Below, piece after piece: positions 1-64,000 of a stretch of DNA of 64,000 nt. Numbering within the stretch: position 1 is the stretch's first letter; each line of letters starts with the position of its first letter. The notes beneath the pieces are model-generated. The model saw only the letters and a list, made by a program, of their open reading frames with translations, had not been told where the DNA came from and made no database searches. Position numbers and translations under genes: made by a program. This stretch comes from Candidatus Cloacimonadales bacterium (GTDB lineage: Bacteria > Cloacimonadota > Cloacimonadia > Cloacimonadales > JAFGVF01). The stretch spans positions 1,152,001 to 1,216,000 of the forward strand of contig OY782781.1 in NCBI GenBank assembly GCA_963678315.1, in the 5' to 3' direction.

Positions 1-338
1 AAGTAAGCTCCAGCTGTTACATTTGTGTCTGTAAAAGAGTTTTCATTTACATCTAAAATAGTATTACCTGTAGTTATAAGTTGATAAGTACCGTCATAAG
101 AACGTGATCTATATATAAAATATCCATCAGCTTCATTGTTTGTAAGCTCAACCCAACTCAATCTAACCCATTTCGTTATTGCATTATAGCCACTTGCAGA
201 AGCTTCTAAATTTGTTACTAATGGAGGAGCGACTATGTTTCCATTTTCAGGATCAAGTGGATTGTCTCTATCTAAACCACAGCTGATAATTGATAAGACC
301 AATGATATAAGCAAAAGTAATTTAAATATTATTTTCAT
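1..338 (-). CDS. Partial CDS (runs off window start): lipoprotein with FN3-like domain
   Basis: Not in ORF track. Translated by hand from ATG at 338 (TAATG overlap with upstream stop): MKIIFKLLLLISLVLSIISCGLDRDNPLDP...VRLSW...GYFIYRS; lipobox-like IISC. Confidence 0.75.
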   Translation of the reverse strand, partial: MKIIFKLLLLISLVLSIISCGLDRDNPLDPENGNIVAPPLVTNLEASASGYNAITKWVRLSWVELTNNEADGYFIYRSRSYDGTYQLITTGNTILDVNENSFTDTNVTAGAY

Positions 339-922
339 TAGAACCTCACTTCAATTCCATTAGGCTTAATTGACACATTATTAAAATGTTCTTGCATCAA
401 TGAATCCCACAGATTAGCATTATAGTTTTCTGTACTTTCAGCTATATCATAAATACTATAAAGCCATACTAAAGCATAAGCAACAAAGAATATTGAAGCT
501 GTAGTATAATGCTCAGATGCTTTATCATAATTGCTGTTAATTTCATTTATTTGAGTAGCATTTTTATACTTATCGTAGTAGTCGTTTGATCGTGTTATGA
601 AATAGAAACCAGCTCCAGCAAGAATAAGCTCAGAAGTTAAGAATACATGTCCTTTATTATATGATTCAATAGAATAATGTCCCCAACCAGGAAATATAGC
701 TGTTTTTGCTATATTTTCAGTAATAGACTTCTCTTTTAGTTCATATAATTGCAGCATATCTCTTCTTGCTTTTAATTCTTGTCTATAGAAGTTTCTTTCT
801 TGGAAATCATCCCATTCGTACTTCTTAGGATTGGAAAATTGCTCAATATTAAATCCTTGGGCTGTTAGATGAAAGCAAAAAAGAAGTATCAGGAATGTAG
901 AAATTATCTTTTTAATTATCAT
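338..922 (-). CDS. Exported/membrane protein, DUF5683-like
   Basis: Signal peptide from ATG 922 (MIIKKIISTFL), FPGWGHY motif, two hydrophobic segments, ends in VRF. Confidence 0.55.
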   Translation of the reverse strand: MIIKKIISTFLILLFCFHLTAQGFNIEQFSNPKKYEWDDFQERNFYRQELKARRDMLQLYELKEKSITENIAKTAIFPGWGHYSIESYNKGHVFLTSELILAGAGFYFITRSNDYYDKYKNATQINEINSNYDKASEHYTTASIFFVAYALVWLYSIYDIAESTENYNANLWDSLMQEHFNNVSIKPNGIEVRF

Positions 923-2444
923 CTTTATCATCCTTTTTCTTACCTTCATTATCATCTTTTTCTATGAAGAGTTTTCCTTCAAGAGCATGTATTGATAGTT
1001 TATTCAATCCTTTTATTTCCTTATTTCTTAGGTTAACTAGCCATTTGAAGTAATATTTATCATTCTGGCTAGTAATGGTATATCTTGCTTCGAAATTATG
1101 TTTACCGAAAGAAAGCATAACTTCCCAACCATCATCGTTAATGTCATTACCTTCATTATTAGTTTTAGCAAGTTTCTTAGCCTCATTTATAGGCTTTTGT
1201 ACAATATTTGATTTATATGCTTTAATAATTTCTAAAGCGAATTTCTCTGGATCTTTATATCTTTGAATGAGGTTTTTAGCTTCCACAATTCTTTGTTGAT
1301 ATGTAGCTAGATTATCTAGATTATAAGCTTTTTGAAGTAACTCAAGAATTTGTTCATATTTTTTGACTTGGTATTTATTTTTTTCAGAAGGACTTATCTT
1401 CCTCTTCATACCTGGAAATATAGTTCTGAGACTTGTTTCTTCATACCTTGTTGCTTTTTGGGCTAATCTTTCAGCTTCTTCAATCTTTGCAATAAACTCA
1501 GTTGTTTGTTCTATTGCTTGGAGAGCTTTTTTATAACCTGGTATAACTGTAAAAGTTTTGTTGAATAACTTAAAAGCACTATCAAAGTCCCTATCTTCAA
1601 CGTATTCATAACCTTTGTCAATATACAAACTAGCAATTTCAACAAGTCTTTTCTCAACATAATCTTGTTGTTGAGGATTGTAATGAACAGCTAGCCTAAA
1701 GAAGTTATCTGCATTTAAGTAGTCGAAAGTAGTAATTAATTTCTCAGCTTTATTAATATATAAATCTGATATAGCATTAGCAATAGGTCGGGTCTTTCCC
1801 ACAGGATAGGAATACATTTCTAAGAGCTTATCAACCCCATCATTTAAATCAATATCATTACAATATTGAATATATGCAGGATGAATTGAATGGATAAGCT
1901 CACGTGATTTTATTTCATAGCTATCATCAGGATATTTTTCATAGAAATCTTTATATAAGTCCCAAGTATTAAGAATTGTTAGCGTATCTTGGCTAAGAGA
2001 CCAGTTAATACGTTCATAATAGATTTGTGGAATAAAGTGTGATGATGGAATCTCAACTAAAATCTTCTTGTAGAAGTTGAAAGCTTCACTTTCTTTATTC
2101 TCAAGAAAGTTTAACTGGGCAAAATCGTAATAGCATCTTGCGAGAAGAGTATCCGCTTGAGCATTATTTGCCAGTATTGAAAATCTAGTTGCTAGAGGTA
2201 AATTCTCTTTATTATATGCTTTGAGTGCTAGTTCATAGTATGATTCACCTCTAATTATCTCAGCTTTTGTTTTAAAAGCTCCATTTTTAGCCTCTTCAAG
2301 GTAAGAATCAATATCTTCTGCCGATATTGCATATTTTCCTCTATCATGACTAGAAATAGCATTGCTAAACCTGTAGGTTTCACATGCTTGTAAAAGTAAT
2401 ACCAGAGAAATTACTATTACTAACTTATAGTATAATTTCTTCAT
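912..2444 (-). CDS. TPR-like helical repeat lipoprotein
   Basis: Lipobox LLQAC; repeated Y/A-patterned helices (AFKLFNKTFTVIPGYKKA). Confidence 0.65.
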   Translation of the reverse strand: MKKLYYKLVIVISLVLLLQACETYRFSNAISSHDRGKYAISAEDIDSYLEEAKNGAFKTKAEIIRGESYYELALKAYNKENLPLATRFSILANNAQADTLLARCYYDFAQLNFLENKESEAFNFYKKILVEIPSSHFIPQIYYERINWSLSQDTLTILNTWDLYKDFYEKYPDDSYEIKSRELIHSIHPAYIQYCNDIDLNDGVDKLLEMYSYPVGKTRPIANAISDLYINKAEKLITTFDYLNADNFFRLAVHYNPQQQDYVEKRLVEIASLYIDKGYEYVEDRDFDSAFKLFNKTFTVIPGYKKALQAIEQTTEFIAKIEEAERLAQKATRYEETSLRTIFPGMKRKISPSEKNKYQVKKYEQILELLQKAYNLDNLATYQQRIVEAKNLIQRYKDPEKFALEIIKAYKSNIVQKPINEAKKLAKTNNEGNDINDDGWEVMLSFGKHNFEARYTITSQNDKYYFKWLVNLRNKEIKGLNKLSIHALEGKLFIEKDDNEGKKKDDKDDN

Positions 2445-3162
2445 TCTCTTTAACCAACCTTGTATTTATACTTAAAATATCTTTAAACTTATTCATAAAT
2501 TCATCATAATCCCCATGTGTAATATAGATAGAATACTTACCTTCATTTGCAAGATTGATTATAGATTCTCTTGAAGGGTGAATCCCGTCAAGAATAATAA
2601 CATCACAAGTAGGAATTAACATTTCAATATCCTTCATTGAGTTAATATCGCAAGAGAGCAACATTTTTCTATTCTTTTGTTTTATGATGAAAGAATAAGC
2701 TTTCATTGAATTCGTATATTTATGACTATCAATAATATTCCTATATCCAACTAAATGATTATTAAGACTTGGATAAATCCCAAATTCTTCAAATGAGCTC
2801 CTATCGTATTCTTGAATAATTAATTTAAATTTATATCTTTCTTGAAACATATATAGAGTTGAAAAGAAATTTTTAATTGATTCTGAACTCTCAGGCAAGT
2901 ATAAATAGAGATCTTTTGTTCTTTTATAAAGGTATAATGATTGTATTAAATTAAAGATTCCTGAGAAATGGTCAGGATGTAAATGGGAAATAATGATGGC
3001 ATCAATTTGATTTTCCATTAAACCAAGTTTTAAAAGTTTTTGAGTAGTACCCTCTCCGCAATCAATTAAAAATAAAGCTTTATCTAACTCAAGTAGATAT
3101 GAGGTATGAGATTTGTCTAAAAGAGATTTTCCCGGGGCAGTACCTAATATCTTTAATTTCAT
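2425..3162 (-). CDS. Metallo-beta-lactamase fold hydrolase, RNase Z-like
   Basis: MKLKILGT start, LIDCGEG, SHLHPDH metal motif, C-terminal ITH. Confidence 0.8.
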   Translation of the reverse strand: MKLKILGTAPGKSLLDKSHTSYLLELDKALFLIDCGEGTTQKLLKLGLMENQIDAIIISHLHPDHFSGIFNLIQSLYLYKRTKDLYLYLPESSESIKNFFSTLYMFQERYKFKLIIQEYDRSSFEEFGIYPSLNNHLVGYRNIIDSHKYTNSMKAYSFIIKQKNRKMLLSCDINSMKDIEMLIPTCDVIILDGIHPSRESIINLANEGKYSIYITHGDYDEFMNKFKDILSINTRLVKENEEIIL

Positions 3163-3163
3163 G

Positions 3164-4318
3164 TTATTTCTTTTTGATTTGGTTAGCAGGTATTTCAACT
3201 TCCACAGAGTACAGTTTTACTGCGAATATTATATAGGATATTAAGCAGATTCCAAAAGTGAAGAGTAGGACTTGTGTCTTGCCAGAAATAGTAATTAATA
3301 TAGTAAGAATCACAGCTATTAGATTAATTATATATGCCATACAAGCTGTTATCTTTACTGATTGAAGAACATTTTTCATTCTGTGGGTTGTATGATCTTT
3401 TCCACCTTGTAGAATGTATCTTCCATCCTTCTTTCTTGTAATACTAACAAAGCATATATCAAAGATTGCATAAGAAATCAGTACAACAGGAAGCAAGTAA
3501 AACCATTTACTATTAAATTCTATAGAAGCAAAGTTTGCCATTAGAATACCCATACTTGAAAGAAAATACCCTATAAACATAGAACCGGCATCGCCTAGGA
3601 ATATCTTGGCAGGATTGAAGTTATGGAATAAAAATCCTAATAATGATCCTGAATAAGATAAAGAGATAAGCCCCATTAGTCCTAACCACATTGCTGAATT
3701 AGCATTTGATGGACTAATAATAATGGAAAAAGCAAAGAATCCTAAACCCAGAATAGCAGATATACCAGATATCATTCCATCCATATTATCAAGGAAATTT
3801 GTAGCGTTCATGAGCCCTATCATCCAAATAAATAAGATAGGTATAGAAAAGTAATTATTGAACATTATCTCAGTAGGAAATGTAACTATAGGAATCTCCA
3901 TACCATTAAGAAAAGCTGGTGCTATCCACTTTATTACTCCAAAATTCGAGGCAATAAATAGTCCACAAGCTACGAATTGTCCTAGCATTTTTGTTTTAGG
4001 TTTCATCCCAAACTTGTCATCAATCAAACCAACGATTACTATAACTAAAGCACCTAAAAGATAGCCTGTTAGCCGAACATCAAAGAGCCTATTTGCTACA
4101 ATAATCACATCATAGATAAGTAAAATTGAGAATCCTGTAAAAACACTTAATCCACCCATTAAAGGAATAGCTTTTTTGTGGATTTTTCTAGCATTAGGGT
4201 TATCCACAAAATTGATTTTAAGAGCTAACTTAATAATCAAAGGGGTAAGTGCATAGACAAACAGAAATGAAAAAACAAAAACACCGATATATTCTAAAAT
4301 TATATTATAATTACTCAT
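3164..4318 (-). CDS. wecA: Undecaprenyl-phosphate GlcNAc-1-phosphate transferase (MraY/WecA/TagO family)
   Basis: Polytopic; RKIH..P.MGG, GLIDD, NATNFLDNMDG, FNPAKIFLGDAGS, DHTTHR. Confidence 0.85.
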   Translation of the reverse strand: MSNYNIILEYIGVFVFSFLFVYALTPLIIKLALKINFVDNPNARKIHKKAIPLMGGLSVFTGFSILLIYDVIIVANRLFDVRLTGYLLGALVIVIVGLIDDKFGMKPKTKMLGQFVACGLFIASNFGVIKWIAPAFLNGMEIPIVTFPTEIMFNNYFSIPILFIWMIGLMNATNFLDNMDGMISGISAILGLGFFAFSIIISPSNANSAMWLGLMGLISLSYSGSLLGFLFHNFNPAKIFLGDAGSMFIGYFLSSMGILMANFASIEFNSKWFYLLPVVLISYAIFDICFVSITRKKDGRYILQGGKDHTTHRMKNVLQSVKITACMAYIINLIAVILTILITISGKTQVLLFTFGICLISYIIFAVKLYSVEVEIPANQIKKK

Positions 4319-4457
4319 GACAAACCTTTTACTTAATTTGTACTAAATTATCTTATTAATCCTTTTTGTCAAAGTTAAAATTACTATATGATATAATATA
4401 CTGTCTGAACTGCAATTAATACTTTAGCTTGAAGAGTTAAGGTATCTAGGAAATAGT

Positions 4458-4726
4458 GAAGTTTGCTCATGCTTAGGCAAAAGTTAAACCGAGATATTGA
4501 TTATCCAAATCCCATGATTTCAATCATGGGATTTGGATAATTTACCCTTTCAGGGCTATTCAATTTGTGAACTATTACATGGAGGACAAGCCTCCATGCT
4601 TAGTATATGCCACCCCTTCGGGGTTAATTCCTCAATCCCTGCCTGTCGGTAGACAGGTAACTCCTAACTGCCATATTGCCCATGCACCTCTTGCATAAAA
4701 AGCAGATTTAATGCAGGAGGCCCAAG
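4458..4726 (-). repeat. REP-like mosaic cluster A
   Basis: Perfect 20-bp-stem hairpin 4500-4541; 4571-4625 near-identical to parts of clusters E and F; leader-type hairpin 4684-4726. Confidence 0.85.
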
Positions 4727-4760
4727 AGGAAGCAGTAGAGTTTAAGTCAACAAATAAGGA

Positions 4761-5765
4761 TTAAACCTCAACCTTTAAGTCTCTAAGCATGAGATTTGTA
4801 ATGACTTCTTTAGGACTGGAGTCTTCTGTAAGCAATCTATATACGCTTTCTACTATTGGCATTTCTACATTATGTTTTCGGGCTAACATGAAGGTAGTAT
4901 AGGTTGCTGGAACACCTTCTGCTACCATTGGCATACTAGCAATAATGTCCTCAAGTTTTTTACCTAAACCAAGTTGTTCTCCTACATATCTATTTCTACT
5001 ATGTCTAGAAATAGCGGTAGTAATCAAATCACCCATCCCAGCCAATCCATCTAATGTCTCTGATTTAGCTCCCATAGCAAGGGCTAATCTTTTGATTTCT
5101 ACGTTACCTCTAGTAAGCAAAGCACCTAAAGTGTTATCTCCAAAGCCTAGACCATAAATGATACCTGCAGCTAAAGCAATAACATTCTTGATTGCTCCTC
5201 CAAGTTCAACTCCAATAAGATCTTGAGTAATATATACTCTGAAATAATGGTTGCTAAACACTTGTTGGAAAAGCTTTAATAATTCTAGGTTCTCTCCAGC
5301 AATGGTTACTGTAGTTGGTAAACCTGAAGCTACTTCTTCAGCATGGCTAGGTCCTGATAAGGCACATATTTTATTATTAAATCTTGCTGGAAGTTCTTTC
5401 TTAATCATATCAGAAAGAATTTCTCCAGTATTATGATTGTAGCCTTTGGCAAGGTTTATGATTCCTTCAAGACATGTTAGTTGTTCAACAAAAGGAAAAA
5501 TCTTCTTTAACGTCTCTTCTAAGAATGAAGAAGGGGTTGCTAAAATAATTGCTTGCGTATCAAGAGTTATTACCTCTGAAATGTTATTAGAAACAAGAGC
5601 TTCTATTTTTACTCCAGGAAGATATTTACTATTCTCTTTGGTATTTCTAATTTCCTCTACGTCTTGAAGGCTGTATTCCCAAATTCTTACATTGTTATTA
5701 TTATCATGGAGCAGCTTTGAGATTGCTAATCCCCAGCTTCCTCCACCAATTATTGCTATATTCAT
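4761..5765 (-). CDS. gpsA: NAD(P)H-dependent glycerol-3-phosphate dehydrogenase
   Basis: GGGSWG, LSGPSHAEE, GGAIKNVIA, GMGDLITT, SRNR, VAEG. Confidence 0.96.
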   Translation of the reverse strand: MNIAIIGGGSWGLAISKLLHDNNNNVRIWEYSLQDVEEIRNTKENSKYLPGVKIEALVSNNISEVITLDTQAIILATPSSFLEETLKKIFPFVEQLTCLEGIINLAKGYNHNTGEILSDMIKKELPARFNNKICALSGPSHAEEVASGLPTTVTIAGENLELLKLFQQVFSNHYFRVYITQDLIGVELGGAIKNVIALAAGIIYGLGFGDNTLGALLTRGNVEIKRLALAMGAKSETLDGLAGMGDLITTAISRHSRNRYVGEQLGLGKKLEDIIASMPMVAEGVPATYTTFMLARKHNVEMPIVESVYRLLTEDSSPKEVITNLMLRDLKVEV

Positions 5766-5831
5766 AATTAAATTCCTTTCACAGTAAATAATGTTTAATT
5801 GGATTATCCTAGAATTTCAATCATATAATAC

Positions 5832-5863
5832 AAAAATCGAGATTGTAAGTATATTACAATCTC
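5832..5863 (-). terminator. Intrinsic terminator after pgs operon
   Basis: GAGATTGTAA/TTACAATCTC 10-bp stem followed by T-run on minus strand. Confidence 0.65.
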
Positions 5864-5896
5864 AATAAAATTATATCTTGATTATCTGAAAAATGA

Positions 5897-6175
5897 TTAG
5901 ATTATATCATCATCGTCATCATCAAAATCAAGGTCATCATCGTCAAGAATCCAGTCAGGAGCGAAGCTTACATCTTCTTCATAGTCCCAACCATCAACAT
6001 TCTCAAGTCCGAATCTATTTAGTAAGTCTTCTTCCCAGATAGTATATCCAACTTTGGTGTTTTTAATAGTCCAAACTAAGACTGGATGTGTGAACCTTCT
6101 TAAGTCCACTTTTTCATTCTCAATTAAATATAGAAACTCTTTTATCTTTTCTTTTCTAGCTTCTTTCTTAAACAT
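5897..6175 (-). CDS. Small hypothetical protein with acidic tail
   Basis: 92 aa ORF, RBS-like AGGT, Asp-rich C-terminus. Confidence 0.6.
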   Translation of the reverse strand: MFKKEARKEKIKEFLYLIENEKVDLRRFTHPVLVWTIKNTKVGYTIWEEDLLNRFGLENVDGWDYEEDVSFAPDWILDDDDLDFDDDDDDII

Positions 6176-6193
6176 TATAATTACCTACCATCA

Positions 6194-7192
6194 TTAAAAT
6201 TTTATTGGAAGTTCAAAGTTTAACGATATTTGATTTTCAGTATAAGTTTTATCGTCTTCTACACTTTGTGTTTCGGAGGTCACATTTCTAGATTTATAAG
6301 TATAGTCAAGTGTAATATTGAAAAGGTTTCTTAAGTAAAATTTAACACTAGGACTTACAGATGTTATATAATCTTCTCTACCACTATGGAACTTGTCATA
6401 ACCATCATAGAATCTAGATTCATAACTAAAATCTAGAACAGGTCTATAACTGAACAAAGAAGTCTTAATCTTTTTAAATCTGAGTTGTCCCTTGTAAATA
6501 TTAGATTCATAAGATGCATCTGAGACTGCATCTTCTTCTGTAATATCTTCATCTGTTTCGAAAGAACGGTAATAGTACCAGCCGATTAAATACAATTCTG
6601 ACATTGAGTATTTCAAACCTATACCAGGAGTTAAAGCTTTACCATCATACTCAGTGAAGAATTCATTATGATAGTATTCATCATATTTTAAATATCCAAG
6701 AAGGTATAACTTTCTGCTAAGACGATACTGTGCATCAAGCTTGTATAGGTTCTTATCATATTCAAACATTTCATACTCTTCAGTGCCATCTTTATCTTGA
6801 TATTGTCTTACATAGTTATCAGGGTAATAGCCATAAAAGAAATCTAAGTCTAAGTTCTTATATCCAAAGCCTAGACCTGCTCCAAGCATGTACTTGGATT
6901 TATCTGTGTTTTTAAGATAAGCTTGATAATTACCTTTTACTGTGAAATGATAACCAAATTTTCCTATATTATCTCTATAGAAAACTGATGCTTCAGTCTG
7001 GTTTATCAAATCATCTCTTGTTTCAATATAAGAGAACTTATCATGACCATCTTCGTGACTATCAATGTCATCTTCTGATAGTTGGAAGACGTTGTCAGTA
7101 TATGTTGAATGGTTTTTAAGTGTGAGAGAGAAATTTCCATACAACAATAAACTAGAAAGTACTAAGATTAATATTAACGTAACTTTCTTCAT
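6194..7192 (-). CDS. Putative outer-membrane beta-barrel protein
   Basis: Signal peptide, Tyr-rich alternating beta-strand pattern, C-terminal ISLNFELPIKF ending in Phe. Confidence 0.7.
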   Translation of the reverse strand: MKKVTLILILVLSSLLLYGNFSLTLKNHSTYTDNVFQLSEDDIDSHEDGHDKFSYIETRDDLINQTEASVFYRDNIGKFGYHFTVKGNYQAYLKNTDKSKYMLGAGLGFGYKNLDLDFFYGYYPDNYVRQYQDKDGTEEYEMFEYDKNLYKLDAQYRLSRKLYLLGYLKYDEYYHNEFFTEYDGKALTPGIGLKYSMSELYLIGWYYYRSFETDEDITEEDAVSDASYESNIYKGQLRFKKIKTSLFSYRPVLDFSYESRFYDGYDKFHSGREDYITSVSPSVKFYLRNLFNITLDYTYKSRNVTSETQSVEDDKTYTENQISLNFELPIKF

Positions 7193-7701
7193 GATTTAAG
7201 TTCCTCTTGTTTGAGAATTATTCTATTAGTATTTTCAGGAGCAATTTTCTTAATATACATTCTAACTAAAACAGGGTTTTTATGGTTGGTTATCAATTCA
7301 ATCTTAGTTTTTGTTAAACTAGGAGTAATGTATATTTTCTTTGCTCTAGAAAGATCAACATACTTTTCAGAAGTAAATTTAATTGATTTAGAAGTGTCGA
7401 CACTGAGAATCATACTTAATGTTCCATTAAGTTTAACATTAAGATCAGGCTCGATAGATTCATCAGCAATTGTTCTTACAAAACCATAAGCCTCATAGCC
7501 TTCAGGAACCTCGTACTCCAATGTTGTTCCTTCTGATAGTACAAAATAATCTCTACCAGTATCAGTCTTGGTGTTTATTACATTGACTGATTCACATTGA
7601 TTAATTGGTTTGAGATGCTTAGATTTAATCTTCTTATTGTTATTCGCTAGCAAAGAACTTGCTAATACTAATAATATTAATAAAAACGATAACTTTTTCA
7701 T
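7189..7701 (-). CDS. Secreted/periplasmic hypothetical protein
   Basis: Sec signal MKKLSFLLILLVLASSLLA; translationally coupled within pgs operon. Confidence 0.65.
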   Translation of the reverse strand: MKKLSFLLILLVLASSLLANNNKKIKSKHLKPINQCESVNVINTKTDTGRDYFVLSEGTTLEYEVPEGYEAYGFVRTIADESIEPDLNVKLNGTLSMILSVDTSKSIKFTSEKYVDLSRAKKIYITPSLTKTKIELITNHKNPVLVRMYIKKIAPENTNRIILKQEELKS

Positions 7702-7702
7702 G

Positions 7703-8782
7703 TTAGTCCTCGTTATGTCCTACTAAATTAGCCATGAAATGTCTATCTGAACGGTCAAATCTAACTACAACAGCAATCGCAATTAATAATATAATTAGAC
7801 CGATAATTGCAAAAGTAAGACTGTATCCGTAAATAATACCTTTACCAAGCTCATCCATATCTTCACCATCATTGGCAAAGTAATATTTCTCGAATGTATC
7901 ATTACCCTTGAACATGTGAATTACAGGTACTTCCTTTTCAGAGAAATAATTTAACACACCTGATCTTTCAAGTTCAGGAAGCTTATTATTTACACCTTCT
8001 TTAAGTAGATTAGCAGAAACCACTGAACCTACGTTAGCTACTGCACCACCGATATTAATGAATGCTTTGTATTCTTTTCCTTTCGGAAGAGCTTGTTCAT
8101 ACATTTTAATTCTTGAAGAATTACCTTCAACTAATTGCAGACCTTTGTTTGAAATAATGTCAACAAGAAGTTCTTTTCCTTCGCTGTTCAAACCAGCAGC
8201 CACGTCACGATTACCACCTCTAGAAGCACAGTAAGATTTAATACCAGTTTCTGGGTAGATTGCTTCTTCCATGTCAAGCCAAGTAAGGTTAATATTACTT
8301 GCACCAAATCTTGAAGAACTTAATGCTGTGATAACCACAGGATTTAAACCATATTCTTTAATAGCTGAATATAAAGCAATGTTAATTGCTGGACTAGCAC
8401 CAGAAACACCAACAGCTACATAATCACCAGCTTGAAGATTTGCTTCGTCAAACCATTTGATAAATACAGCTGGTAAGTTAGGATTTAGTGCTCTTCTTTT
8501 TTCTGATAAGACACCTCTAGATGTAACGATAGGACTTGTTTCAGGTCCAATAATACCTTCTTTATCTGGGTCAATCTTCTTATCCCATACTGCTTTATCT
8601 GCTTTTAATAATTTATTGAATTCTGCTGTTACTTTGTTTACAGAACGTTGCATTCTTTCACCAGCAGCTTTTTGTTGGTCAAATAAGTTACCATTACTTA
8701 AACTAATAATAAATAATATTAGAATTGATAGAATTGACAGTGCAATTAATGAAAAGTTTGTTCTTAATGATGGTCTAAACAT
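7703..8782 (-). CDS. pgsW: Poly-gamma-glutamate system protein (PgsW-like)
   Basis: Follows pgsC; GIIG...IVTSRG.L..K, VAVGVSGASPAIN, SSRFGA, FINIGG; N- and C-terminal TM helices. Confidence 0.8.
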   Translation of the reverse strand: MFRPSLRTNFSLIALSILSILILFIISLSNGNLFDQQKAAGERMQRSVNKVTAEFNKLLKADKAVWDKKIDPDKEGIIGPETSPIVTSRGVLSEKRRALNPNLPAVFIKWFDEANLQAGDYVAVGVSGASPAINIALYSAIKEYGLNPVVITALSSSRFGASNINLTWLDMEEAIYPETGIKSYCASRGGNRDVAAGLNSEGKELLVDIISNKGLQLVEGNSSRIKMYEQALPKGKEYKAFINIGGAVANVGSVVSANLLKEGVNNKLPELERSGVLNYFSEKEVPVIHMFKGNDTFEKYYFANDGEDMDELGKGIIYGYSLTFAIIGLIILLIAIAVVVRFDRSDRHFMANLVGHNED

Positions 8783-9230
8783 GGAAACTTACCTCCCCAC
8801 CTGTTAATCCAGAAATCACCATTAAGGTAATTCTAACTAATACAGCAGCAATAATCATAGTCGCAAATGTTTTAACAACACCTTGACGCTCTAACCAGTT
8901 TGCTATTAGACCTGGGATGATGTAACCAATTGATTCTACATTGAAACTTGAGAATGAAAGTTCCATACCTGAAACTGACCATCCTAAGATGAAACCTATT
9001 AATATACTCAATGCCATTCTTCTTTTTCCGTAAAGGATAGTAAATGAAGAAATTATTCTGATCACAAACCAAGTAGCTAAAGCCACTAAAAGAGTTGTGA
9101 TTATTTGTACAGGACGATCTAAATACAGAGCAATATAGCCAGGTACAACAATACCACCAGCTGAAGCTCCTAATAATTCTGTGAAAATTAAACTAACTAT
9201 TACACCTAAACCAACGGCAGCTTCGACCAT
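8775..9230 (-). CDS. pgsC: Poly-gamma-glutamate biosynthesis protein PgsC/CapC
   Basis: Hydrophobic; SAGGIVVPGYIAL, LYGKRR, IGYIIPGLIANW.ERQG. Confidence 0.93.
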   Translation of the reverse strand: MVEAAVGLGVIVSLIFTELLGASAGGIVVPGYIALYLDRPVQIITTLLVALATWFVIRIISSFTILYGKRRMALSILIGFILGWSVSGMELSFSSFNVESIGYIIPGLIANWLERQGVVKTFATMIIAAVLVRITLMVISGLTGGEVSFHV

Positions 9231-9240
9231 CAATTTCTCC

Positions 9241-10434
9241 TTATTTTATGTTACTTTTTTGTTTTTTTTCAATATGTTTAAAGTGGTTAACGATTTGGGC
9301 ACCGTACTTAACTTTACCCGCTATGTTACCGATTCCAACAATGTGAGCTTCTTTATCAGTAAGCTCAACTATTTTCTCATGTATAACTCTGGTTAAAACT
9401 TCACCAATTTTAATAACTTTTTTCTTATCAATCTTCAAATGAATAGCATGATCATAAGTCTTTTGTGGTGATTCTCCAGTTAGGAGGAGGTAATCAAAAT
9501 TAAGCTTTGTACATACTTCTAATAATTGTTCGGTTCTAAAGAATCTATCAGATCTGGTATTTAGAATAATAAATTTGGTTCCATTTGTTAGATGATCTGT
9601 TATTCTGTGGTATAAGAACTCAGTAGATGCAGGATCATTAGCTGCAAAAACATTGTAGAACATTAATGATTTGTTACCTTCAGTAATCTTATGTTGAGTA
9701 AGAGCACCAGGATCAGGTGTTGCCATCTGCATACCTTTAAGAGCAATGTCTCTAGGAACGCCTACTTGTTCACATACTTTTAAAGCTAGTTGAATATTAT
9801 CTTCATGTTCAATATAAGAGAAGCCCATAAGTTCTTCTTTGCTTATATCTTTAGGTAGAATTTGAGCTAAATCTGTTCCCATTTTGTTAGCTCTTTTCTT
9901 TAACACTTGGAATATTTTTTTGTCATTCTCAGCTGTGTAGCATGTTTTATTTGGAGGGAAGAAGTTAGCTAGGCTATTTGCCACAGATTCAACAGTTTCT
10001 CCCATTTGATCGGTATGATCTAAACGTGCATTAGTAAGAACACCAATAGTTGCTTTGACTAATCTTCTTTCACAAACCCATTGATAAACTGGGTTAACAG
10101 CCATACATTCAATAACAATGGCTTCTGGGTTCATCTTAGCAGTATGTCTAAAAATATATTTCTGCTCAATAATGTTTGCGCCCATAAGTCTAACTATAGC
10201 ACTTTCACGCCCATCTGGATGTATTATTCTAGGTAATGTTCCAGTAGTCTTGGCTACAGTCTTGATATCCCCTGCGCGTAATCCAGCTGCTATCAATCTG
10301 GTTACACTTGATTTACCTCGAGTTCCATTAACATGGATTCTTATTGGTACCTTATTGACATTTTTAAGGTGTCTCGTGTATTCAATAATCCAATAAATAA
10401 CTAAAGAAATAGTTGCTAATATTAAAAATATCAT
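9241..10434 (-). CDS. pgsB: Poly-gamma-glutamate synthase PgsB/CapB
   Basis: RIHVNGTRGKSSVTRLIAAGL, KTTGT, NIIEQ, ECMAV.P, FAANDP.ST, GIGNI. Confidence 0.95.
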   Translation of the reverse strand: MIFLILATISLVIYWIIEYTRHLKNVNKVPIRIHVNGTRGKSSVTRLIAAGLRAGDIKTVAKTTGTLPRIIHPDGRESAIVRLMGANIIEQKYIFRHTAKMNPEAIVIECMAVNPVYQWVCERRLVKATIGVLTNARLDHTDQMGETVESVANSLANFFPPNKTCYTAENDKKIFQVLKKRANKMGTDLAQILPKDISKEELMGFSYIEHEDNIQLALKVCEQVGVPRDIALKGMQMATPDPGALTQHKITEGNKSLMFYNVFAANDPASTEFLYHRITDHLTNGTKFIILNTRSDRFFRTEQLLEVCTKLNFDYLLLTGESPQKTYDHAIHLKIDKKKVIKIGEVLTRVIHEKIVELTDKEAHIVGIGNIAGKVKYGAQIVNHFKHIEKKQKSNIK

Positions 10435-10471
10435 TGAAATCCCTTAATTTAATAATTTTCAATTATATTAA

Positions 10472-10487
10472 TGCAAGTTGTATTCCT
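10472..10487 (-). promoter_or_regulatory. Putative sigma54 (-24/-12) promoter of pgs operon
   Basis: AGGAAT-ACAAC-TTGCA (GG-N10-GC) about 40 nt upstream of pgsB ATG. Confidence 0.5.
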
Positions 10488-10606
10488 TAATTGTTATTAT
10501 AGCACTTATAAAGTAAAATTATCTCAAGTTTTGCCTGAATATAACTTGAATGTTTACTTACTTCTGTAGCAATTAACTTCTGACTATGCTTCAAATAAGC
10601 TTATAT

Positions 10607-11020
10607 TTACCAGAGAACCTTTCTAACTAGCACAGTAATTTTAGCATTTAGTTGTCTAGAATCAATATCTGAAACTCTATTACTAAATTTTATCCTTTCC
10701 TTGAATATATTTCTTCCTGGTTTGTAGTCGTAGTATTTAATAGTAGAGGTAATTAGATTCTTATCTTGGTCAAAGATTTCAATTCTAGTCTTTTGAGTAA
10801 TCTCCCTGTTTGATTGGTTTTCTATGCTAAAGTTAACTACCGCAGACTGCATATTTATCTCATCAAACATTATTGTTTGTTCATCTACTTTTAGAGAATT
10901 GACTGTTTTATTGCTACAATAAGAGTGGAGTAGTACTCCTATGATACATACTAAAAGAAAAAGTATCTTGTATTTAGATGAAATGTCTCTTTTTCTTCTG
11001 AAATCCGGTGCTTCAAACAT
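10607..11020 (-). CDS. Hypothetical single-pass membrane protein
   Basis: AGGAG RBS, one TM helix followed by beta-rich domain. Confidence 0.6.
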   Translation of the reverse strand: MFEAPDFRRKRDISSKYKILFLLVCIIGVLLHSYCSNKTVNSLKVDEQTIMFDEINMQSAVVNFSIENQSNREITQKTRIEIFDQDKNLITSTIKYYDYKPGRNIFKERIKFSNRVSDIDSRQLNAKITVLVRKVLW

Positions 11021-11050
11021 TTTTACTCCTAATTAAATCTTTTATATATT

Positions 11051-11079
11051 AAGATAAAAAAACATGACAAAGATGTCAA
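11051..11079 (-). promoter_or_regulatory. Sigma70-type promoter
   Basis: TTGACA-N17-TATCTT. Confidence 0.55.
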
Positions 11080-11180
11080 TATTAATCATAATTAGCCTAT
11101 AATATTTTGCTATGAAAGTAAAGAATAAATAAAATTAACTTGTCTATTAGTTTGTTTCTAATAAAATAAACACACAGACA

Positions 11181-11196
11181 AGGCACTGAAATTGCA
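11181..11196 (+). promoter_or_regulatory. Putative sigma54 promoter of C25 peptidase 1
   Basis: AGGCAC-TGAAA-TTGCA vs consensus TGGCAC-N5-TTGCW. Confidence 0.6.
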
Positions 11197-11278
11197 TATT
11201 TTAAATCTATATGTAAAAAAGAAGTATATTATTATACTAGGTTCACTTAGCTGTATTGTAGATAATAAGGGGAAATTA

Positions 11279-14200
11279 ATGAAGAAGTTATTCTTTTGTA
11301 TGTTTTGGATACTAATCTTAATAAGAGGGTTAAATTCAGAAATTGTTTCTATAGGATCTTTTGAGAATAGTGTTGATTTGTTGGAGGATACATCTGAATC
11401 AATCTCTTTAGAGATGAAGTTGGGTAGTTATAGCAGAGATAAGCTTTTAATTGCTGGTAAAGAATATTACAGTTTAGCATTGGAAGGTGAAGGACTTATC
11501 CTAGATAAGGGTGCTCCTCAGTTGCCAACATTAGCAAGAAGTTTAATTATAGATGATTATTCTTCATATACTTTAGATCTTGTAGCAAGTGAATTTATTG
11601 ATGTTAATCTTGCAATAGCTCCCTCAAAGGGTGTTTTAACAAGAGATATTGACCCAAATTCTATTCCTTTTGAATTTGGACAAGCTTACAAGAATGATAA
11701 GTTTTATCCTGACTCTATTACCAATCTATCTTCTCCATACATAATGAGGAATCTCAGAGGGCTTACAGTCAAATTTAATCCTATACAATATAATCCAGTT
11801 AGCGGAATAACAAGAATTTACACTTCTATCAAAGTAAAACTTATGAAGTCTAAATCGCAAGGAATTAATATTCTCACTAGAAAGGCTCAAAGAAATAGCT
11901 CATTTGACTTTATTCAAAGAAATCATTTCTTGAACTATAGTGAAGATAGATATGAATCTCTTAGTGAAGTCGGTTCTATGATGATAATTGCACCAGCTAA
12001 CTACTTCAATACTTTACAGCCTTTTGTTAATTGGAAAAGGGATAAAGGAATCAGGGTCAGTTTAATTGATGTTGCAACTATTGGGAATGACAGCAATCTA
12101 ATAAAGACTAGTATTCAAAATTACTACAACAACGATAACAACTTGACTTATGTCTTATTAGTTGGTGATGCAAACCAGCTAGCAAGTCCAAGTGTTAGCG
12201 GTGGGGGATCAGATCCTTCTTATTCATTAGTAGCAGGTGACGACTCTTATCCTGATATTTTGATTGGTAGGTTTTCAGCAGAGAATACTTCTCAATTAGC
12301 TACTCAAGTGGAAAGAACAATTGCCTATGAGAGAGATATAAATAGCACTGTTACTCATCTAAACAAAGCTATAGGTATTGCTTCTTCTCAAGGAGGTGTA
12401 ACTAATGGCGATATGGGCGAATCTGATATTGAACACATGAACTTAATTAGAGAAGATTTGTTAGCCTATAACTATACTAGTGTAGATCGAATTTATGACC
12501 CAAGTGCTAGTGCTTCTAATGTAGCTTCTGCCTTAGAAGAAGGTAGAGCTTTTGTTAATTATGTTGGTCATGGTTCAACTACATCATGGGGGACTACTGG
12601 CTTTTCTAACAGTCATATCAATAATCTCTCTAATGTTGAAAAGCTTCCTTTCATTGTTTCAGTAGCATGTGTAAACGGTAATTTTGTTTCTAACACTTGT
12701 TTTGCAGAAGCATGGCTTAGGGCAACTAACAATGGTGACCCAAGTGGAGCTATAGCTATTTATGCATCATCAATTAATCAAAGCTGGAATTCTCCTATGA
12801 GAGCTCAAGATGAAATAACTGATTTACTGGTTTCAGAACAGCTAACAACTATTGGAGGTCTCTTTTATAGTGGCTCTTGTCAAATGATTGATACTTATGG
12901 AACAGATGGAATTGAGATGTTTAAAACATGGAATATTTTTGGTGACCCTTCATTGCAGGTAAGGACTAATACTCCACAAGAAATTATAGTAGAACATTCA
13001 GGATCAATTAACTCAAATTCTTTAGAATATACTGTAAATACAAATACGGAAAATGCTCTTGTTAGTTTGACTTATGACCATGAAATACTTGGAACAGGCT
13101 ATACAAGTAGCACAGGGTCAATTACTTTGCAGTTAGAAGAACTACCTGTAAACATAGTTGACTTGACACTTACAGTGACTGCTTTTAACAAAAGTTCTTA
13201 TCAAGCACCAGTGACTATGCTTGCATCTGATGGGGCATTTGTTACTATAGAGTCTACTCCTTCAAGTATTCTTTTCAACCATAATGGCGATTTCTCCTTA
13301 TCAATACAAAATTCAGGTAGTCAATCGGCATCAGAACTTACCCTTTCATTAACTTCTTCTAGTCCTTATGTTATCATCAATGATGCTGTTGAAAGAGTAA
13401 TGTCATTGGAAGTTGGAGAAATTATCTCACTTTCACAAGATGCTTTTGATATAAGGATAATCAATAATCCTCCAAATGATGAGATAATAAATTTTAATTT
13501 ATATATTGCGAATAATAATAATAGTTGGGATGATTCATTTAATCTACAAACAATTGCCCCAGACTTTGAAATTGGGACAGTTGATTATTCTGAACTAGTT
13601 GGTAATAGTGATAATATGATACAATCGGGGGAATCTATTAAGTTAGAAGTTCCAGTGCTAAATCATTCAAATTTAACTTTATCTAATATCCCTGTAACAA
13701 TAAATATTAACAGTCTCAATGCTCAAGTATCAGAGAGAACTTTTATTATTGAATCATTGCCCGCTAACAGTAGCCAACAATGTGAGTATTTTCTTTCTAT
13801 AGCAGATTATGTAACAAATAATGCAGAACTAAATGTATCAATCAATGTTGATTATCGTGATTATAGTGAAAGTGATTATTGGACTGCTTATATTAACCTT
13901 AATGCTGAAGATTTCGAGAGTCTAGATTTAGCCTTCTTTAATTGGCAAACAACAGGTGGGGATTATATATTTACTTCTGATGCTTATGATGGTTCTTATT
14001 CTCTGCAATCTCCTGATATTAATAACGATGATGTAACATCAATCAGCACAGAGTATGCATCTACACAAGATGGAAATATTAGTTTCTTTTTAAAAACATC
14101 AACTGAAAGCAATTATGATTTTGTTAGATTTTACATAGATAATGTAGAATATTTAGAAACAAGTGGAAATAGTAACTGGCAAGAATACTCATACCCTGTT

Positions 14201-14533
14201 AGTGAAGGTAATCATGTTTATAAATGGGAGTATGTAAAAGATTATATAGTTAGTAGTTATAATGATTGCTTTTACTTGGATAATATTTCTTTTCCTGGAA
14301 ATAATCTTGATTCGCATATTACTCCAACAACACCAAATAATATAAGTATACAAGTTTCTGAGAATACTACAAGATTAACTTGGGAAGCTTCTGAATATGC
14401 TACATATTATCGCATTCTTGCTAGTGATAATATCAATGGTGATTATGTTATTTTACAGGAAGTGAGCGAAACAAGCTGCACTTTTTCTAATGATAGTAGA
14501 TATAAATTCTTTAAGATTATTGCATCAAATTAA
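11279..14533 (+). CDS. C25 family (gingipain-like) cysteine peptidase 1, FN3-like C-terminus
   Basis: Start reassigned to ATG 11279 (AAGGGG RBS, signal peptide); propeptide, LLVGD, GRFSAE, catalytic YVGHG and VACVNG, IFGDPS. Confidence 0.9.
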   Translation: MKKLFFCMFWILILIRGLNSEIVSIGSFENSVDLLEDTSESISLEMKLGSYSRDKLLIAGKEYYSLALEGEGLILDKGAPQLPTLARSLIIDDYSSYTLDLVASEFIDVNLAIAPSKGVLTRDIDPNSIPFEFGQAYKNDKFYPDSITNLSSPYIMRNLRGLTVKFNPIQYNPVSGITRIYTSIKVKLMKSKSQGINILTRKAQRNSSFDFIQRNHFLNYSEDRYESLSEVGSMMIIAPANYFNTLQPFVNWKRDKGIRVSLIDVATIGNDSNLIKTSIQNYYNNDNNLTYVLLVGDANQLASPSVSGGGSDPSYSLVAGDDSYPDILIGRFSAENTSQLATQVERTIAYERDINSTVTHLNKAIGIASSQGGVTNGDMGESDIEHMNLIREDLLAYNYTSVDRIYDPSASASNVASALEEGRAFVNYVGHGSTTSWGTTGFSNSHINNLSNVEKLPFIVSVACVNGNFVSNTCFAEAWLRATNNGDPSGAIAIYASSINQSWNSPMRAQDEITDLLVSEQLTTIGGLFYSGSCQMIDTYGTDGIEMFKTWNIFGDPSLQVRTNTPQEIIVEHSGSINSNSLEYTVNTNTENALVSLTYDHEILGTGYTSSTGSITLQLEELPVNIVDLTLTVTAFNKSSYQAPVTMLASDGAFVTIESTPSSILFNHNGDFSLSIQNSGSQSASELTLSLTSSSPYVIINDAVERVMSLEVGEIISLSQDAFDIRIINNPPNDEIINFNLYIANNNNSWDDSFNLQTIAPDFEIGTVDYSELVGNSDNMIQSGESIKLEVPVLNHSNLTLSNIPVTININSLNAQVSERTFIIESLPANSSQQCEYFLSIADYVTNNAELNVSINVDYRDYSESDYWTAYINLNAEDFESLDLAFFNWQTTGGDYIFTSDAYDGSYSLQSPDINNDDVTSISTEYASTQDGNISFFLKTSTESNYDFVRFYIDNVEYLETSGNSNWQEYSYPVSEGNHVYKWEYVKDYIVSSYNDCFYLDNISFPGNNLDSHITPTTPNNISIQVSENTTRLTWEASEYATYYRILASDNINGDYVILQEVSETSCTFSNDSRYKFFKIIASN

Positions 14534-14584
14534 CTAATGATTTAATATATATTTTTTATCGTTTATCAATTGACTTTAAGGTCG

Positions 14585-15268
14585 TCCTTACTTGCCACCT
14601 TGAAAAAAAGCCGATTTTTCAAGGAGACCAGTAAGGATGGAGTTAGAAGTGGGGAGTGAGGAGTTGGGACAGGACAAACTGGGAACGCTTTGCCTTTAGT
14701 CCGGCTACTGCCGGATAGCCGGCTAAACACTGGGAACGCCAGCCTCGGTGCTGGCAAAAAGGAATTAGGAGTGTAAGCATCCACCGATAGGTTGAACAGA
14801 GTTCATGCTTACGCAAAGTAAAGTGTTTTTTCGTAGCCAAGGATGGCTACAATCCCAGAGTAGAGGCGTTTAGCATAACGTCTCAAACACTTCTATTATC
14901 ACCCAGGGTTGAAACCCAGGGCTCTTTGTTGATTAACCCTTACAGGGTATCAAAGGATTTGAGATTTAAGCCATCAATCTAGCCTGTCACCGTCGTTGCT
15001 TACGAAGTGGTTTTTTGGGTTGCAAACAACAGTCTTCGCCTGTCACGGTCCCTGCTTGCGAAACATCATTCAAAATGAATGATGTAAGGTATTTCTCTTT
15101 AAACATGCAAGCATGTTTAAAGATGCGCATTCAGGGATGAATGCACCCCAGAAGATAAAGATGCGCATTCAGAAGTGACCGTAATCGGCGAAGACGATTG
15201 AATGCACCCCATAAGAAAGGGAGTGTTAGCATCCAAAAATCCTATGGCAAGCAAGATGCTTGCGCACC
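14585..15268 (+). repeat. REP-like mosaic cluster B (largest, more than 12 hairpin modules)
   Basis: GC-rich intergenic island; modules shared with clusters A, C, D, E, F; 14678-14723 is the exact reverse complement of 51019-51064. Confidence 0.9.
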
Positions 15269-15420
15269 AGATAATGATGACGTTCTGACTAACTTAAAGG
15301 TTGAGCAGGATATTAATTGAATATTGAATTGTAATTAAATATATATAATAAATAATTTTAGCTCTTGAATATTGCATTTCAGTGGTTATTTAGTTTGACA
15401 TAAAATTACTAAATCAATAT

Positions 15421-15436
15421 TGGTATCTATCTTGCA
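15421..15436 (+). promoter_or_regulatory. Putative sigma54 promoter of C25 peptidase 2
   Basis: TGGTAT-CTATC-TTGCA (GG-N10-GC) about 55 nt upstream of ATG. Confidence 0.6.
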
Positions 15437-15489
15437 TATATAAATGTAATAGAAATTAAATAAAATAATATAAACTTAGGAGGAAGCTG

Positions 15490-18400
15490 ATGAAAAGAAG
15501 CTTAGTGATGATCTTAGTACTCATGGTTGCTTTAGTATCTTTGAATTCTGAAGTAGTAAGAGTTGGTACTACAGACAATGACGTGAAATTGATTGAATCT
15601 AATAGTAACCAAACTATTTTGGAGATGGAGCTTGGTTATTTTAACAAGAACCATGTAATTATTAACGGACAAGAATTTAACACATTAGACCTTGCTAAAG
15701 AAGGTAAAACTTATGAAACTGGAGCTCCTGAAGTTCCAACAATGACAAGATCTATTATAATTGATAATTCTTCTAAACCAGAAATGAGAATTATTGAATC
15801 TGAATACACAGAAATCGAATTAGCTGTTGCACCATCAAAAGGTGTGATTACTAGAGATATCGATCCTGCAACAGTTCCTTATACTTTTGGAACAGAATAT
15901 AATAATGATGAATTTTATCCATCAAATATAGCTACTTTGGGCGATGCTTATATTATGAGATCTGTTCGTGGTGTAGCTGTAAGATTCAACCCAATTCAAT
16001 ACAATCCAGCTAGTGGCGTGTTAAGAGTTTACACTTCAATCAAAGTTGCGGTTGCAAATTCTAATGTTACTGGTGAAAATGTTTTAACCAGAGCAGCAAA
16101 GAATGTTGAATCATTCGATTTTATTTATAAAAATCATTTCTTAAACTATGATGAAAACAGATATGCTCCACTTAATGAAATTGGTTCTATCTTAGTTATT
16201 GCTCCTGCTAACTACCATGCAACAATGCAAGATTATGTAGATTGGAAAATCCAAAAAGGTATTCCAACTGAAATGGTTGATGTTGCTACAATAGGTAATA
16301 ACACAACTAATATCAAAAACTATATCCAAGACTACTATGATAATCATGATGATTTTGCTTTTGTACAAATCGCTGGTGATGCTAGCCAAGTTGCTACTTT
16401 AAGTGTTTCTGGTGGTGGTTCTGACCCTTCATACTCATTAGTTGCTGGTAATGACTCTTACCCTGATATCTTCATCGGAAGATTCTCAGCTGAAACAACA
16501 GCTCAATTAGCTACTCAAGTTGAAAGAACAATCGCTTATGAAAGAGATATTAATACAACAGCTACTTATTTGAATAAAGCTACTGGTATTGCTTCATCTC
16601 AAGGTGGTGGTTCACAAGGTGATATGGGCGAATCTGATATTACTCACATGAACTTAATCAGAGATGACTTATTAGGCTATAACTATGTATCAGTTGACCA
16701 AATATATGATCCTTCTGCTTCAGCATCTCAAGTTGCTACTGTTGTTAATCAAGGTAGAGGTTTCATGAATTATGTTGGTCATGGTTCTGATGACTCATGG
16801 GTTACTTCAGGTTTCTCATCTAGTCATGTTAATAACTTAACTAATGTAGATATGCTTCCATTTATCGTTTCTGTTGCTTGTGTGAATGGTAACTTTGTAT
16901 CACAAACTTGTTTTGGTGAAGCTTGGTTAAGAGCTACTCATAATGGCGATCCTACTGGTGCTATGGCTATTTATGCTTCTACTATCAACCAATCATGGGA
17001 TTCTCCTATGAGAGGTGAAGATGAAATCACTGACCTATTGGTATCAGAAGAATTATCTTCTATCGGTGGTTTATATTATAGTGGTTCATGTGAAATGATT
17101 GATGCTTATAATGCAGATGGTATTGAAATGTTTAAAACATGGCATATCTTTGGTGATGCATCTCTTCAAGTAAGAACTGATGTACCTACTGAAATGACTG
17201 TTTCCCATACTGGTATCTTATTTGTTGGTATGAATGAATATTCAATCAATGCTGGTGTAGCTAATGCTTTAGTTTCTGTTACATATAACAATGAAATTTT
17301 AGGTTCAGGATACACAGATGCTTCTGGTAACATTGATCTTTTACTTGAAAACCTTCCTGCAAATGTAGTAGACTTAAATCTTACAATTACAGCTTTAAAT
17401 AAAGTTACATACAATGGTATCATATCTATCACAGCAGCAGAAGGTGCTTATGTAGTTGTTGATGAATATAATCCAGAAATTATGTATAATCATGATGGTA
17501 GCTATACACTTAACATAAAGAATGTTGGTGTTGAAACATCTTCAAACTTAACTGCAACTTTAACTACAGATGATGCTAATGTAACTATCATTGACGGTTC
17601 TGAAGATATCGCTTCTGTTAATGCTGATGAAATAGTGTCTTTACCTGCTGATGCATTTAACTTTACTTTAGCTAATTATCCAGAAAATGGACAAACAATA
17701 GAATTTAATGTGAACATTTCTAATGCAAGCGATGAATGGAACTATCCTGTAAACTTAACAGTTCAAGCTCCTCAATTATCAATTGAAGAAATTACTGCTG
17801 AAGAAGTAGACGGTAATGGTAATGGTAGAATGGATGCTGGTGAAACTTTCGAAATCACTGTTCCTGTACAAAACTATGCTAATGTTCCTGCTGGTGAAAC
17901 TCAAGTTGAATTAACATTCCCACTTGGTTCTGTTGCTGTTGCTGAAAACATTATTACTGAAACTGAAATTCTTCAAAATAACTATAACTTAGTTACTTTC
18001 ACTGCTGTTCTTAGCTCACAAATTCCTGCTGGTACTCAAGTAGACTTCTCTGCTCAAGCTACATTTGAAGGCTATACAGCTACTGGTGAATATACAGACT
18101 TTGTTGGTCTATCTGTTGAAGGCTTCGAAACACAATCTCTTGATGGTTTTGGTTGGGAAACTACAGGTGGAACTTATTCATTCTCAACAGACGCTTATGA
18201 AGGAACATATTCTTTACAGTCTGCTGAAATAGCTAATTCTGCTACAACAACTCTTAGTGTTGATTACGAATCATCTATTGATGGTGAAATTTCCTTCTTT
18301 ATGAAAGTTTCTACAGAAGCAAATTATGATTATGTGAAGTTCTATATTGATAATGTACAAAAAGTTGAACTTTCTGGCGCTGTAAATTGGGCTGAATACA

Positions 18401-19179
18401 GCTACAATGTAGCTGCTGGTGAACATACTTATAAATGGGAATATAGTAAAGACTACATGGTTGCTTCAAACGATGATTGCTTCTATCTAGACCTTGTTAC
18501 TTTCCCTGCTTCAGGTGGTGGTGCGACAGGTAATCCAGAAATTGCTATTGATGTTACTGATTACGATTTCGGAATGATTCAAGTTATTCCTGAAGAAGAC
18601 ACTTCAGTTTCTTTAGATTTAGTAATTGAAAATACTGGTGATGGAATGTCTTTGGGTACTATTGAAATTCCAGCTCCTTTCTATGCAAGAAATGACAATG
18701 AAGAATTAGTTAACTCTAAATCATTTACAGTTGATGCTGGCTCAACTACAACTATCGAGCTTGTATTTGCTCCAACTACAGCTGATGTATTTAATGAAGT
18801 TGCTACAGTTACAACTGATGATGTTGATAACCCTACATTCGAACTAGCTCTTGCTGGTGAATCTATTGGAACTCCTAATGCTGGTAATGATTTAGTTCCT
18901 GCTGTTACTTCTTTAGAAGGTAACTATCCTAACCCATTCAACCCTGAAACTACTATTAAATATGGTTTAAATAAGGGTGGAAAAGTTAGAATCGATATCT
19001 ATAACCTTCTTGGTCAAAAAGTGAAAACTCTTGTTAATGAAGACCAGTCTGCTGGTTATCATTCTGTTGTATGGAACGGTAAAGATAACAACAATAGAAA
19101 TGTTGCTTCAGGCGTATATTTCTACAAAATGAAATCTGTTGGCTATAATAAAACAGCTAAAATGATTCTTATGAAATAG
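15490..19179 (+). CDS. C25 family (gingipain-like) cysteine peptidase 2 with T9SS-type-A/FlgD-Ig C-terminal domain
   Basis: AGGAGG RBS, signal peptide, YVGHG and VACVNG, Ig-like domains, NYPNPFNPETTI...KMILMK. Confidence 0.92.
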   Translation: MKRSLVMILVLMVALVSLNSEVVRVGTTDNDVKLIESNSNQTILEMELGYFNKNHVIINGQEFNTLDLAKEGKTYETGAPEVPTMTRSIIIDNSSKPEMRIIESEYTEIELAVAPSKGVITRDIDPATVPYTFGTEYNNDEFYPSNIATLGDAYIMRSVRGVAVRFNPIQYNPASGVLRVYTSIKVAVANSNVTGENVLTRAAKNVESFDFIYKNHFLNYDENRYAPLNEIGSILVIAPANYHATMQDYVDWKIQKGIPTEMVDVATIGNNTTNIKNYIQDYYDNHDDFAFVQIAGDASQVATLSVSGGGSDPSYSLVAGNDSYPDIFIGRFSAETTAQLATQVERTIAYERDINTTATYLNKATGIASSQGGGSQGDMGESDITHMNLIRDDLLGYNYVSVDQIYDPSASASQVATVVNQGRGFMNYVGHGSDDSWVTSGFSSSHVNNLTNVDMLPFIVSVACVNGNFVSQTCFGEAWLRATHNGDPTGAMAIYASTINQSWDSPMRGEDEITDLLVSEELSSIGGLYYSGSCEMIDAYNADGIEMFKTWHIFGDASLQVRTDVPTEMTVSHTGILFVGMNEYSINAGVANALVSVTYNNEILGSGYTDASGNIDLLLENLPANVVDLNLTITALNKVTYNGIISITAAEGAYVVVDEYNPEIMYNHDGSYTLNIKNVGVETSSNLTATLTTDDANVTIIDGSEDIASVNADEIVSLPADAFNFTLANYPENGQTIEFNVNISNASDEWNYPVNLTVQAPQLSIEEITAEEVDGNGNGRMDAGETFEITVPVQNYANVPAGETQVELTFPLGSVAVAENIITETEILQNNYNLVTFTAVLSSQIPAGTQVDFSAQATFEGYTATGEYTDFVGLSVEGFETQSLDGFGWETTGGTYSFSTDAYEGTYSLQSAEIANSATTTLSVDYESSIDGEISFFMKVSTEANYDYVKFYIDNVQKVELSGAVNWAEYSYNVAAGEHTYKWEYSKDYMVASNDDCFYLDLVTFPASGGGATGNPEIAIDVTDYDFGMIQVIPEEDTSVSLDLVIENTGDGMSLGTIEIPAPFYARNDNEELVNSKSFTVDAGSTTTIELVFAPTTADVFNEVATVTTDDVDNPTFELALAGESIGTPNAGNDLVPAVTSLEGNYPNPFNPETTIKYGLNKGGKVRIDIYNLLGQKVKTLVNEDQSAGYHSVVWNGKDNNNRNVASGVYFYKMKSVGYNKTAKMILMK

Positions 19180-19203
19180 TATCATTTGAACTATAGATAA
19201 ATT

Positions 19204-19240
19204 AAAGCCTACAACTCTCGAGTTGTAGGCTTTTCCTTTT
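19204..19240 (+). terminator. Intrinsic terminator
   Basis: AAAGCCTACAACTC/GAGTTGTAGGCTTT stem plus T-rich tail. Confidence 0.85.
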
Positions 19241-19253
19241 GGTAAAAGCAAAC

Positions 19254-19390
19254 TGGGATTGTAAGCTTCCCAGCTTACGAAAGTGTTTAGGATTGTAAGC
19301 TACAGTCTTCGCCTGTCACAGTCCCAGCTTACGAATCTATATAGCGTAAGCATGAACTTTGTTCAGCCTATCGGCGGATGCTTACACTCC
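19254..19390. repeat. REP-like mosaic cluster C
   Basis: Tandem empty and filled GGATTGTAAGCT...TCCCAGCTTACGA units, then inverted GGAGTGTAAGCATCC module. Confidence 0.85.
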
Positions 19391-19425
19391 ATCTCTGGCA
19401 ACGAAAAGGGTTTGAATTAATTAAT

Positions 19426-19453
19426 TTGACATATATTGGGAGATAATTATAAT
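19426..19453 (+). promoter_or_regulatory. Sigma70-type promoter
   Basis: TTGACA-N16-TATAAT. Confidence 0.65.
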
Positions 19454-19479
19454 ATGATAAACTTCTAAATGGAGGAAAT

Positions 19480-20877
19480 ATGGCAACTAAAAAAGTAATT
19501 AAAGAAACAAAAACCAGAAACTTCATAGGTTATAAAAGAGAACACGCAGAGTTCCACAATGCTTATACTATATCTTCAGTTGAGAAAGATATCAAATTCT
19601 TAAAAGTTGTTTATGGAGATGATTTCCCATTATCAGAAGAAAATGTAGATGCTATCTTGATTGAGAAATTAAGGAAATTAGGTAAAGAAATTTATTTCTT
19701 TATTTCATCATTAACATTCGGGACTACTCCCCAGATTTATATAAAACGTAAATATGAATTTATCAAAAATACAATTCCTGTGAATGAAAGATACCTTTTC
19801 TTTTTAGCATGGAATGGCTTAACTAATAATGATTCCTTCAAAAAGCTATTAAGACAAAAGTTTGGTTTAGAACAGTTCTATTCTGATGTATGTCCGCAAA
19901 ATATACCAAGTATAGGATCAGTCCTCACTCGCTATAGATCTAAGTTTGTTTTGGCTATGGATATGGCTCAAAACCCAGATGGGACTAAGAGAACTCAAGG
20001 ACGCCAACTTGACGATGGTTCAGGATTGACCATGAGAGAGAAGATAGTCTGGTTACCGAATGGTAAATCAATTCCTCTTTATCCAAATGCCTATGTACCA
20101 CTTAATCAAACTCAGGTTATATTGGTTAGGCATGGCAAGTCTATTCATGAATCTGGTGGTGATAACCCTGAATTTGTTGGTTCTGGCTATTGGGATTCTT
20201 GGAAAGAGAATCGAAGAGTATCTAAGTCTATTGGGAATTCATTGAAAGAAGATGGAATTCAAACAGCAAAGAATTTAGGTCAAGATTTCAAGGTTGCAGT
20301 AGACACACTTCAAAAAGAAGGATATTTATTCTGGCCTTACGCTAAAGAAAACCCTATAACTGTCTATGGAAGTGAATCAGAGAATACAGAGCAAACTTCT
20401 CGTTACTTTTTGGCAGGAGCAAACTATACAAATATAAATTTCCAAGCAATATATGGATTAAACTCACAGAAATACGGAGCTCTTACTCATAAATACAAAA
20501 ATGAAGTATTTGAGAAAGTTGTAGAAATCTATGGTGAAACATGGGCAGGTACAAAAGAAAGTAAGTTAGCAAAAGCAAAGAAGATGTTCAAAAATAGATT
20601 TTATCATTTCCCAGAAGGGGAGACCTTGATAGAAGCTGATTGGCGCATTGCTCATAGCTTCGTTCAATTGCTCAAAGAAAACCAAGGTAAAAGAGTGCTT
20701 TTATGCGACCATTCTGGTGCTATAAGAGTGTTCGAAGCTATCATAAGGACATTAGATTTTGCTGATTATAGTTCATTGAAGGAAGGACAAGATTCTATCA
20801 TTGCTCTTATCTATCAACCAGGACTGAATGTTCGTTACGATTACTTACAACGTAAAGATTTTAAACTTAGAAAATAA
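19480..20877 (+). CDS. Histidine phosphatase (phosphoglycerate mutase-like) family protein with long N-terminal extension
   Basis: ILVRHGKS at about aa 215, FPEGET, VLLCDHSGAIR. Confidence 0.75.
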   Translation: MATKKVIKETKTRNFIGYKREHAEFHNAYTISSVEKDIKFLKVVYGDDFPLSEENVDAILIEKLRKLGKEIYFFISSLTFGTTPQIYIKRKYEFIKNTIPVNERYLFFLAWNGLTNNDSFKKLLRQKFGLEQFYSDVCPQNIPSIGSVLTRYRSKFVLAMDMAQNPDGTKRTQGRQLDDGSGLTMREKIVWLPNGKSIPLYPNAYVPLNQTQVILVRHGKSIHESGGDNPEFVGSGYWDSWKENRRVSKSIGNSLKEDGIQTAKNLGQDFKVAVDTLQKEGYLFWPYAKENPITVYGSESENTEQTSRYFLAGANYTNINFQAIYGLNSQKYGALTHKYKNEVFEKVVEIYGETWAGTKESKLAKAKKMFKNRFYHFPEGETLIEADWRIAHSFVQLLKENQGKRVLLCDHSGAIRVFEAIIRTLDFADYSSLKEGQDSIIALIYQPGLNVRYDYLQRKDFKLRK

Positions 20878-20885
20878 GGATATAA

Positions 20886-21845
20886 ATGCTTAAAACACAT
20901 TACTATCGTGAAGATAATGATTTCCAAGAGAAGATTAGTGAACTTCTCGGAAAACAACATAGAATAACTATAAGTAAAGACATACCTCAAGATACAGAAG
21001 TTCTTATCTTGGGGTATCCTTCTAAAGATAAACTAGATTCACTTCCTAAGCTAAAAGCTCTTGTCATTCCCTTTGCAGGAATACCTGCTTCTACCAAAGA
21101 ATTAATGAAGCAGTATCCAGATTTAAAAGTCTATAATATCCATCATAATCATAGAGTCGCTGCTGAAATGGTTATAGCTATGCTTCTAACAGGTGTTAAG
21201 CATATAATACCTGCTGATAAAGACTTTAGAAAGCATGATTGGAGTATTCGTTATGGAGAGAACCCTTCTCTGCTTTTATATCAAAAGAAAGCTCTAATTT
21301 GTGGTTATGGGCATATCGGTAAATTAGTTGCTGAATTCTTGAAGGTCTTCGGTGTGAAAGTTGATTATATTCGAAGGAATGAAAGAGACCCTAGCATTGG
21401 CTGTTACAAGCTAATAGATTTACCTGTGATAGTTGAAGAATATGATTTTGTAATTAATGTTCTTCCTGCTACTAGTGAAACTGAGAGTGTTTTCAATAAA
21501 CAAGTCTTCTCTAAAATGAAGAAATCTAGCTTCTTTGTTAATATTGGTCGAGCTTCTACTGTTGATGAACAAGCATTATATGATGTTCTCAAGAATAAGA
21601 AAATACTTGGGGCTGCTCTTGATGTATGGTATAATTACCCTAAAACAATAGAAGAGAGAAGCAATACCAAACCGACTAACCTTCCTTTTCATGAACTAGA
21701 TAATTTGATTATGAGTCCACACCGAGGAGGAGGACTTGGTATGCAGGAAAACGAAACATTTAGATTGCAAGAATTGGCAGACTTGCTTCAGAAGATAGAA
21801 AAAGGTGATCAGGTAAGAGCAATAAACTTAGAGCTTGGATATTAA
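20886..21845 (+). CDS. D-isomer-specific 2-hydroxyacid dehydrogenase
   Basis: GYGHIG, FVNIGRA, ALDVWYNYP, MSPHRGG. Confidence 0.9.
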   Translation: MLKTHYYREDNDFQEKISELLGKQHRITISKDIPQDTEVLILGYPSKDKLDSLPKLKALVIPFAGIPASTKELMKQYPDLKVYNIHHNHRVAAEMVIAMLLTGVKHIIPADKDFRKHDWSIRYGENPSLLLYQKKALICGYGHIGKLVAEFLKVFGVKVDYIRRNERDPSIGCYKLIDLPVIVEEYDFVINVLPATSETESVFNKQVFSKMKKSSFFVNIGRASTVDEQALYDVLKNKKILGAALDVWYNYPKTIEERSNTKPTNLPFHELDNLIMSPHRGGGLGMQENETFRLQELADLLQKIEKGDQVRAINLELGY

Positions 21846-22016
21846 ATAATCAAGTTTATAAAAAAATATATTTACACAATTAATTAAAGTATCACAATTT
21901 ACATGATTTAGAATTATCTCTAATTCAAAAAAGGAACATTTGCAAGTAATGTTGATATTATTCAACTATAACTTCCATATTGTTAATGAGCTTATAATGG
22001 CAGAGGTTAGAACATT

Positions 22017-24155
22017 ATGGTTAGAAAAACTTTAAAGAGATTTTATATTTATATCATTTCATGGATATTGCTAAGTATTATTCTAATAGTTGTAAATCAA
22101 TCTTCCTTTATAAAAGAGGTTGAGAATAGGACTCTAGATTATAGATTTAGTAATTATTCCTTAGCTGAACAAGCTGATACAAATATTGTCTTGATTTCTA
22201 TAGACGATCAAAGCTTGAGGTATGCTAATGAAAAGGGCGTATTTTGGCCTTGGCCTAGAGAGTTTTATGCTTTAGCAACTAACTACTTAAGTAATTGTGG
22301 TGCAGAACAAGTTATATTTGATATTCAGTTTAATGAGCCGGATTATAATAGGGGAGATATTGATTCTGAAGCTAGTGATAACTATTTTGCCAACGTAATA
22401 AAGAACAGTGGAAATGTTATATTATCTAGTCAAGCTCTATTAGGAGAAAGTAAGATAGATGTTGAAACAGGAATTAATACCCTCAATATTGAAGGTATTA
22501 ATATTCCTTTAACAGATAACTTTAACCAGTTGAGCCTTCCTATAAAGAAATTCAGAGAGAATTCTTTGGGGGTTGGAATTATTAACATTTCACCAGATGA
22601 TGATGGTGTTGTGAGAAGAGTTCCTTTATTCTACAAAATTAATGGCCAATATTACCCGCAGTTAGCTTTTCTATCATTTCTAAAATCTTCACAGAATAAT
22701 ACATTGCAATACAAACATCAAAGCATTGCTACTGACAAAATAGATATACCAATTCTGCATGAACAAGATTATCTGATTAATTGGTATGGAAATGGTGGAG
22801 TAGAAGGTGTTTTTAAATATATCCCATATAGCAATCTTATTCAGTCTGCTGTTGCAACTTCAAGCGATAAGGAAGCTGTTCTTAATCCTGAATTGTTTAA
22901 AGGTAAGACAGTAATTATTGGAGCAACAGCTCCAGGACTCTTTGACTTGAAGACCTCACCAGTTACAAAGGTCTTGCCTGGTATGGAGATTTGGGCAACA
23001 ATCATAAGTAACTTGCGCAATGGTCATTTCATTAAAACGGTTCCAGGTCATCTTGTTAATATCTCAATAATATTATTAGTTGCACTCACTATAATTTCTT
23101 TATTGCATCAAAGAGCTGTAATTTCTCACTTATTCTTGTTGATTGAGATTGTTGTTGTAAATATGCTTATAATTGGTTTGTGGACCCATTATAGGTATTT
23201 ATTGCCATGGGTAATCTATATTATTACAATTGTTTTAACTTATCTGACTGTCTTATTAGTAAAATACCTAGCTGAAGGTAGAGACAAGCAGAAACTGAAA
23301 AAGATATTTACAAGATATATTCACCCTGACCTGGTTAACATTCTCATTAATAATTCAAAAGACTTCGAGTTAGGTGGTAAGGAAGTAGAAGCGACTATTC
23401 TCTTTACGGATATTTATGATTTTACTACTTATTCAGAAAATAAAACTCCTAAAGAACTTGTTACTGAGCTTAACAAATATTTCGAAACTATTACAGATAT
23501 TATCTTGAAGAATCAAGGTATGTTAGATAAGTTTACTGGTGATGGACTAATGGCTCTTTTTGGCTCTCCTTTAATAAGCCTTGATCATGCTTATCTGGCA
23601 TGTAAAGTTGCTTTAGAACACCGTTCTTATACAGAGAGTTTGAGCCCTGATGATGATGGCTATTATTTCAATAAAATGACAAGGATTGGTATTAATAGTG
23701 GTCTTGTTGTGGTAGGGAACATTGGTTCTTCAAAGCGAACAGATTACACTGCTATTGGCGATGCAGTAAACTTATCAGCAAGAATAGAAGGCGTTAACAA
23801 GCTATTTAAAACTTCTATCATTATTGGAGAATCCACTCAGAAGCTGATAAAAGATAGGTTTATATGTCGTGAATTAGATGTTCTGAAAGTTAAAGGTAAG
23901 AATGAGCCTACAAAGATATTTGAACTTATTGACGAGCTTGGTAAGAAAGATAAAGATGAACTTATTGCAAGCTATGAAGAAGCTTTAATGTTGTATAAGC
24001 AAGGACATTTCTTGCAGGCTAAGAATAAATTTGAAGATTTATATAATAGTAAATATAGTGATTATCCTTCACAGGTAATGGCAAGTAGATGCCAGTTTTT
24101 AATAGATAATCCTCCTAAAAATTGGGAAGGAATATTCACTCTAAAAGTTAAATAG
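22017..24155 (+). CDS. CHASE2-domain class III adenylate/guanylate cyclase
   Basis: IDDQS, WPWPR, DDDGVVRR, 3 TM helices, FTDIYDFT, DKFTGDG, YTAIGDAVNLSARIEG. Confidence 0.93.
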   Translation: MVRKTLKRFYIYIISWILLSIILIVVNQSSFIKEVENRTLDYRFSNYSLAEQADTNIVLISIDDQSLRYANEKGVFWPWPREFYALATNYLSNCGAEQVIFDIQFNEPDYNRGDIDSEASDNYFANVIKNSGNVILSSQALLGESKIDVETGINTLNIEGINIPLTDNFNQLSLPIKKFRENSLGVGIINISPDDDGVVRRVPLFYKINGQYYPQLAFLSFLKSSQNNTLQYKHQSIATDKIDIPILHEQDYLINWYGNGGVEGVFKYIPYSNLIQSAVATSSDKEAVLNPELFKGKTVIIGATAPGLFDLKTSPVTKVLPGMEIWATIISNLRNGHFIKTVPGHLVNISIILLVALTIISLLHQRAVISHLFLLIEIVVVNMLIIGLWTHYRYLLPWVIYIITIVLTYLTVLLVKYLAEGRDKQKLKKIFTRYIHPDLVNILINNSKDFELGGKEVEATILFTDIYDFTTYSENKTPKELVTELNKYFETITDIILKNQGMLDKFTGDGLMALFGSPLISLDHAYLACKVALEHRSYTESLSPDDDGYYFNKMTRIGINSGLVVVGNIGSSKRTDYTAIGDAVNLSARIEGVNKLFKTSIIIGESTQKLIKDRFICRELDVLKVKGKNEPTKIFELIDELGKKDKDELIASYEEALMLYKQGHFLQAKNKFEDLYNSKYSDYPSQVMASRCQFLIDNPPKNWEGIFTLKVK

Positions 24156-24163
24156 GAGTAATT

Positions 24164-25405
24164 ATGAGGTTCTTGTTATTGTTGTTTTGTTTGTTATGTT
24201 TTGTATTGGTTTCTGCAGAAACATTAGATATAAAAAGGGATAAAACCCCTCTACGAGAAGGAGCTGGATCTTGGTATGAAGTAATCGAGTTAATTCAGAA
24301 AGGTGAGCGAGTTGAAACTGTTGCTTACTCAGATGATAATCAGATTACTAATCAGTGGTTAAAAGTTAAGTACAATTCTAAAGTTGGTTTTATTTCTGTT
24401 ATATCAACCAAAGAACTTAAGCCTAAAAAAGACATTTTTTCTAATTTTGCTGAGGGTAAGCCATCTACTATTGCGACTAAGCATGGTGTTTCAGCTGGTG
24501 TAAAAGGATTTGGAGAAAGATTCTGTTCTACATTTAAAGTTAGCCCAAAATTCATTGAGTATGCTCAAAGCTATAATATAAATCCTAGAGACTATAAAAA
24601 GTTTAAACTAGACACTTACAAAGGCTTTTGGATACGTAAGAATAGGAAGAAAGTTGATTTAGGTGATAAATTTCATGAAGAATATTTCACAGAGTCAGAA
24701 CGAGGATTAGGTTTAGGTATTGCATCTGTTATATCTCAGCAAGGATTAGTTAAAAACAAAAAGCTTCAAGATTACGTTAATTTTGTGGGATTACAGCTTG
24801 TCGAAGCTTTTGATTTAAGTGAGATAGAATTCAAGTTCTTTATATTGGATATTGATAATCCTAACGCTTATGCAACTACAGGAGGAGTAGTCTTTATTAC
24901 TAAAGGAATGCTTAACTTATGCCAAAATGAAGCAGAATTATCTCTGATTCTCGCTCATGAAATAGCACATGTTGCCTATAATCATGGTATGCAAGAAACT
25001 CTAGCAAGAAAAACAGATATATTAGCTGATTCTAGCTTTGATGAATTAGACAAGGAATTTGGGAACTCAACTAGTCGTTATAAAGACCTAGAAGCAGAAC
25101 TTGAAGAAGATGCCTTTAAAATATATGAAACCTTGATTCATGGTAGATTAGATGCCTATGAGTTAGAAGCTGATCAGATGGCGATATTAGTTACTGCTCG
25201 TGCTGGATATAATGCTAATTTAATGCCGAAAGTTCTTGACAGACTAATCAATAATAGCGTAAAATCAAATAATGAGCACTACCGACCTGATATTCTTGTT
25301 ACACGCAAAAAGCAAGTAGAAAAGTTCTTGAAAAGTAGACCTTTACCTAGTAACCTAATGATTCATCAAGAAAGATTTGATAAATTTATACAATTACTAG
25401 ACTAA
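24164..25405 (+). CDS. Secreted SH3-like + M48 metallopeptidase
   Basis: Signal peptide, LREGAG...WLKV (SH3b-like), PNAYA..GG, LAHEIAH, ELEAD. Confidence 0.85.
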   Translation: MRFLLLLFCLLCFVLVSAETLDIKRDKTPLREGAGSWYEVIELIQKGERVETVAYSDDNQITNQWLKVKYNSKVGFISVISTKELKPKKDIFSNFAEGKPSTIATKHGVSAGVKGFGERFCSTFKVSPKFIEYAQSYNINPRDYKKFKLDTYKGFWIRKNRKKVDLGDKFHEEYFTESERGLGLGIASVISQQGLVKNKKLQDYVNFVGLQLVEAFDLSEIEFKFFILDIDNPNAYATTGGVVFITKGMLNLCQNEAELSLILAHEIAHVAYNHGMQETLARKTDILADSSFDELDKEFGNSTSRYKDLEAELEEDAFKIYETLIHGRLDAYELEADQMAILVTARAGYNANLMPKVLDRLINNSVKSNNEHYRPDILVTRKKQVEKFLKSRPLPSNLMIHQERFDKFIQLLD

Positions 25406-25471
25406 TGGTTATATAAAGAATGGATTCATTATTAGGAGGAAGTGATATAGATTAATTAAAAAAGGACTCTT

Positions 25472-26662
25472 ATGAATAGAATAATGATATTTATCGCTTT
25501 GTTAAGTTTGTGTGCAATCTTACAATCACAAAGCCTCGCTGATATGAACTTTGGAGATTCAGCTTCTTTGGATATAATGACATGGAATATAGAATGGTTT
25601 CCTAAAAATGGTCAGACTACAGTTGATTCCGTAGCAACAGTCTTAGAAGCTCTAGATATGGATATTTATGCTATTCAGGAAGTGGATGATACACTCGCAT
25701 TTAGGGAAATGGTTAATGAGCTAGATGATTATTCTTGCTTCTTTGAATCAAGTTATTTTGCAGGTCTTGCTTATATCTATAAGACAGATGAAATACAGAT
25801 TCATTATATTGAAGAAATATATACTTCTTACCCTTATTGGAGACCTTTCCCACGTTCTCCAGTAGTAATGAAATTTCTCTACAATGGTCAGATTTTCTAT
25901 GTGATGAACAATCATTTCAAGGCAATGGGGGATGGACATTTAAACCTAAGTGATGAATGGGATGAAGAGACCAGGCGTTATGATGCTAGTCTTCTTATCA
26001 AAGAGTATATAGATGATGATTTACCTAATGCTAATGTGATAGTATTAGGTGATTTAAATGATATTCTTACTGATGAAGAAGATGATAATGTTTTCCAATG
26101 TTTTTTGGATGATGAAGAGAATTACCTCTTTGCAGATTACGAAATAGCTACTAGCTCTAGTTCAGAATGGTCCTATCCAGGTTGGCCTTCTCATCTGGAC
26201 CATATACTTGTAACTAACGAGGTTTTTACTCCCAACAGTAATGTAATTACTCAAACCCAAACATTGAAGATTTATGAGTATATGCAAAGCTTTTCTCAAT
26301 ATGACTCCTACATTTCAGATCATTTACCTGTAGCAATTAAGATAATTGCTGCTACAGATAACGATGATTCTCAAGTTTGTACTAACGCTTCTTTCAATCT
26401 AACAAACTATCCAAATCCATTCAATCCTGAAACTACAATATCCTTTAATAATCCTAGTTCTGGTCATGTTAAGTTGACTATTTTCAACATTAAGGGGCAA
26501 GTTCTTGCAACAATTATCAATAGCAAGCTAGCTAAGGGACAACATAATTTTGTTTGGAATGGAAAGGATAGCAATGGGAATCAAGTTTCATCAAATATCT
26601 ACTTTGCAAAAGTTGAAAGTAAGGACGCTTCAGAGATTCATAAAATAATATTATTAAAATAA
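25472..26662 (+). CDS. Secreted endonuclease/exonuclease/phosphatase with T9SS-type-A/FlgD-Ig CTD
   Basis: TWNIEWF, IQEV, GDLN, LDHIL, SDHLPV; NYPNPFNP...KIILLK. Confidence 0.88.
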   Translation: MNRIMIFIALLSLCAILQSQSLADMNFGDSASLDIMTWNIEWFPKNGQTTVDSVATVLEALDMDIYAIQEVDDTLAFREMVNELDDYSCFFESSYFAGLAYIYKTDEIQIHYIEEIYTSYPYWRPFPRSPVVMKFLYNGQIFYVMNNHFKAMGDGHLNLSDEWDEETRRYDASLLIKEYIDDDLPNANVIVLGDLNDILTDEEDDNVFQCFLDDEENYLFADYEIATSSSSEWSYPGWPSHLDHILVTNEVFTPNSNVITQTQTLKIYEYMQSFSQYDSYISDHLPVAIKIIAATDNDDSQVCTNASFNLTNYPNPFNPETTISFNNPSSGHVKLTIFNIKGQVLATIINSKLAKGQHNFVWNGKDSNGNQVSSNIYFAKVESKDASEIHKIILLK

Positions 26663-26834
26663 GATTACTTAAGAATATTTGCTTTTGAGAGGATATATTA
26701 TAAAGACATTCTTATTTGCTAAAGCATATATTTATAAATGATTATTCTCAACGGGGAATGTTGAGTAATTTAGCTTTGTAATCAATGAAATTTATTTAAG
26801 AAGAACTTAAATTCAGTCTTAATTGAGTTTTTTA

Positions 26835-26863
26835 TTGACAATAAGCAAAATTAACTTTATATT
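26835..26863 (+). promoter_or_regulatory. Sigma70-type promoter of oxidative-stress operon
   Basis: TTGACA-N17-TATATT. Confidence 0.65.
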
Positions 26864-26895
26864 ATTTATATAAAAAAACTAATTAGGAGGAAATT

Positions 26896-27276
26896 ATGAC
26901 AAAATTAAGAGAAATATACCATTGCCCTAAATGTGGTAACGTGGTTGAATTAGTATATCCTGGTGCTCCAGCACTTGTTTGCTGTGGAGAACCAATGAAT
27001 TTATTAGAAGGTAAAACAGCAGATTCTGCAACTGAAAAGCATGTTCCTGTTGTTGAAGAAAAAGACGGCGGTGTATTAGTAACAGTTGGTTCAACTCTTC
27101 ACCCTATGACTGAAGAACATCACATAGCTTTTATTGAAGTATTAACAAAAGATATGGTTTATAGAGCTGAATTAGATAAAACTGGTGAACCAAAGGCATT
27201 CTTCAATGTTAAGAAAGCTGACGTAATTGAAGTAAGAGAATACTGTAACCTTCATGGTTTATGGAAAAAACTATAA
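26896..27276 (+). CDS. dfx: Desulfoferrodoxin (2Fe superoxide reductase)
   Basis: CPKCGN...CCGEPM, EKHVP, HPM..EHHI, YCNLHGLW. Confidence 0.96.
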   Translation: MTKLREIYHCPKCGNVVELVYPGAPALVCCGEPMNLLEGKTADSATEKHVPVVEEKDGGVLVTVGSTLHPMTEEHHIAFIEVLTKDMVYRAELDKTGEPKAFFNVKKADVIEVREYCNLHGLWKKL

Positions 27277-27291
27277 AAAAGAGGTAAAATA

Positions 27292-27882
27292 ATGAGTTTA
27301 AAAGGTACAAAAACTGCAGAAAATTTGATGAAAGCATTTGCTGGTGAATCACAAGCTAAAAATAGATACACTTATGCTGCTAAAACAGCTAAAAAAGAAG
27401 GTTTTGAACAAATTTCAGCTCTCTTTATGGAAACAGCATTAAATGAAGAAGAACATGCTAAATTATTTATGAAACACATGGTTAATAATGGTCTTGAAGG
27501 TCAAGCAATTGAAATCACTGCTGCTTACCCTGCAGCTTGGGCTCAAAAAGATACATTACAAAATTTACAATACGCTGCTGATGGCGAACATGAAGAATGG
27601 GATGAATTATATCCTGAATTCGCTAAAGTTGCTGATGAAGAAGGTTTCTCAGCTATTGCAGCAACTTTCAGACTTATTGCAAAGATTGAAAAACATCATG
27701 AAGAAAGATACAGAAAACTATTCAATGCTGTTAAAGCTCATGAAATGTTTAAAAAAGATGGTAAAGTATTCTGGAAATGCAGAAAATGTGGACATATTCA
27801 TGAAGGTCTTGAAGCTCCTGAAAAATGCCCTACATGTGCACATCCACAAGGATACTTTGAAGTTTTGTGTGAAAACTATTAA
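27292..27882 (+). CDS. rbr: Rubrerythrin
   Basis: [27 protein letters not shown]...CPTC. Confidence 0.96.
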
Positions 27883-27903
27883 TTGATAACTGAGGAGTTA
27901 TTT

Positions 27904-28044
27904 ATGAGTAAGTATCAATGTTTAGCTTGTGGATATATATACGACCCAGCAGAACACAATAATGTTGCTTTCGAAGACTTACCTGAAGACTACATCTGTC
28001 CAGAATGTGGTGTTGGTAAGGATATGTTCGAAGTAGTTGATTAA
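27904..28044 (+). CDS. Rubredoxin (46 aa, below ORF-track cutoff)
   Basis: [55 protein letters not shown]. Confidence 0.95.
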
Positions 28045-28048
28045 TATT

Positions 28049-28077
28049 AAAAAAGGAGCGCTTAGCTCCTTTTTTTC
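28049..28077 (+). terminator. Intrinsic terminator
   Basis: AAAAGGAGC/GCTCCTTTT stem plus T-run. Confidence 0.85.
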
Positions 28078-28173
28078 CTTTTTTAAGAATTTGATATAAG
28101 CCTATAAAATATATTATACTTCTTAAAAAAATATAAATGAGTATTGTCTTACTCATTCTTTAATGGAGTTAAA

Positions 28174-28626
28174 ATGACAAAAGAAGAATTTAATAAAATT
28201 ATTGATTTCGCTATCTTAAGAGAACAAGAAGCAGTGGACTTTTATGTAGAATTACAAAATCATGCTAAGTTCAAAGACCAAGCACAGATGATGAAAGACT
28301 TTGAGAACATGGAAAGAGGACATATTATTGTACTTAAAAATCTTAAAGAAAAGGGTAAAGTGTTCGTTGATGAAAGTAAAGCAACGTCTATGAAAATTAG
28401 CAATTATGTTATAGCTGATTATGATAAAGATGATTTAACTTATGAGAATATCATTCTAATTGGCATCAAGAGAGAAGAAAGAGCATATAAACTCTACAAA
28501 GATCTAGCCAATAACTTCGATGATGAAGATGTGAAAAAAGCATTTAATCACCTTGCAAGCCAAGAAATTGGCCATAGAAATTTATTCTCTGATTTATATG
28601 ATAAGCATGTTTTAAAAGATAACTAA
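28174..28626 (+). CDS. Ferritin-like / rubrerythrin-family diiron protein
   Basis: GGAG RBS before ATG 28174; AILREQEA..FY, ERGH, REERA..LY, EIGH. Confidence 0.85.
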   Translation: MTKEEFNKIIDFAILREQEAVDFYVELQNHAKFKDQAQMMKDFENMERGHIIVLKNLKEKGKVFVDESKATSMKISNYVIADYDKDDLTYENIILIGIKREERAYKLYKDLANNFDDEDVKKAFNHLASQEIGHRNLFSDLYDKHVLKDN

Positions 28627-28656
28627 ATTCTGCTATAAAACTAAAGATATACTTTT

Positions 28657-28687
28657 GGGCTACTTTTTTTGAGGTAGCCTTTTTTTT
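28657..28687 (+). terminator. Intrinsic terminator
   Basis: GGCTACTT/AGGTAGCC stem plus long T-run. Confidence 0.75.
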
Positions 28688-28710
28688 GTTGTAATTAAAG
28701 GAATTATTGT

Positions 28711-29088
28711 CTTACTTAACTTCTGCATTAAGGGCCTCCTTGAAAAACTGGCCTTTTTTCAAGGTGGCAAGTAAGGATGGAGTTAGGAGTGAGTTACTGG
28801 GAACACTCGGCTGCTAGCCGGCTGGCACTGGGATAGCCAGCCTACACTGGGAACGCTGGCTGCTAGCCGGCTGGCACTGGGATCGCCAGCCTACACTGGG
28901 AACGCTGGCTGCTAGCCGGCTTCACTTAGAACGTAGTGATAAGTGAATTTGTAGAGACGTTTTGAAAACATCTCAGAAAAGGGAGTGTAAGCATCCACCG
29001 AAGGTTGAACGAAGTTCATGCTTACGCAAAAACTTTCATTGTCCTGAAAGGACATATCAGCTCAGAGCCCATGATTTCAATCGTGGGT
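28711..29088 (+). repeat. REP-like mosaic cluster D including 49-bp tandem repeat
   Basis: Leader hairpin 28732-28777, heptamers, five ACTGGGA-initiated units 28796-28920, GTAGAGACG hairpin, GGAGTGTAAGCATCC module 28982-29027. Confidence 0.9.
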
Positions 29089-29488
29089 CAATAAAATATG
29101 ACAATTAGCTAGAAACTTGCTCCCCAGAAGAATCTTGAAAAAGCAAGATTTCTTTAACCTAAAAGCGTCATCTGAGATAATAAGGGTTTTTTATTAGAAA
29201 TTGCAGGGAAAAATAAATTTTATTGAATATGTTAGACTGTTCTTATATTGGTAAGCACTAGTAAGAATAGCACGAAATTTAGCCATAATATAATAAGAAC
29301 CGAAGCTGTAACTAGTTACAGACATGTTTATGGTCTGATAGAATAATTCTATGAAGAGAAGAATATTATTCTTTCAGGATAAAGTTAGTAAAATCTATTT
29401 TACATATTTTGCAAATAACACTTGACTAATAAGAATTATTAATTATTATATGAGAAATTATTAAATATGTATCAGAATTGGAGGAAAA

Positions 29489-30841
29489 ATGTTAAAAACT
29501 GATGTATTAGTATTAGGAAGTAGTGCAGGTGGAATGGTTGCAGCTCTCACAGGAAAGAAAATGAATCCAGATAAAAAATTCACAGTAGTAACAATTAATG
29601 AGAAGACACTTGTTCCTTGTGGTATCCCTTATGTCTTTGGTTCAGTAGGAACAACAGACAAAAATCTTATCCCAATTGACCAAAAGTTTGCTGGGGCAGG
29701 GGTTGAATTATTATATGATGAAGCTCTTGATATTATTAAAGAAAAGAAAGAAGTCACTTTAAGAAAAGGTGGAACTATTTCTTATGATAAACTAGTAATA
29801 GCCACTGGTTCTTACCCATACAAACCATTATGGTTAAAAGGTTCTGATTTTGACAATGTCTATGCAGTTCCAAAGAATAAAATATATGTTGATGCTATGC
29901 AAAAGAAACTAGCTGATGCTAAGAAAGTAATTGTTATTGGTGCTGGTTTTATCGGTGTTGAAGTTTCTGATGAGTTAAAGAAAGCAGGGAAAGACGTTCT
30001 TTTACTTGAAAGACTTCCAAATATATTAGCCTTAGCATTTGATGAAGATGTTTCAGTTAGAGCAAAAGAAATTCTTTTAAATAATGGCGTGAAAGTCCAA
30101 ACAAGTACAACAGTTAAAGAAATTATTGGTGATGATAAGGCTAGTGGTGTTTTATTAGATACAGGTGAAACAATTGAAGCGGATGCAATAATTCTTTCAA
30201 TGGGATATAAGCCTAACTCTCAACTTGCTAATAGAGCAGGTTTGAAGCTTAATGATGCAGGTTTTATTCAAGTTGATGAATACATGAGAACAAGTTATAA
30301 TGACATCTTTGCAGTAGGCGATTGTGCTTCAAAGGTACACTTTGTATCAGGTAAACCAGCCCCAATTATGTTAGCATCGGTTGCATGTGCTGAAGCAAGA
30401 ATAGCTGGACTTAATCTTTTCGGTATTGCAGCTGTAAAGACTTTCAGTGGAACTATATCAATCTTCGCTACTGCTCTAGCAGGTACAGGATTTGGAGTGG
30501 CTGGTCTTACAGAAAACGAAGCAAAAGAGATTGGTATAAATTATGTAACAGGATCTTTTGAAGGATTAGATAGACATCCTGGTGCATTACCTGATTCACA
30601 TAAGCAGTTTGTAAAATTTATTGTAGCAAAAGAATCAGGTGTGATACTTGGTGGTGAAGTAATTGGTGGTTTATCAACAGGTGAACTTATCAATACTATT
30701 GGTATCATGATTCAAAATAGAATGAATATTAATAGCTTGTTGACAGCACAAATTGGTTCACACCCTTTATTAACAGCATCTCCAGCTGGTTTCCCTATGA
30801 TAAAAGCTGCTGAAGAAGCAGTTTTCAATATGAGAAAATAG
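29489..30841 (+). CDS. FAD-dependent pyridine nucleotide-disulfide oxidoreductase (NADH oxidase/CoA-disulfide reductase family)
   Basis: GSSAGG, single redox Cys in VPCGIPY, IATGS, GAGFIG, FAVGDC. Confidence 0.88.
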   Translation: MLKTDVLVLGSSAGGMVAALTGKKMNPDKKFTVVTINEKTLVPCGIPYVFGSVGTTDKNLIPIDQKFAGAGVELLYDEALDIIKEKKEVTLRKGGTISYDKLVIATGSYPYKPLWLKGSDFDNVYAVPKNKIYVDAMQKKLADAKKVIVIGAGFIGVEVSDELKKAGKDVLLLERLPNILALAFDEDVSVRAKEILLNNGVKVQTSTTVKEIIGDDKASGVLLDTGETIEADAIILSMGYKPNSQLANRAGLKLNDAGFIQVDEYMRTSYNDIFAVGDCASKVHFVSGKPAPIMLASVACAEARIAGLNLFGIAAVKTFSGTISIFATALAGTGFGVAGLTENEAKEIGINYVTGSFEGLDRHPGALPDSHKQFVKFIVAKESGVILGGEVIGGLSTGELINTIGIMIQNRMNINSLLTAQIGSHPLLTASPAGFPMIKAAEEAVFNMRK

Positions 30842-30868
30842 CAGTTGATTTAGAGTGAAAATATACAA

Positions 30869-30904
30869 AAGCCGAAAGTAAAGTTTAAACTATACTCTCG
30901 GCTT
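30869..30904. terminator. Probable bidirectional terminator between convergent genes
   Basis: AAGCCGA.AGTA/TACT.TCGGCTT imperfect stem with A/T flanks. Confidence 0.6.
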
Positions 30905-30927
30905 ATTTATTTGTGTTAAGTTATTGT

Positions 30928-33900
30928 CTATTTCAGCAATAAACACTTTTTAGTTAATGTTTTAGAGTCAGTTTTTAGCCTATAGAAATAGACACCAGAA
31001 GCAACCTTCTGGTTATTATTATTTCTTCCGTGCCAAGTTATGTTATGATTACCAGCTTCAGTATGTTCGTTTAGAAGAGTTTTAACAAGTTGTCCTCTTA
31101 CATTATATACTTTTAGTTTAACATCACAATCTTTATTGTTATAAAAACTTATCGTTGTACTTGGATTGAATGGGTTAGGGTAGTTGTTGTATAGCATAGT
31201 AGGTTTTTCTGCATGAGAATAATCTTCAAAAAGTATTGGTTCATTGTTGTATATTGATTCTAGTAGTTTATTGCTAATAGCTATATGAGATTGCAGACTC
31301 TCAGGATTAAGTCTAGGATATTTACTCCTGGCCCTACTAGATGATTCCAGAATAGTGAAGCCAATATCAATAACAGCGTAACAAGAATCAATATAAGTAA
31401 GAGGGTCATCTACTACACTTTCGTAATAATCTATAGCTTCTTGGGCATAACCTAAGTCTCTATTTGTCATTGCTAAATTTCTTTGTAATGAGAGCTCTAA
31501 AGCAATGTCAGATGTATAATCTATTTCATTTATAAGCCAGCTCTTATAGATGTTTAATTGGTTTGTTGCTTTATAACATTTATAAAGACCTGTTATGGCA
31601 AGATATTTATAGCATGTACCAAGGGTATCACCATAGACATTAAAGTAACTGGTGATTGCTTGAAGATAATTACCGTTTCTACGATGTTCTTCAGCAACAT
31701 CAAACTCATTTTCTGAGTAATTTGAGTTCCTTGTTATCTCATTTAGTAACCAGTTAGTAAAATCAATAGTTTGCGAATCATTGAACTTGGAAATGAATAC
31801 AGATGGAGAACTGTTTCCCCACCAGTTTTCAGTGGCAGAAATTATACCGTTAGGTTTAAATGTTTTAATATTATAGGTCTCATTGGCAAAGTTACAATTT
31901 CCTTGTGCAAAGGTTACAGCAGACTCATATAAATCAACTCCGATATTATATTCAATAAAATCGTTATCAGATGTAGATGCCAAAAGTTCTGAATCATCGT
32001 TAAGAAGAATAGCAGTAGTATTCGATCCAGTAGAGTTAATGAAACTACATGCTTTCATACTAACTGAAGAGTTATATAACTCAACACCTCTTTGGTTGTT
32101 AGGAAAGTCAATATCTTCCAAAGTTATAGACGAACTATTGTAAATAGATAGTGCTTTATTACAATTACTAAACTCTACGTATCTAGCATGAAGGTTTGCT
32201 CCATTAAGTATCTGTATGCCTTTCCAATAAGAAAGCTTCCTATTATTGCATAAACCTTTCATCGTAATTTTATTATTAGGTAAAGCAAATATATCTAATG
32301 AACTGTTCACTGTTATACCTTTGTTGTGGTTTGCAAACAATTCTACTCCTGGTGCAAATTCTAGTTTATCATCGTCAACAATAACGTCTCTAGTTAATTC
32401 AACATTATTCCAAACAAAGTAGTCACTTTTTATTGCATCTGGTACTGGTTGTAAGAACTCTGAAGTACTTCTGCTGTTGTTACCCCTTTGCGACCACTGA
32501 ACAGTAAAGTCAGTGGTATAATTAGAGAATGTAGATTTTTTTAGATACAGGTTTTGATTATCATATATCAAATACACTAAATCAGTAATATCATAATAAT
32601 CGAAATGACCAGAAGCAATTGAGCTTATGTCCATAGAATTTGGAATATAAAAAGATAAGGTTTTCTCTTCATCACCATTGCTGTCTAGTGCTAAAACCTT
32701 GTTGTAGTTTTTCTCATAAGTGATAACATCAACAACTCCATTGTTATCATTATCAGATATTACAAATGGTTTTAAGAATCTATGATGATGATGAAACTCT
32801 AGTGCTCCAGGAATTCCTGTTGTCATCTGCCATTCTTCGTTTAAGAACTGTATAAAATTACCTGTTTCTGAATCTAATACTACACCATAAGTACTTAGTA
32901 TAAGTTCTATACCTGGATTGGAAATATCAAAATCTCCACCAAGCAGTAGTCCAGCATCTCCTGGGAATTCATGGTTCACTTGATACTGTTCAGGTATATC
33001 ATTAACATCAAAGTCCCACACTAATTCGGGAATGTCATTATTGAAGTTATAACAAAAAGCTTTATTAATGGTTCTTTGACCATTAGTACCGTATGGATTA
33101 GCTATTACATTAAATCCTATATTGTAATATAAATATGGGAAGTCAAAATCTTCTTCATCAGGATGAGGATTACTGATTATAATATCTGTAGATGAGAAAT
33201 TTACAATGGTATCATTAGAAAATGTTGTTGATCCACCACCCAAGCCACCAAATAGAGATCCATGCTCAATTTCAAAAGACCATCCTGCCGGTGCTCTCCG
33301 TGTATCAGGTGTTAAAGTTATTTTCATTGGTGCGTAGAACAAAGTTGTATACTCTATGTTATTCTCTTGATATGTACTATCTGGTCGAGTTACTACAAAA
33401 ACAACTTCATTATAAATCGTTGAATCTATGTTGGCTGAGGCAATTGTGGATAAAATTCTAAAATCATCACCTATACCTGTATTATAAACTTCATAGCCAT
33501 TAGGGGAAGACAGAACATAAGATAAATAACTTTGAGGATTTTGTCCTGTGATATAGTCCCCTGCGACAACAATATCTAAGATACCATCACCATTAACATC
33601 ATTAACTAAAAAGGATGTTATTTCATGAATATAGGAGGCAATATCCTGTTCCTCAACAAGAGAAAATGTTTTATCGAAGATTAAGACTTTGTTAGTTGCT
33701 GAAGTGTGTATGACAATGATTATTTCTTTAGTTCCATCTCCCTCTAAGTCTGCAAAGACAGGCTTGATAGGATATGCAGTACCTACTGAAATGGTTGATA
33801 AACTACCATCTTTTATTATACAAAGGTGGTCACTAGTTCCATTGCTCGAAATGAAAGCAATTTCATCAATTTTATCTCCATCTATATCTCCAGTTGTAAC

Positions 33901-35652
33901 CTCACTTTTGGGACTAGTGTTTTGAAGTGTAATTTCAGTATCAAAGTCACCTAAGTTTGCTCTTTTATTGAGTTTAAAATATAGGGTGTCTGTTACACCA
34001 TCAACACTTGTAATCAATTCAAATGGAACTTCTCCAAATGAACTTGAATTTATATCAATTAAGAATGGAGTAAGGCTAGTGCTATAACTTCTATTAGCTA
34101 TAGGCGCCCATGTTGATACTCCATTAACTATTACTACTTCAGGGTCACTACACCTTAGAGTGCCTGTTATTACCTGGTTACAGTCAAGCCACCAATTCTT
34201 AAGTGACAAATCAATCGGTACGCTAGTTTTTTGCATAGGTAAACTCTTATATCCTTGAACATCAACACTGTGCATTCTAATAGTAGGATGAGATGTTTCA
34301 GTAAGAGCATTATAGATATTTAATCTACCAGAACCATACTTACCCATTACTTCAATACCCGGGTTTTTTATGGAAATATCATCAGCAGAACCTATTACCC
34401 TATCTCTAACTTGTTCAAACGTAAGGCTAGGAAAGTTCTGCTTTACTAGGGCAATTGCTGAAGTAACCATTGGAGTTGCCATAGATGTACCAGACATATA
34501 TCCGTAAGTAGAATTAATTCCAACAGATGGGTCATGACATGTAAATGTAGTATCATTTGGTAGAGTCGAGTATATCTTCCGATTTATAATAGATGAGTCA
34601 CCACCAGGTGCTGAAATATCGGTAAAAAACGACTTATTGGAGTAATCTGTGACAATATCATTTATATTAGTTGCAGCTACTGCAATAGTGTTTGCTAATG
34701 AAGCTGGTATTAGGTCAATTTCTCTGTAATCATTACCTACTGCACACATAAAAAAACAATCTTGATAAGTAGAGAGATAATCAACAAAGTATTGTAATTC
34801 AGTAGTCGACTGTTGATCGAATAAACTCCAAGAACAATTGAAAATATTAATATTATTAACAAAGGCATTTCTGATTCCAATGGTTAAACTACTGAGGAAG
34901 AATTCATCTTCATTACCACATTTGACAGAATATAGTTCACAACCAATAGCGTTCTGTTGATAGTCACCACCACAAATACCATCAATACCTAAAGAATTAT
35001 TAGAAGTTGCTGATATTATACCTGCTATATGGGTCCCATGACCATATTCATCGTGAGGGTCATCAATAGAATACTCGGAATACTCTCCACAACCATGTAG
35101 AGCATTATATCCATGAGAACCTGTAGGGGATGTGTATATGTTTTGTATTAAGTCTGGGTGTACTATGTCAGTTGTGTGATCTGCACCTAAATCAATTCCA
35201 GAATCAATAACAGCTATTTTCTGATTGGTACCTGTCATAGTATAGTTGCTAGCTACTAAGTCCATTCCAATTTTATTAAGATACCATTGTTCTGGAGACT
35301 TATTGTTACCATCTAACTCGACTAAGTAATCAGGATGGGCATTTAAGACATTGTTTTTTGAAACAAAATCAAGAATCAACTGCTCCATATCTAAACTATC
35401 TTTGTACTCCATCAAGTAGCAATATCTAGTTGTATTCGTGTCTTGTATATCATATATGTCATATAGTTTGTTTATTTTGTAGGCTTGTGACATTAAATTA
35501 AACCAGTGTTGAGAAGTGTTAAGAGAATCACTAAAAGTGTGATTGACGATAATTTCTGTATCTGTTGCAAAAACAATTGCCCTGTCTCTAACATTTGCAA
35601 AAATACCCAAAACCATAACTAGTATTATGCATGATAAAATAACCTTTTTCAT
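30928..35652 (-). CDS. S8 subtilisin-like serine protease with FG-GAP-like repeats, beta-helix/TPR-like region and T9SS-type-A CTD
   Basis: VIDSG, HGTHIAG, GTSMATP; GDIDGDKIDE/DVNGDGILD repeats; NYPNPFNP...KCLLLK. Confidence 0.9.
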   Translation of the reverse strand: MKKVILSCIILVMVLGIFANVRDRAIVFATDTEIIVNHTFSDSLNTSQHWFNLMSQAYKINKLYDIYDIQDTNTTRYCYLMEYKDSLDMEQLILDFVSKNNVLNAHPDYLVELDGNNKSPEQWYLNKIGMDLVASNYTMTGTNQKIAVIDSGIDLGADHTTDIVHPDLIQNIYTSPTGSHGYNALHGCGEYSEYSIDDPHDEYGHGTHIAGIISATSNNSLGIDGICGGDYQQNAIGCELYSVKCGNEDEFFLSSLTIGIRNAFVNNINIFNCSWSLFDQQSTTELQYFVDYLSTYQDCFFMCAVGNDYREIDLIPASLANTIAVAATNINDIVTDYSNKSFFTDISAPGGDSSIINRKIYSTLPNDTTFTCHDPSVGINSTYGYMSGTSMATPMVTSAIALVKQNFPSLTFEQVRDRVIGSADDISIKNPGIEVMGKYGSGRLNIYNALTETSHPTIRMHSVDVQGYKSLPMQKTSVPIDLSLKNWWLDCNQVITGTLRCSDPEVVIVNGVSTWAPIANRSYSTSLTPFLIDINSSSFGEVPFELITSVDGVTDTLYFKLNKRANLGDFDTEITLQNTSPKSEVTTGDIDGDKIDEIAFISSNGTSDHLCIIKDGSLSTISVGTAYPIKPVFADLEGDGTKEIIIVIHTSATNKVLIFDKTFSLVEEQDIASYIHEITSFLVNDVNGDGILDIVVAGDYITGQNPQSYLSYVLSSPNGYEVYNTGIGDDFRILSTIASANIDSTIYNEVVFVVTRPDSTYQENNIEYTTLFYAPMKITLTPDTRRAPAGWSFEIEHGSLFGGLGGGSTTFSNDTIVNFSSTDIIISNPHPDEEDFDFPYLYYNIGFNVIANPYGTNGQRTINKAFCYNFNNDIPELVWDFDVNDIPEQYQVNHEFPGDAGLLLGGDFDISNPGIELILSTYGVVLDSETGNFIQFLNEEWQMTTGIPGALEFHHHHRFLKPFVISDNDNNGVVDVITYEKNYNKVLALDSNGDEEKTLSFYIPNSMDISSIASGHFDYYDITDLVYLIYDNQNLYLKKSTFSNYTTDFTVQWSQRGNNSRSTSEFLQPVPDAIKSDYFVWNNVELTRDVIVDDDKLEFAPGVELFANHNKGITVNSSLDIFALPNNKITMKGLCNNRKLSYWKGIQILNGANLHARYVEFSNCNKALSIYNSSSITLEDIDFPNNQRGVELYNSSVSMKACSFINSTGSNTTAILLNDDSELLASTSDNDFIEYNIGVDLYESAVTFAQGNCNFANETYNIKTFKPNGIISATENWWGNSSPSVFISKFNDSQTIDFTNWLLNEITRNSNYSENEFDVAEEHRRNGNYLQAITSYFNVYGDTLGTCYKYLAITGLYKCYKATNQLNIYKSWLINEIDYTSDIALELSLQRNLAMTNRDLGYAQEAIDYYESVVDDPLTYIDSCYAVIDIGFTILESSSRARSKYPRLNPESLQSHIAISNKLLESIYNNEPILFEDYSHAEKPTMLYNNYPNPFNPSTTISFYNNKDCDVKLKVYNVRGQLVKTLLNEHTEAGNHNITWHGRNNNNQKVASGVYFYRLKTDSKTLTKKCLLLK

Positions 35653-35662
35653 ATTATAAACC

Positions 35663-36655
35663 TCACTTGATAACTATTTTTTTTGTTATATCTTTGTATG
35701 CTTTACCATCTGTTAATCTACTCTTTACCAGATATACTCCTGATGATAGATTAGCTGGTAGTTTGATTTCTAAATTTGATGTTTTGTTATCTAATTTTCT
35801 TTGATTATAGACTAATTGACCTTTGATATTATAAATATTTACGTTTTGAATATATTGTCCTGATTTAGCGTTTAGAGATAAATCAGATTTAGTTGGATTT
35901 GGATAACAATGCATATCGAATTGTGCTAGTTCTAGCTCATTATCACTATTAGGGGTTGGGATAAAGTAGAATTCTAGTCTTGGGGCATGGTCATTGCCAC
36001 AAAGAATATTAGATGTTGAAGTGGAAAAATGAATATTATCACTTCTATCATCTAAGTCTGATTCTGTATCAAAGTGGATCATAAGCTTGAAGCTCTCCTC
36101 TTGATAATGGTCACGTGAAGCAAGATAGGCTTGGGTAATATCTACGCTTCTAAAACCATAGTCCCCGTCATCTGATGCATCTGTTAAAATACCAACATGT
36201 CTTGATTCAGAAGGATAGAAAGAACCAGCTAAATCAGAAAAATCAAAGTCAACCTCTGTAATTTTTACAGGTGGTTGATTAATACCAAAGAGAGGATAGG
36301 TATTGGACATATCATTGCCAAGAATTGAACCTCTAAACATCTTGAAGATAACAGCATAGACTGTTAAACCTTCTGGGATTTCAATAAAAGGGTATTCTTG
36401 ATACCATTTTTTCATTTTTTGCTCGTCAGTGAAAGCAGAGGCCACATCTCCAATAGATCTTTCTGGATTTTGATAATTATTAAGTAAGAAATAGACATCA
36501 TCCTGAATTTGATTCATATAATAGCATTGTTTTACGATTAGACGATCATTATCTGGATCTAATAGTTGGACGATAGTATTGGAAGTATCTCCAAATAAAG
36601 TTATAAATGTAAAACAAAGAATTAAAACCAAAACAATTTTCTTGTACGAAATCAT
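35663..36655 (-). CDS. Secreted hypothetical protein with T9SS-type-A CTD
   Basis: AAGGAG RBS before ATG 36655, signal peptide, VDIT...PRLEF pattern (DNRLRE-like), CYPNP...KKIVIK. Confidence 0.7.
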   Translation of the reverse strand: MISYKKIVLVLILCFTFITLFGDTSNTIVQLLDPDNDRLIVKQCYYMNQIQDDVYFLLNNYQNPERSIGDVASAFTDEQKMKKWYQEYPFIEIPEGLTVYAVIFKMFRGSILGNDMSNTYPLFGINQPPVKITEVDFDFSDLAGSFYPSESRHVGILTDASDDGDYGFRSVDITQAYLASRDHYQEESFKLMIHFDTESDLDDRSDNIHFSTSTSNILCGNDHAPRLEFYFIPTPNSDNELELAQFDMHCYPNPTKSDLSLNAKSGQYIQNVNIYNIKGQLVYNQRKLDNKTSNLEIKLPANLSSGVYLVKSRLTDGKAYKDITKKIVIK

Positions 36656-36724
36656 ATAAAAGCTCCTTGTTATCAAATAAGGGCTACTACACCGTGTAGT
36701 AGCTATAAATGCCTAACATGATTA

Positions 36725-36753
36725 ATTATGCAACATTATCTGAATTGTGTCAA
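36725..36753 (-). promoter_or_regulatory. Sigma70-type promoter
   Basis: TTGACA-N17-CATAAT. Confidence 0.65.
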
Positions 36754-36819
36754 GAAAAAAATAGACTGATATTCTTGAAGTAGATCGAGTAATTACAACT
36801 TAGGTTTTATTAGACAAAA

Positions 36820-36849
36820 CAAAAAGCCCACAACAAATTGTGAGCTTTT
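36820..36849 (-). terminator. Intrinsic terminator after C25 peptidase 3
   Basis: AAAAGCTCACAA/TTGTGGGCTTTT stem on minus strand. Confidence 0.75.
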
Positions 36850-36864
36850 AGATATTGTATGATA

Positions 36865-39800
36865 CTATTTCATAAGAATCATTTTCTTAGTATCAGTTTT
36901 AGAAGCAACTTTTAGTTTAGTGAAGTATATTCCGGAAGCAACTCTTTGATTATTAGAGTTTAAACCATTCCAAACAGCTCTATAAGTTCCAGGAGCTTTC
37001 ATATCATTAACTAAAGTAGTAACTTTTTGTCCTTTGATATTGTATATTTCAAGACTTACTTTCTCAGCACTTTTACTATTGATAGAAGGAACAGAGTATT
37101 CAATTGTTGTCTCAGGGTTAAATGGATTTGGGTAGTTTCCTTTAATCTCTGCCACTACAGGTAAAACTTCACTATCAGTGTTTGCTGTTGGAAGGTCAAC
37201 AACTAAATCATCGATATACCAACCTTCATCTGTAGTATAACCGTCTGCTGCAAAGATAAATCTGAACTTAACAGTTCCTGTCATGTTTCCAATTGGGAAT
37301 TCTGCAAGAGTCCATGAAAATGAACCAGAATATACTGGGGTGTAAGCAGGTATAGGGTTAGCATCGTTATCTCTTAATGAATAAGGATAATCGCCTAATG
37401 GAGTAATTAACATAAATTGGCCGTTATTAACTGACATTTCTACATAGCCTCCATCCCAAGCATAGTTTTGGTTCTGTATATCGCGTTCAGCTTTCATCCA
37501 ATGATAGAATTTTAAAACTGAACCTGGTTCTACGTTAAAGCTTGGTGTTTCTAAGTATCCGTAGGAAGAGTTAGCATAGTCACTATCTCCTTCACCACCA
37601 AATTTGATAGAAGAAGTACCATTTTCTGTATGGTTTCGGTTTGTAGAAACAGCCCATTGATTATTGCTTGATGGGGTAGGATCAACAATACTAAAGCCCA
37701 TTAAGCCTGATTCAAAAGTAAATTGGTCAACGCCAATAATGAAGTCATGATTTACACTTGTTGTGTTGTAGTGTGGATCTAAGACTAGAACTTGAACATT
37801 ACCCATAGCGCCATCTTGTACAGTCTCAGCTATATTGATAGTGAAGATATCATTTAACTCAACAGATTCACCTGGAGCAAGATTTGAGATATTGTAAGAT
37901 AGATGTGAAAATGTGATTTCTCCCATTGTAGAGAAGAACATTAAGCTAACATTATCAGAGTAACCTGAACCATTATTAGTAATAGTAAGATTCATAGGTA
38001 TATCCATACCTGTTTCAGCAGATACTGTTTCAGTAACTAGACTAAGGTTATCAACAACTAGGTTTGAAGCATTTAAAGTAACATACTTCTCGTTAACTGA
38101 TTGATTATCTCCGAAGTAACTAATAATTCTAACGGTTGCAGTTTCACCATCATCATGTCCACCTAAGTTCTTAATTTCAAAGATATCTTCAAAGTCGATA
38201 ACCTGGTTACCTGTCATGGTTCCAATATATAAAGAATCTTCGATAACTTCTATATTGGAGTTTTCACAGAATAGTTTTAAATAAACATCTTCATTGAGCT
38301 CATCTGAACCAAAGTTCTTAACAGAGAAGTCAAAACCAAGAGTATTGTTAACACTGAAGACTTCTGATTCCATGTTAGTAGTTACATTAACTGTTCCCAC
38401 AAAAGCTTGATCAGATTCAATAATCTCAATATCAATAGTTCTTGGTAAAGAATTTGGAGCTGTGATAAATAGTTGATATTCTCCTGCTAAGAGAGTTTGT
38501 GATGTAATGACTGCTATGTTACCTAGGAAATCTTTTTCTCCTGACCATAAGATATCATCACCATCCATAAGAGATACTTTAACATCATCAGTAGTAATAT
38601 CAAGCGGATAAGAGGATTGTCCCATTGTCCATACAGTTGAAATGTTTTCTTCTATCATACCAGGAGTATCAGTCCACAAGAGCATTGCTGGGTCACCAAA
38701 AAGAGTAGTTTGATAATAACACCAGAACATAGTAGGACTGTCCATTCTTGGGATATTATCTACTTTTGCATCATTAAGAGATTCACCTATGCTATAAATT
38801 CCTTCAGTAAATATTGCATCTACCCATTCTCTATGGAAGTATTGAGAAGCTCCATTAGTAGAACCTTGAGAACCCCAACCATAGCGACTGTTAGAAATCA
38901 TTGCCACTGCAGAGTTATCTAATGCTGTGAATTTTTCTGAGATACAGTCTTCAATATATTGACCTACTTCTGTACCACGGTTATCAAAAGCACCAGCATA
39001 ACAACCTTGAGAAAAATCAACTGAGAAGTTAGATGTGATACCATTATTGGTGATGTTTGAAGTTGTAACATAATCATTAGAAATACGCATATTGTAAGTT
39101 GTATTAGAGTGACCTAAATGGTTTATGTATGTAGGACCTTGATTTAAGTAAGGGAATAAATCATTACCGTTCCATGAACCATCACCGCCATTATCTCTAT
39201 CGTATAGTTTAGGGAATGTCCAGTTCTCTGGGTAACCAGTAGTTGAATAACCGTACATATTAGTATTACCAATGAGTTCATCCATGTAGTCACCACCATA
39301 AGTAGGTCCTTCCCAGAGCCATTCACCACACATGAAAGATGTAGTAACTTGATCGACTACAGGTTCTTCAGTAAATTTATAAATTTTATTTAGGATATTG
39401 TCTAATTCATTAACATTATTATAACAGATTCTACCTATAGCTAATTCAGGATAAAGGTCAGCATCCATTTCTTCGCCGAAGACGTCATTTCCATCATAGT
39501 CAAAGCTACCGTCTAAATTAGAGTAATAACAATCGGCAGGGATATCGAAGTCAGCTTGTGCATCATTATCAGCCCAAAATCCTCTATGAGGAATAACATC
39601 ATCATCACCAGCTAAAAGGACATAAGAAAGGTCATTAACGTCTTGTGAATAGTAATATTTGATATATTCTCTAATCTTGTCTTGTAAATCATCAAAGTCT
39701 GCATTGTTAGGTACATTGTTTGCTTGGATTGATTCAACAGAAAGAAGTTCAACATTTAGATTTCTTGCTTCATGATAATGTTTAATATCTTCAATCTGAG

Positions 39801-40476
39801 CTAAGTAATCTTGAGGATAAATAATAAGATAATCTATGCCATTATTTCTAGTGTTGTAACTAAAATTTACAGCTTCAGGATTATCAACAGATCTAACTAT
39901 TCTGTTATATATGTTTTTATTTTCTTTGTATAAATCTTGGCTTTCAGAAGCTCTTTGAGTGTATTCAGTATTTACAGAAATTGTGATTTCATCATACCAA
40001 GTTATTGTATTATTAGCAGGGTTATATTCAACAGCGTTTACAGCAAATGTTGCTATACTGTGACCAGCGATAAAGTCTGTTCTTAAATTCTTAACTTCAT
40101 TACCAGGAAAGCTCTTATCAAGAGAGTAGTATTCTTGGTTTGGCTCAGTAAAATATGATTCATCCATCTTAGATAAAGGGAATTGTTGTTGAGCTGGAAT
40201 TAGTCTATTTGTAAGTTTAATAGTGCTTTGTCCGCTTCTTTTAACTTGTACATTAACTGCTTCTTTACCAGAACCGATATATAATGATACTGGACTGTAA
40301 GTGATTGCAGGTTGGCCAGGTACACCATTTATGAATGTATTTTCTTGAACTATTGTTGCATATTCACCAGAGTACTTAACTTGTGGCTTGTCAAATGAGT
40401 ATGTCTTTGTTACTGTCGATGCAAAGACACTTGTTGCTAATAAAACTAATAAAATTAGAATGATACTTTTCTTCAT
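36865..40476 (-). CDS. C25 family cysteine peptidase 3 (divergent) with T9SS-type-A CTD
   Basis: GGAGG RBS, signal peptide, VLLAGD, IGRI, NHLGHS, SQGCYAG, LFGDPA; GWYIDD beta-sandwich; NYPNPFNP...KMILMK. Confidence 0.88.
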   Translation of the reverse strand: MKKSIILILLVLLATSVFASTVTKTYSFDKPQVKYSGEYATIVQENTFINGVPGQPAITYSPVSLYIGSGKEAVNVQVKRSGQSTIKLTNRLIPAQQQFPLSKMDESYFTEPNQEYYSLDKSFPGNEVKNLRTDFIAGHSIATFAVNAVEYNPANNTITWYDEITISVNTEYTQRASESQDLYKENKNIYNRIVRSVDNPEAVNFSYNTRNNGIDYLIIYPQDYLAQIEDIKHYHEARNLNVELLSVESIQANNVPNNADFDDLQDKIREYIKYYYSQDVNDLSYVLLAGDDDVIPHRGFWADNDAQADFDIPADCYYSNLDGSFDYDGNDVFGEEMDADLYPELAIGRICYNNVNELDNILNKIYKFTEEPVVDQVTTSFMCGEWLWEGPTYGGDYMDELIGNTNMYGYSTTGYPENWTFPKLYDRDNGGDGSWNGNDLFPYLNQGPTYINHLGHSNTTYNMRISNDYVTTSNITNNGITSNFSVDFSQGCYAGAFDNRGTEVGQYIEDCISEKFTALDNSAVAMISNSRYGWGSQGSTNGASQYFHREWVDAIFTEGIYSIGESLNDAKVDNIPRMDSPTMFWCYYQTTLFGDPAMLLWTDTPGMIEENISTVWTMGQSSYPLDITTDDVKVSLMDGDDILWSGEKDFLGNIAVITSQTLLAGEYQLFITAPNSLPRTIDIEIIESDQAFVGTVNVTTNMESEVFSVNNTLGFDFSVKNFGSDELNEDVYLKLFCENSNIEVIEDSLYIGTMTGNQVIDFEDIFEIKNLGGHDDGETATVRIISYFGDNQSVNEKYVTLNASNLVVDNLSLVTETVSAETGMDIPMNLTITNNGSGYSDNVSLMFFSTMGEITFSHLSYNISNLAPGESVELNDIFTINIAETVQDGAMGNVQVLVLDPHYNTTSVNHDFIIGVDQFTFESGLMGFSIVDPTPSSNNQWAVSTNRNHTENGTSSIKFGGEGDSDYANSSYGYLETPSFNVEPGSVLKFYHWMKAERDIQNQNYAWDGGYVEMSVNNGQFMLITPLGDYPYSLRDNDANPIPAYTPVYSGSFSWTLAEFPIGNMTGTVKFRFIFAADGYTTDEGWYIDDLVVDLPTANTDSEVLPVVAEIKGNYPNPFNPETTIEYSVPSINSKSAEKVSLEIYNIKGQKVTTLVNDMKAPGTYRAVWNGLNSNNQRVASGIYFTKLKVASKTDTKKMILMK

Positions 40477-40516
40477 CTATCCTCCATTTGGAATATATAT
40501 AATTACTAAAATAATA

Positions 40517-40532
40517 TGCAAGCACTTAGCCA
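40517..40532 (-). promoter_or_regulatory. Putative sigma54 promoter of C25 peptidase 3
   Basis: TGGCTA-AGTGC-TTGCA (GG-N10-GC) about 42 nt upstream of ATG. Confidence 0.6.
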
Positions 40533-40613
40533 GAGATATAGTTTAATTACTTAAATGCATATAACTTATATTAAACTGCGTGTTGTTTTGAGTGAGTGGA
40601 AATAAAATCTTGA

Positions 40614-42503
40614 TTACTGGTCAGTGATTTCTTCTAGCTCTTCTAATCTCATTAACTTATCAAGAGATTCTTCTTCTAATTTGAGCTGTTCATTGGATAG
40701 GTCTTGGAAGTCTTGAGATGTTAGATTAGCTGCATTAGTTTCAATTGTATTTGTTATCTCGGCTAATCTTCTTTCAATAAACTCTAACCTAGAATTAATC
40801 TCTTCAAGTTCTTTCTTCTCTTTGAAAGATAACTTCTTTTTAACTGTCTTGACCTTTTGTGTTTTGACTTTATCAAGCTCTTCATCTTCTTCTTTTTGGA
40901 ATCTCTTGACTAGTAAGTAGTCTGAATAGTTACCAGCGAACTTTTTAATCTTGTTATCTTGGAAGATAAACAAGAAATCACAAACTCTATCCAAGAAGAA
41001 TCTATCATGGGAAACAACTAGAACACAACCGTCAAAAGCATCTAAGTAGTCTTCCAGAATCTTTAATGTTCTGATGTCTAAATCATTAGTAGGTTCATCA
41101 AGAATAATAAAGTTTGCTCCAAACATAAGAGATTTAAGTAAGTAAAGCCTTTTCTTTTCTCCACCAGATAGAGAAGATATTTTAGCTTGTTGCATCTTCC
41201 TGTCGAACAAGAATCTTTCCAGCATTTCAGCAGCTGAATGCAAAACACCGTCTTTGGTCCTTATATTATCGGCATAACTTGAAATATATTGATGAACAGA
41301 CTCTTTTTCAGGCATTGAATCAGCTTCTTGCTTAAAGTAAGCAAACTGAGTATTTACACCTAAAGTAACTTTACCAATGGTTGGTTTAAGCTCTTTGGTT
41401 AAGATTTTAAGTAAAGTGGTTTTACCGCAACCATTATCACCAATGATGCCAATTCTTTCAAACTTTTGGAACACATGTGAAAATCCATTGATAAGTGATT
41501 TATCATCGTATTGATGCTCAATGTTTCCTAGTTCAAGTATTCTTTTACCCATTCTATGTGACTGGAAAGATATGTCTAAATCTTGTTGTTCAATTAGATA
41601 TGATTTATCTAGAAGCTCTTTAACCCTATCAACATGATTCTTAGGCTTGGAAGATCTTGCCTTTGCGCCTCTTTTAAGCCATTTAAGCTCTTTTTGTAGT
41701 TGAGCTTTACGCCTAGTTTCTTTTCGCTGTAAATCAATATTCTCCATCTCTTTCTTTTCTACATAATAAGAATAATTACCTTCAAAGAAATTAACACTTC
41801 CTTCATCAAGTTCCATGATTTTATTGGAAACACTGTCTAGAAAGTATCTGTCATGAGTTACGAATATAATTGTTCCTTTATAGTCAGCTAAATAGTTTTG
41901 TAGCCATTCTATAGAATCAATATCTAAGTGGTTAGTAGGTTCATCAAGAATAAGAATATCAGGTTCTTGAAGAAGTATACTTGCTAAGTCAACCTTACGC
42001 TTCTGACCACCAGATAGAAATCTAATTTTCTGGGAATACTCACTGATTCCAAGCTTAGTAAGATAACTCTTAGCTTTTGCTTCAATGCTCCATGCCTGCT
42101 TTTGTTCAATCTTTTCAGCTAAATGAGCAAGCTTATCCCAATTCTCTTGGATAGGATTAAGATTACTTTCTTCGGAAGCAAGGTAATAGTCTTTTAGTAG
42201 TTTCATCTCTTCTCGGTCAGAAGAATAAATCTGCTCTAAAATGGATAGGTTCTCATCTAATTCAGGAATCTGTTGTAAATAACCAATTTTGAGATTATTT
42301 CTGTAAGTAATGTTACCTGAATCAACCTCTTCTTTGCCTGTTAATATTTTTAGAAAGGTTGTCTTTCCACAACCATTAACACCAATTATTCCAATCTTTT
42401 CCCCAGAATGAATACCAAAATTTGCTTCATTTAATATATCTTTATCAACAAATGTTTTATTAACATTATTTACTGTAACTAATATTTCTCCAACAGAAAT
42501 CAA
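40614..42503 (-). CDS. uup: ABC-F family ATPase (Uup-like)
   Basis: Two NBDs (GVNGCGKT, LSGGQ, LDEPTNHLD; GDNGCGKT, LSGGE, LDEPTNDLD), no TM, C-terminal KKLSFKEKKELE coiled coil. Confidence 0.88.
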   Translation of the reverse strand: MISVGEILVTVNNVNKTFVDKDILNEANFGIHSGEKIGIIGVNGCGKTTFLKILTGKEEVDSGNITYRNNLKIGYLQQIPELDENLSILEQIYSSDREEMKLLKDYYLASEESNLNPIQENWDKLAHLAEKIEQKQAWSIEAKAKSYLTKLGISEYSQKIRFLSGGQKRKVDLASILLQEPDILILDEPTNHLDIDSIEWLQNYLADYKGTIIFVTHDRYFLDSVSNKIMELDEGSVNFFEGNYSYYVEKKEMENIDLQRKETRRKAQLQKELKWLKRGAKARSSKPKNHVDRVKELLDKSYLIEQQDLDISFQSHRMGKRILELGNIEHQYDDKSLINGFSHVFQKFERIGIIGDNGCGKTTLLKILTKELKPTIGKVTLGVNTQFAYFKQEADSMPEKESVHQYISSYADNIRTKDGVLHSAAEMLERFLFDRKMQQAKISSLSGGEKKRLYLLKSLMFGANFIILDEPTNDLDIRTLKILEDYLDAFDGCVLVVSHDRFFLDRVCDFLFIFQDNKIKKFAGNYSDYLLVKRFQKEEDEELDKVKTQKVKTVKKKLSFKEKKELEEINSRLEFIERRLAEITNTIETNAANLTSQDFQDLSNEQLKLEEESLDKLMRLEELEEITDQ

Positions 42504-42513
42504 TATATATTCC

Positions 42514-43578
42514 TTAATTATCTAAAAGTTTTTTTCTAATTTTAGCACTTACTAAGTCCATTATCCAAACAGTCAACGCTATTAAGCAGACTATAGTTCC
42601 AACCCCATTCCAATCAGTCATTTGTTGCTTTTGAAATAGTTGCAGACCTATACCTCCGCCACCAACAAAACCAACAATAGTTGCCATTCTTACATTAATA
42701 TCCCAACGGTATATAGTAAAGGCTAAGAAGGGGTTTATGATTTGAGGTATAACAGCATACTTCCATATCTGCCAAGTATTAGCCCCAGTAGAAGTAATTG
42801 CTTCGATAGGACCTTGGTCAATATTCTCAATCTGTTCCGAGTAAAGCTTTATAAGGGCAGCAATGGAATGAGTCATCAAAGCTAACATACCAGCAAAAGG
42901 TCCGATTCCAACCCACACAGCAAAGATGATTGCCCAAACAATAGCTTCAATTGATCTTACAACAGTAGAAATTGTTCTAACAGTGGTGTAGATTGTTCTA
43001 CCGATAGCAGAATTACCCATCAAGTTGGACGCACCTAAGAAGCTGAAAGCAAATGCAACTGGTACAGCAAAGATAGTCGCCATCAATGCTAAATAAATAG
43101 TTTTTACTAATTCTCCCAACATTGGTACGAATATATCCATATCAGGGTGAAAGAGTCCTCTTAGCACATTAACAGTTCCTTTAATCCCAGTAAAGAACTC
43201 AAGTAAACTTATTTCTACTAGAGCCCATCCAAGTGCTAAAGTTAAGATTAAGGTAATTATAAAGACATTCGAGTGTAGTTTTCTAAAATTAAAGAACTCG
43301 AATTCTCTTTCAGAATAAATTACTTTACCAGGTGATTTTGCTAACAGATTTAATATAATGCCAACAATAATTGAAAATATTATAAGTAAAACTATGCTAA
43401 AGTTTTGATAACACCATGTATCGACTAGTGAAGTTAAATCTTTATTTATGTTAAAAGTAGTGAGGATTTCATTCAGGTTAAGAGTAATATCAGTCCATGT
43501 ATTCACGAAATAGAAGATAATCGAACAGATGTATAAGCTAAACAAGTAGTCTACTAAAAATGCTTTAATTTTATTCAT
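42514..43578 (-). CDS. phnE: Phosphonate/phosphite/phosphate ABC transporter permease
   Basis: GIGPFAG.LAL, EQIENID.GPIEA...GA, RWDINVR..TIVG.VGGGGIG; start likely ATG 43578. Confidence 0.9.
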   Translation of the reverse strand: MNKIKAFLVDYLFSLYICSIIFYFVNTWTDITLNLNEILTTFNINKDLTSLVDTWCYQNFSIVLLIIFSIIVGIILNLLAKSPGKVIYSEREFEFFNFRKLHSNVFIITLILTLALGWALVEISLLEFFTGIKGTVNVLRGLFHPDMDIFVPMLGELVKTIYLALMATIFAVPVAFAFSFLGASNLMGNSAIGRTIYTTVRTISTVVRSIEAIVWAIIFAVWVGIGPFAGMLALMTHSIAALIKLYSEQIENIDQGPIEAITSTGANTWQIWKYAVIPQIINPFLAFTIYRWDINVRMATIVGFVGGGGIGLQLFQKQQMTDWNGVGTIVCLIALTVWIMDLVSAKIRKKLLDN

Positions 43579-43579
43579 G

Positions 43580-44332
43580 TTATCTAATCTCCACTTCCTC
43601 TGCATCTTCACCATATATTTGTTTGAATTTGAATTCGTCTATCTCATGAGGGTTACCTGAGAACTTCACGCTTCCATCTTTTAAGGCAACAACTCTAGTT
43701 CCATATTTTCTTGCTAGACTTAAGAAGTGAAGAGAGCAAATAACAGTTATTCCATCTTCTTGGTTTAATCTTCCTAAATAGCTCATAACAGAATCAGCAG
43801 TTGCAGGATCAAGACTGGCTACAGGCTCATCAGCAAGTATCATCTTTGGTCGTTGCATTAAAGCTCTTGCTATTGCTACTCTTTGCTGTTGACCACCACT
43901 CAAATTCTTAACTTTACGCTTAGCAAAGTCTTGTAGTCCAACTCTTTCTAGATTATGCATAGCAAATTCTTTTTCTTCTTTACTCCAGTGAGATAATACA
44001 CTATGCTTGCTAAGATTTCCCGTAAGAACATTAGTTAGCACAGAGATATTTTTAACCAGATTAAACTGTTGGAATATCATAGCTATATCACTTCTGATTT
44101 GTCTCAACTCGCCCTTTTTAGCAGACTCAATGTGTTTGCCTTGGAATATTATCTGACCGCTTGTTGGTTCAATTAATCTGTTGATACAGCGAAGTAGGGT
44201 AGACTTGCCTGAACCTGACAAACCTAATAGAATTACAAACTCATCCTCAGAGATGCTAAGGTCAACATCTCTTAGGGCATGAGTTTCACTATTATAAAAC
44301 TTATTTAGTTTCTTTATATCAAGAGTTTTCAT
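43580..44332 (-). CDS. phnC: Phosphonate ABC transporter ATP-binding protein
   Basis: GLSGSGKST, IFQQFNLV, LSGGQQQRV, ILADEPVASLDP. Confidence 0.92.
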   Translation of the reverse strand: MKTLDIKKLNKFYNSETHALRDVDLSISEDEFVILLGLSGSGKSTLLRCINRLIEPTSGQIIFQGKHIESAKKGELRQIRSDIAMIFQQFNLVKNISVLTNVLTGNLSKHSVLSHWSKEEKEFAMHNLERVGLQDFAKRKVKNLSGGQQQRVAIARALMQRPKMILADEPVASLDPATADSVMSYLGRLNQEDGITVICSLHFLSLARKYGTRVVALKDGSVKFSGNPHEIDEFKFKQIYGEDAEEVEIR

Positions 44333-44333
44333 C

Positions 44334-45239
44334 TTAAAGCTTTAACAATCCTTTGTTTTCAATCATTTCTAGAGTTTCTCTTATTTCATCATAAGCACTA
44401 TCGTCAACTCTTTTTAAGCCATCAACTTCATAAAGCTCTTTAAACGCTTTTTTACCTTCAGGGGTTTCTTTGAATGTATTGATTGCTTCAATCAATTTAT
44501 CTGCAACATCTTTAGGTAAGTCTTTTCTGAAAGTACAATTATCATTAGGAATCCAATCTGTGAATCCAACTATCTTTGTCTTTGTGAATACATCAGGAAC
44601 ATCAGTCAAAAGTTTCTTCCTAGCATCTTGAGGTACACCGTCAATTGCTGGAGACCAGTATGTACAAGCAACATCTGCTTTACCTTCAAGTACAGCTCTG
44701 ACTGCACTATCATGGCCACCAACAAATATCTTCTCTTTAGGAATTATATTGTTTTTTGCTAACAATACTGATGGAATTACGTAACCAGATGTTGATGCTG
44801 CGTCTGTATAAGCAATGACTTTACCTTGAATATCTTCAATAGATTTTATTTCTGAGTTTGCTCTAGTTATGAATTGCCCTCTGTACTCTGATAATCCATG
44901 TCTTACAGTTTGGAAGGTAGCATAAGCTCCATATTTCTTATTAGCTAAGTAGTAAGCGTAAGTTGGTAACCATGCTACATCTGCTCTGCCAACCCCCATT
45001 GTTTCCACGACTGCTGCATAGCTAGTCGGAACTTCTGATTCTATCTCATAACCTGTCAATTCTTCTAATGCTTCTTCAATGATTTTACCAGAAGACATCA
45101 ATTTATTCTGTTCTAATGAAGGTACAAAATACATGGTTATAGGGTTACTTTTTGTCCCTTTAGGACCTTTTGTACATCCAACTAGTGTTGCAATAATTAC
45201 AGCTATTAACAATATACGACTTATAATCTTCATTATCAC
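44334..45239 (-). CDS. phnD: Phosphate/phosphite/phosphonate ABC transporter substrate-binding lipoprotein
   Basis: Lipobox LVGC, SYAAVVE, ASTSGY..P, GGHD, IPND. Confidence 0.88.
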   Translation of the reverse strand: MIMKIISRILLIAVIIATLVGCTKGPKGTKSNPITMYFVPSLEQNKLMSSGKIIEEALEELTGYEIESEVPTSYAAVVETMGVGRADVAWLPTYAYYLANKKYGAYATFQTVRHGLSEYRGQFITRANSEIKSIEDIQGKVIAYTDAASTSGYVIPSVLLAKNNIIPKEKIFVGGHDSAVRAVLEGKADVACTYWSPAIDGVPQDARKKLLTDVPDVFTKTKIVGFTDWIPNDNCTFRKDLPKDVADKLIEAINTFKETPEGKKAFKELYEVDGLKRVDDSAYDEIRETLEMIENKGLLKL

Positions 45240-45246
45240 CTCAACT

Positions 45247-45930
45247 TTATAGAATATCTTTTAAATCTAAAAGATTTGTTATATGGAAATCAGGTACAAT
45301 TTCAGAAGTTTTCTCTAAAGGATTATACCAACAAGTTGAAATACCTGCATTTATTCCACCTTTTATGTCTGAGTTTATACTATCTCCAATCATTAAAATA
45401 CTATCGTCTTTGTTTATATTACTTTTCTCGAATAATGTGCTAAAGAAACCAATATCAGGTTTTTGATAACCTAGTTCTTGGGAAATTCCTATATAAGAAA
45501 AATAAGCTAGCATCTCTGAAGATTTAAGCCTTGGGTATTGAACATCAGGTAAACCATTACTTGCCAGAAGAATATTATAACCTTTTTCTTGTAGATAATT
45601 AAGAATCTCATAACTTCCAGGAAGTGGGTGAGCATTTTGGGATAAGAATCTAGTATACTGGTCAGCGCAGTCATAAGGATCAACATCTTTTTTCCCAATT
45701 TGTGTCATGAATTCTTTGTGTCGCATCACCTTTAAATCAGATATACTGATTCTTCCTTCTTCATATTTTTTCCAAAAACCATTGTTAATAGTTTTATATT
45801 TGTATCTTAAATCTTGAAAATCACCTTGAATATGATAAAAATCAAACAAGTTCTCTAGTGCTTTTTGTTCTGCTAAATCATAATCTAATAGTGTATTATC
45901 TAAATCAAATATTATATGCTTAAACTTCAT
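45247..45930 (-). CDS. yjjG: YjjG-family HAD nucleotidase
   Basis: FDLDNTLLDY, SNG, KPD, MIGDSINSDIKGG; start likely ATG 45930. Confidence 0.82.
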   Translation of the reverse strand: MKFKHIIFDLDNTLLDYDLAEQKALENLFDFYHIQGDFQDLRYKYKTINNGFWKKYEEGRISISDLKVMRHKEFMTQIGKKDVDPYDCADQYTRFLSQNAHPLPGSYEILNYLQEKGYNILLASNGLPDVQYPRLKSSEMLAYFSYIGISQELGYQKPDIGFFSTLFEKSNINKDDSILMIGDSINSDIKGGINAGISTCWYNPLEKTSEIVPDFHITNLLDLKDIL

Positions 45931-47207
45931 TACTTCCCTTTTGTTTTTATTTCCCATCCCTCAAATAGAGGATTTGTTATTAATATATTTCTATCTAGCT
46001 CTTCAATAATTTTATCTTGGCTATAGTTGTCTAAGGTAATTCCTTCAGAATTAAAGATATCACCCGAGAATACAGGAATCTCATTAGTTCTGAGTTGCAT
46101 TTGTTTGTTTATGTCTTGAAAGGTTAATAAGCCACAGACAGTTACAGTCTCTCCCATAAAGTAATTCTTAATCTTTACAGTTCTAGCTCTTAGGGGAGCG
46201 ATTAAATGGTCTAGTTCTTCAACTATTTTGCTGATAAAACCATAAGCTGATTCGCCTGTTACAAAAAGTAAATCTTGCTTTACTTCATCTTTAATATAAT
46301 CAGCAAAAACTTCTTTATCATAATCCCAGTTATCTAAGAACATTCTTACCATACCAATACCATTTTCTATCTCATCGTAGGAACCATAGTAACTGCTTTC
46401 TGGGATTTCTCTATCAGCTTGAATAAAGAATTCGTCTGAAGCATAAATATTCTCAAAATTAGCTTTGAATTTATCAACTGTATCGAGAACTTTTGTCGCA
46501 AGACCTGGAGTAAACATTGGAAGCTTTTTTAAATGTCCTCTATGTTTAGTGATTCCAACAGGTACAACACCAATTCCAATTGTATTTAATTCAGGATTAG
46601 TCAGTTCTCTTAATGATCTTTCTAGTTGCTCACCATCATTATATCCAGGAACTAGAACTAGTTGAGTATGATACTCAATCCCACCCTTAGCTAATTTTCT
46701 TAATCTAGAAAGAATATCACAATCTTGCTTATATCCCATCATCTCTTTTCTTAGCTGGGGATTAGTAGCATGTACTGAAACATATAATGGCGTGATTTTC
46801 ATCTTGATTATTTTATCTATTATCTCTTCACTTAAGTTGGTAAGTGTTATGTAATTACCATAAATGAAAGAATAAGCATAATCGTCATCTTTTATGTATA
46901 ATGATTCTCGCATTCCTGAAGGCATCTGATCAACAAAACAGAAGATACAATTATTTGTGCATTCTCTGCATCTATGCTCTTCTGTTAAAACACCTAAAGG
47001 AGCTTCAATACTCTTTTCTAAATGCTTAGTTAGCAAGTGACCTTCATTAATAATTTCAATAACTAATTCTTCTTCAGCTGAAAAGTAGTTAATATCTAGA
47101 AAATCATAGATATGATTTCCATTTATTTTAACTATAAAATCGTTAGCTTTTATGCCAACTTCTTCCGCTAGAGAACCATTTTCAACTTGAATTACTTTTA
47201 TTGCCAT
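45930..47207 (-). CDS. PDZ + radical-SAM-like Fe-S protein (DUF512 family)
   Basis: N-terminal PDZ (GSLAEEVGI), CTNNCIFC, KDDD...F.YGNYITLTN, SVHATNP, IENGIG. Confidence 0.85.
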   Translation of the reverse strand: MAIKVIQVENGSLAEEVGIKANDFIVKINGNHIYDFLDINYFSAEEELVIEIINEGHLLTKHLEKSIEAPLGVLTEEHRCRECTNNCIFCFVDQMPSGMRESLYIKDDDYAYSFIYGNYITLTNLSEEIIDKIIKMKITPLYVSVHATNPQLRKEMMGYKQDCDILSRLRKLAKGGIEYHTQLVLVPGYNDGEQLERSLRELTNPELNTIGIGVVPVGITKHRGHLKKLPMFTPGLATKVLDTVDKFKANFENIYASDEFFIQADREIPESSYYGSYDEIENGIGMVRMFLDNWDYDKEVFADYIKDEVKQDLLFVTGESAYGFISKIVEELDHLIAPLRARTVKIKNYFMGETVTVCGLLTFQDINKQMQLRTNEIPVFSGDIFNSEGITLDNYSQDKIIEELDRNILITNPLFEGWEIKTKGK

Positions 47208-47498
47208 GTCTTTGTATTTATTACCTTTATTTTATGTTTTCTATAGTTTACTATTTTTTTCCTAAGTTAATTAGTGTCTAGCTTTTTTGTGTAAAATGAT
47301 ATTCACAATTGATTATCAGTAATATACAATATTATTTTAGATAGGCATTCTGTAATGCTAACACACTATTGAACAACATTAAAGCTAATCTAATCATTTT
47401 AAAAACTTCTTAAAAGAGAAAAATTCTTCTTGACTAAAGTTAGCTTTTTATAACACCTGTATTTATTAGTAAATACTAACAAATCATTAGGAGTTATT

Positions 47499-48518
47499 AT
47501 GAGAAAGTTATTTATTATGTTTACGATTTTATTCGTAGTGGGGAACATTTATTCTTATCAGCTTGAGATGCCTAAAATCCATGCTGGTATCATGCTCGAT
47601 AGTAAGTTTTATAGTGGGGACCATGCTAATTCTGGTGACTATAATACTACTAACAGATATCAAGTCAGAAAAGCTGCATTTGAAGTATATGGTAGATTAG
47701 ACGAACAAATAAGTTATTCTATTGAAGCAGGAATCTCTACTTGTGTGGGAGCAGGAACTAACCTAAAACTGATGAATGCAGTTATTGAGTATGAATGGAA
47801 TGAGAATATTACTTTAGCCTTGCAACAAGGGCATGTCTTAAGAGGATTCTCTGGTGTTACAGAATGTAGCGACAGAATTCCCTTAGAAAGACCAGTCTTC
47901 TATACTTCTATGACGACATGTCATCCTACAGGTTTTGTTGCAAACTTCTATTATGACCTTCCAGCAAATACATCAATAGAATTTGAAGCAGGTCTTATGA
48001 ATGGTACTACCGAAACATTAGATGGAGAGCATGATTTTAACTTTGGTGCTATTTACACAAGTCCAATACCTGGTTTGTCAGTAACTGGTGTGTATAACCA
48101 TACAAGTGCAAACTATTATATTGATGGCAAGAACCAAAGCAAAGATGGTAATCGAATTATTGCTGGTTTAAAATATGAATTGGATAATCTTAGCTTAAGT
48201 GGCGAATATTATACAGGTGAGGGTTTTGATACTTATGACCGTGAATACGATGCTTATTATTTATTAGCAGCTTATCGAATAGATACTAATTTCACAAGCA
48301 AGATTTCTTATATTCAACCTTATGCCCGTTATACCTTTTGGGATAAAGCGGCTGAAGATGACATAGATAATCAATATACATTCTTGGATCTTGGAATCAA
48401 TATTTCTCTTTCTTCTACAACTAAGTTGAAATTAGGCTATCAGAAGAATCTAGACCAACCAGAAGAATTTAAAGAAAGTCCTTCATGCCTAATGGCAAGA
48501 CTTCAAATCAATATTTAG
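47499..48518 (+). CDS. Putative outer-membrane porin (OprO/P-like)
   Basis: Signal peptide, VRKA..EV.G, LSGEYY.G, QPYARY, terminal ARLQINI beta-strand. Confidence 0.6.
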   Translation: MRKLFIMFTILFVVGNIYSYQLEMPKIHAGIMLDSKFYSGDHANSGDYNTTNRYQVRKAAFEVYGRLDEQISYSIEAGISTCVGAGTNLKLMNAVIEYEWNENITLALQQGHVLRGFSGVTECSDRIPLERPVFYTSMTTCHPTGFVANFYYDLPANTSIEFEAGLMNGTTETLDGEHDFNFGAIYTSPIPGLSVTGVYNHTSANYYIDGKNQSKDGNRIIAGLKYELDNLSLSGEYYTGEGFDTYDREYDAYYLLAAYRIDTNFTSKISYIQPYARYTFWDKAAEDDIDNQYTFLDLGINISLSSTTKLKLGYQKNLDQPEEFKESPSCLMARLQINI

Positions 48519-48526
48519 GAGGAAAC

Positions 48527-49408
48527 ATGAAAAAAATTTATACTATTATTATATCTATTATAGCCATTTTAGCTGTAAATGCTGAAACAGTCACTTTAAG
48601 TCCTATAAGTGACACATATACTGATGTTGAACACCCATCCGAGTCTCCCGTTCTTACAGAGCTATGGACAGCTAATTTTACACCTGCTGGTATGTTTCAA
48701 AGAATCGTAATTGATTTCGACTTGAACGACGTCCTCCAAAGCAATGTCACACATGCAGAGCTTAATCTAACACGTTTTTTTAGCTGTCCAAGCTCTGGTT
48801 CAACAATAACTAAAATCTATCCGATTACAGAAGAATGGAATGAATCTTCCTGCAATCCTCATTCACATTTAGCTTATGACGTGAACATATACCAAGAAGT
48901 TCCTTTTATTGGAACAGGAGGATCTTCTATTGTTCAGTTTAACATTGATATTACTCAGCTAATTAACGATATACAGGATTCTGAGATTGATTTTCATGGC
49001 TTCGTAATCATTGCTAACTCTGGTCAGAAGTTCAGTAAATTCTATTCTAAAGAATATTCAAATGAAGATTATCGACCTAATTTAAGTATCGATTATTCTC
49101 CAGTAGCAAATGCTGGTGATGCTATTGAGCTTACAAGCCTAAAAGCAGATGTTTATCCTAATCCTTTCAATCCTACAACTACAATCTCCTTTTCAAATTC
49201 GTCAAACAATGATGTTACTATCTCAATATTTGATTTGAGAGGGAGATTGATTAAAAAGATAAGTCATATTGATTCTAAGAATGGTGAAAATAGTATTACT
49301 TGGAATGGTAAAGATTATAATAATAAAGAAGTTTCTTCTGGTATCTACTTCGCTAGAGTGGACAATAAGAATGAAGCAGTAACAAAGAAACTAATATTAC
49401 AAAAGTGA
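48527..49408 (+). CDS. Secreted DNRLRE-like domain protein with T9SS-type-A CTD
   Basis: AGGAGG RBS before ATG 48527; DTY, FDL..AEL.L, WNE, DIT, FYSKE...RP.L; VYPNPFNP...KLILQK. Confidence 0.75.
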   Translation: MKKIYTIIISIIAILAVNAETVTLSPISDTYTDVEHPSESPVLTELWTANFTPAGMFQRIVIDFDLNDVLQSNVTHAELNLTRFFSCPSSGSTITKIYPITEEWNESSCNPHSHLAYDVNIYQEVPFIGTGGSSIVQFNIDITQLINDIQDSEIDFHGFVIIANSGQKFSKFYSKEYSNEDYRPNLSIDYSPVANAGDAIELTSLKADVYPNPFNPTTTISFSNSSNNDVTISIFDLRGRLIKKISHIDSKNGENSITWNGKDYNNKEVSSGIYFARVDNKNEAVTKKLILQK

Positions 49409-49415
49409 TAAAATC

Positions 49416-49898
49416 ATGAAAAGAGTATCTCTATTTTTACTAGTTTTGCTTATTTGTATTAAACTATTTGCAGTTTCAGAACAACAACGATTGGTTGATT
49501 ATCTAGACGATAATAATTATTCAAATTATGAAGTTATAGTTACGGAAGATAGCTTAATATATGCCCAGATCAAAAAGAAGGATACAGCAACTTATCTAGT
49601 ATTGAGTTCAGATAATCTTGAAGTGCATGGATATGAAGGAAAAACAAAAGTTGCCCTCTTTTTTGATAGTCTTGCCAACATTTTAGAAGTGAAAATTGTT
49701 AAATCTAGGGATACTCGTTCATTTGTTAAAAGACTAAAAAGCTCAAATTTTCTTGAACAGTTCGTGAATTGGAAGGGTAAAGGTGAAATTGTTTCTAAAA
49801 CAGGAGTAACCTTTACCTCCGACTCCGTTACCCAAACAGTTAAAAATCTAATCCCTTATATAAATAGAATCTCTAAAATAATTAATCAACAAGATTAG
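49416..49898 (+). CDS. Exported FMN-binding domain protein (RnfG/NqrC-like domain)
   Basis: Signal peptide, GYEG, S.DT, FLEQF, KTGVTFTS (variant of TGAT.TS). Confidence 0.7.
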   Translation: MKRVSLFLLVLLICIKLFAVSEQQRLVDYLDDNNYSNYEVIVTEDSLIYAQIKKKDTATYLVLSSDNLEVHGYEGKTKVALFFDSLANILEVKIVKSRDTRSFVKRLKSSNFLEQFVNWKGKGEIVSKTGVTFTSDSVTQTVKNLIPYINRISKIINQQD

Positions 49899-49924
49899 TT
49901 ATTTCTTCTATTCATTAACCAGAT

Positions 49925-49960
49925 AAATAAACACCTGCCTAGGTAGGTGTTTATTTTATT
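49925..49960 (+). terminator. Intrinsic terminator
   Basis: AAACACCTGC/GTAGGTGTTT stem plus T-rich tail. Confidence 0.65.
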
Positions 49961-50019
49961 ATACGAACTAGCTTTACTCTGCGAAGTCAAAGCAATATTA
50001 TCCTTTATATTATAGACAA

Positions 50020-50050
50020 TAAAAAAAGCTCACAGATAAACTGAGAGCTT
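50020..50050 (-). terminator. Intrinsic terminator
   Basis: AAAGCTC.CAG/CTG.GAGCTTT stem plus T-run on minus strand. Confidence 0.7.
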
Positions 50051-50073
50051 TGAAAATTTAATTAATTAACTAT

Positions 50074-50556
50074 TTATTTAATAGTTGTAGGGATATTGTT
50101 TCTGCGAAGTTTCCAGATATTTCCACTTTTTCTTTTTAGAAGTCTTTTAATTTCATCCCATGTAAGTGTTCTTCTAACTTGGTGCATAGTAGCATCACCA
50201 GTATCAAAAACATCAGTTATATCAGATCTGTCATTATATGATACTTTATAAACATTATAGCGTTCTTGATTACTTAAATTTGCTATATGATAGATATTAA
50301 AGAATTGATTATCAGTATAACCTTTTACCATGAATTCATTATCATCGTCTGTGTTACCAGAAGTAATAATATATACAAAATCATCAGAAGTTGAAACATT
50401 ATCTTCCCATGAAATTCTTACATTATGATAATTATCCATATATTGAGTTAATATTGTTATTCTATTATCACTATTACTATAACTTACAAAATCTTCTGTT
50501 GCAAAAACAGATAAGCAAAAGACTGCTAATACAAGAATTAATACGATTCTTTTCAC
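50074..50556 (-). CDS. Secreted hypothetical protein
   Basis: GTG start with AAGGTG RBS, Sec signal peptide, basic C-terminus. Confidence 0.65.
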   Translation of the reverse strand: MKRIVLILVLAVFCLSVFATEDFVSYSNSDNRITILTQYMDNYHNVRISWEDNVSTSDDFVYIITSGNTDDDNEFMVKGYTDNQFFNIYHIANLSNQERYNVYKVSYNDRSDITDVFDTGDATMHQVRRTLTWDEIKRLLKRKSGNIWKLRRNNIPTTIK

Positions 50557-50650
50557 TATTTCACCTTCTTTATTCTTTTATTTACTTATAAAATAGTTAC
50601 TTACAAAAAGATGTCAAGGAAAAAGTCATTTTTCTTGATTATCCCAAGCT

Positions 50651-51143
50651 CTGGGACAGCAAGCAACAGTCTTAGCCTGTCAAAGTCCTTGCTTGCGAAA
50701 GACGAACAGCCGTTCGTCTATATAATTTGGTAAGCATGAACTATGTTCAACCTAGCGGTGGATGCTTACACTCCTATGTCCAGTCCTAAATAATTTGACT
50801 GTTTTTCGTGTTATTCGTGCTTTTCGTGGTAAACTTCTCTGTTTGCAGATAAAGCTTAGCCTTTATGTCGCCCTTTCAGTGCTTTTTTTATTTTTTAACT
50901 ATTACATGGAGGGCAAGCCTCCATGCTTAGTATATGCCACCCCTTCGGGGTTTTTATGGATAGCAACTCCTCAATTCTCCAATAAGTTTAATTCTTAATT
51001 CTACATTATCAATTCTTTGCCGGCTATCCGGCAGTAGCCGGACTAAAGGCAAAGCGTTCCCAGTAACTTTCTAAATCCTCACTCCTAACTCCGTCCTTAC
51101 TTGCCTCCTTGAAAAATCGGCTGTTTTTCAAAGAGGCAAGTAA
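50651..51143 (-). repeat. REP-like mosaic cluster E
   Basis: Leader hairpin 51094-51143, heptamers, 46-bp module, 186-bp block near-identical to 63546-63730 inverted. Confidence 0.92.
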
Positions 51144-51161
51144 TCACCAATTGTCCAGGTA

Positions 51162-51458
51162 TTAATCGTAAAGATAGATATGAAGATCTAGCTTGTCATT
51201 CTGAAAGACTATTCCTTCTGCTTCTAACCTAGCTCTTTGTTCTTGTCCAGCAATACCTTTGAGAGATATTTTACCTTGTGAATTAATTACTCTATGCCAG
51301 GGTAAATCGTATTTGTCAGAAGAACTATGAAGTAAATTGCTAACTAATCTAGCAGATCTTGGACTTCCAGCTCTTCTTGCCACTTCTCCATAGGTCAGAA
51401 CTTTACCCTCTGGTATATCTGAGATTATTCTAATAATTTCTTTTGCTAGATCTGACAT
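51162..51458 (-). CDS. Alkyltransferase-like (ATL/YbaZ) MGMT-family protein
   Basis: IPEGKVLTYGEVA, PWHRV (Trp in place of catalytic Cys), QRARLEAEG. Confidence 0.9.
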   Translation of the reverse strand: MSDLAKEIIRIISDIPEGKVLTYGEVARRAGSPRSARLVSNLLHSSSDKYDLPWHRVINSQGKISLKGIAGQEQRARLEAEGIVFQNDKLDLHIYLYD

Positions 51459-54400
51459 TGCTAGTATTGCTCCTAATAACTCTTTGATTTCTTACTTGAT
51501 TATCAGTAGTTGCTACAACTTTGAAGAACATTTTTGTCTCTAAGTCTGGGTTTTGAATGGAATATGACGTCTCTGAAGTATAGATAAAGTCCATGCCTTC
51601 TATATCAAAATCAATTATATCTGAACTATAAATCTTATATCCTATGGCGTTTTCTATTGCTGTCCATTGGAGAAGAAGCTCATTTGCAGTTGTATTTTCC
51701 GTAATGCTGACATTAGGAACTTCTAGTTGTGAATTACTAAATCCAGGTGTTGGACTAGCAAAGACTTGCCAATTATCCCCACCATCAAGTGTTCTTCCAT
51801 AAGAAGTATCGGTTTGCAGAGTAACAGCATCAATAAAGTTCATAGTAACGGCTCCAATAACACTTGTGATTATCAGCGGTTCTCCACTTGAACTAATCTT
51901 GAAGTTAGTATGAATTTCACCATTTGGAGCAGTGATATTGTTGTCAGATGCCCATATTTGGATAAACTCTTGTGGTTGCAATATGTATTCAGGGAACTGC
52001 CATTTGCTTGGATTAAGAGAATCGTCACTAAGATAATAGTCATTAAGTTGAACAGCAATTTGACCATTGTTATATATTTCAATCCAATCAGAATCATTGC
52101 CATAATAGTCTGTGAAGCCCTGACCTGTTAAAGTAGAGTTAGCACTCATAAACTCATTAATAACAATAGATGCTTGCGGTGCAGTGTCAGATACAAAGTT
52201 AGCAGTAAGGGTAATATCCCCAGATAGTGTCACTGTTATGCTATTTGTTGCTTCATTACTATCACCACTCCAACCTTGGAATGAATATCCTCTATTAGGA
52301 ATAGCTTTTATTACAATAGGGAGACCATTAAAATATAGTCCACTCCATGGATAAATGTTTGAAGTATCAACACCTGGAAGGCTTTCATTTACTCTAATTG
52401 TTGAAATTTGAATTATACCCATGCTTTCATCATTAACATTGAGAGAAACATTTGATGTACCGTCAATAAATGGGAACTTTTCAATGAAATGTTGCCTTAT
52501 GTTAGGATTTCTGTCATTTACGAAATTCCTTAAAGACTGAATTTTAGCATCCCATTCTACTAAGTTATCAGGAGAAGACCAACGCTGAGTATGATAAGTC
52601 ATCTCATGACTGATTCTCTCTTTCATCTCTTCGATTAATGGAGCAGTTCTTTCTTCTCTAAAGTTAGAGTTTAGCAAGTCAGCCATTCTGTTTATAAACT
52701 TATTCCTTACTTCTTCTGAACCAATCTTAGGACTGCTATTAGCAGGGTCATAAGGATAATCTCCAAGAAGGCTTCTAGTTAATAGTCTAAACATGTCTTG
52801 CCAGTTATCATGCCAAGTTGTAGCATCCTCAAGAGTGTTATCTGTAGCTGAACCACTATATTCACCTAAGCCACTATCCAAGTCATATAAGAGCCAACGC
52901 CATCTGCCATCATGTCCTCTTCTTGCATCTGGTTGATTAACATCAAGGTGCTTTCTCCACATCCTAAGGTTATTATAGGGCCAGTCATAGTTTGCTGCAT
53001 AGATTTCTGTTGCATAGTAATCAATAAAATTGTTAATATCAATCATGCTTGATAACTGAGCAAATGCTGTAGGTTCAGACATATCATTGTTTTCAAGGAG
53101 ATTACGTAAATCCATAAAGGCTTCATCAGTGCCATTCTCAGCTATAAACTGATTCTGATAAGCAATAATATCAACCTGATCCTCTGGAATACCATAAGTC
53201 TCTTCTATATAGTCTTCATCAAGTCTGTTTCTGATATTGTGTAAGCCCCAATATTCTCCATTAATGAAAACTACAACAGGTTTATATTGCATTCTTTCAA
53301 TATTTAAACCTCCAGCAAGATTGTGTATAAAGGCATCTCTAAAGTTAGTCTTGTTAGAGTCTTGGCCAGAGTTTCTCAGGATAAACTTATGGAACTTGTC
53401 TTGGTTATAGTCTGGGAATAGTTGGTATTCAAACATATCTCCACCATATTCATCCCTAGCATAGAGTCTTAGTGATTTTCTATTTCTTCTTGTAGAAGCA
53501 CCACCATGAATTCTAATACCACATTCACGTGCCATAGATAACTCAAGACCATTGTCAAAGTATTCAACATAAGCTGGACGTTCCCAATCAGGACCTGACT
53601 GATTATAATTAGCATTGTGCCAATCAGTATTATCTGCTTGGAAACCTGCACCGGGTACGTAAATACCTGATTCATCGCTGAAAAGATTATCTTGATCCGT
53701 TGTTATTGAGAATACAGAAAGGTCGAATCTAGAGCTTATCCCTGTTCCAATAAAGTAACTTCTAGTATCAATAGAACTTGGAACATAACCATTCTGGATA
53801 ACTCTGCATTTTAAGACTGTTGCTTTATCTACTATTGATTGGGGTTCAGTCCAGAAATCAGTTTCAGAAAGATAATCCTCTGTTCCTTCAGGAATAGTAG
53901 TTCTAATTGTAGAAATACCATTGGCTTCATTCATTCGAGACGAGATGGTTAATGGTCCAGTATATAGGTTTGATTGAGCAGTCGGTTCAGAACCGTCTAA
54001 AGTATAGTAAATAGAACCAGCAGTGTTGCTGTGTGATAAAGTTACAACTTGTGTATCTTCATAAAAACCAGCATCTAATGACACTGTGCAAGGTTCAAGA
54101 ATTGGCTGTGCAGTAGTAAAGTTTTCTGCATTAGGGGTAGGGGATAAGAAGATTGAATGATAGTGTGGGTTTTCAAATATTCTACCATAAGAAGCATCTT
54201 CAGGTATATAGACTCCTCTAATATGGTCAATTTCATTACTTGCTAGGTCAGAAAAGATTATCTTTTCTCCACTTCTACTGATACTGAAGTTAGTATGGAT
54301 TTCATCTACAATAAGGCTGTCTTTGTTAGAACACCAAAGTAGGTAGTAACTATTAGGATCAAGTATTAATTCTGGGAACTTCCACTTGTTCAAATCTGTT

Positions 54401-57342
54401 TCATCATCCGTTAACATAAATTGGTTGAGATTAATTGGATAGTCTTTTTGGTTCCATAACTCTATCCAATCACTGTAATCTCCTTCTGCATCAGCAAGAA
54501 GTGTTTCATTGTCTGAACACACTTCATTTAGATAGATGGCTTCACTAAAGTTGTAGCTTAATTCATTGTTATTTCCTGGACTTGGATAAGCAACTTCTTC
54601 CCATTGAGAGATATTGTCCCAGCGCCTAGCTTTTGAATAGTTATTGCCACTTACACTGCAAGGAACAGAGTCAATTACACTAATGCTATCAAAGTGTGAC
54701 AGATACAAGGTCTCAGTAGAACTGAGCTTGAAGTTAGTATGCATATATCCATGGTCATCTTGCCTATCTTTGTTATCAGCCCAAAAGAGTAAAATTTCAT
54801 TAGGGTTAATAATTTTATCTTCAATTAACCATTTACCTAGGTTGTTAATATCATCAGAAAGATAGAGTCCATCTAAATCAATTGCATCTAGTCCATAATT
54901 AATGAGTTCGAACCAGTCTCCATCATCTCCTTCATGGTCATCAAAATAATTATCATTAGAAGACATTACTTCGTTAATATAGAGACTATAGTCAGGTAGT
55001 TGATACATAGGATTTAAGAGTCCTGGTGAAGGGGCTAGATACTCATAAATCAAATCACTACCATTTGGATAACGACCCAGACTATAATCAATATCTGTAG
55101 CTTCTGCATAGAAAGTGTTTATGACAGTCTGTCCATCACTAGCCACCAGAATTACTTCTTCTCCTTCCGAAGAGATTGAGAAGTTAGTATGAATTTCATT
55201 ATTTGCGTAAGTTGTATCTGCTCCACTGCACCAAAAAAGAGCTACACTATTAGCAGGAAGTAGAGTATTAGGAATCTGCCATTTTGTATAGTTTTGCCAG
55301 TTATCAGAAAGGTACATTCCACCTAGATTCACAGTTTGATTAGACGCATTGTATATTTCTATCCAGTCAGAAGAAATACCAGTGTAATCTAAATCTTCAA
55401 GTTCACCGTTATTCTTAACTTCATTGATGAAGATATCTTCTATAGGCGCACCATTCAAATTATCTGTGTATGGTGTTGGGGTATTAGAGATTTGCCATGT
55501 ATTATTTAACAGACTATATGATTGATTGTCTCCTAAAATGGAAGTAGTAATATTCGAGTAGTTTCCTCCATCTAAGCCAGTAAGAATAAGGTCTTCACCA
55601 CTTGCTGAAATAGAAAAATTAGTATGGTTCTTCTTGTCTTTTCCAGATGCCCAAACTACATGATATTCATTAGGAAGCAAGGCAATATTAGAAAATTGCC
55701 ACTTGTTTGCTTCAGCCATATCATCGCTTAGTGAGAAGTAGTTAAGATTTATAGGAAATAAGCCATTGTTATGCAATTCTATCCAGTCTGAATAGTTTCC
55801 ATCGTTATCAGTAATAAAGTTCTGGTTCTTAGCCATAACCTCAGTAATTTGAACATCTATACCGCTTGATTGGACTTGATTAAGGCTTCCTGGTGTAGGA
55901 ATTGAAAAGACATTGTGAAACTCAGAGTTAAAAGATGCTCTTCCAAAAGAATAATCAGCTGGAATATCAATAGCTTTGACTGAGTCAATTATGGTTTCGT
56001 AGTCAACAAAAGTTAAATAAACACTTTCACCATCATTATTTAGCTTGAAGTTGGTATTAAGTCCTGGCAATGGGTATTGTTGGTTACACCAGACAACTAT
56101 TCTTTGTCCAGCGGGAATTATAGTATCAGGGAAGGTCCATTTGGTAAGGTCATCTCTATCATCTGATAGAAAATAATTGCTAAGGTCCAAGCTTTCTGTA
56201 CCGGCATTGTATAGCTCAATCCAATCTGATTGCTGACCAAAGCTATCTAAGTAATTAGAATGTGTCCACGAATTATTATTATACATGACTTCTGAAATAT
56301 ATAAATCATTTGGTAATTCATTTGTAGGAGTATTATCATGAAGGAACTCTGTATAACCTATTTCCCATAAGTTAGTATCTGTAGCAGTCCCTCCGTCAGA
56401 AGAGTACCAAACTTTGAAGTTAAGGTGATTATTGATTTTGTATGGAAGAATTGTTGAACGGTAGATATTGTTATCCCAAGCATTCTGTACACCCTGTAAA
56501 ATAGGGCTATCAGCCATAGTCCAATTTATACCATTATCTGAAACAGCTAGATATAAATCACCACCTCTAGGTGCTCCTGAAGGTCCAACAGAAGATAGCA
56601 TATAATATTTCCCATCAATATAAGTTACATCAAGGTGCCATATCTCAAAGCTTCCAGCAATTACGCCTAGGTCTGTAGCTATAGGATCTGACCAGCCACT
56701 AGTAAGATTATCAGAAGTCCTCAAATTAATAGTTCTAGGACTAGTCTTTGTGTTTACTGTCCACATCTTATATTCATTATCGTCTCTTACTAAAGCAGGA
56801 GAAATAACCCTTTCAGTGGAATATCCATCAGTCTCAAGTAAAAATTGATTATCACTCCAGTTGATACCATCAGTAGAATAGACGTATCTGATAGTTTCAT
56901 ATCTCCAACCAGTATGCTCTCTCCAAAATACATACATGGTTTGATTGTCTTCTGACATAATAATATCAGGATCTGAATGATAGTAATTGTTTGGATTGTA
57001 GGAATCATTAAAAGGAGTCATTATTGGATTTACTAACCCTTCAGGTGCTAGCCAGTTTAATCCATCTTGTGAAACTGCTATGGAAGGATTCTCAAATTGA
57101 GCGTTAGAGTTAGGGAATGGTGTGTAAGCCATCCAGTATTGGTAGCCTTGCCAGCCTTCTTCAAAATAAACTACATCTGGGTGAACAACTTCATTGTTAC
57201 CTTCAACATAGGATTCTATTGCTAAAGGTTCATCAGCATTATCAGCTTGATAACCATTTATATCTTGATGAATAACAATACTATACAGGTTTACGACCTG
57301 AAACAAAATAAAACAGCAAATATTTATCAACAACCTTTTCAT
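51430..57342 (-). CDS. Large secreted protein: N-terminal beta-propeller-like domain, 6 lamin-tail domains, CotH kinase
   Basis: Signal peptide; six I(N/S/T)E...DW.E..N...LSD/LTD...P(T/S)P..N modules; IYYTLDGSEP; RIHGG, FINGEYWG, DWPYNN, WLLYDLD. Confidence 0.88.
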   Translation of the reverse strand: MKRLLINICCFILFQVVNLYSIVIHQDINGYQADNADEPLAIESYVEGNNEVVHPDVVYFEEGWQGYQYWMAYTPFPNSNAQFENPSIAVSQDGLNWLAPEGLVNPIMTPFNDSYNPNNYYHSDPDIIMSEDNQTMYVFWREHTGWRYETIRYVYSTDGINWSDNQFLLETDGYSTERVISPALVRDDNEYKMWTVNTKTSPRTINLRTSDNLTSGWSDPIATDLGVIAGSFEIWHLDVTYIDGKYYMLSSVGPSGAPRGGDLYLAVSDNGINWTMADSPILQGVQNAWDNNIYRSTILPYKINNHLNFKVWYSSDGGTATDTNLWEIGYTEFLHDNTPTNELPNDLYISEVMYNNNSWTHSNYLDSFGQQSDWIELYNAGTESLDLSNYFLSDDRDDLTKWTFPDTIIPAGQRIVVWCNQQYPLPGLNTNFKLNNDGESVYLTFVDYETIIDSVKAIDIPADYSFGRASFNSEFHNVFSIPTPGSLNQVQSSGIDVQITEVMAKNQNFITDNDGNYSDWIELHNNGLFPINLNYFSLSDDMAEANKWQFSNIALLPNEYHVVWASGKDKKNHTNFSISASGEDLILTGLDGGNYSNITTSILGDNQSYSLLNNTWQISNTPTPYTDNLNGAPIEDIFINEVKNNGELEDLDYTGISSDWIEIYNASNQTVNLGGMYLSDNWQNYTKWQIPNTLLPANSVALFWCSGADTTYANNEIHTNFSISSEGEEVILVASDGQTVINTFYAEATDIDYSLGRYPNGSDLIYEYLAPSPGLLNPMYQLPDYSLYINEVMSSNDNYFDDHEGDDGDWFELINYGLDAIDLDGLYLSDDINNLGKWLIEDKIINPNEILLFWADNKDRQDDHGYMHTNFKLSSTETLYLSHFDSISVIDSVPCSVSGNNYSKARRWDNISQWEEVAYPSPGNNNELSYNFSEAIYLNEVCSDNETLLADAEGDYSDWIELWNQKDYPINLNQFMLTDDETDLNKWKFPELILDPNSYYLLWCSNKDSLIVDEIHTNFSISRSGEKIIFSDLASNEIDHIRGVYIPEDASYGRIFENPHYHSIFLSPTPNAENFTTAQPILEPCTVSLDAGFYEDTQVVTLSHSNTAGSIYYTLDGSEPTAQSNLYTGPLTISSRMNEANGISTIRTTIPEGTEDYLSETDFWTEPQSIVDKATVLKCRVIQNGYVPSSIDTRSYFIGTGISSRFDLSVFSITTDQDNLFSDESGIYVPGAGFQADNTDWHNANYNQSGPDWERPAYVEYFDNGLELSMARECGIRIHGGASTRRNRKSLRLYARDEYGGDMFEYQLFPDYNQDKFHKFILRNSGQDSNKTNFRDAFIHNLAGGLNIERMQYKPVVVFINGEYWGLHNIRNRLDEDYIEETYGIPEDQVDIIAYQNQFIAENGTDEAFMDLRNLLENNDMSEPTAFAQLSSMIDINNFIDYYATEIYAANYDWPYNNLRMWRKHLDVNQPDARRGHDGRWRWLLYDLDSGLGEYSGSATDNTLEDATTWHDNWQDMFRLLTRSLLGDYPYDPANSSPKIGSEEVRNKFINRMADLLNSNFREERTAPLIEEMKERISHEMTYHTQRWSSPDNLVEWDAKIQSLRNFVNDRNPNIRQHFIEKFPFIDGTSNVSLNVNDESMGIIQISTIRVNESLPGVDTSNIYPWSGLYFNGLPIVIKAIPNRGYSFQGWSGDSNEATNSITVTLSGDITLTANFVSDTAPQASIVINEFMSANSTLTGQGFTDYYGNDSDWIEIYNNGQIAVQLNDYYLSDDSLNPSKWQFPEYILQPQEFIQIWASDNNITAPNGEIHTNFKISSSGEPLIITSVIGAVTMNFIDAVTLQTDTSYGRTLDGGDNWQVFASPTPGFSNSQLEVPNVSITENTTANELLLQWTAIENAIGYKIYSSDIIDFDIEGMDFIYTSETSYSIQNPDLETKMFFKVVATTDNQVRNQRVIRSNTSNVRSSKRNY

Positions 57343-57397
57343 TAAACTCTCTCCAAAGCTTTTTTATTTCTTTAATTAAATTTATATCTTTTAAGTT

Positions 57398-57426
57398 AAT
57401 ATAGTTTAAAGTGAGATAATTGTCAA
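57398..57426 (-). promoter_or_regulatory. Sigma70-type promoter
   Basis: TTGACA-N17-TATATT. Confidence 0.6.
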
Positions 57427-57757
57427 TATTTTATATATCCTAAATGTTGATAGTCCATAAGATAATTCATTTAATTCTACATAATATGGTTTTCATTTCT
57501 ATATTTAGAATTGATTATATTGCAGTAAATAATTAATTACAGTTTAAAAGAAAAAACCTTGTTATTGATAACTATCAAAAAGCTCACTACAACTTCTTAA
57601 ATTATTACCTTCATAACAAGGTTTTAAACTATATTCACTAAATTACAAATCTGGCACTTAAACATATATAAGGGACGATATGAGTAAGTTTGCTCGTGCC
57701 TAGTATATTAGCTAAATATACAATAATCCGAAAAGTTTGTTTTATCAATTGATATCT

Positions 57758-57878
57758 AGTGAGTGGTGAGTTGTTCAAGTTGAGTGGTAAAAAAAGATAT
57801 TGGATGGTTGGAAGAAAGACTATTGATAATCTTGGGTCTCCTGCATAAAATGCCAAATTAATGCAGGGGGCAAGTAAG
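57758..57878. repeat. Small REP-like cluster G
   Basis: Leader-type hairpin 57831-57878 related to 4684-4726, plus degenerate AGTGGTG heptamers. Confidence 0.7.
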
Positions 57879-57905
57879 CTTTTAGTCTTTTACAAAGAAA
57901 AGTCC

Positions 57906-57943
57906 AAAAAAAAAGGTTACCGTCTCTCACCTCGGTAACCTTT
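57906..57943 (-). terminator. Intrinsic terminator of fusA
   Basis: AAAGGTTACCG/CGGTAACCTTT stem plus T-run on minus strand. Confidence 0.85.
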
Positions 57944-57973
57944 ATTAACTTAAAAAGGGGGATTTATTATTAT

Positions 57974-60049
57974 TTATTTCTTATCTTGATTATTCTTTCT
58001 AATCTCTTCTAACATCTTTTCTTCCATTTGTTTTGGAACTCTTTTGTAAGAAGCGAACTCTAATGAGAATTCAGATTTACCTTGAGTTAAAGATCTTAGA
58101 ACAGTTGGGTAACCAAAGATTTCTGATAATGGAACTTCAGCGATAACTCTTGTGAAAGCATCATCAATTTCAGTATCAAGAACGATACCACGTCTTTGGT
58201 TGATAGAGCCCATCACGTTTCCTCTAAATTCAGAAGGAGTTTCGATTTCAATCTTCATGATAGGTTCCATTATATAAGGACTTGCCTTTCTATAAACTTC
58301 TTTGAAAGCAGCTTTTGTAGCAACTTCGAAAGCCATTTGTGAAGAGTCAACTGGGTGATAAGAACCATCGTTAAGTTCTAATTCAACACCAACAACAGGG
58401 AAACCTGTTAACTCACCTTTTTCAAGAGAAGCTCTAAAACCTTTCTCTACTGAAGGGATGTATGTACCAGGAATTACACCACCAGTGATCTTATCAAGGA
58501 ATGATGAATCACCTTCAACAGGTCTGATAAGACCAGCAATCTTAGCAAACTGTCCACGACCACCAGATTGTTTTTTGTGAGTATATGAGAATGCTGTTTC
58601 CACACCAATAGATTCTCTATAAGAAACTTCTGGTTGTCCAGTTTCGATATCAACTTTATATTCTCTTTTCATTCTTTCAATATAAACATCTAAGTGAAGT
58701 TCACCCATACCAGAAATGATTGTTTGACCTGATTCTTCATCAGTTCTATATCTGAAAGTAGGGTCTTCTTTGGTGAATCTATTTAAAGCTTTACCCATGT
58801 TGTTAAGAGATTTCTTATCTTTACAGGTAACAGCTAAAGAGATGATAGGTTCAGGAACGTACATTGATTTAAGTGAAATCTTTCTATCACCAGAAACAAA
58901 AGTATCACCTAATGAACAATCAACACCGAAGATAGCGATAATATCACCTGCTTCACCTTGGTTGATATCTTCCATAGAATCAGAGTGCATTCTGATAAGT
59001 CTACCAACTTTGATTCTCTTGTTAGAAGAAATATTAGTAATGTCAGAACCTTTCTTTAAAGTACCTTGATAGATTCTAACATAAGTAAGCTGACCATAAA
59101 CTTGGTTATCAAGTTTGAAAGCCATAGCTACTAAGTCTTCTTCTGGAGAATGAGAAAGTTCGATTTCAACATCACCATTATCAACATCGAATGCTTTGTT
59201 AGTAACATCGTTTGGAGCAGGTAAATATGTCAAAACAGCATCAAGAAGTGTTTGAACACCTTTGTTTTTATAAGCAGTACCCATGAATACAGGTGTTAAA
59301 TCTCTAGAGATTGTACCAATTCTAACTGCTTCATTGATTTGTTCTTCAGTTTCGTTACCTTCTAAGAAAGCTTCCATTAATTCTTCTGAGAACATAGATG
59401 CTTCATTGATAAGCTCTTCTCTTTTTTCTTCTGCTAAGTCAACTAAATCAGCAGGAATATCTGCATATACTATTTCGTCGCCCTTAGGACCTTCATAGTA
59501 AACAGCTTTCATTTTAACAAGGTCAACAACACCTTCAAACTTTTCACCTGTTCCGATAGGTAATTGCATCATTACAGCGTTTCTTCCTAATTTCTCTCTA
59601 ACTTGAGAAGCAACTTTGAAAGGATCTGCACCTTGTCTATCCATTTTATTAACGAATACAACGTTTGGAACTTCATATCTTTTTAACTGTCTGTCAACAG
59701 TGATAGTTTGAGACTGAACACCACCAACACTACAAAGAACAAGAATAGCTCCATCAAGAACTCTAAGAGCATTCTCAACCTCAATTGTGAAGTCAACGTG
59801 ACCAGGTGTGTCAATGATGTTTATATCGTAATCTTTCCAGCTAACACTTGTAGCAGCTGAAGCAATTGTGATTCCTCTCTCTTTTTCTAATTCCATTGAA
59901 TCCATTGTTGCACCAACACCATCTTTACCACGAACTTCATGAATTGCATGAATTTTTCCTGTATAATACAAGATTCTTTCAGTTAAGGTTGTCTTTCCTG
60001 AATCAATGTGAGCACTGATTCCAATGTTCCTTAATTTTGTAATGTCCAT
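57974..60049 (-). CDS. fusA: Elongation factor G
   Basis: [50 protein letters not shown]. Confidence 0.97.
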
Positions 60050-60234
60050 TTTGTTTCCTTTTTTTTATTCCTTTGATTATTAATTTCATTTTTGTTTCGA
60101 CTTATTGAGTTGCAAAAAAAAAATTTGATTCTAATTTAGCAAGAAAAAAAATATTTACAATTTATTGATGATAAATTTATTGTTGTCTAAAATACTGTAA
60201 ATTTGGAATAAAAATGACATAGGAGAGCTCTTTT

Positions 60235-62610
60235 ATGCTTAAAAAAAACTTTTTTCTACTAATATTTCTAACACTTTTTTTGGGGTTATTTGGGCAATAT
60301 CAACAACCAAATAAACAAATTGTTGATATTTACGAAACACCAAAATCACCATATATAACAACTAAAGACTTAACAAGACGTTTTTTTGAAAGAAGAATTG
60401 ACTATGATATATCTTTAAATGAGCTTGCAGATCCTGTAATAGAGTTAGCGTCCAGAAGATTTTCTAAGAAACTTAATGCTAAGCGTGAATTTTATCCAAC
60501 AAGCCAATTAAGAATCCTAGACTTAGATAATGAAATAGATTTAAATGTTGATTTATCAGACTACAATAACATTAGAACTATATACAATTCTTATGACTAC
60601 TCTAAAGCAGTAATGACTCACGACTTTGAAGATGGAGTCGGCATGGTTCTTGTTGATTTTGAGACAGGGAAGACTAAAGAATTCAAAGGGATAAGACTTA
60701 ATGGTGCTATGGGCGATCCATCTGTTACTTGGTTTGCTGATAATAGACGTGTTTTAGTGAGAACACTGGTAAAGGATAGGGGAGAAGAACCTAAGTTTAA
60801 TTCTGCTCCTAAAAGTCCTATAATAGAAGAAACGGAAGGTAAGGTAAGTCAGTTAAGAACTTACACTAAACTTCTTAAATCTCCAGAAGATGAAGTTTTA
60901 TTCGATTATTATTTTACAAGTCAATTAGCAGTCTTGGATACTAAAACAGGTAAGTTAAAAAAGCTGGGAGAACCTGGTATCTATAAGTCAGCATCTCTTT
61001 CCCCAAACAACAAGTATCTTCTTGTGAAAACAGTTGAAAGACCCTACTCCTATGAAGTTCCTTATTACTATTTCCCATCTACAAGCCAAGTATGGAACCT
61101 TAAAGGCAAGGTCTTACAAGATATAATACATTATCCATTGCAAGATGAAATTCCAATAGGGGGGACTTATTCTCAAGCTCGTTATCATTATTGGTTGCCT
61201 ACAGAGAAAGCAACACTTATTTGGCTTGAAGCCCAAGATAATGGCGACCCTAAAGTAAAAGTCCCTTATCGTGATATTTGTTATACTTCTACATATCCTT
61301 TTAAAGAGAAGACAGAACTATATAGAACCGAATACAGAGCTTCAGGCCCTGACTTCTTTGATAATAATAAGTATTGTACATACACAGAATATGATAGAGA
61401 TAGGATTTGGTATAGACATTGGTTATTGAATCTTGAAACAGGTAATGCAAGCATTATAACAGATGCTTCAGCTAACAATTCTTATGCTGAAAAGGGTGAC
61501 CTTTATACTATATGGGATAAGAATAAGAATAGTGTAATATTGACTAATGGCGATTTTATCTACTTCAAGAATAATACAGGTGCTACTCCAGAAGGTAATA
61601 GACCTTACATTGCTTCTTATAATATTAAAACTAATGAATTCAAGAAGCTTTATCAATCAAATCTTGATTCTTATGAACAAATAATTGATTTTACTAATAA
61701 AGAACTCACCGAACTGTTAGTTGCTGTTCAGACTAAAGAAAAGCCAAGAAACTACTTCTTAGTTAATTTAGAGACTGGTGAAAGAACTGCTGTGACTAAC
61801 TACCAAGACCCTTATCCTGAATATGCTCACTTGAAGAAAGAACTAGTTAAGTATAAGAGAAGTGATGGAGTTGACTTAAATGGTATACTATATTTACCTC
61901 ATGATTACCAAGAAGGGGATAAGCTTCCTCTTGTAATTCATGCCTATCCAGAAGAATACACTAATAAATCTGATGCTGGGCAGGTTACGGGAACAGATAA
62001 AACATTCACTTGGTATTATGGTTCAAACATTAAGTACTTTGCCATGAATGGTTATGCCGTCTTGTATAATGCTTCAATCCCTATTGTTGGCGATCCTGAA
62101 ACAGTTAATGATACTTACATCGAACAGCTTATAGATGGTGTCCAATCTGCTGTTGATTATCTTGATAGCAGAGGTGTTATCGATACAACAAAAGTAGGTA
62201 TCATCGGTCACAGTTATGGTGCTTTCATGGTGGCTAATGTTCTTGCTCATTCAGATGTTTGCCAAGCTGGTATAGCTAAAAGTGGAGCATATAACAGAAC
62301 TCTAACTCCTTTTGGATTCCAAAGCGAAAGAAGAACTTTTTGGCAAGCTAAAGACTTTTATGTAAATGTTTCCCCATTCAGTAATGCTGATAAGATTAAT
62401 GAACCAATACTTCTTATTCATGGTGAGAAAGATCCTAACTCTGGTACTTATCCGATGCAGTCTAAGCGTCTCTATAAAGCTATCAAAGGTAATGGTGGAA
62501 CTTCTAAGCTAGTTATCTTACCTCTTGAAGAACATAGTTATAAAGCAAAAGAATCCCAGCTCCATGTTCTTTATGAAATGATGAACTGGTTCGACACATA
62601 CTTAAAATAG
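60235..62610 (+). CDS. Secreted S9 family (prolyl oligopeptidase-like) peptidase
   Basis: Signal peptide, beta-propeller, YKRSDGV.L.G.LYLP, GHSYGA, YNRTLTPFGFQ, HGEKD, E.H. Confidence 0.92.
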   Translation: MLKKNFFLLIFLTLFLGLFGQYQQPNKQIVDIYETPKSPYITTKDLTRRFFERRIDYDISLNELADPVIELASRRFSKKLNAKREFYPTSQLRILDLDNEIDLNVDLSDYNNIRTIYNSYDYSKAVMTHDFEDGVGMVLVDFETGKTKEFKGIRLNGAMGDPSVTWFADNRRVLVRTLVKDRGEEPKFNSAPKSPIIEETEGKVSQLRTYTKLLKSPEDEVLFDYYFTSQLAVLDTKTGKLKKLGEPGIYKSASLSPNNKYLLVKTVERPYSYEVPYYYFPSTSQVWNLKGKVLQDIIHYPLQDEIPIGGTYSQARYHYWLPTEKATLIWLEAQDNGDPKVKVPYRDICYTSTYPFKEKTELYRTEYRASGPDFFDNNKYCTYTEYDRDRIWYRHWLLNLETGNASIITDASANNSYAEKGDLYTIWDKNKNSVILTNGDFIYFKNNTGATPEGNRPYIASYNIKTNEFKKLYQSNLDSYEQIIDFTNKELTELLVAVQTKEKPRNYFLVNLETGERTAVTNYQDPYPEYAHLKKELVKYKRSDGVDLNGILYLPHDYQEGDKLPLVIHAYPEEYTNKSDAGQVTGTDKTFTWYYGSNIKYFAMNGYAVLYNASIPIVGDPETVNDTYIEQLIDGVQSAVDYLDSRGVIDTTKVGIIGHSYGAFMVANVLAHSDVCQAGIAKSGAYNRTLTPFGFQSERRTFWQAKDFYVNVSPFSNADKINEPILLIHGEKDPNSGTYPMQSKRLYKAIKGNGGTSKLVILPLEEHSYKAKESQLHVLYEMMNWFDTYLK

Positions 62611-62654
62611 TAGCTTTTCTTTAGTTCAATGATTTATAAAAAGGATGTGTTAAA

Positions 62655-63344
62655 ATGAGAATAGCTGGATTACAGAAGTTTTCTATGATTGATTATGATG
62701 ATAAAATATGTGCAGTCGTTTTTACACAGGGGTGTAATTTATTCTGCCCATATTGCCATAACCCTAAGCTTGTTCCTATGCTTTCCGAAGATGCTTTACT
62801 AGTAGAGGAAGAGGTACTTGGTTTTCTTCAATCGAGGGTAAATAAACTTGATGGAGTGGTTATAACAGGAGGAGAACCTCTTTTGCAAAAGAATCTTATC
62901 CCATTTGTTGAGAAGTTAAAACAGATGGGTTATCTAGTAAAATTAGACACTAATGGAGTCAGACCAGATCTCTTAGAAAATATACTTAAGCTCAATATCT
63001 TAGATTATGTTGCAATGGATATTAAGACAGCACTGGATAAGTATGAACAAGTTGTAAAGGTTAAGGTTGCTCCTGAAACTGTAATCAAGTCTATCCAGTT
63101 GATAAAAGATTCAGCTATAAATCATGAATTTAGAACTACTCTTGTCGATGGCTTGATTTCAGAAGAAGATATTTATTCTTTAGTTAACTATATTCCCAAA
63201 GGATCTAGCTACTATCTTCAGAATTTTCAACCCTCTGAACACTTAGATTCTTCTTATAAGAATAGGGCAGGCTTCTCTGACGAAAGAATGGAGCATTTGA
63301 AATATAGATTACAAGAAAAGAAAATTAATTTTAGATTAAGATAG
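62655..63344 (+). CDS. nrdG: Anaerobic ribonucleoside-triphosphate reductase activating protein (radical SAM)
   Basis: FTQGCNLFCPYCHN, VITGGEP, KLDTNG, AMDIK, EFRTT. Confidence 0.82.
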   Translation: MRIAGLQKFSMIDYDDKICAVVFTQGCNLFCPYCHNPKLVPMLSEDALLVEEEVLGFLQSRVNKLDGVVITGGEPLLQKNLIPFVEKLKQMGYLVKLDTNGVRPDLLENILKLNILDYVAMDIKTALDKYEQVVKVKVAPETVIKSIQLIKDSAINHEFRTTLVDGLISEEDIYSLVNYIPKGSSYYLQNFQPSEHLDSSYKNRAGFSDERMEHLKYRLQEKKINFRLR

Positions 63345-63451
63345 AAATCAAGATTCGTTTAGGAAATATGATACTTAAGAAGCTATGCTAGTTTATTGTC
63401 AGCTTGAGCTTATCTCTTAACTTAGTATGAAACGTTTTTGATGTCTAACTG

Positions 63452-63858
63452 CTTCCTTACTGGTCTCCTTGAAAAAAAGCCGATTTTTCAAGGGGGCAAG
63501 TAAGGAAGGAGTTAGAAGTGAGGAGTTAGAAGTGAGGAATTAGAATATCCATAAAACCCCGAAGGGGTGGCATATACTAAGCATGGAGGCTTGCCCTCCA
63601 TGTAATAGTTAAAAAATAAAAAAAGCCCTGAAAGGGCGACATAAAGGCTAAGCTTTATCTGCAAACAGAGAAGTTTACCACGAAAAGCACGAATAACACG
63701 AAAAACAGTCAAATTATTTAGGACTGGACAGGGTGATTGCTGTATTAGACCTGAAAGGACGTCATGTATTAAGCCAGGGCCGTGTCAGGCCTTGACTGAG
63801 TCTTGTACCCCATGTAAATTAATATAAACAAATTGAGTCGCGAAAGGACGACATAGCT
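63452..63858 (+). repeat. REP-like mosaic cluster F
   Basis: Leader hairpin 63452-63508, GGAGTTA/GAAGTGA heptamers, 185-bp block, CCTGAAAGG modules. Confidence 0.92.
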
Positions 63859-63880
63859 TTAACCTTGTCTGTAATTTTTA

Positions 63881-63908
63881 TTGACATTATAGATTAAACA
63901 ATTATAAT
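63881..63908 (+). promoter_or_regulatory. Sigma70-type promoter
   Basis: TTGACA-N16-TATAAT. Confidence 0.65.
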
Positions 63909-63934
63909 AAAGAAACTAATTAAAAAGGTGTGAA

Positions 63935-64000
63935 ATGTCTAGTAAACTAATAGATAGATTAAATAATTCAGATAACAGTATTCCCATCATTGCTATCACA
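63935..64000 (+). CDS. Partial CDS (5' end only), product unknown
   Basis: AAGGTG RBS, ATG 63935, open to window end: MSSKLIDRLNNSDNSIPIIAIT. Confidence 0.6.
   Translation, partial: MSSKLIDRLNNSDNSIPIIAIT

Follow-up and report, generated by a model that had tools for sequence, protein, structure and literature searches.

In Escherichia coli and its relatives, REPtrons of the REP/BIME type are described in passages of PMC3333891 and PMC2817692 as high-copy extragenic imperfect palindromes with a conserved head, as Y1 HUH genes bordered by variable numbers of repeats, and as mosaics with linkers and locus-specific tandem amplification. In the REPIN-RAYT systems of Pseudomonas and, in portions of PMC2817692, in multi-RAYT Stenotrophomonas, every RAYT has a REP family of its own and one genome can contain several RAYT/REP pairs. 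For E. coli TnpA-REP, parts of PMC3333891 report cleavage and rejoining at REP and linker sites, together with a proposal of excision, reintegration and local amplification. IS200/IS605 elements follow, in the same partial account, a single-strand, strand-specific logic without terminal inverted repeats or target duplication. In Neisseria, most CGTC-head dRS3 repeats lie in large clusters (sections of PMC3733652). The literature located comprised REP/RAYT papers; within the portions covered, ordered multi-family arrays and this organism group were not found.

The present locus was analysed in a window of 64,000 nucleotides (the whole stretch of DNA examined), corresponding to bases 1152001-1216000 of a genome that is 2,988,751 bases long, forms a single contig and has 32.8% G+C. 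Among the genes of the window are C25 peptidases carrying type IX secretion sorting tails; the gene content points to the FCB group, and these peptidases, the tails and the RAYT relatives found in Cloacimonadota place the genome near Cloacimonadota. Five GC-rich intergenic islands (A, B, D, E and F) had been described by the earlier note, and all five were present where reported with the layout reported: in 5/5 islands the leader hairpin lies 19-108 nt past the stop codon of the gene that the earlier note had named, and it is followed by GGAGTTA/GGAGTGA-type heptamers and then by modules common to several islands. The features of the window are as follows.

14581-14637, + strand: island B leader hairpin (family F1), two 23-nt arms and a 7-nt loop, HMM 68 bits
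14638-14672, + strand: island B G-rich heptamer tract (GGAGTTA/GAAGTGG/GGAGTGA type), between leader and first module
14678-14758, + strand: island B REP modules F12 and F3 (superfamily S1), head ACTGGGAACGC then GC hairpin
14768-14857, + strand: island B F2 (GGAGTGTAAGC... hairpin) then F0 (GTAGCC hairpin, head last), z -3.9 and -4.7
14860-15273, + strand: island B distal part, with GTAGAG..CGTCTC hairpin, F14, F0, palindromes, F47 and F19-like end
4458-4726, - strand: island A, with F6 variant leader, F25, part of F11 (4545-4626) and F5 (4503-4530)
4687-4722, - strand: island A CTGCAT variant leader (family F6), weak fold, z -1.3
19255-19391, - strand: leaderless array of F2, then F0, F0; missing from the earlier note
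28726-29088, + strand: island D, with leader (28726-28781), heptamers, F3, F3, F4, F2, F5
50659-51144, - strand: island E, with leader (51094-51144, z -7.4), heptamers, F12, F11 (191 nt), F2, F0
57836-57877, strand not given: solo variant leader F6; also missing from the earlier note
63449-63857, + strand: island F, with leader (63449-63506, z -5.7), heptamers, F11, F24, F33, F29

The leader of island B folds as DNA at -13.8 kcal/mol (z -5.2 against shuffles). Folded as single-stranded DNA, the four typical leaders of the window gave z values of -5.2, -3.1, -5.7 and -7.4, and the CTGCAT variant of island A gave only -1.3 in the same test. In island B, F2 and F0 form an inverted pair as judged by head position, the head ACTGGGAACGC of the F12 and F3 modules also flanks RAYT-like genes, and the distal part contains two F0 copies in minority orientation and two perfect palindromes. 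Island B sits between two paralogous C25 peptidase genes (11192-14533 and 15490-19179), and a Pfam type IX secretion sorting tail was found only in the second paralogue. Between the rubrerythrin-like gene and the island D leader there is a GC stem with a T run (28657-28692), which looks like the terminator of that gene, separate from the leader.

Short-read contigs of three DNA runs (X1, X2, X4) break at the arrays in the part of the window inspected (14000-29500). At island B the contigs end at the leader (14606) and start again beyond the array, at 15247 for X1 and at 15327 and 15330 for X2 and X4. At island D the gap opens at 28783 or 28810 and closes at 28972-28998. That the restart positions differ hints at variation of the distal array edge. 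The depth of repeat contigs was raised at the leaderless array (19255-19391). Runs X2-X8 contain DNA in which the flanks are 98-99% identical. Two runs labelled as other organisms contain genes of this bacterium at ~98-99% identity, and oligo-dT/poly-A RNA libraries under the species label of one such run hint that the bacterium lives with a eukaryote.

For the genome-wide census, a crude gene map was made (2187 ORFs of at least 90 aa, covering 88.8% of the genome) and all 1016 intergenic regions (328,371 nt) were compared all-against-all; 89,911 intergenic bases belonged to sequence occurring at least four times. Repeats were cut where alignment ends pile up and the pieces were clustered, which gave 51 families with at least 7 members, and a whole-genome profile (HMM) search located 1474 non-overlapping module copies of ~50 families. 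Hairpin modules make up ~3% of the 2.99-Mb genome and are extragenic, with just 85/1474 copies lying more than 80% inside crude ORFs. When copies within 80 nt of each other were joined, 445 clusters were obtained, 167 of them single and 207 with at least 3 modules. The copy numbers of nine families are listed below.

F1: 125 copies, leader
F6: 63 copies, variant leader
F0: 156 copies
F2: 132 copies
F3: 100 copies
F4: 88 copies
F5: 65 copies
F11: 51 copies
F12: 40 copies

A BLASTN comparison of the islands with the genome, which had been suggested as a check, returned 1982 matches with sharp copy-number steps at module borders, and this repeat pattern is far beyond chance. The view of the islands as assemblies from a shared kit of discrete hairpin modules held across the genome, but the accompanying statement that the modules come from many unrelated families was too strong, several families having one head (ACTGGGAACGC or close variants) and being grouped into few superfamilies.

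Other repeats were observed in the same census. An AT-rich composite of ~220-250 nt (F9-F27-F13-F38-F10) recurs as a unit, for example at genome positions 2107290, 2232717, 2779399 and 1929567, with two copies 94% identical, and stands directly after the leader in five arrays. A long tandem array of ~11 F16 units with a period of ~92 nt occupies 1942863-1944146, and from 1708398 onward there are six repeats of F50-F2-F0-F14-F4, in which F14 and F4 are in minority orientation. An IS21-type pair (IstA-like integrase-core protein and IstB ATPase) was found at 1112580-1114801, and a 70-nt IS21-type end sequence is identical at four places (1112580-1114801 and near 259960, 438295 and 2589411), each abutting a repeat array; family F35 is probably an IS21-type IS end and not a REP module.

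Order and orientation were tabulated genome-wide in 87 arrays with one polarised leader and at least 3 modules. Relative to the leader, each family has a single orientation in these arrays (F4 55:1, F2 40:4, F8 33:0, F11 30:1, F3 28:4, F0 26:3, F5 26:0, F12 20:1). Among orientable modules as a whole, 768/833 (92%) share the orientation of their array. The order is near-fixed and runs from the heptamers through F12, F3, F39, F4, F34, F14, F19, F7, F11, F2, F0, F5 and F18 to F10, with a pair-order consistency of 0.913 over 310 pair observations, compared with 0.668 +/- 0.018 after shuffling (maximum 0.726 in 1000 shuffles). The distal ends are varied, with 26 different last modules among the 87 arrays.

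In arrays oriented by their non-leader modules the leader took the first place in 63, an internal one in 16 and the last in 1, and the variant leader F6 was first in 8, internal in 1 and last in 2; since the orientation convention was learnt from leader arrays, these counts are a measure of consistency and not an independent test. The heptamers lay on the side of array extension at 75 leaders and on the opposite side at 7 where both could be scored, and all heptamer runs within 40 nt of a leader (65/65) were on the expected side and strand. The number of heptamer units after the leader ranges from 0 to 17, and the hairpin loop itself is oriented (66 vs 17, with 30 unclear). The tabulation bore out the earlier description of the leader as the constant terminal piece of polar and ordered strings.

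The same description had the islands read in the direction of the preceding gene, which is true of the window (5/5) and not of the genome: of 113 polarised leaders, 56 turn their outer side to the 3' end of a gene and 57 to a 5' end, so that the pattern in the window is not general. Polarity linked to genes was rejected on these counts and on tandem gene pairs, where 36 arrays were co-directional and 30 anti-directional. Polarity linked to replication was also rejected, the array polarity being 44:49 on one replichore and 44:48 on the other, with an origin near 0.73 Mb and a terminus near 2.0 Mb by GC skew. Because neither genes nor replication set the layout, a polar and ordered layout needs a rule intrinsic to the DNA.

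Nine PF01797 (Y1) matches above the cut-off were found in the whole genome, all outside the window. The absence of a transposase from the window noted earlier is therefore correct for Y1 genes within it and does not extend to the genome. The three Y1 proteins of 150-152 aa scored 63-70 bits and passed the IS200/IS605 NCBIfam cut-off of 55. The six longer proteins have 173-188 aa, and the REP-associated tyrosine transposase model was the best match in 5/5 scanned, at 62-66 bits, which is below the 80-bit curated cut-off of NF047646; these five are 52-60% identical to each other. H115, H117 and Y175 (HUH motif and tyrosine) were invariant in the 8 proteins aligned, the sixth longer gene (1115148-1115669) standing outside both the alignment and the scan. 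Six of the genes are classed as RAYT-like and three as IS200-like. The proposed link to HUH Y1 (RAYT/IS200-like) enzymes proved right, and RAYT/IS200 TnpA genes flanked by the same modules, which it had been suggested to look for, were found elsewhere in the genome: 8/9 Y1 genes are flanked by repeats of their own, either modules or local repeats, and six share the head ACTGGGAACGC or its shortened GGAACGC form. The genes and their flanks are as follows.

599k Y1 gene: flanked by F14/F26/F5, direct
795k Y1 gene: low-copy local REPs with head GGAACGC, inverted
1104k Y1 gene: flanked by F5/F17, direct
1107k Y1 gene: flanked by F11/F20/F33/F24/F41/F29, inverted
1110k Y1 gene: flanked by ACTGGGAACGC-head REPs, inverted
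1115k Y1 gene: flanked by ACTGGGAACGC-head REPs, inverted
1121k RAYT-like gene (genome 1121495-1122016): flanked by F0/F2, direct
1125k Y1 gene: low-copy local REPs with head AGGAACGC, direct
1688k Y1 gene: flanked by F39-type REPs with head ACTGGGAACGC, direct

Since Y1 genes outside the window are flanked by their own module families, the modules are read as REP/RAYT-type elements arranged in BIME-like mosaics, and it is likely that the modules of the islands are REP-type elements with cognate Y1 genes. The 1110k gene has a complete leader-heptamer-REP string before it and five inverted REPs after it. None of the nine Y1 genes has leaders on both sides, and one leader adjoins the 1110k gene; the leader is a transposase-orphan long palindrome with no cognate enzyme among the nine. 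A 22-kb segment (genome 1104220-1126245), ~26-48 kb before the window start, contains six of the nine Y1 genes. In the same region dnaA (1105056-1106402) is bracketed by two IS200-like genes, and the GC-skew origin lies ~375 kb away.

The main head is ACTGGGAACGC, which together with a GC hairpin occurs 142 times in the genome compared with 0 for a control word, and GTAG-like starts are found only in the GTAGAG..CGTCTC and GTAGCC hairpins. In the two closest RAYT homologues (54-56% identity, Cloacimonadota MAGs, among 379 relatives in the species collection), hairpins with ACTGGGAACGC/ACTGGGGAAGC heads adjoin the gene, and inverted repeats of at least 14 nt flank 13/40 homologues examined, several with GGGA.CGC-like heads. 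The 11-nt head is present in 12-55 copies in each of 7/7 genomes of the sister genus (control word 0-1), in 0-7 copies in the other genus of the family and in at most 4 copies in the other genomes of the order, with the control word at 0-2 copies per genome across relatives; Y1 matches number 3-14 in each of 11/11 family genomes. This distribution shows the head travelling with the RAYT clade. In sister genome G001 it is other modules that stand ahead of the REPs, and not a leader or heptamers; the module HMMs gave 0 matches on 80 RAYT-homologue loci.

The leader is specific to this lineage. It was found in 0/30 relatives by BLAST, and a strict pattern gave 0 matches in a collection of 185,579 species genomes. 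A metagenome scan with a looser core pattern returned 115 stretches, and all 98 loci with an HMM match fitted the core hairpin only (14-36 bits), with 0 matches to other module families. These candidates were rejected at 18/24 inspected loci as an unrelated element. That element (L018, L019, L022, L024, L027 and others) occurs on freshwater-type contigs of 43-60% G+C, shares with the leader just the core CCTTGAAAAA..TTTTTCAAGG hairpin and has conserved flanks of its own.

Among the other known systems, IS200/IS605 elements have gene-less derivatives, and the intergenic mosaic elements of Neisseria, like the arrays here, combine numerous kinds of short repeat with one small repeat in common at their boundaries. 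Three of the Y1 genes here pass the IS200/IS605 model, but they are single-copy and lie among short-module arrays instead of between one left and one right end; a single-strand, strand-specific logic like that of IS200/IS605 would give one orientation per target strand. The features of REPtrons were found in this genome, namely Y1 genes with HUH and tyrosine, flanking repeats, headed palindromes and high-copy extragenic position. The differences from REPtrons, as far as the partial accounts of these go, are that the head is ACTGGGAACGC or a variant and not GT(A/G)G, that there are nine Y1 genes instead of one, that at least 7 module families are mixed within single arrays, that the arrays are co-oriented and ordered whereas REP/iREP pairs alternate, and that a transposase-orphan long hairpin with a heptamer tract stands at one end. 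The published heads GT(A/G)G and CGTC are not the main head here, and the alternating orientation of BIMEs was not seen, only some pairs being inverted by head position (F2 with F0, and ACTGGGA-head REPs with F19). The F2+F0 pair and the leader, which folds as a long hairpin, resemble the inverted doublets of REPINs folding into long hairpins, but REPINs are, in the portions covered, mostly dispersed single-family doublets, while here the concatenated families differ and follow one order, and a stretch of 22 kb contains six Y1 genes. The Neisseria mosaics differ in heads and enzymes, and a terminal leader or fixed family order is not described in the sections of PMC3733652 covered. Four features are new in this genome: the sequence of the head, the Y1 genes in being so many and so clustered, the presence of several families within a single co-oriented, ordered array, and the enzyme-orphan terminal hairpin with its heptamer microsatellite.

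Among the explanations considered, we give roughly an even chance to the islands being BIME-like REP mosaics moved by Y1 enzymes, in which composites are copied and then elaborated locally; for the origin of polarity and order, a copied composite core with local REP turnover is likewise our first choice, held about as strongly as it is doubted. Each element, a short imperfect palindrome often with a conserved head, would act as single-stranded DNA, and several paralogous Y1 (HUH) transposases encoded elsewhere would cut, copy and rejoin the elements. The leader with its slippage-prone heptamer tail would form the terminal piece of a composite unit built as leader, heptamers, ACTGGGA-head REPs, F2(/F0), F5. 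Such composites would be copied to many intergenic sites in either direction, and would be elaborated in place at module borders by REP insertion, by tandem amplification and precise loss, and by exchange between co-linear arrays. Because border-acting processes keep order and orientation, the strings could differ yet obey one grammar. The analysis shows the grammar, the Y1 genes and their flanking by particular module families; it is probably the Y1 enzymes that move the modules, and order may be kept in this way.

Comparison between arrays gave 31,472 alignments, of which 29,736 cover one module or less. This speaks for independent modules, as do the copy-number steps and the module borders, which stay precise next to any neighbour (the first base of F2, for instance, is constant). 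Composite units are favoured by the similar linkers of a given module pair and by 444 alignments that span at least 3 modules, the highest-ranked between separate loci being 80-88% identical and the near-identical ones being local duplications. They are also favoured by the strings F4-F2-F5 and F34-F14-F5, which recur and are duplicated in tandem, and by whole units recurring in tandem. Many arrays are a single family in tandem. The distances of F4 and F2 co-vary between arrays (Mantel r 0.39, p 0.003), again in favour of composites, but this was the only one of 12 family pairs with significant same-array co-variation (p < 0.05; leader-F4 r 0.08), which speaks for independent modules. Since co-inheritance of modules within arrays is weak, simple copying of whole composites is not enough. 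The points counted against the copied-composite reading are that no enzyme can be assigned to the leader, that the RAYT-like scores are 62-66 bits against a cut-off of 80, that the heads are not the published GTAG/CGTC, and that 92% of modules are co-oriented, unlike the alternating classical BIMEs.

The second explanation, for which we have clearly less confidence, is accretion directed by the leader. The leader and heptamers would here be a strand-specific entry site for the REP cassettes of several Y1 enzymes, and arrays would grow from the leader end, the order recording the succession of family activity; we regard both parts as doubtful. In CRISPR arrays insertion is leader-proximal, and in integrons cassettes are inserted next to attI. 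The likeness is an analogy only, in the constant end-piece, the ordered discrete units and hairpins that would be single-stranded like attC sites; here the units are repeated across arrays and non-coding, there are ~125 dispersed 'leaders', and membership of either system is not claimed. We know of no acquisition gene adjacent to the leaders.

Several observations argue for accretion, including the terminal position of the leader (63:16:1) and the heptamers on the array side (65/65). In addition, 11 different families can directly follow the leader and heptamers, the F2 head (GGAGTG) resembles the heptamer unit, and ~20 leaders are annotated as solo and would be empty sites, though some have weak modules behind them. 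Heptamer remnants between internal modules are all forward (24 linkers, 0 reverse); they stand mostly just 5' of ACTGGGA-head modules, however, and may belong to these and not to the leader. A strict order of superfamilies is confined to leader arrays (S1 before S2 22:4, S1 before S3 20:1, S2 before S3 11:1, compared with 7:9, 2:1 and 4:3 for the same pairs without a leader), which fits a leader-directed process as well as copied composites.

The divergence of module copies speaks both for and against growth from the leader. Listed by order it is 0.05 for F12, 0.18 for F3, 0.17 for F4, 0.055 for F11, 0.10 for F2, 0.21 for F0 and 0.14 for F5. The least diverged families (F12 and F11) are nearest the leader, and copies in leader arrays are more uniform than elsewhere (F12 0.060/0.162, F11 0.068/0.186, F2 0.099/0.148, and also F4), but divergence does not rise steadily with rank, and an age gradient along the array was rejected. 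Accretion is further opposed by the leaderless arrays, which are still co-oriented (34/401 modules in the minority). Their pair order is weaker (126 concordant and 59 discordant, 0.68 compared with 0.50 +/- 0.04 shuffled), and no order of superfamilies is seen in them. Of the oriented leaderless arrays with at least 3 modules, 62/71 have no leader within 400 nt and just 4 have a heptamer upstream, and in the sister genus this REP head has spread although neither leader nor heptamers accompany it. If the leader and heptamers were after all a dedicated strand-specific acquisition site, at which several Y1 transposases deposit hairpin cassettes successively, a possibility we hold only tentatively, the arrays would form a dispersed system for the accretion of mobile hairpins, comparable to integrons or CRISPR, and each of the ~125 sites would be a small polar record of REP family activity.

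It is unlikely that every array derives by decay or deletion from a single long, composite, MITE-like element whose modules are not independently mobile. In favour of such an element are the fixed orientation and order, the similar linkers of given module pairs, the multi-module alignments, with 80-88% identity in the highest-ranked between separate loci, and the recurring string F4-F2-F5. Against these stand the copy numbers of the modules, which differ widely (about 12 to 156) and change sharply at borders, the precise and not ragged borders, the 26 different last modules among 87 arrays, the mostly absent co-phylogeny, the flanking of particular Y1 genes by particular families and the many arrays of one family in tandem. 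The leaders have hairpin arms as a DDE-transposon MITE would, but inspection by eye of 38 solo or near-solo leaders showed no target-site duplication.

An RNA role, with the arrays serving as functional RNA or as signals in transcription (stabilisers of 3' UTRs, terminators, small RNAs) and the layout set by the transcript of the upstream gene, is unlikely and by far the least probable reading, for although the five window leaders all come after a stop codon and background statements in PMC3733652 mention REPs of other bacteria as proposed mRNA stabilisers or transcription terminators, there is no genome-wide tie to gene direction (56 vs 57; tandem pairs 36 vs 30), Rfam gave no family at gathering score in the window and three chance-level matches only in a lax scan of island B, and 0 terminator-like sites were found in 14400-15500 with 0.5 expected.

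In practical terms, short-read assemblies of this organism are interrupted by the arrays at each island. The assembly and spread of REP/BIME elements is an open question that has been studied mostly in a few proteobacteria with one or few RAYTs. Outside that phylum, the present genome is a much richer experiment of nature, with nine Y1 genes, at least 7 families with a new head, a strict grammar and a terminal element without an enzyme. Should the grammar be a product of targeting rules, it would reveal the site choice of single-strand transposases and the way mosaics are built, and if it reflects the copying of composites, whole BIME-like units would be mobile.

Follow-up and report, generated by a model that had tools for sequence, protein, structure and literature searches.

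The window, by which we mean the whole stretch of 64,000 nt that was analysed, contains an empty REP-like hairpin at 19256-19280 (plus strand), built from the leader GGA, the 5′ arm TTGTAAGCT, the loop TCCC and the 3′ arm AGCTTACGA. A filled REP-like hairpin lies at 19290-19334 (plus strand) and consists of the same 25 nt plus an insert. This insert is a 20-nt module, ACAGTCTTCGCCTGTCACAG, in its consensus form; it occupies 19302-19321 (plus strand), between the 5′ arm and TCCC, with unambiguous edges and no duplicated flank. An earlier note on this DNA had called the two hairpins an empty and a filled allele, and the description held, with an exact difference of 20 nt and the same coordinates. 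When folded as DNA, the empty hairpin had an energy of −5.8 kcal/mol (z −4.7). In the predicted fold of the filled hairpin, the outer stem was kept and the mini-stem of the insert stacked on it. The filled hairpin forms a REPIN-like doublet with an inverted partner at 19344-19387 (minus strand), a REP of the GTGTAAGCA family that carries a different, 22-23-nt two-hairpin loop module. This other 22-23-nt loop module is also found in a GTGTAAGCA-family REP at 14771-14814 (plus strand).

The same note had placed the 20-mer in two diverged hosts. Both copies were found at the same position within their hosts, as variants with one and two mismatches, respectively: the module at 15029-15048 (ACAG..CTGT CACGG) lies in a filled REP at 15017-15061 (plus strand; arms TTGCAAACA / TGCTTGCGA), and that at 50666-50685 (ACAG-TCTTAGC-CTGT-CAAAG) in a filled REP at 50653-50698 (plus strand; arms CAGCAAGCA / TGCTTGCGA). 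The degenerate copy reported near 14975-14995 was located at 14974-14992 (plus strand) as a 19-nt module in a decayed host (TCAA-TCTAGC-CTGT-CACCG; subtype TCAG-TCTAGC-CTGA-CACGG), with a paralogue at G000:329613. A further empty host, described as lying at 14831-14856 on the minus strand, proved to be a hairpin of the TTGTAGCCA family at 14831-14852 with the loop TCCT. We also observed a fourth full copy that the note does not list, at 15179-15198 (minus strand; ATCG-TCTTCGC-CGAT-TACGG). Its host is a filled REP of the GTGCATTCA family at 15163-15207 (minus strand), which adjoins an empty REP of that family at 15125-15146 (minus strand; loop TCCC). Allowing three or fewer mismatches, the window contained three matches to the 20-mer, compared with none in 100 shuffles.

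Six sequencing runs contain this stretch, and we compared contigs from four of them (X1, X2, X5 and X6) over positions 9501-29500 of the window. An independent contig from X1, which is probably the source sample, covered 18929-19373 and showed no difference. The sister-strain contigs from X2, X5 and X6 broke at repeats, and none covered 18964-19363 among the pieces listed. Apart from that X1 contig, none of the listed pieces ran across a cluster of repeats, and the indel rows listed included no difference of 20 nt.

Anatomy and REP hosts of the module

A genome-wide pattern search, which the earlier note had proposed, returned 73 matches, compared with nine in reversed-sequence controls. By context, 47 matches lay in full REP loops, 10 had a 3′ REP arm only, 6 were in a MITE, 3 were in a repeat that we call hairpin B, and 7 lay elsewhere; of these last, two were truncated REPs and five looked like chance. 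The 2.99-Mb genome holds about 68 copies, which represent 31 distinct sequences, the consensus ACAG-TCTTCGC-CTGT-CACAG being present in 14 exact copies.

The module is laid out as a 4-bp stem, a 7-nt loop (TCTTCGC) and a 3′ tail (CACRG), and the next base was T in all 68 copies. The stem varied in a paired manner across these copies: pair 1 was A-T in 37, T-A in 25 and C-G in 1, pair 2 was C-G in 57 and T-A in 10, and pair 3 was A-T in 49 and C-G in 16. Overall, 92.7% of stem cells were paired, compared with 71.5% in shuffles, and none of 2000 shuffles reached the observed value; stem cells of the G-U type were rare but tolerated. The earlier note had stated that the insert folds on itself. 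This fold is indeed real but weak, the isolated 20-mer reaching only −0.8 kcal/mol as DNA (z = −0.5); the stem is supported by its compensatory changes. Among the 58 copies whose loop has 7 nt, loop positions 1, 3 and 6 were invariant. The left flank ended in CA (47 copies), CT (7), AA (6), AT (6) or GA (2), while the right flank was TCC in 54 copies and otherwise another triplet beginning with T.

Filled and empty alleles differed by precisely 20 nt in the window REP, the MITE, hairpin B and the G000:846726-846908 region, and their comparison revealed neither terminal inverted repeats nor a target-site duplication. No convincing copy was found in unique DNA anywhere in the genome; all sit inside other repeats. 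Likewise, none of the 66 context-assigned copies (REP, half-REP, the MITE and hairpin B) lay inside an open frame of at least 200 aa. Searches of Rfam with the module, the REPs, the MITE and hairpin B gave no match at or below the gathering score. Acido-Lenti-1 (RF01687) occurs in the same genome as a separate repeat and is not the module. Five modules were chimeric (TCAG...CTGT), one of them in a hairpin whose two arms come from different REP families; such chimeras show that recombination takes place within the module, a route by which it could spread in the absence of transposition.

REP hairpins host 57 copies, all at one fixed point, where the 5′ arm meets the TCCY loop, in at least five stem families, and position and orientation were uniform in all 47 full-REP copies. 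When empty and filled hosts were counted, as the earlier note had suggested, each of the five main stem families occurred in both states: TTGTAAGCT (44 empty, 4 filled), TTGTAGCCA (33 and 8), TTGCAAGCA (7 and 8), TTGTAAGCA (12 and 3) and GTGCATTCA (7 and 7). In total, about 110 hairpins of these families are empty and about 57 are filled, and the GTGTAAGCA family adds about 100. GTAG paired with CTAC was seen only in the TTGTAGCCA family, the other families having GTAA, GCAA or GCAT there. Relative to replication, 98 of 108 empty REPs lay in one orientation, compared with 1047 of 1705 long open frames; the REP-hosted modules followed their hosts, with 45 of 57 in one orientation.

The subtype of the module was strongly tied to the host family. 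All 11 modules in TTGTAGCCA hosts were of the TCAG subtype, all 7 in GTGCATTCA hosts were ATCG, and all 8 in TTGCAAGCA hosts were ACAG or differed from it by one base. Such a pattern is predicted if module and host propagate together, and it leaves room for only a handful of real insertion events. The TTGTAAGCT host was found in identical form with two subtypes, ACAG in the window and TCAG at G000:846738 and 846793. In the GTGCATTCA family, filled hairpins have an additional TTC in the loop besides the 20-mer, so one clean event does not account for their difference from empty ones. Many REPs lay in tandem arrays in which filled and empty units had been copied together. At G000:846726-846908, both units of a duplicated pair were filled, and the neighbouring pair was empty.

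Non-REP hosts, a 31-nt relative and outgroups

Outside REPs, the 20-mer was hosted by a palindromic 165-nt MITE (MITE C), which has inverted ends and folds as one long hairpin, and by hairpin B, at a fixed site in each. The identical 20 nt lay near the apex of the hairpin B palindrome and a close variant lay in the MITE, and neither host resembles a REP at the module site. The MITE and hairpin B modules showed no strand bias (5 of 9 in the leading orientation). The earlier note had allowed that all filled copies might form one clade of a single host family, with the 20-mer in no other context; this is not what we found, because the module occurs in several REP families that also have empty members and in two hosts unrelated to REPs. 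The same result qualifies that note's view of an insertion element that targets REP hairpins: a discrete, exactly bounded unit nested in repeats was confirmed, but its targets are not REPs only and include a stem arm of the MITE.

Among 20 aligned MITE copies, 7 contained the 20-mer and 12 contained a second insert of 31 nt, and all four combinations of the two states were represented (5, 2, 7 and 6 copies). The MITE tree required at least three changes of state for the 20-mer when only strongly supported branches were considered, and seven by the tree's own count. The two MITE subfamilies were 18.7% divergent, yet the 20-mers were identical in 6 of 12 cross-subfamily pairs, and at −10 and +2 the carriers retained the bases of their own subfamily. 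When the MITE is folded, the sites of the 20-mer (41|42) and the 31-mer (120|121) lie in the stem, on opposite arms and 4 bp apart. The 31-mer was present in all seven genomes of the sister genus. There it again occupied its site in the MITE, and it was also seen in the loop of a further hairpin repeat, the empty form of which is abundant (24 exact copies in G001). The 31-mer has three different hosts in two genera. The 20-mer and this 31-nt relative share the same plan and belong to a small module family in this bacterial family.

The MITE itself was present in six of the seven sister-genus genomes, with full-length copies of 164-168 nt, none of which was interrupted at the 20-mer site among the copies listed. 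The MITE-type 20-mer was found in none of 11 other genomes of the family. Since the sister-genus MITEs lack it, the 20-mer represents a gain in this host, in which the outgroup genomes show the state without it to be ancestral. The REP-type 20-mer gave 48 matches in the source genome, compared with 0-11, a noise level, in 120 genomes of the order. Across 185,579 species genomes, we obtained 29 single matches only, in named organisms of other, mostly GC-rich groups, and metagenome contigs yielded 34 loci, again with single matches only, at 50-72% GC and without REP flanks. The module is restricted to the source lineage, whose genus is represented in the genome comparison by the source genome alone.

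How the module may have spread

We looked for enzymes that might move such a unit. The genome has nine matches to Y1_Tnp, corresponding to six RAYT-like and three IS200-like genes. One RAYT-like gene (G000:1121498-1122016) has host REPs within 700 nt, five downstream and six upstream, one of them filled; no REP flanks were seen at the other five RAYT-like genes. The RAYT-like protein scored 54.4 bits against Pfam Y1_Tnp (cut-off 23) and 62.3 bits against NCBIfam REP_Tyr_transpos, which is below the cut-off of 80, and HxH and Y motifs are visible in its translation. Together with the replication orientation of the empty REPs, these features link the module to Y1 enzymes in a circumstantial way, and to none of them in particular. 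No match to a TnpB/Cas12f-type partner was found in the genome.

Several accounts of the filled hairpins compete with separate insertion. They could be long-loop REP subfamilies, whose extra hairpin originated in one or a few events and has spread only with whole REPs. Module subtypes do follow host families, tandem arrays copy filled and empty units jointly, and short and long self-complementary loops coexist in known REP families (PMC3733652). We nevertheless regard this account as quite improbable, given the identical 20 nt in hairpin B and the close variant in the MITE, neither REP-like at the site, the identical TTGTAAGCT host with two module subtypes, the outgroup MITEs without the 20-mer, and the related 31-mer in three hosts across two genera. 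It is also unlikely, if somewhat easier to entertain, that the module has no transposition of its own; on this view, rare illegitimate events seeded each host, and gene conversion, unequal exchange or template switching at stalled hairpins then carried the module from one repeat copy to another. Chimeric modules and chimeric hairpins exist, the filled pair at G000:846726-846908 has an empty neighbour, and every host is a multi-copy palindrome, all of which would suit such exchange. However, the MITE carriers keep their subfamily bases as close as 10 nt on the left side of the insert and 2 nt on its right, so that a conversion tract would be hardly longer than the insert itself, and the seeding of at least four unrelated hosts with identical edges and orientation would in any case call for a step specific to site or structure. 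Moreover, the conservation of loop and tail next to variable stems points to recognition by a protein.

A conserved loop and tail with compensated stems would equally be expected of a functional motif, such as a protein-binding site in DNA or in a transcript, that is kept by selection and is not selfish DNA; the absence of all 66 context-assigned copies from open frames of at least 200 aa fits this as well. We consider such a role very improbable, as Rfam gave no match at or below the gathering score, the module occurs in the source genome only among 120 genomes of the order, it is confined to other repeats and varies in presence between near-identical neighbours, and its hairpin alone is thermodynamically negligible. 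Copying through an RNA intermediate and reverse transcription, which has reportedly been proposed for the small dispersed repeats of Nostoc, seems to us scarcely credible here. Reverse-transcriptase matches occur at four genomic loci and the stems tolerate G-U-type cells, but these genes show no link to the repeats, a unit of 20 nt without a poly-A or primer-binding feature is far below known retroelement substrates, and the replication-strand bias of the host REPs points to DNA-level processes.

Some narrower ideas were set aside directly. Targeting of loops alone is ruled out by the MITE, in which the 20-mer and 31-mer sites lie in the stem. Deletion by slippage between direct repeats is also ruled out: the module has ACAG at its start and again at its end, one of which slippage would leave behind, and the empty sites have none. 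Pairing of the GGGA leader with the TCCC loop in a pseudoknot was judged from the sequence to be sterically unlikely.

Separate insertion of the 20-mer as a module is the part of our reading in which we have good confidence. The full reading, that of a discrete, non-coding and non-autonomous insertion module together with the movement by a Y1 enzyme that we infer, stands in our judgement evenly between acceptance and doubt, and the enzyme assignment taken by itself is tentative. On this reading, the module would have been inserted repeatedly, in a single orientation and with exact edges, directly 5′ of a T in hairpin-forming repeats. Insertion would act on single-stranded, folded DNA and would be carried out by one of the HUH Y1 enzymes of the genome, which may recognise the module by its loop and tail and make one cut at CACRG|T and another at the 5′ foot of the mini-hairpin. 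After insertion, most copies would multiply passively through REP/REPIN spread or in tandem arrays. Against this reading, all convincing copies lie in repeats, and with a target as weak as [A/T]|T, a free mover should also land elsewhere. Most copies probably multiply along with the host repeat, through amplification of hosts that were already filled, because the subtype largely goes with the host family. A stricter version, which we hold to be doubtful, is that a RAYT-family Y1 HUH enzyme needs no more than the hairpin and CACRG tail as its substrate, which it excises as a 20-nt single strand and pastes 5′ of T in exposed hairpin loops. If this were true, no smaller DNA transposon would be known, the module would be the first nested mini-repeat of the SDR type with an identifiable enzyme, and the 31-nt relative would be an older member of the same lineage.

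Relation to known systems

The closest analogues of the module are the SDR mini-repeats of Nostoc and the loop variants of REP/BIME elements. Small dispersed repeats SDR1-8 of Nostoc punctiforme and its relatives were reportedly described by Elhai et al. in 2008 and are said to be about 20-27 nt long, to be nested in mini-transposons and in each other, and to share a compensated secondary structure. We know of no enzyme for them and of no established mechanism, and to our knowledge no insertion-type repeat of about 20 nt other than the Nostoc SDRs has yet been described in detail. Like these, especially SDR4, SDR5 and SDR6, our module is tiny, non-coding, nested, placed at a precise fixed point in another repeat and structurally compensated. 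It differs in belonging to another phylum, in having REP-like hairpins near RAYT-like genes as its main hosts, and in that an outgroup supports the insert as a gain. SDR5 is inserted between the third and fourth base of HIP1 (PMC4390886), and SDR-like repeats were reported from Nostocaceae only (PMC5861425). Our literature search, which left supplements aside, found no description of the module, and no paper combined Cloacimonadota with REP or RAYT among the matches listed.

REP, BIME and REPIN elements with their RAYT (TnpA-REP) Y1 transposases are a known system (PMC3733652, PMC6006769 and PMC3116915), and the 5′ guide tetranucleotide GT[AG]G at the hairpin foot belongs to it (PMC6006769). 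Our hosts resemble this system as extragenic palindromes of about 22 nt that occur in about 100 copies or more, in several stem families and in inverted doublets and clusters, and that flank a RAYT-like gene. They depart from canonical REPs in that GT[AG]G is present in one stem family only and the RAYT-like protein falls below the NCBIfam cut-off. Loop-length variants within a family are known among REPs (PMC3733652). By contrast, the same loop hairpin is seen here in different REP families and in non-REP hosts, so that its behaviour is that of an insert, not of a loop belonging to one family. For annotation, this means that loop length should neither split nor merge REP families where the difference is a separate insert.

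With IS200/IS605 elements, as described in PMC6006769, the module shares the lack of target duplication and of terminal inverted repeats, and a hairpin with a short 3′ tail at the boundary. Its precise presence or absence fits seamless excision and insertion. Its REP hosts show a replication-strand bias of the kind that single-strand processing would give, and the orientation of the modules there follows that of the hosts. Unlike those elements, it has one 4-bp hairpin starting at its first base instead of two subterminal hairpins, is far below any described member at 20 nt, has no conserved 4-5-nt target but only [A/T]|T, and shows no strand bias outside REP hosts. From MITEs, it is set apart by having neither terminal inverted repeats nor a target-site duplication. 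The 20-mer is among the smallest insertion-type DNA modules seen. Compared with the SDRs, what is new is the other phylum, the sharp anatomy, the derived state established by an outgroup, the 31-nt relative in several hosts and two genera, and candidate enzymes in the same genome; with a defined anatomy, an outgroup and a list of candidate enzymes, the movement of such tiny modules becomes testable.

The 20-nt insert and its REP-like hosts

The 20-nt feature is real. An empty REP-like hairpin, GGA-TTGTAAGCT-TCCC-AGCTTACGA (19256-19280), is followed by a filled form of the same hairpin (19290-19334) in which ACAGTCTTCGCCTGTCACAG (19302-19321) separates the 5' arm from the TCCC loop. The earlier note had read this pair as empty and filled alleles, and we reproduced the exact 20-nt difference. 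There is no duplication, and the edges are unambiguous because the terminal bases of the insert differ from the adjoining host bases. A contig from sequencing run X1, probably the source sample, covers 18929-19373 and is identical to the window. A GC-rich, terminator-like hairpin followed by a T-run (19198-19235) closes a long plus-strand open frame (15490-19179), and the REP cluster begins about 20 nt behind it.

Variants of the insert, hereafter the module, occupy the equivalent position in diverged hairpins at 15029-15048 and 50666-50685, as the note had reported; a window search allowing up to three mismatches returned three sites, compared with none in 100 shuffles. The degenerate copy and minus-strand empty host that it described were located at 14974-14992 and 14831-14852. 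Its list of copies thus holds, although it overlooked a fourth full copy (15179-15198, minus strand) within a GTGCATTCA-type hairpin (15163-15207), which adjoins an empty hairpin of that type (15125-15146).

The genome (G000) is a single contig of 2,988,751 bp with 32.8% G+C. The REP-like hosts follow one plan: GG-N is followed by a 9-bp stem whose second pair is a T·G wobble, then by a TCCY loop and the return arm. N9-TCCY-N9 hairpins with at least 8 out of 9 pairs numbered 216 on both strands together, the same search with control loops gave 7-65 on one strand, and the excess was concentrated in a few stem families. A genome-wide count of filled and empty hosts, proposed in the earlier note, found both states in five families when the leader was required: TTGTAAGCT (44 short-loop copies and 4 with the module), TTGTAGCCA (33 and 8), TTGCAAGCA (7 and 8), TTGTAAGCA (12 and 3) and GTGCATTCA (7 and 7). 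Cumulative GC skew places the replication origin at about 0.73 Mb and the terminus at about 2.0 Mb. The GG...TCCY strand was the leading-strand sequence in 98 out of 108 empty REPs, compared with 1047 out of 1705 open frames of at least 200 aa, counts that are inflated by arrays.

A sixth family, GTGTAAGCA, has 106 copies, about 100 of which bear a different, 22-23-nt loop module, and it usually lies inverted beside other families (for example, 19344-19387), giving REPIN-like doublets. Its window copies are at 14771-14814 (plus), 19344-19387 (minus) and 28985-29027 (plus). The loop module follows TCC and consists of ACCGATAGGT plus TGAAC-nnn-GTTCA (22-23 nt), with compensatory variants in both small stems (GCC/GGC, ACCC/GGGT, TGAAG/CTTCA); only 5-6 copies have the short TCCC loop. 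Tandem arrays contain many of the REPs in the genome. One dense array (G000:846400-847460) combines 35-nt empty REP units with composite units of about 106 nt, in which an inverted GTGTAAGCA REP precedes a 3' portion of another REP (AAGCCCAGCTTACGA), an arrangement that looks like joining of REPs inside their loops.

Module copies across the genome

The genome holds 14 exact copies of the 20-mer and 50 within four mismatches. The pattern search suggested by the earlier note was run as a structure-aware scan (loop within two edits of TCTTCGC, at least three out of four stem pairs, tail within one mismatch of CACRG) and yielded 73 sites, compared with 9 in the reversed sequence. These lay in complete REP loops (47), beside a REP of which only the 3' arm was recognisable (10), in a MITE (6), in another repeat termed hairpin B (3) and elsewhere (7, namely two truncated REPs and five weak, chance-like sites). 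All 47 modules in complete REPs have one orientation, right behind the 5' arm and ahead of TCCY, and none of the 66 context-assigned copies lies inside a long open frame.

The 68 copies taken as real comprise 31 distinct sequences. Among them, 37 copies have A-T at stem pair 1, 25 have T-A and 1 has C-G; 57 have C-G at pair 2 and 10 have T-A; 49 have A-T at pair 3 and 16 have C-G; and 65 have G-C at pair 4. Overall, 92.7% of stem cells are paired, compared with 71.5% with shuffled 3' arms, and 0 out of 2000 shuffles equalled the observed value. The loop reads T-C-T-[T/A]-[C/A/T]-G-C and the tail C-A-C-[A/G]-G; the module is followed by T in 68 out of 68 copies and preceded by A (55) or T (13). 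Because the isolated fold is thermodynamically negligible (-0.8 kcal/mol, z -0.5), the case for the mini-stem rests on covariation. In a filled REP, the mini-hairpin stacks onto the outer stem with no loss of stability (-5.9 vs -5.8 kcal/mol). A stem that is free but paired, with a fixed loop and tail, would be the pattern expected of a protein-read hairpin. Five modules are chimeric (TCAG...CTGT), one of them within a hairpin whose arms come from two families; they show breakage and rejoining inside the module, which fits cleavage by an enzyme within or close to the loop as well as plain recombination. At G000:694600-699250 and 814400-816420, the left neighbour of module copies is a small unit (GCCGGCACGGA...) and not a REP arm, and at G000:694713 it is a tail-less TCAGTCTTCGCCTGA hairpin, which suggests more nesting layers or half-site joining.

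Two non-REP repeats also carry the module. Hairpin B is an imperfect but conserved palindrome, roughly 130 nt long; 3 of its 12 aligned copies are filled between TATAA and TAC near the apex and 9 are empty, and one filled copy carries exactly the REP consensus 20-mer. MITE C is a 165-nt element with inverted ends AACCCATNTNATNCAGTA; folded as DNA, it forms a single long hairpin (-36.7 kcal/mol). It occurs at G000:1464516-1464682 and about 30 other places, as well as in the sister genus g2, and has no Rfam match. We aligned 21 copies, omitting nine of a third subfamily that, by their length of 163-167 nt, lack both modules. Eight copies contain the 20-mer TCCG-TCTAAGC-CGGA-CACGG exactly and 13 lack it; a 31-nt module, TGAG-TCTTCGC...CTCA-CAGG, is likewise exact in 12 and missing from 8, a truncated copy being unscored for the latter. 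With that copy dropped, all four combinations occur (5, 2, 7 and 6). A tree computed with the module columns removed required, by the program's count, 7 changes of state of the 20-mer and 3 of the 31-mer; when only the three starred branches are respected, our own count is at least 3 and at least 2, respectively. The bodies of the two main subfamilies are 18.7% divergent, yet 6 out of 12 cross-subfamily pairs have identical 20-mers. Since 20-mer carriers retain their own subfamily's bases at -10 and +2, gene conversion would need a tract hardly longer than the insert.

Direction of change and relation to the host

G000 is the sole genome of its genus among those compared. MITE C is present in 6 out of 7 g2 genomes, each of which gave 17-42 scored matches. 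Among the matches listed (150 of 241), all end-to-end g2 matches measured 164-168 nt, the length of copies without either module; among the same matches, none in g2 broke at the 20-mer site, and four in G000 started just behind it. Allowing up to two mismatches, the MITE-type 20-mer was found 8 times in G000 and in none of 11 further genomes of its family. The REP-type 20-mer gave 48 matches in G000, compared with 0-11 scattered matches in 120 other genomes of the order, which are mostly at noise level because the reversed pattern gave up to 5 there. In the species-genome collection it appeared only as single matches in named organisms of other, mostly GC-rich groups, and in the metagenome collection only as single matches on contigs of 50-72% GC. 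Three g2 genomes contain small numbers of such empty REPs (5, 3 and 1). Given the g2 MITE C copies lacking the 20-mer and the family and order searches, the 20-mer is a gain in the lineage of G000.

The 31-mer is older. It occurs in 7 out of 7 g2 genomes at 3-17 copies each; 20 fetched g2 loci had it at the same MITE C site (10), within the loop of another hairpin repeat or of a variant of it (8) or elsewhere (2). The empty form of that hairpin repeat is abundant, with 24 exact copies in one g2 genome (G001) and 10 in another (G010). The 20-mer and 31-mer have a common plan (stem, TCTTCGC..., stem, CA(C)RG) and probably form one module family. At G000:2929475-2929758, three tandem units contain CTTCG-CTAAAGCTA-CGAAG, a perfect-hairpin version of the inner part of the 31-mer.

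We weighed whether the module copies are instead REP loop variants propagated together with their hosts. Subtypes, named by stem, do track the host, TCAG occurring with TTGTAGCCA, ACAG with TTGCAAGCA and variants, and ATCG with GTGCATTCA, whose filled form has three additional loop bases besides the module. By contrast, one identical host, TTGTAAGCT-TCCC-AGCTTACGA, holds the ACAG subtype within the window and the TCAG subtype at G000:846738 and 846793, and in the array holding the latter two a duplicated unit pair is filled in both members while the adjoining pair, otherwise alike, is empty. The presence of the module in hairpin B and MITE C also counts against loop variation, and it narrows the earlier claim that the element targets REP hairpins: nesting in REPs at a fixed point stands, but REPs are not the only hosts. 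The most plausible reading of the 20-mer is a very small insertion module that is specific to this lineage and nests within palindromic repeats, REPs included.

Possible mode of insertion and known systems

The copies show that one small unit was gained repeatedly, exactly and in a set orientation at defined positions in several hairpin-forming repeats, without target duplication and with amplification alongside the hosts. The insertion step may act on folded single strands, for which the strong replication-strand bias of host REPs can be cited. Y1 HUH enzymes are described as cutting and rejoining single-stranded DNA beside hairpins, with no duplications and with seamless excision (PMC6006769). 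Like an IS200/IS605 right end, the module has a hairpin and a short fixed tail ending exactly at the boundary. Counting against a Y1 enzyme are the single hairpin, the absence of a conserved 4-5-nt target at module sites, the lack of strand bias outside REPs (5 out of 9 copies), the absence of module insertions in unique DNA and the lack of a direct tie to any of the nine Y1 genes.

The nine Y1_Tnp matches in G000 comprise three IS200-like (about 150 aa) and six RAYT-like (about 180 aa) proteins; relatives in the family have 1-3 RAYT-like genes each. Four to five of the six RAYT-like genes cluster within 16 kb at about 1.110-1.126 Mb (G000:1110286-1126245), about 26-42 kb upstream of the window, and two of the three IS200-like genes lie a few kb further upstream (G000:1104220-1107614). 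One RAYT-like gene (G000:1121498-1122016) has host-type REPs on both sides, one of them filled; the best NCBIfam match of its protein is 'REP-associated tyrosine transposase', at 62.3 bits, below the cut-off of 80. Rfam Acido-Lenti-1 (RF01687) has 30 sites in the genome, 16 above the gathering score, at G000:1103620-1105002 and 26 other places. It behaves here like a Y1-transposase repeat, because four weaker copies flank the IS200-like gene G000:1104220-1104681.

In the main texts of the literature searched, we found no description of the module and no REP/RAYT systems described in Cloacimonadota. Classification of the module as a MITE was rejected, as terminal inverted repeats and a target-site duplication are absent. 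One of the three nearest described systems is the small dispersed repeats of Nostoc, which are reportedly small and nested, with an RNA route proposed. REP/BIME families in which short and long self-complementary loops occur as alternatives are a near analogue (PMC3733652). The third nearest system is the IS200/IS605 single-strand transposons, whose two-hairpin and target-site features the module lacks. The host hairpins agree with REP/REPIN elements in most tested features, although the curated RAYT score is not reached and the GT[AG]G foot is only partly matched. On the best reading, the module belongs to a kind already known yet poorly understood.
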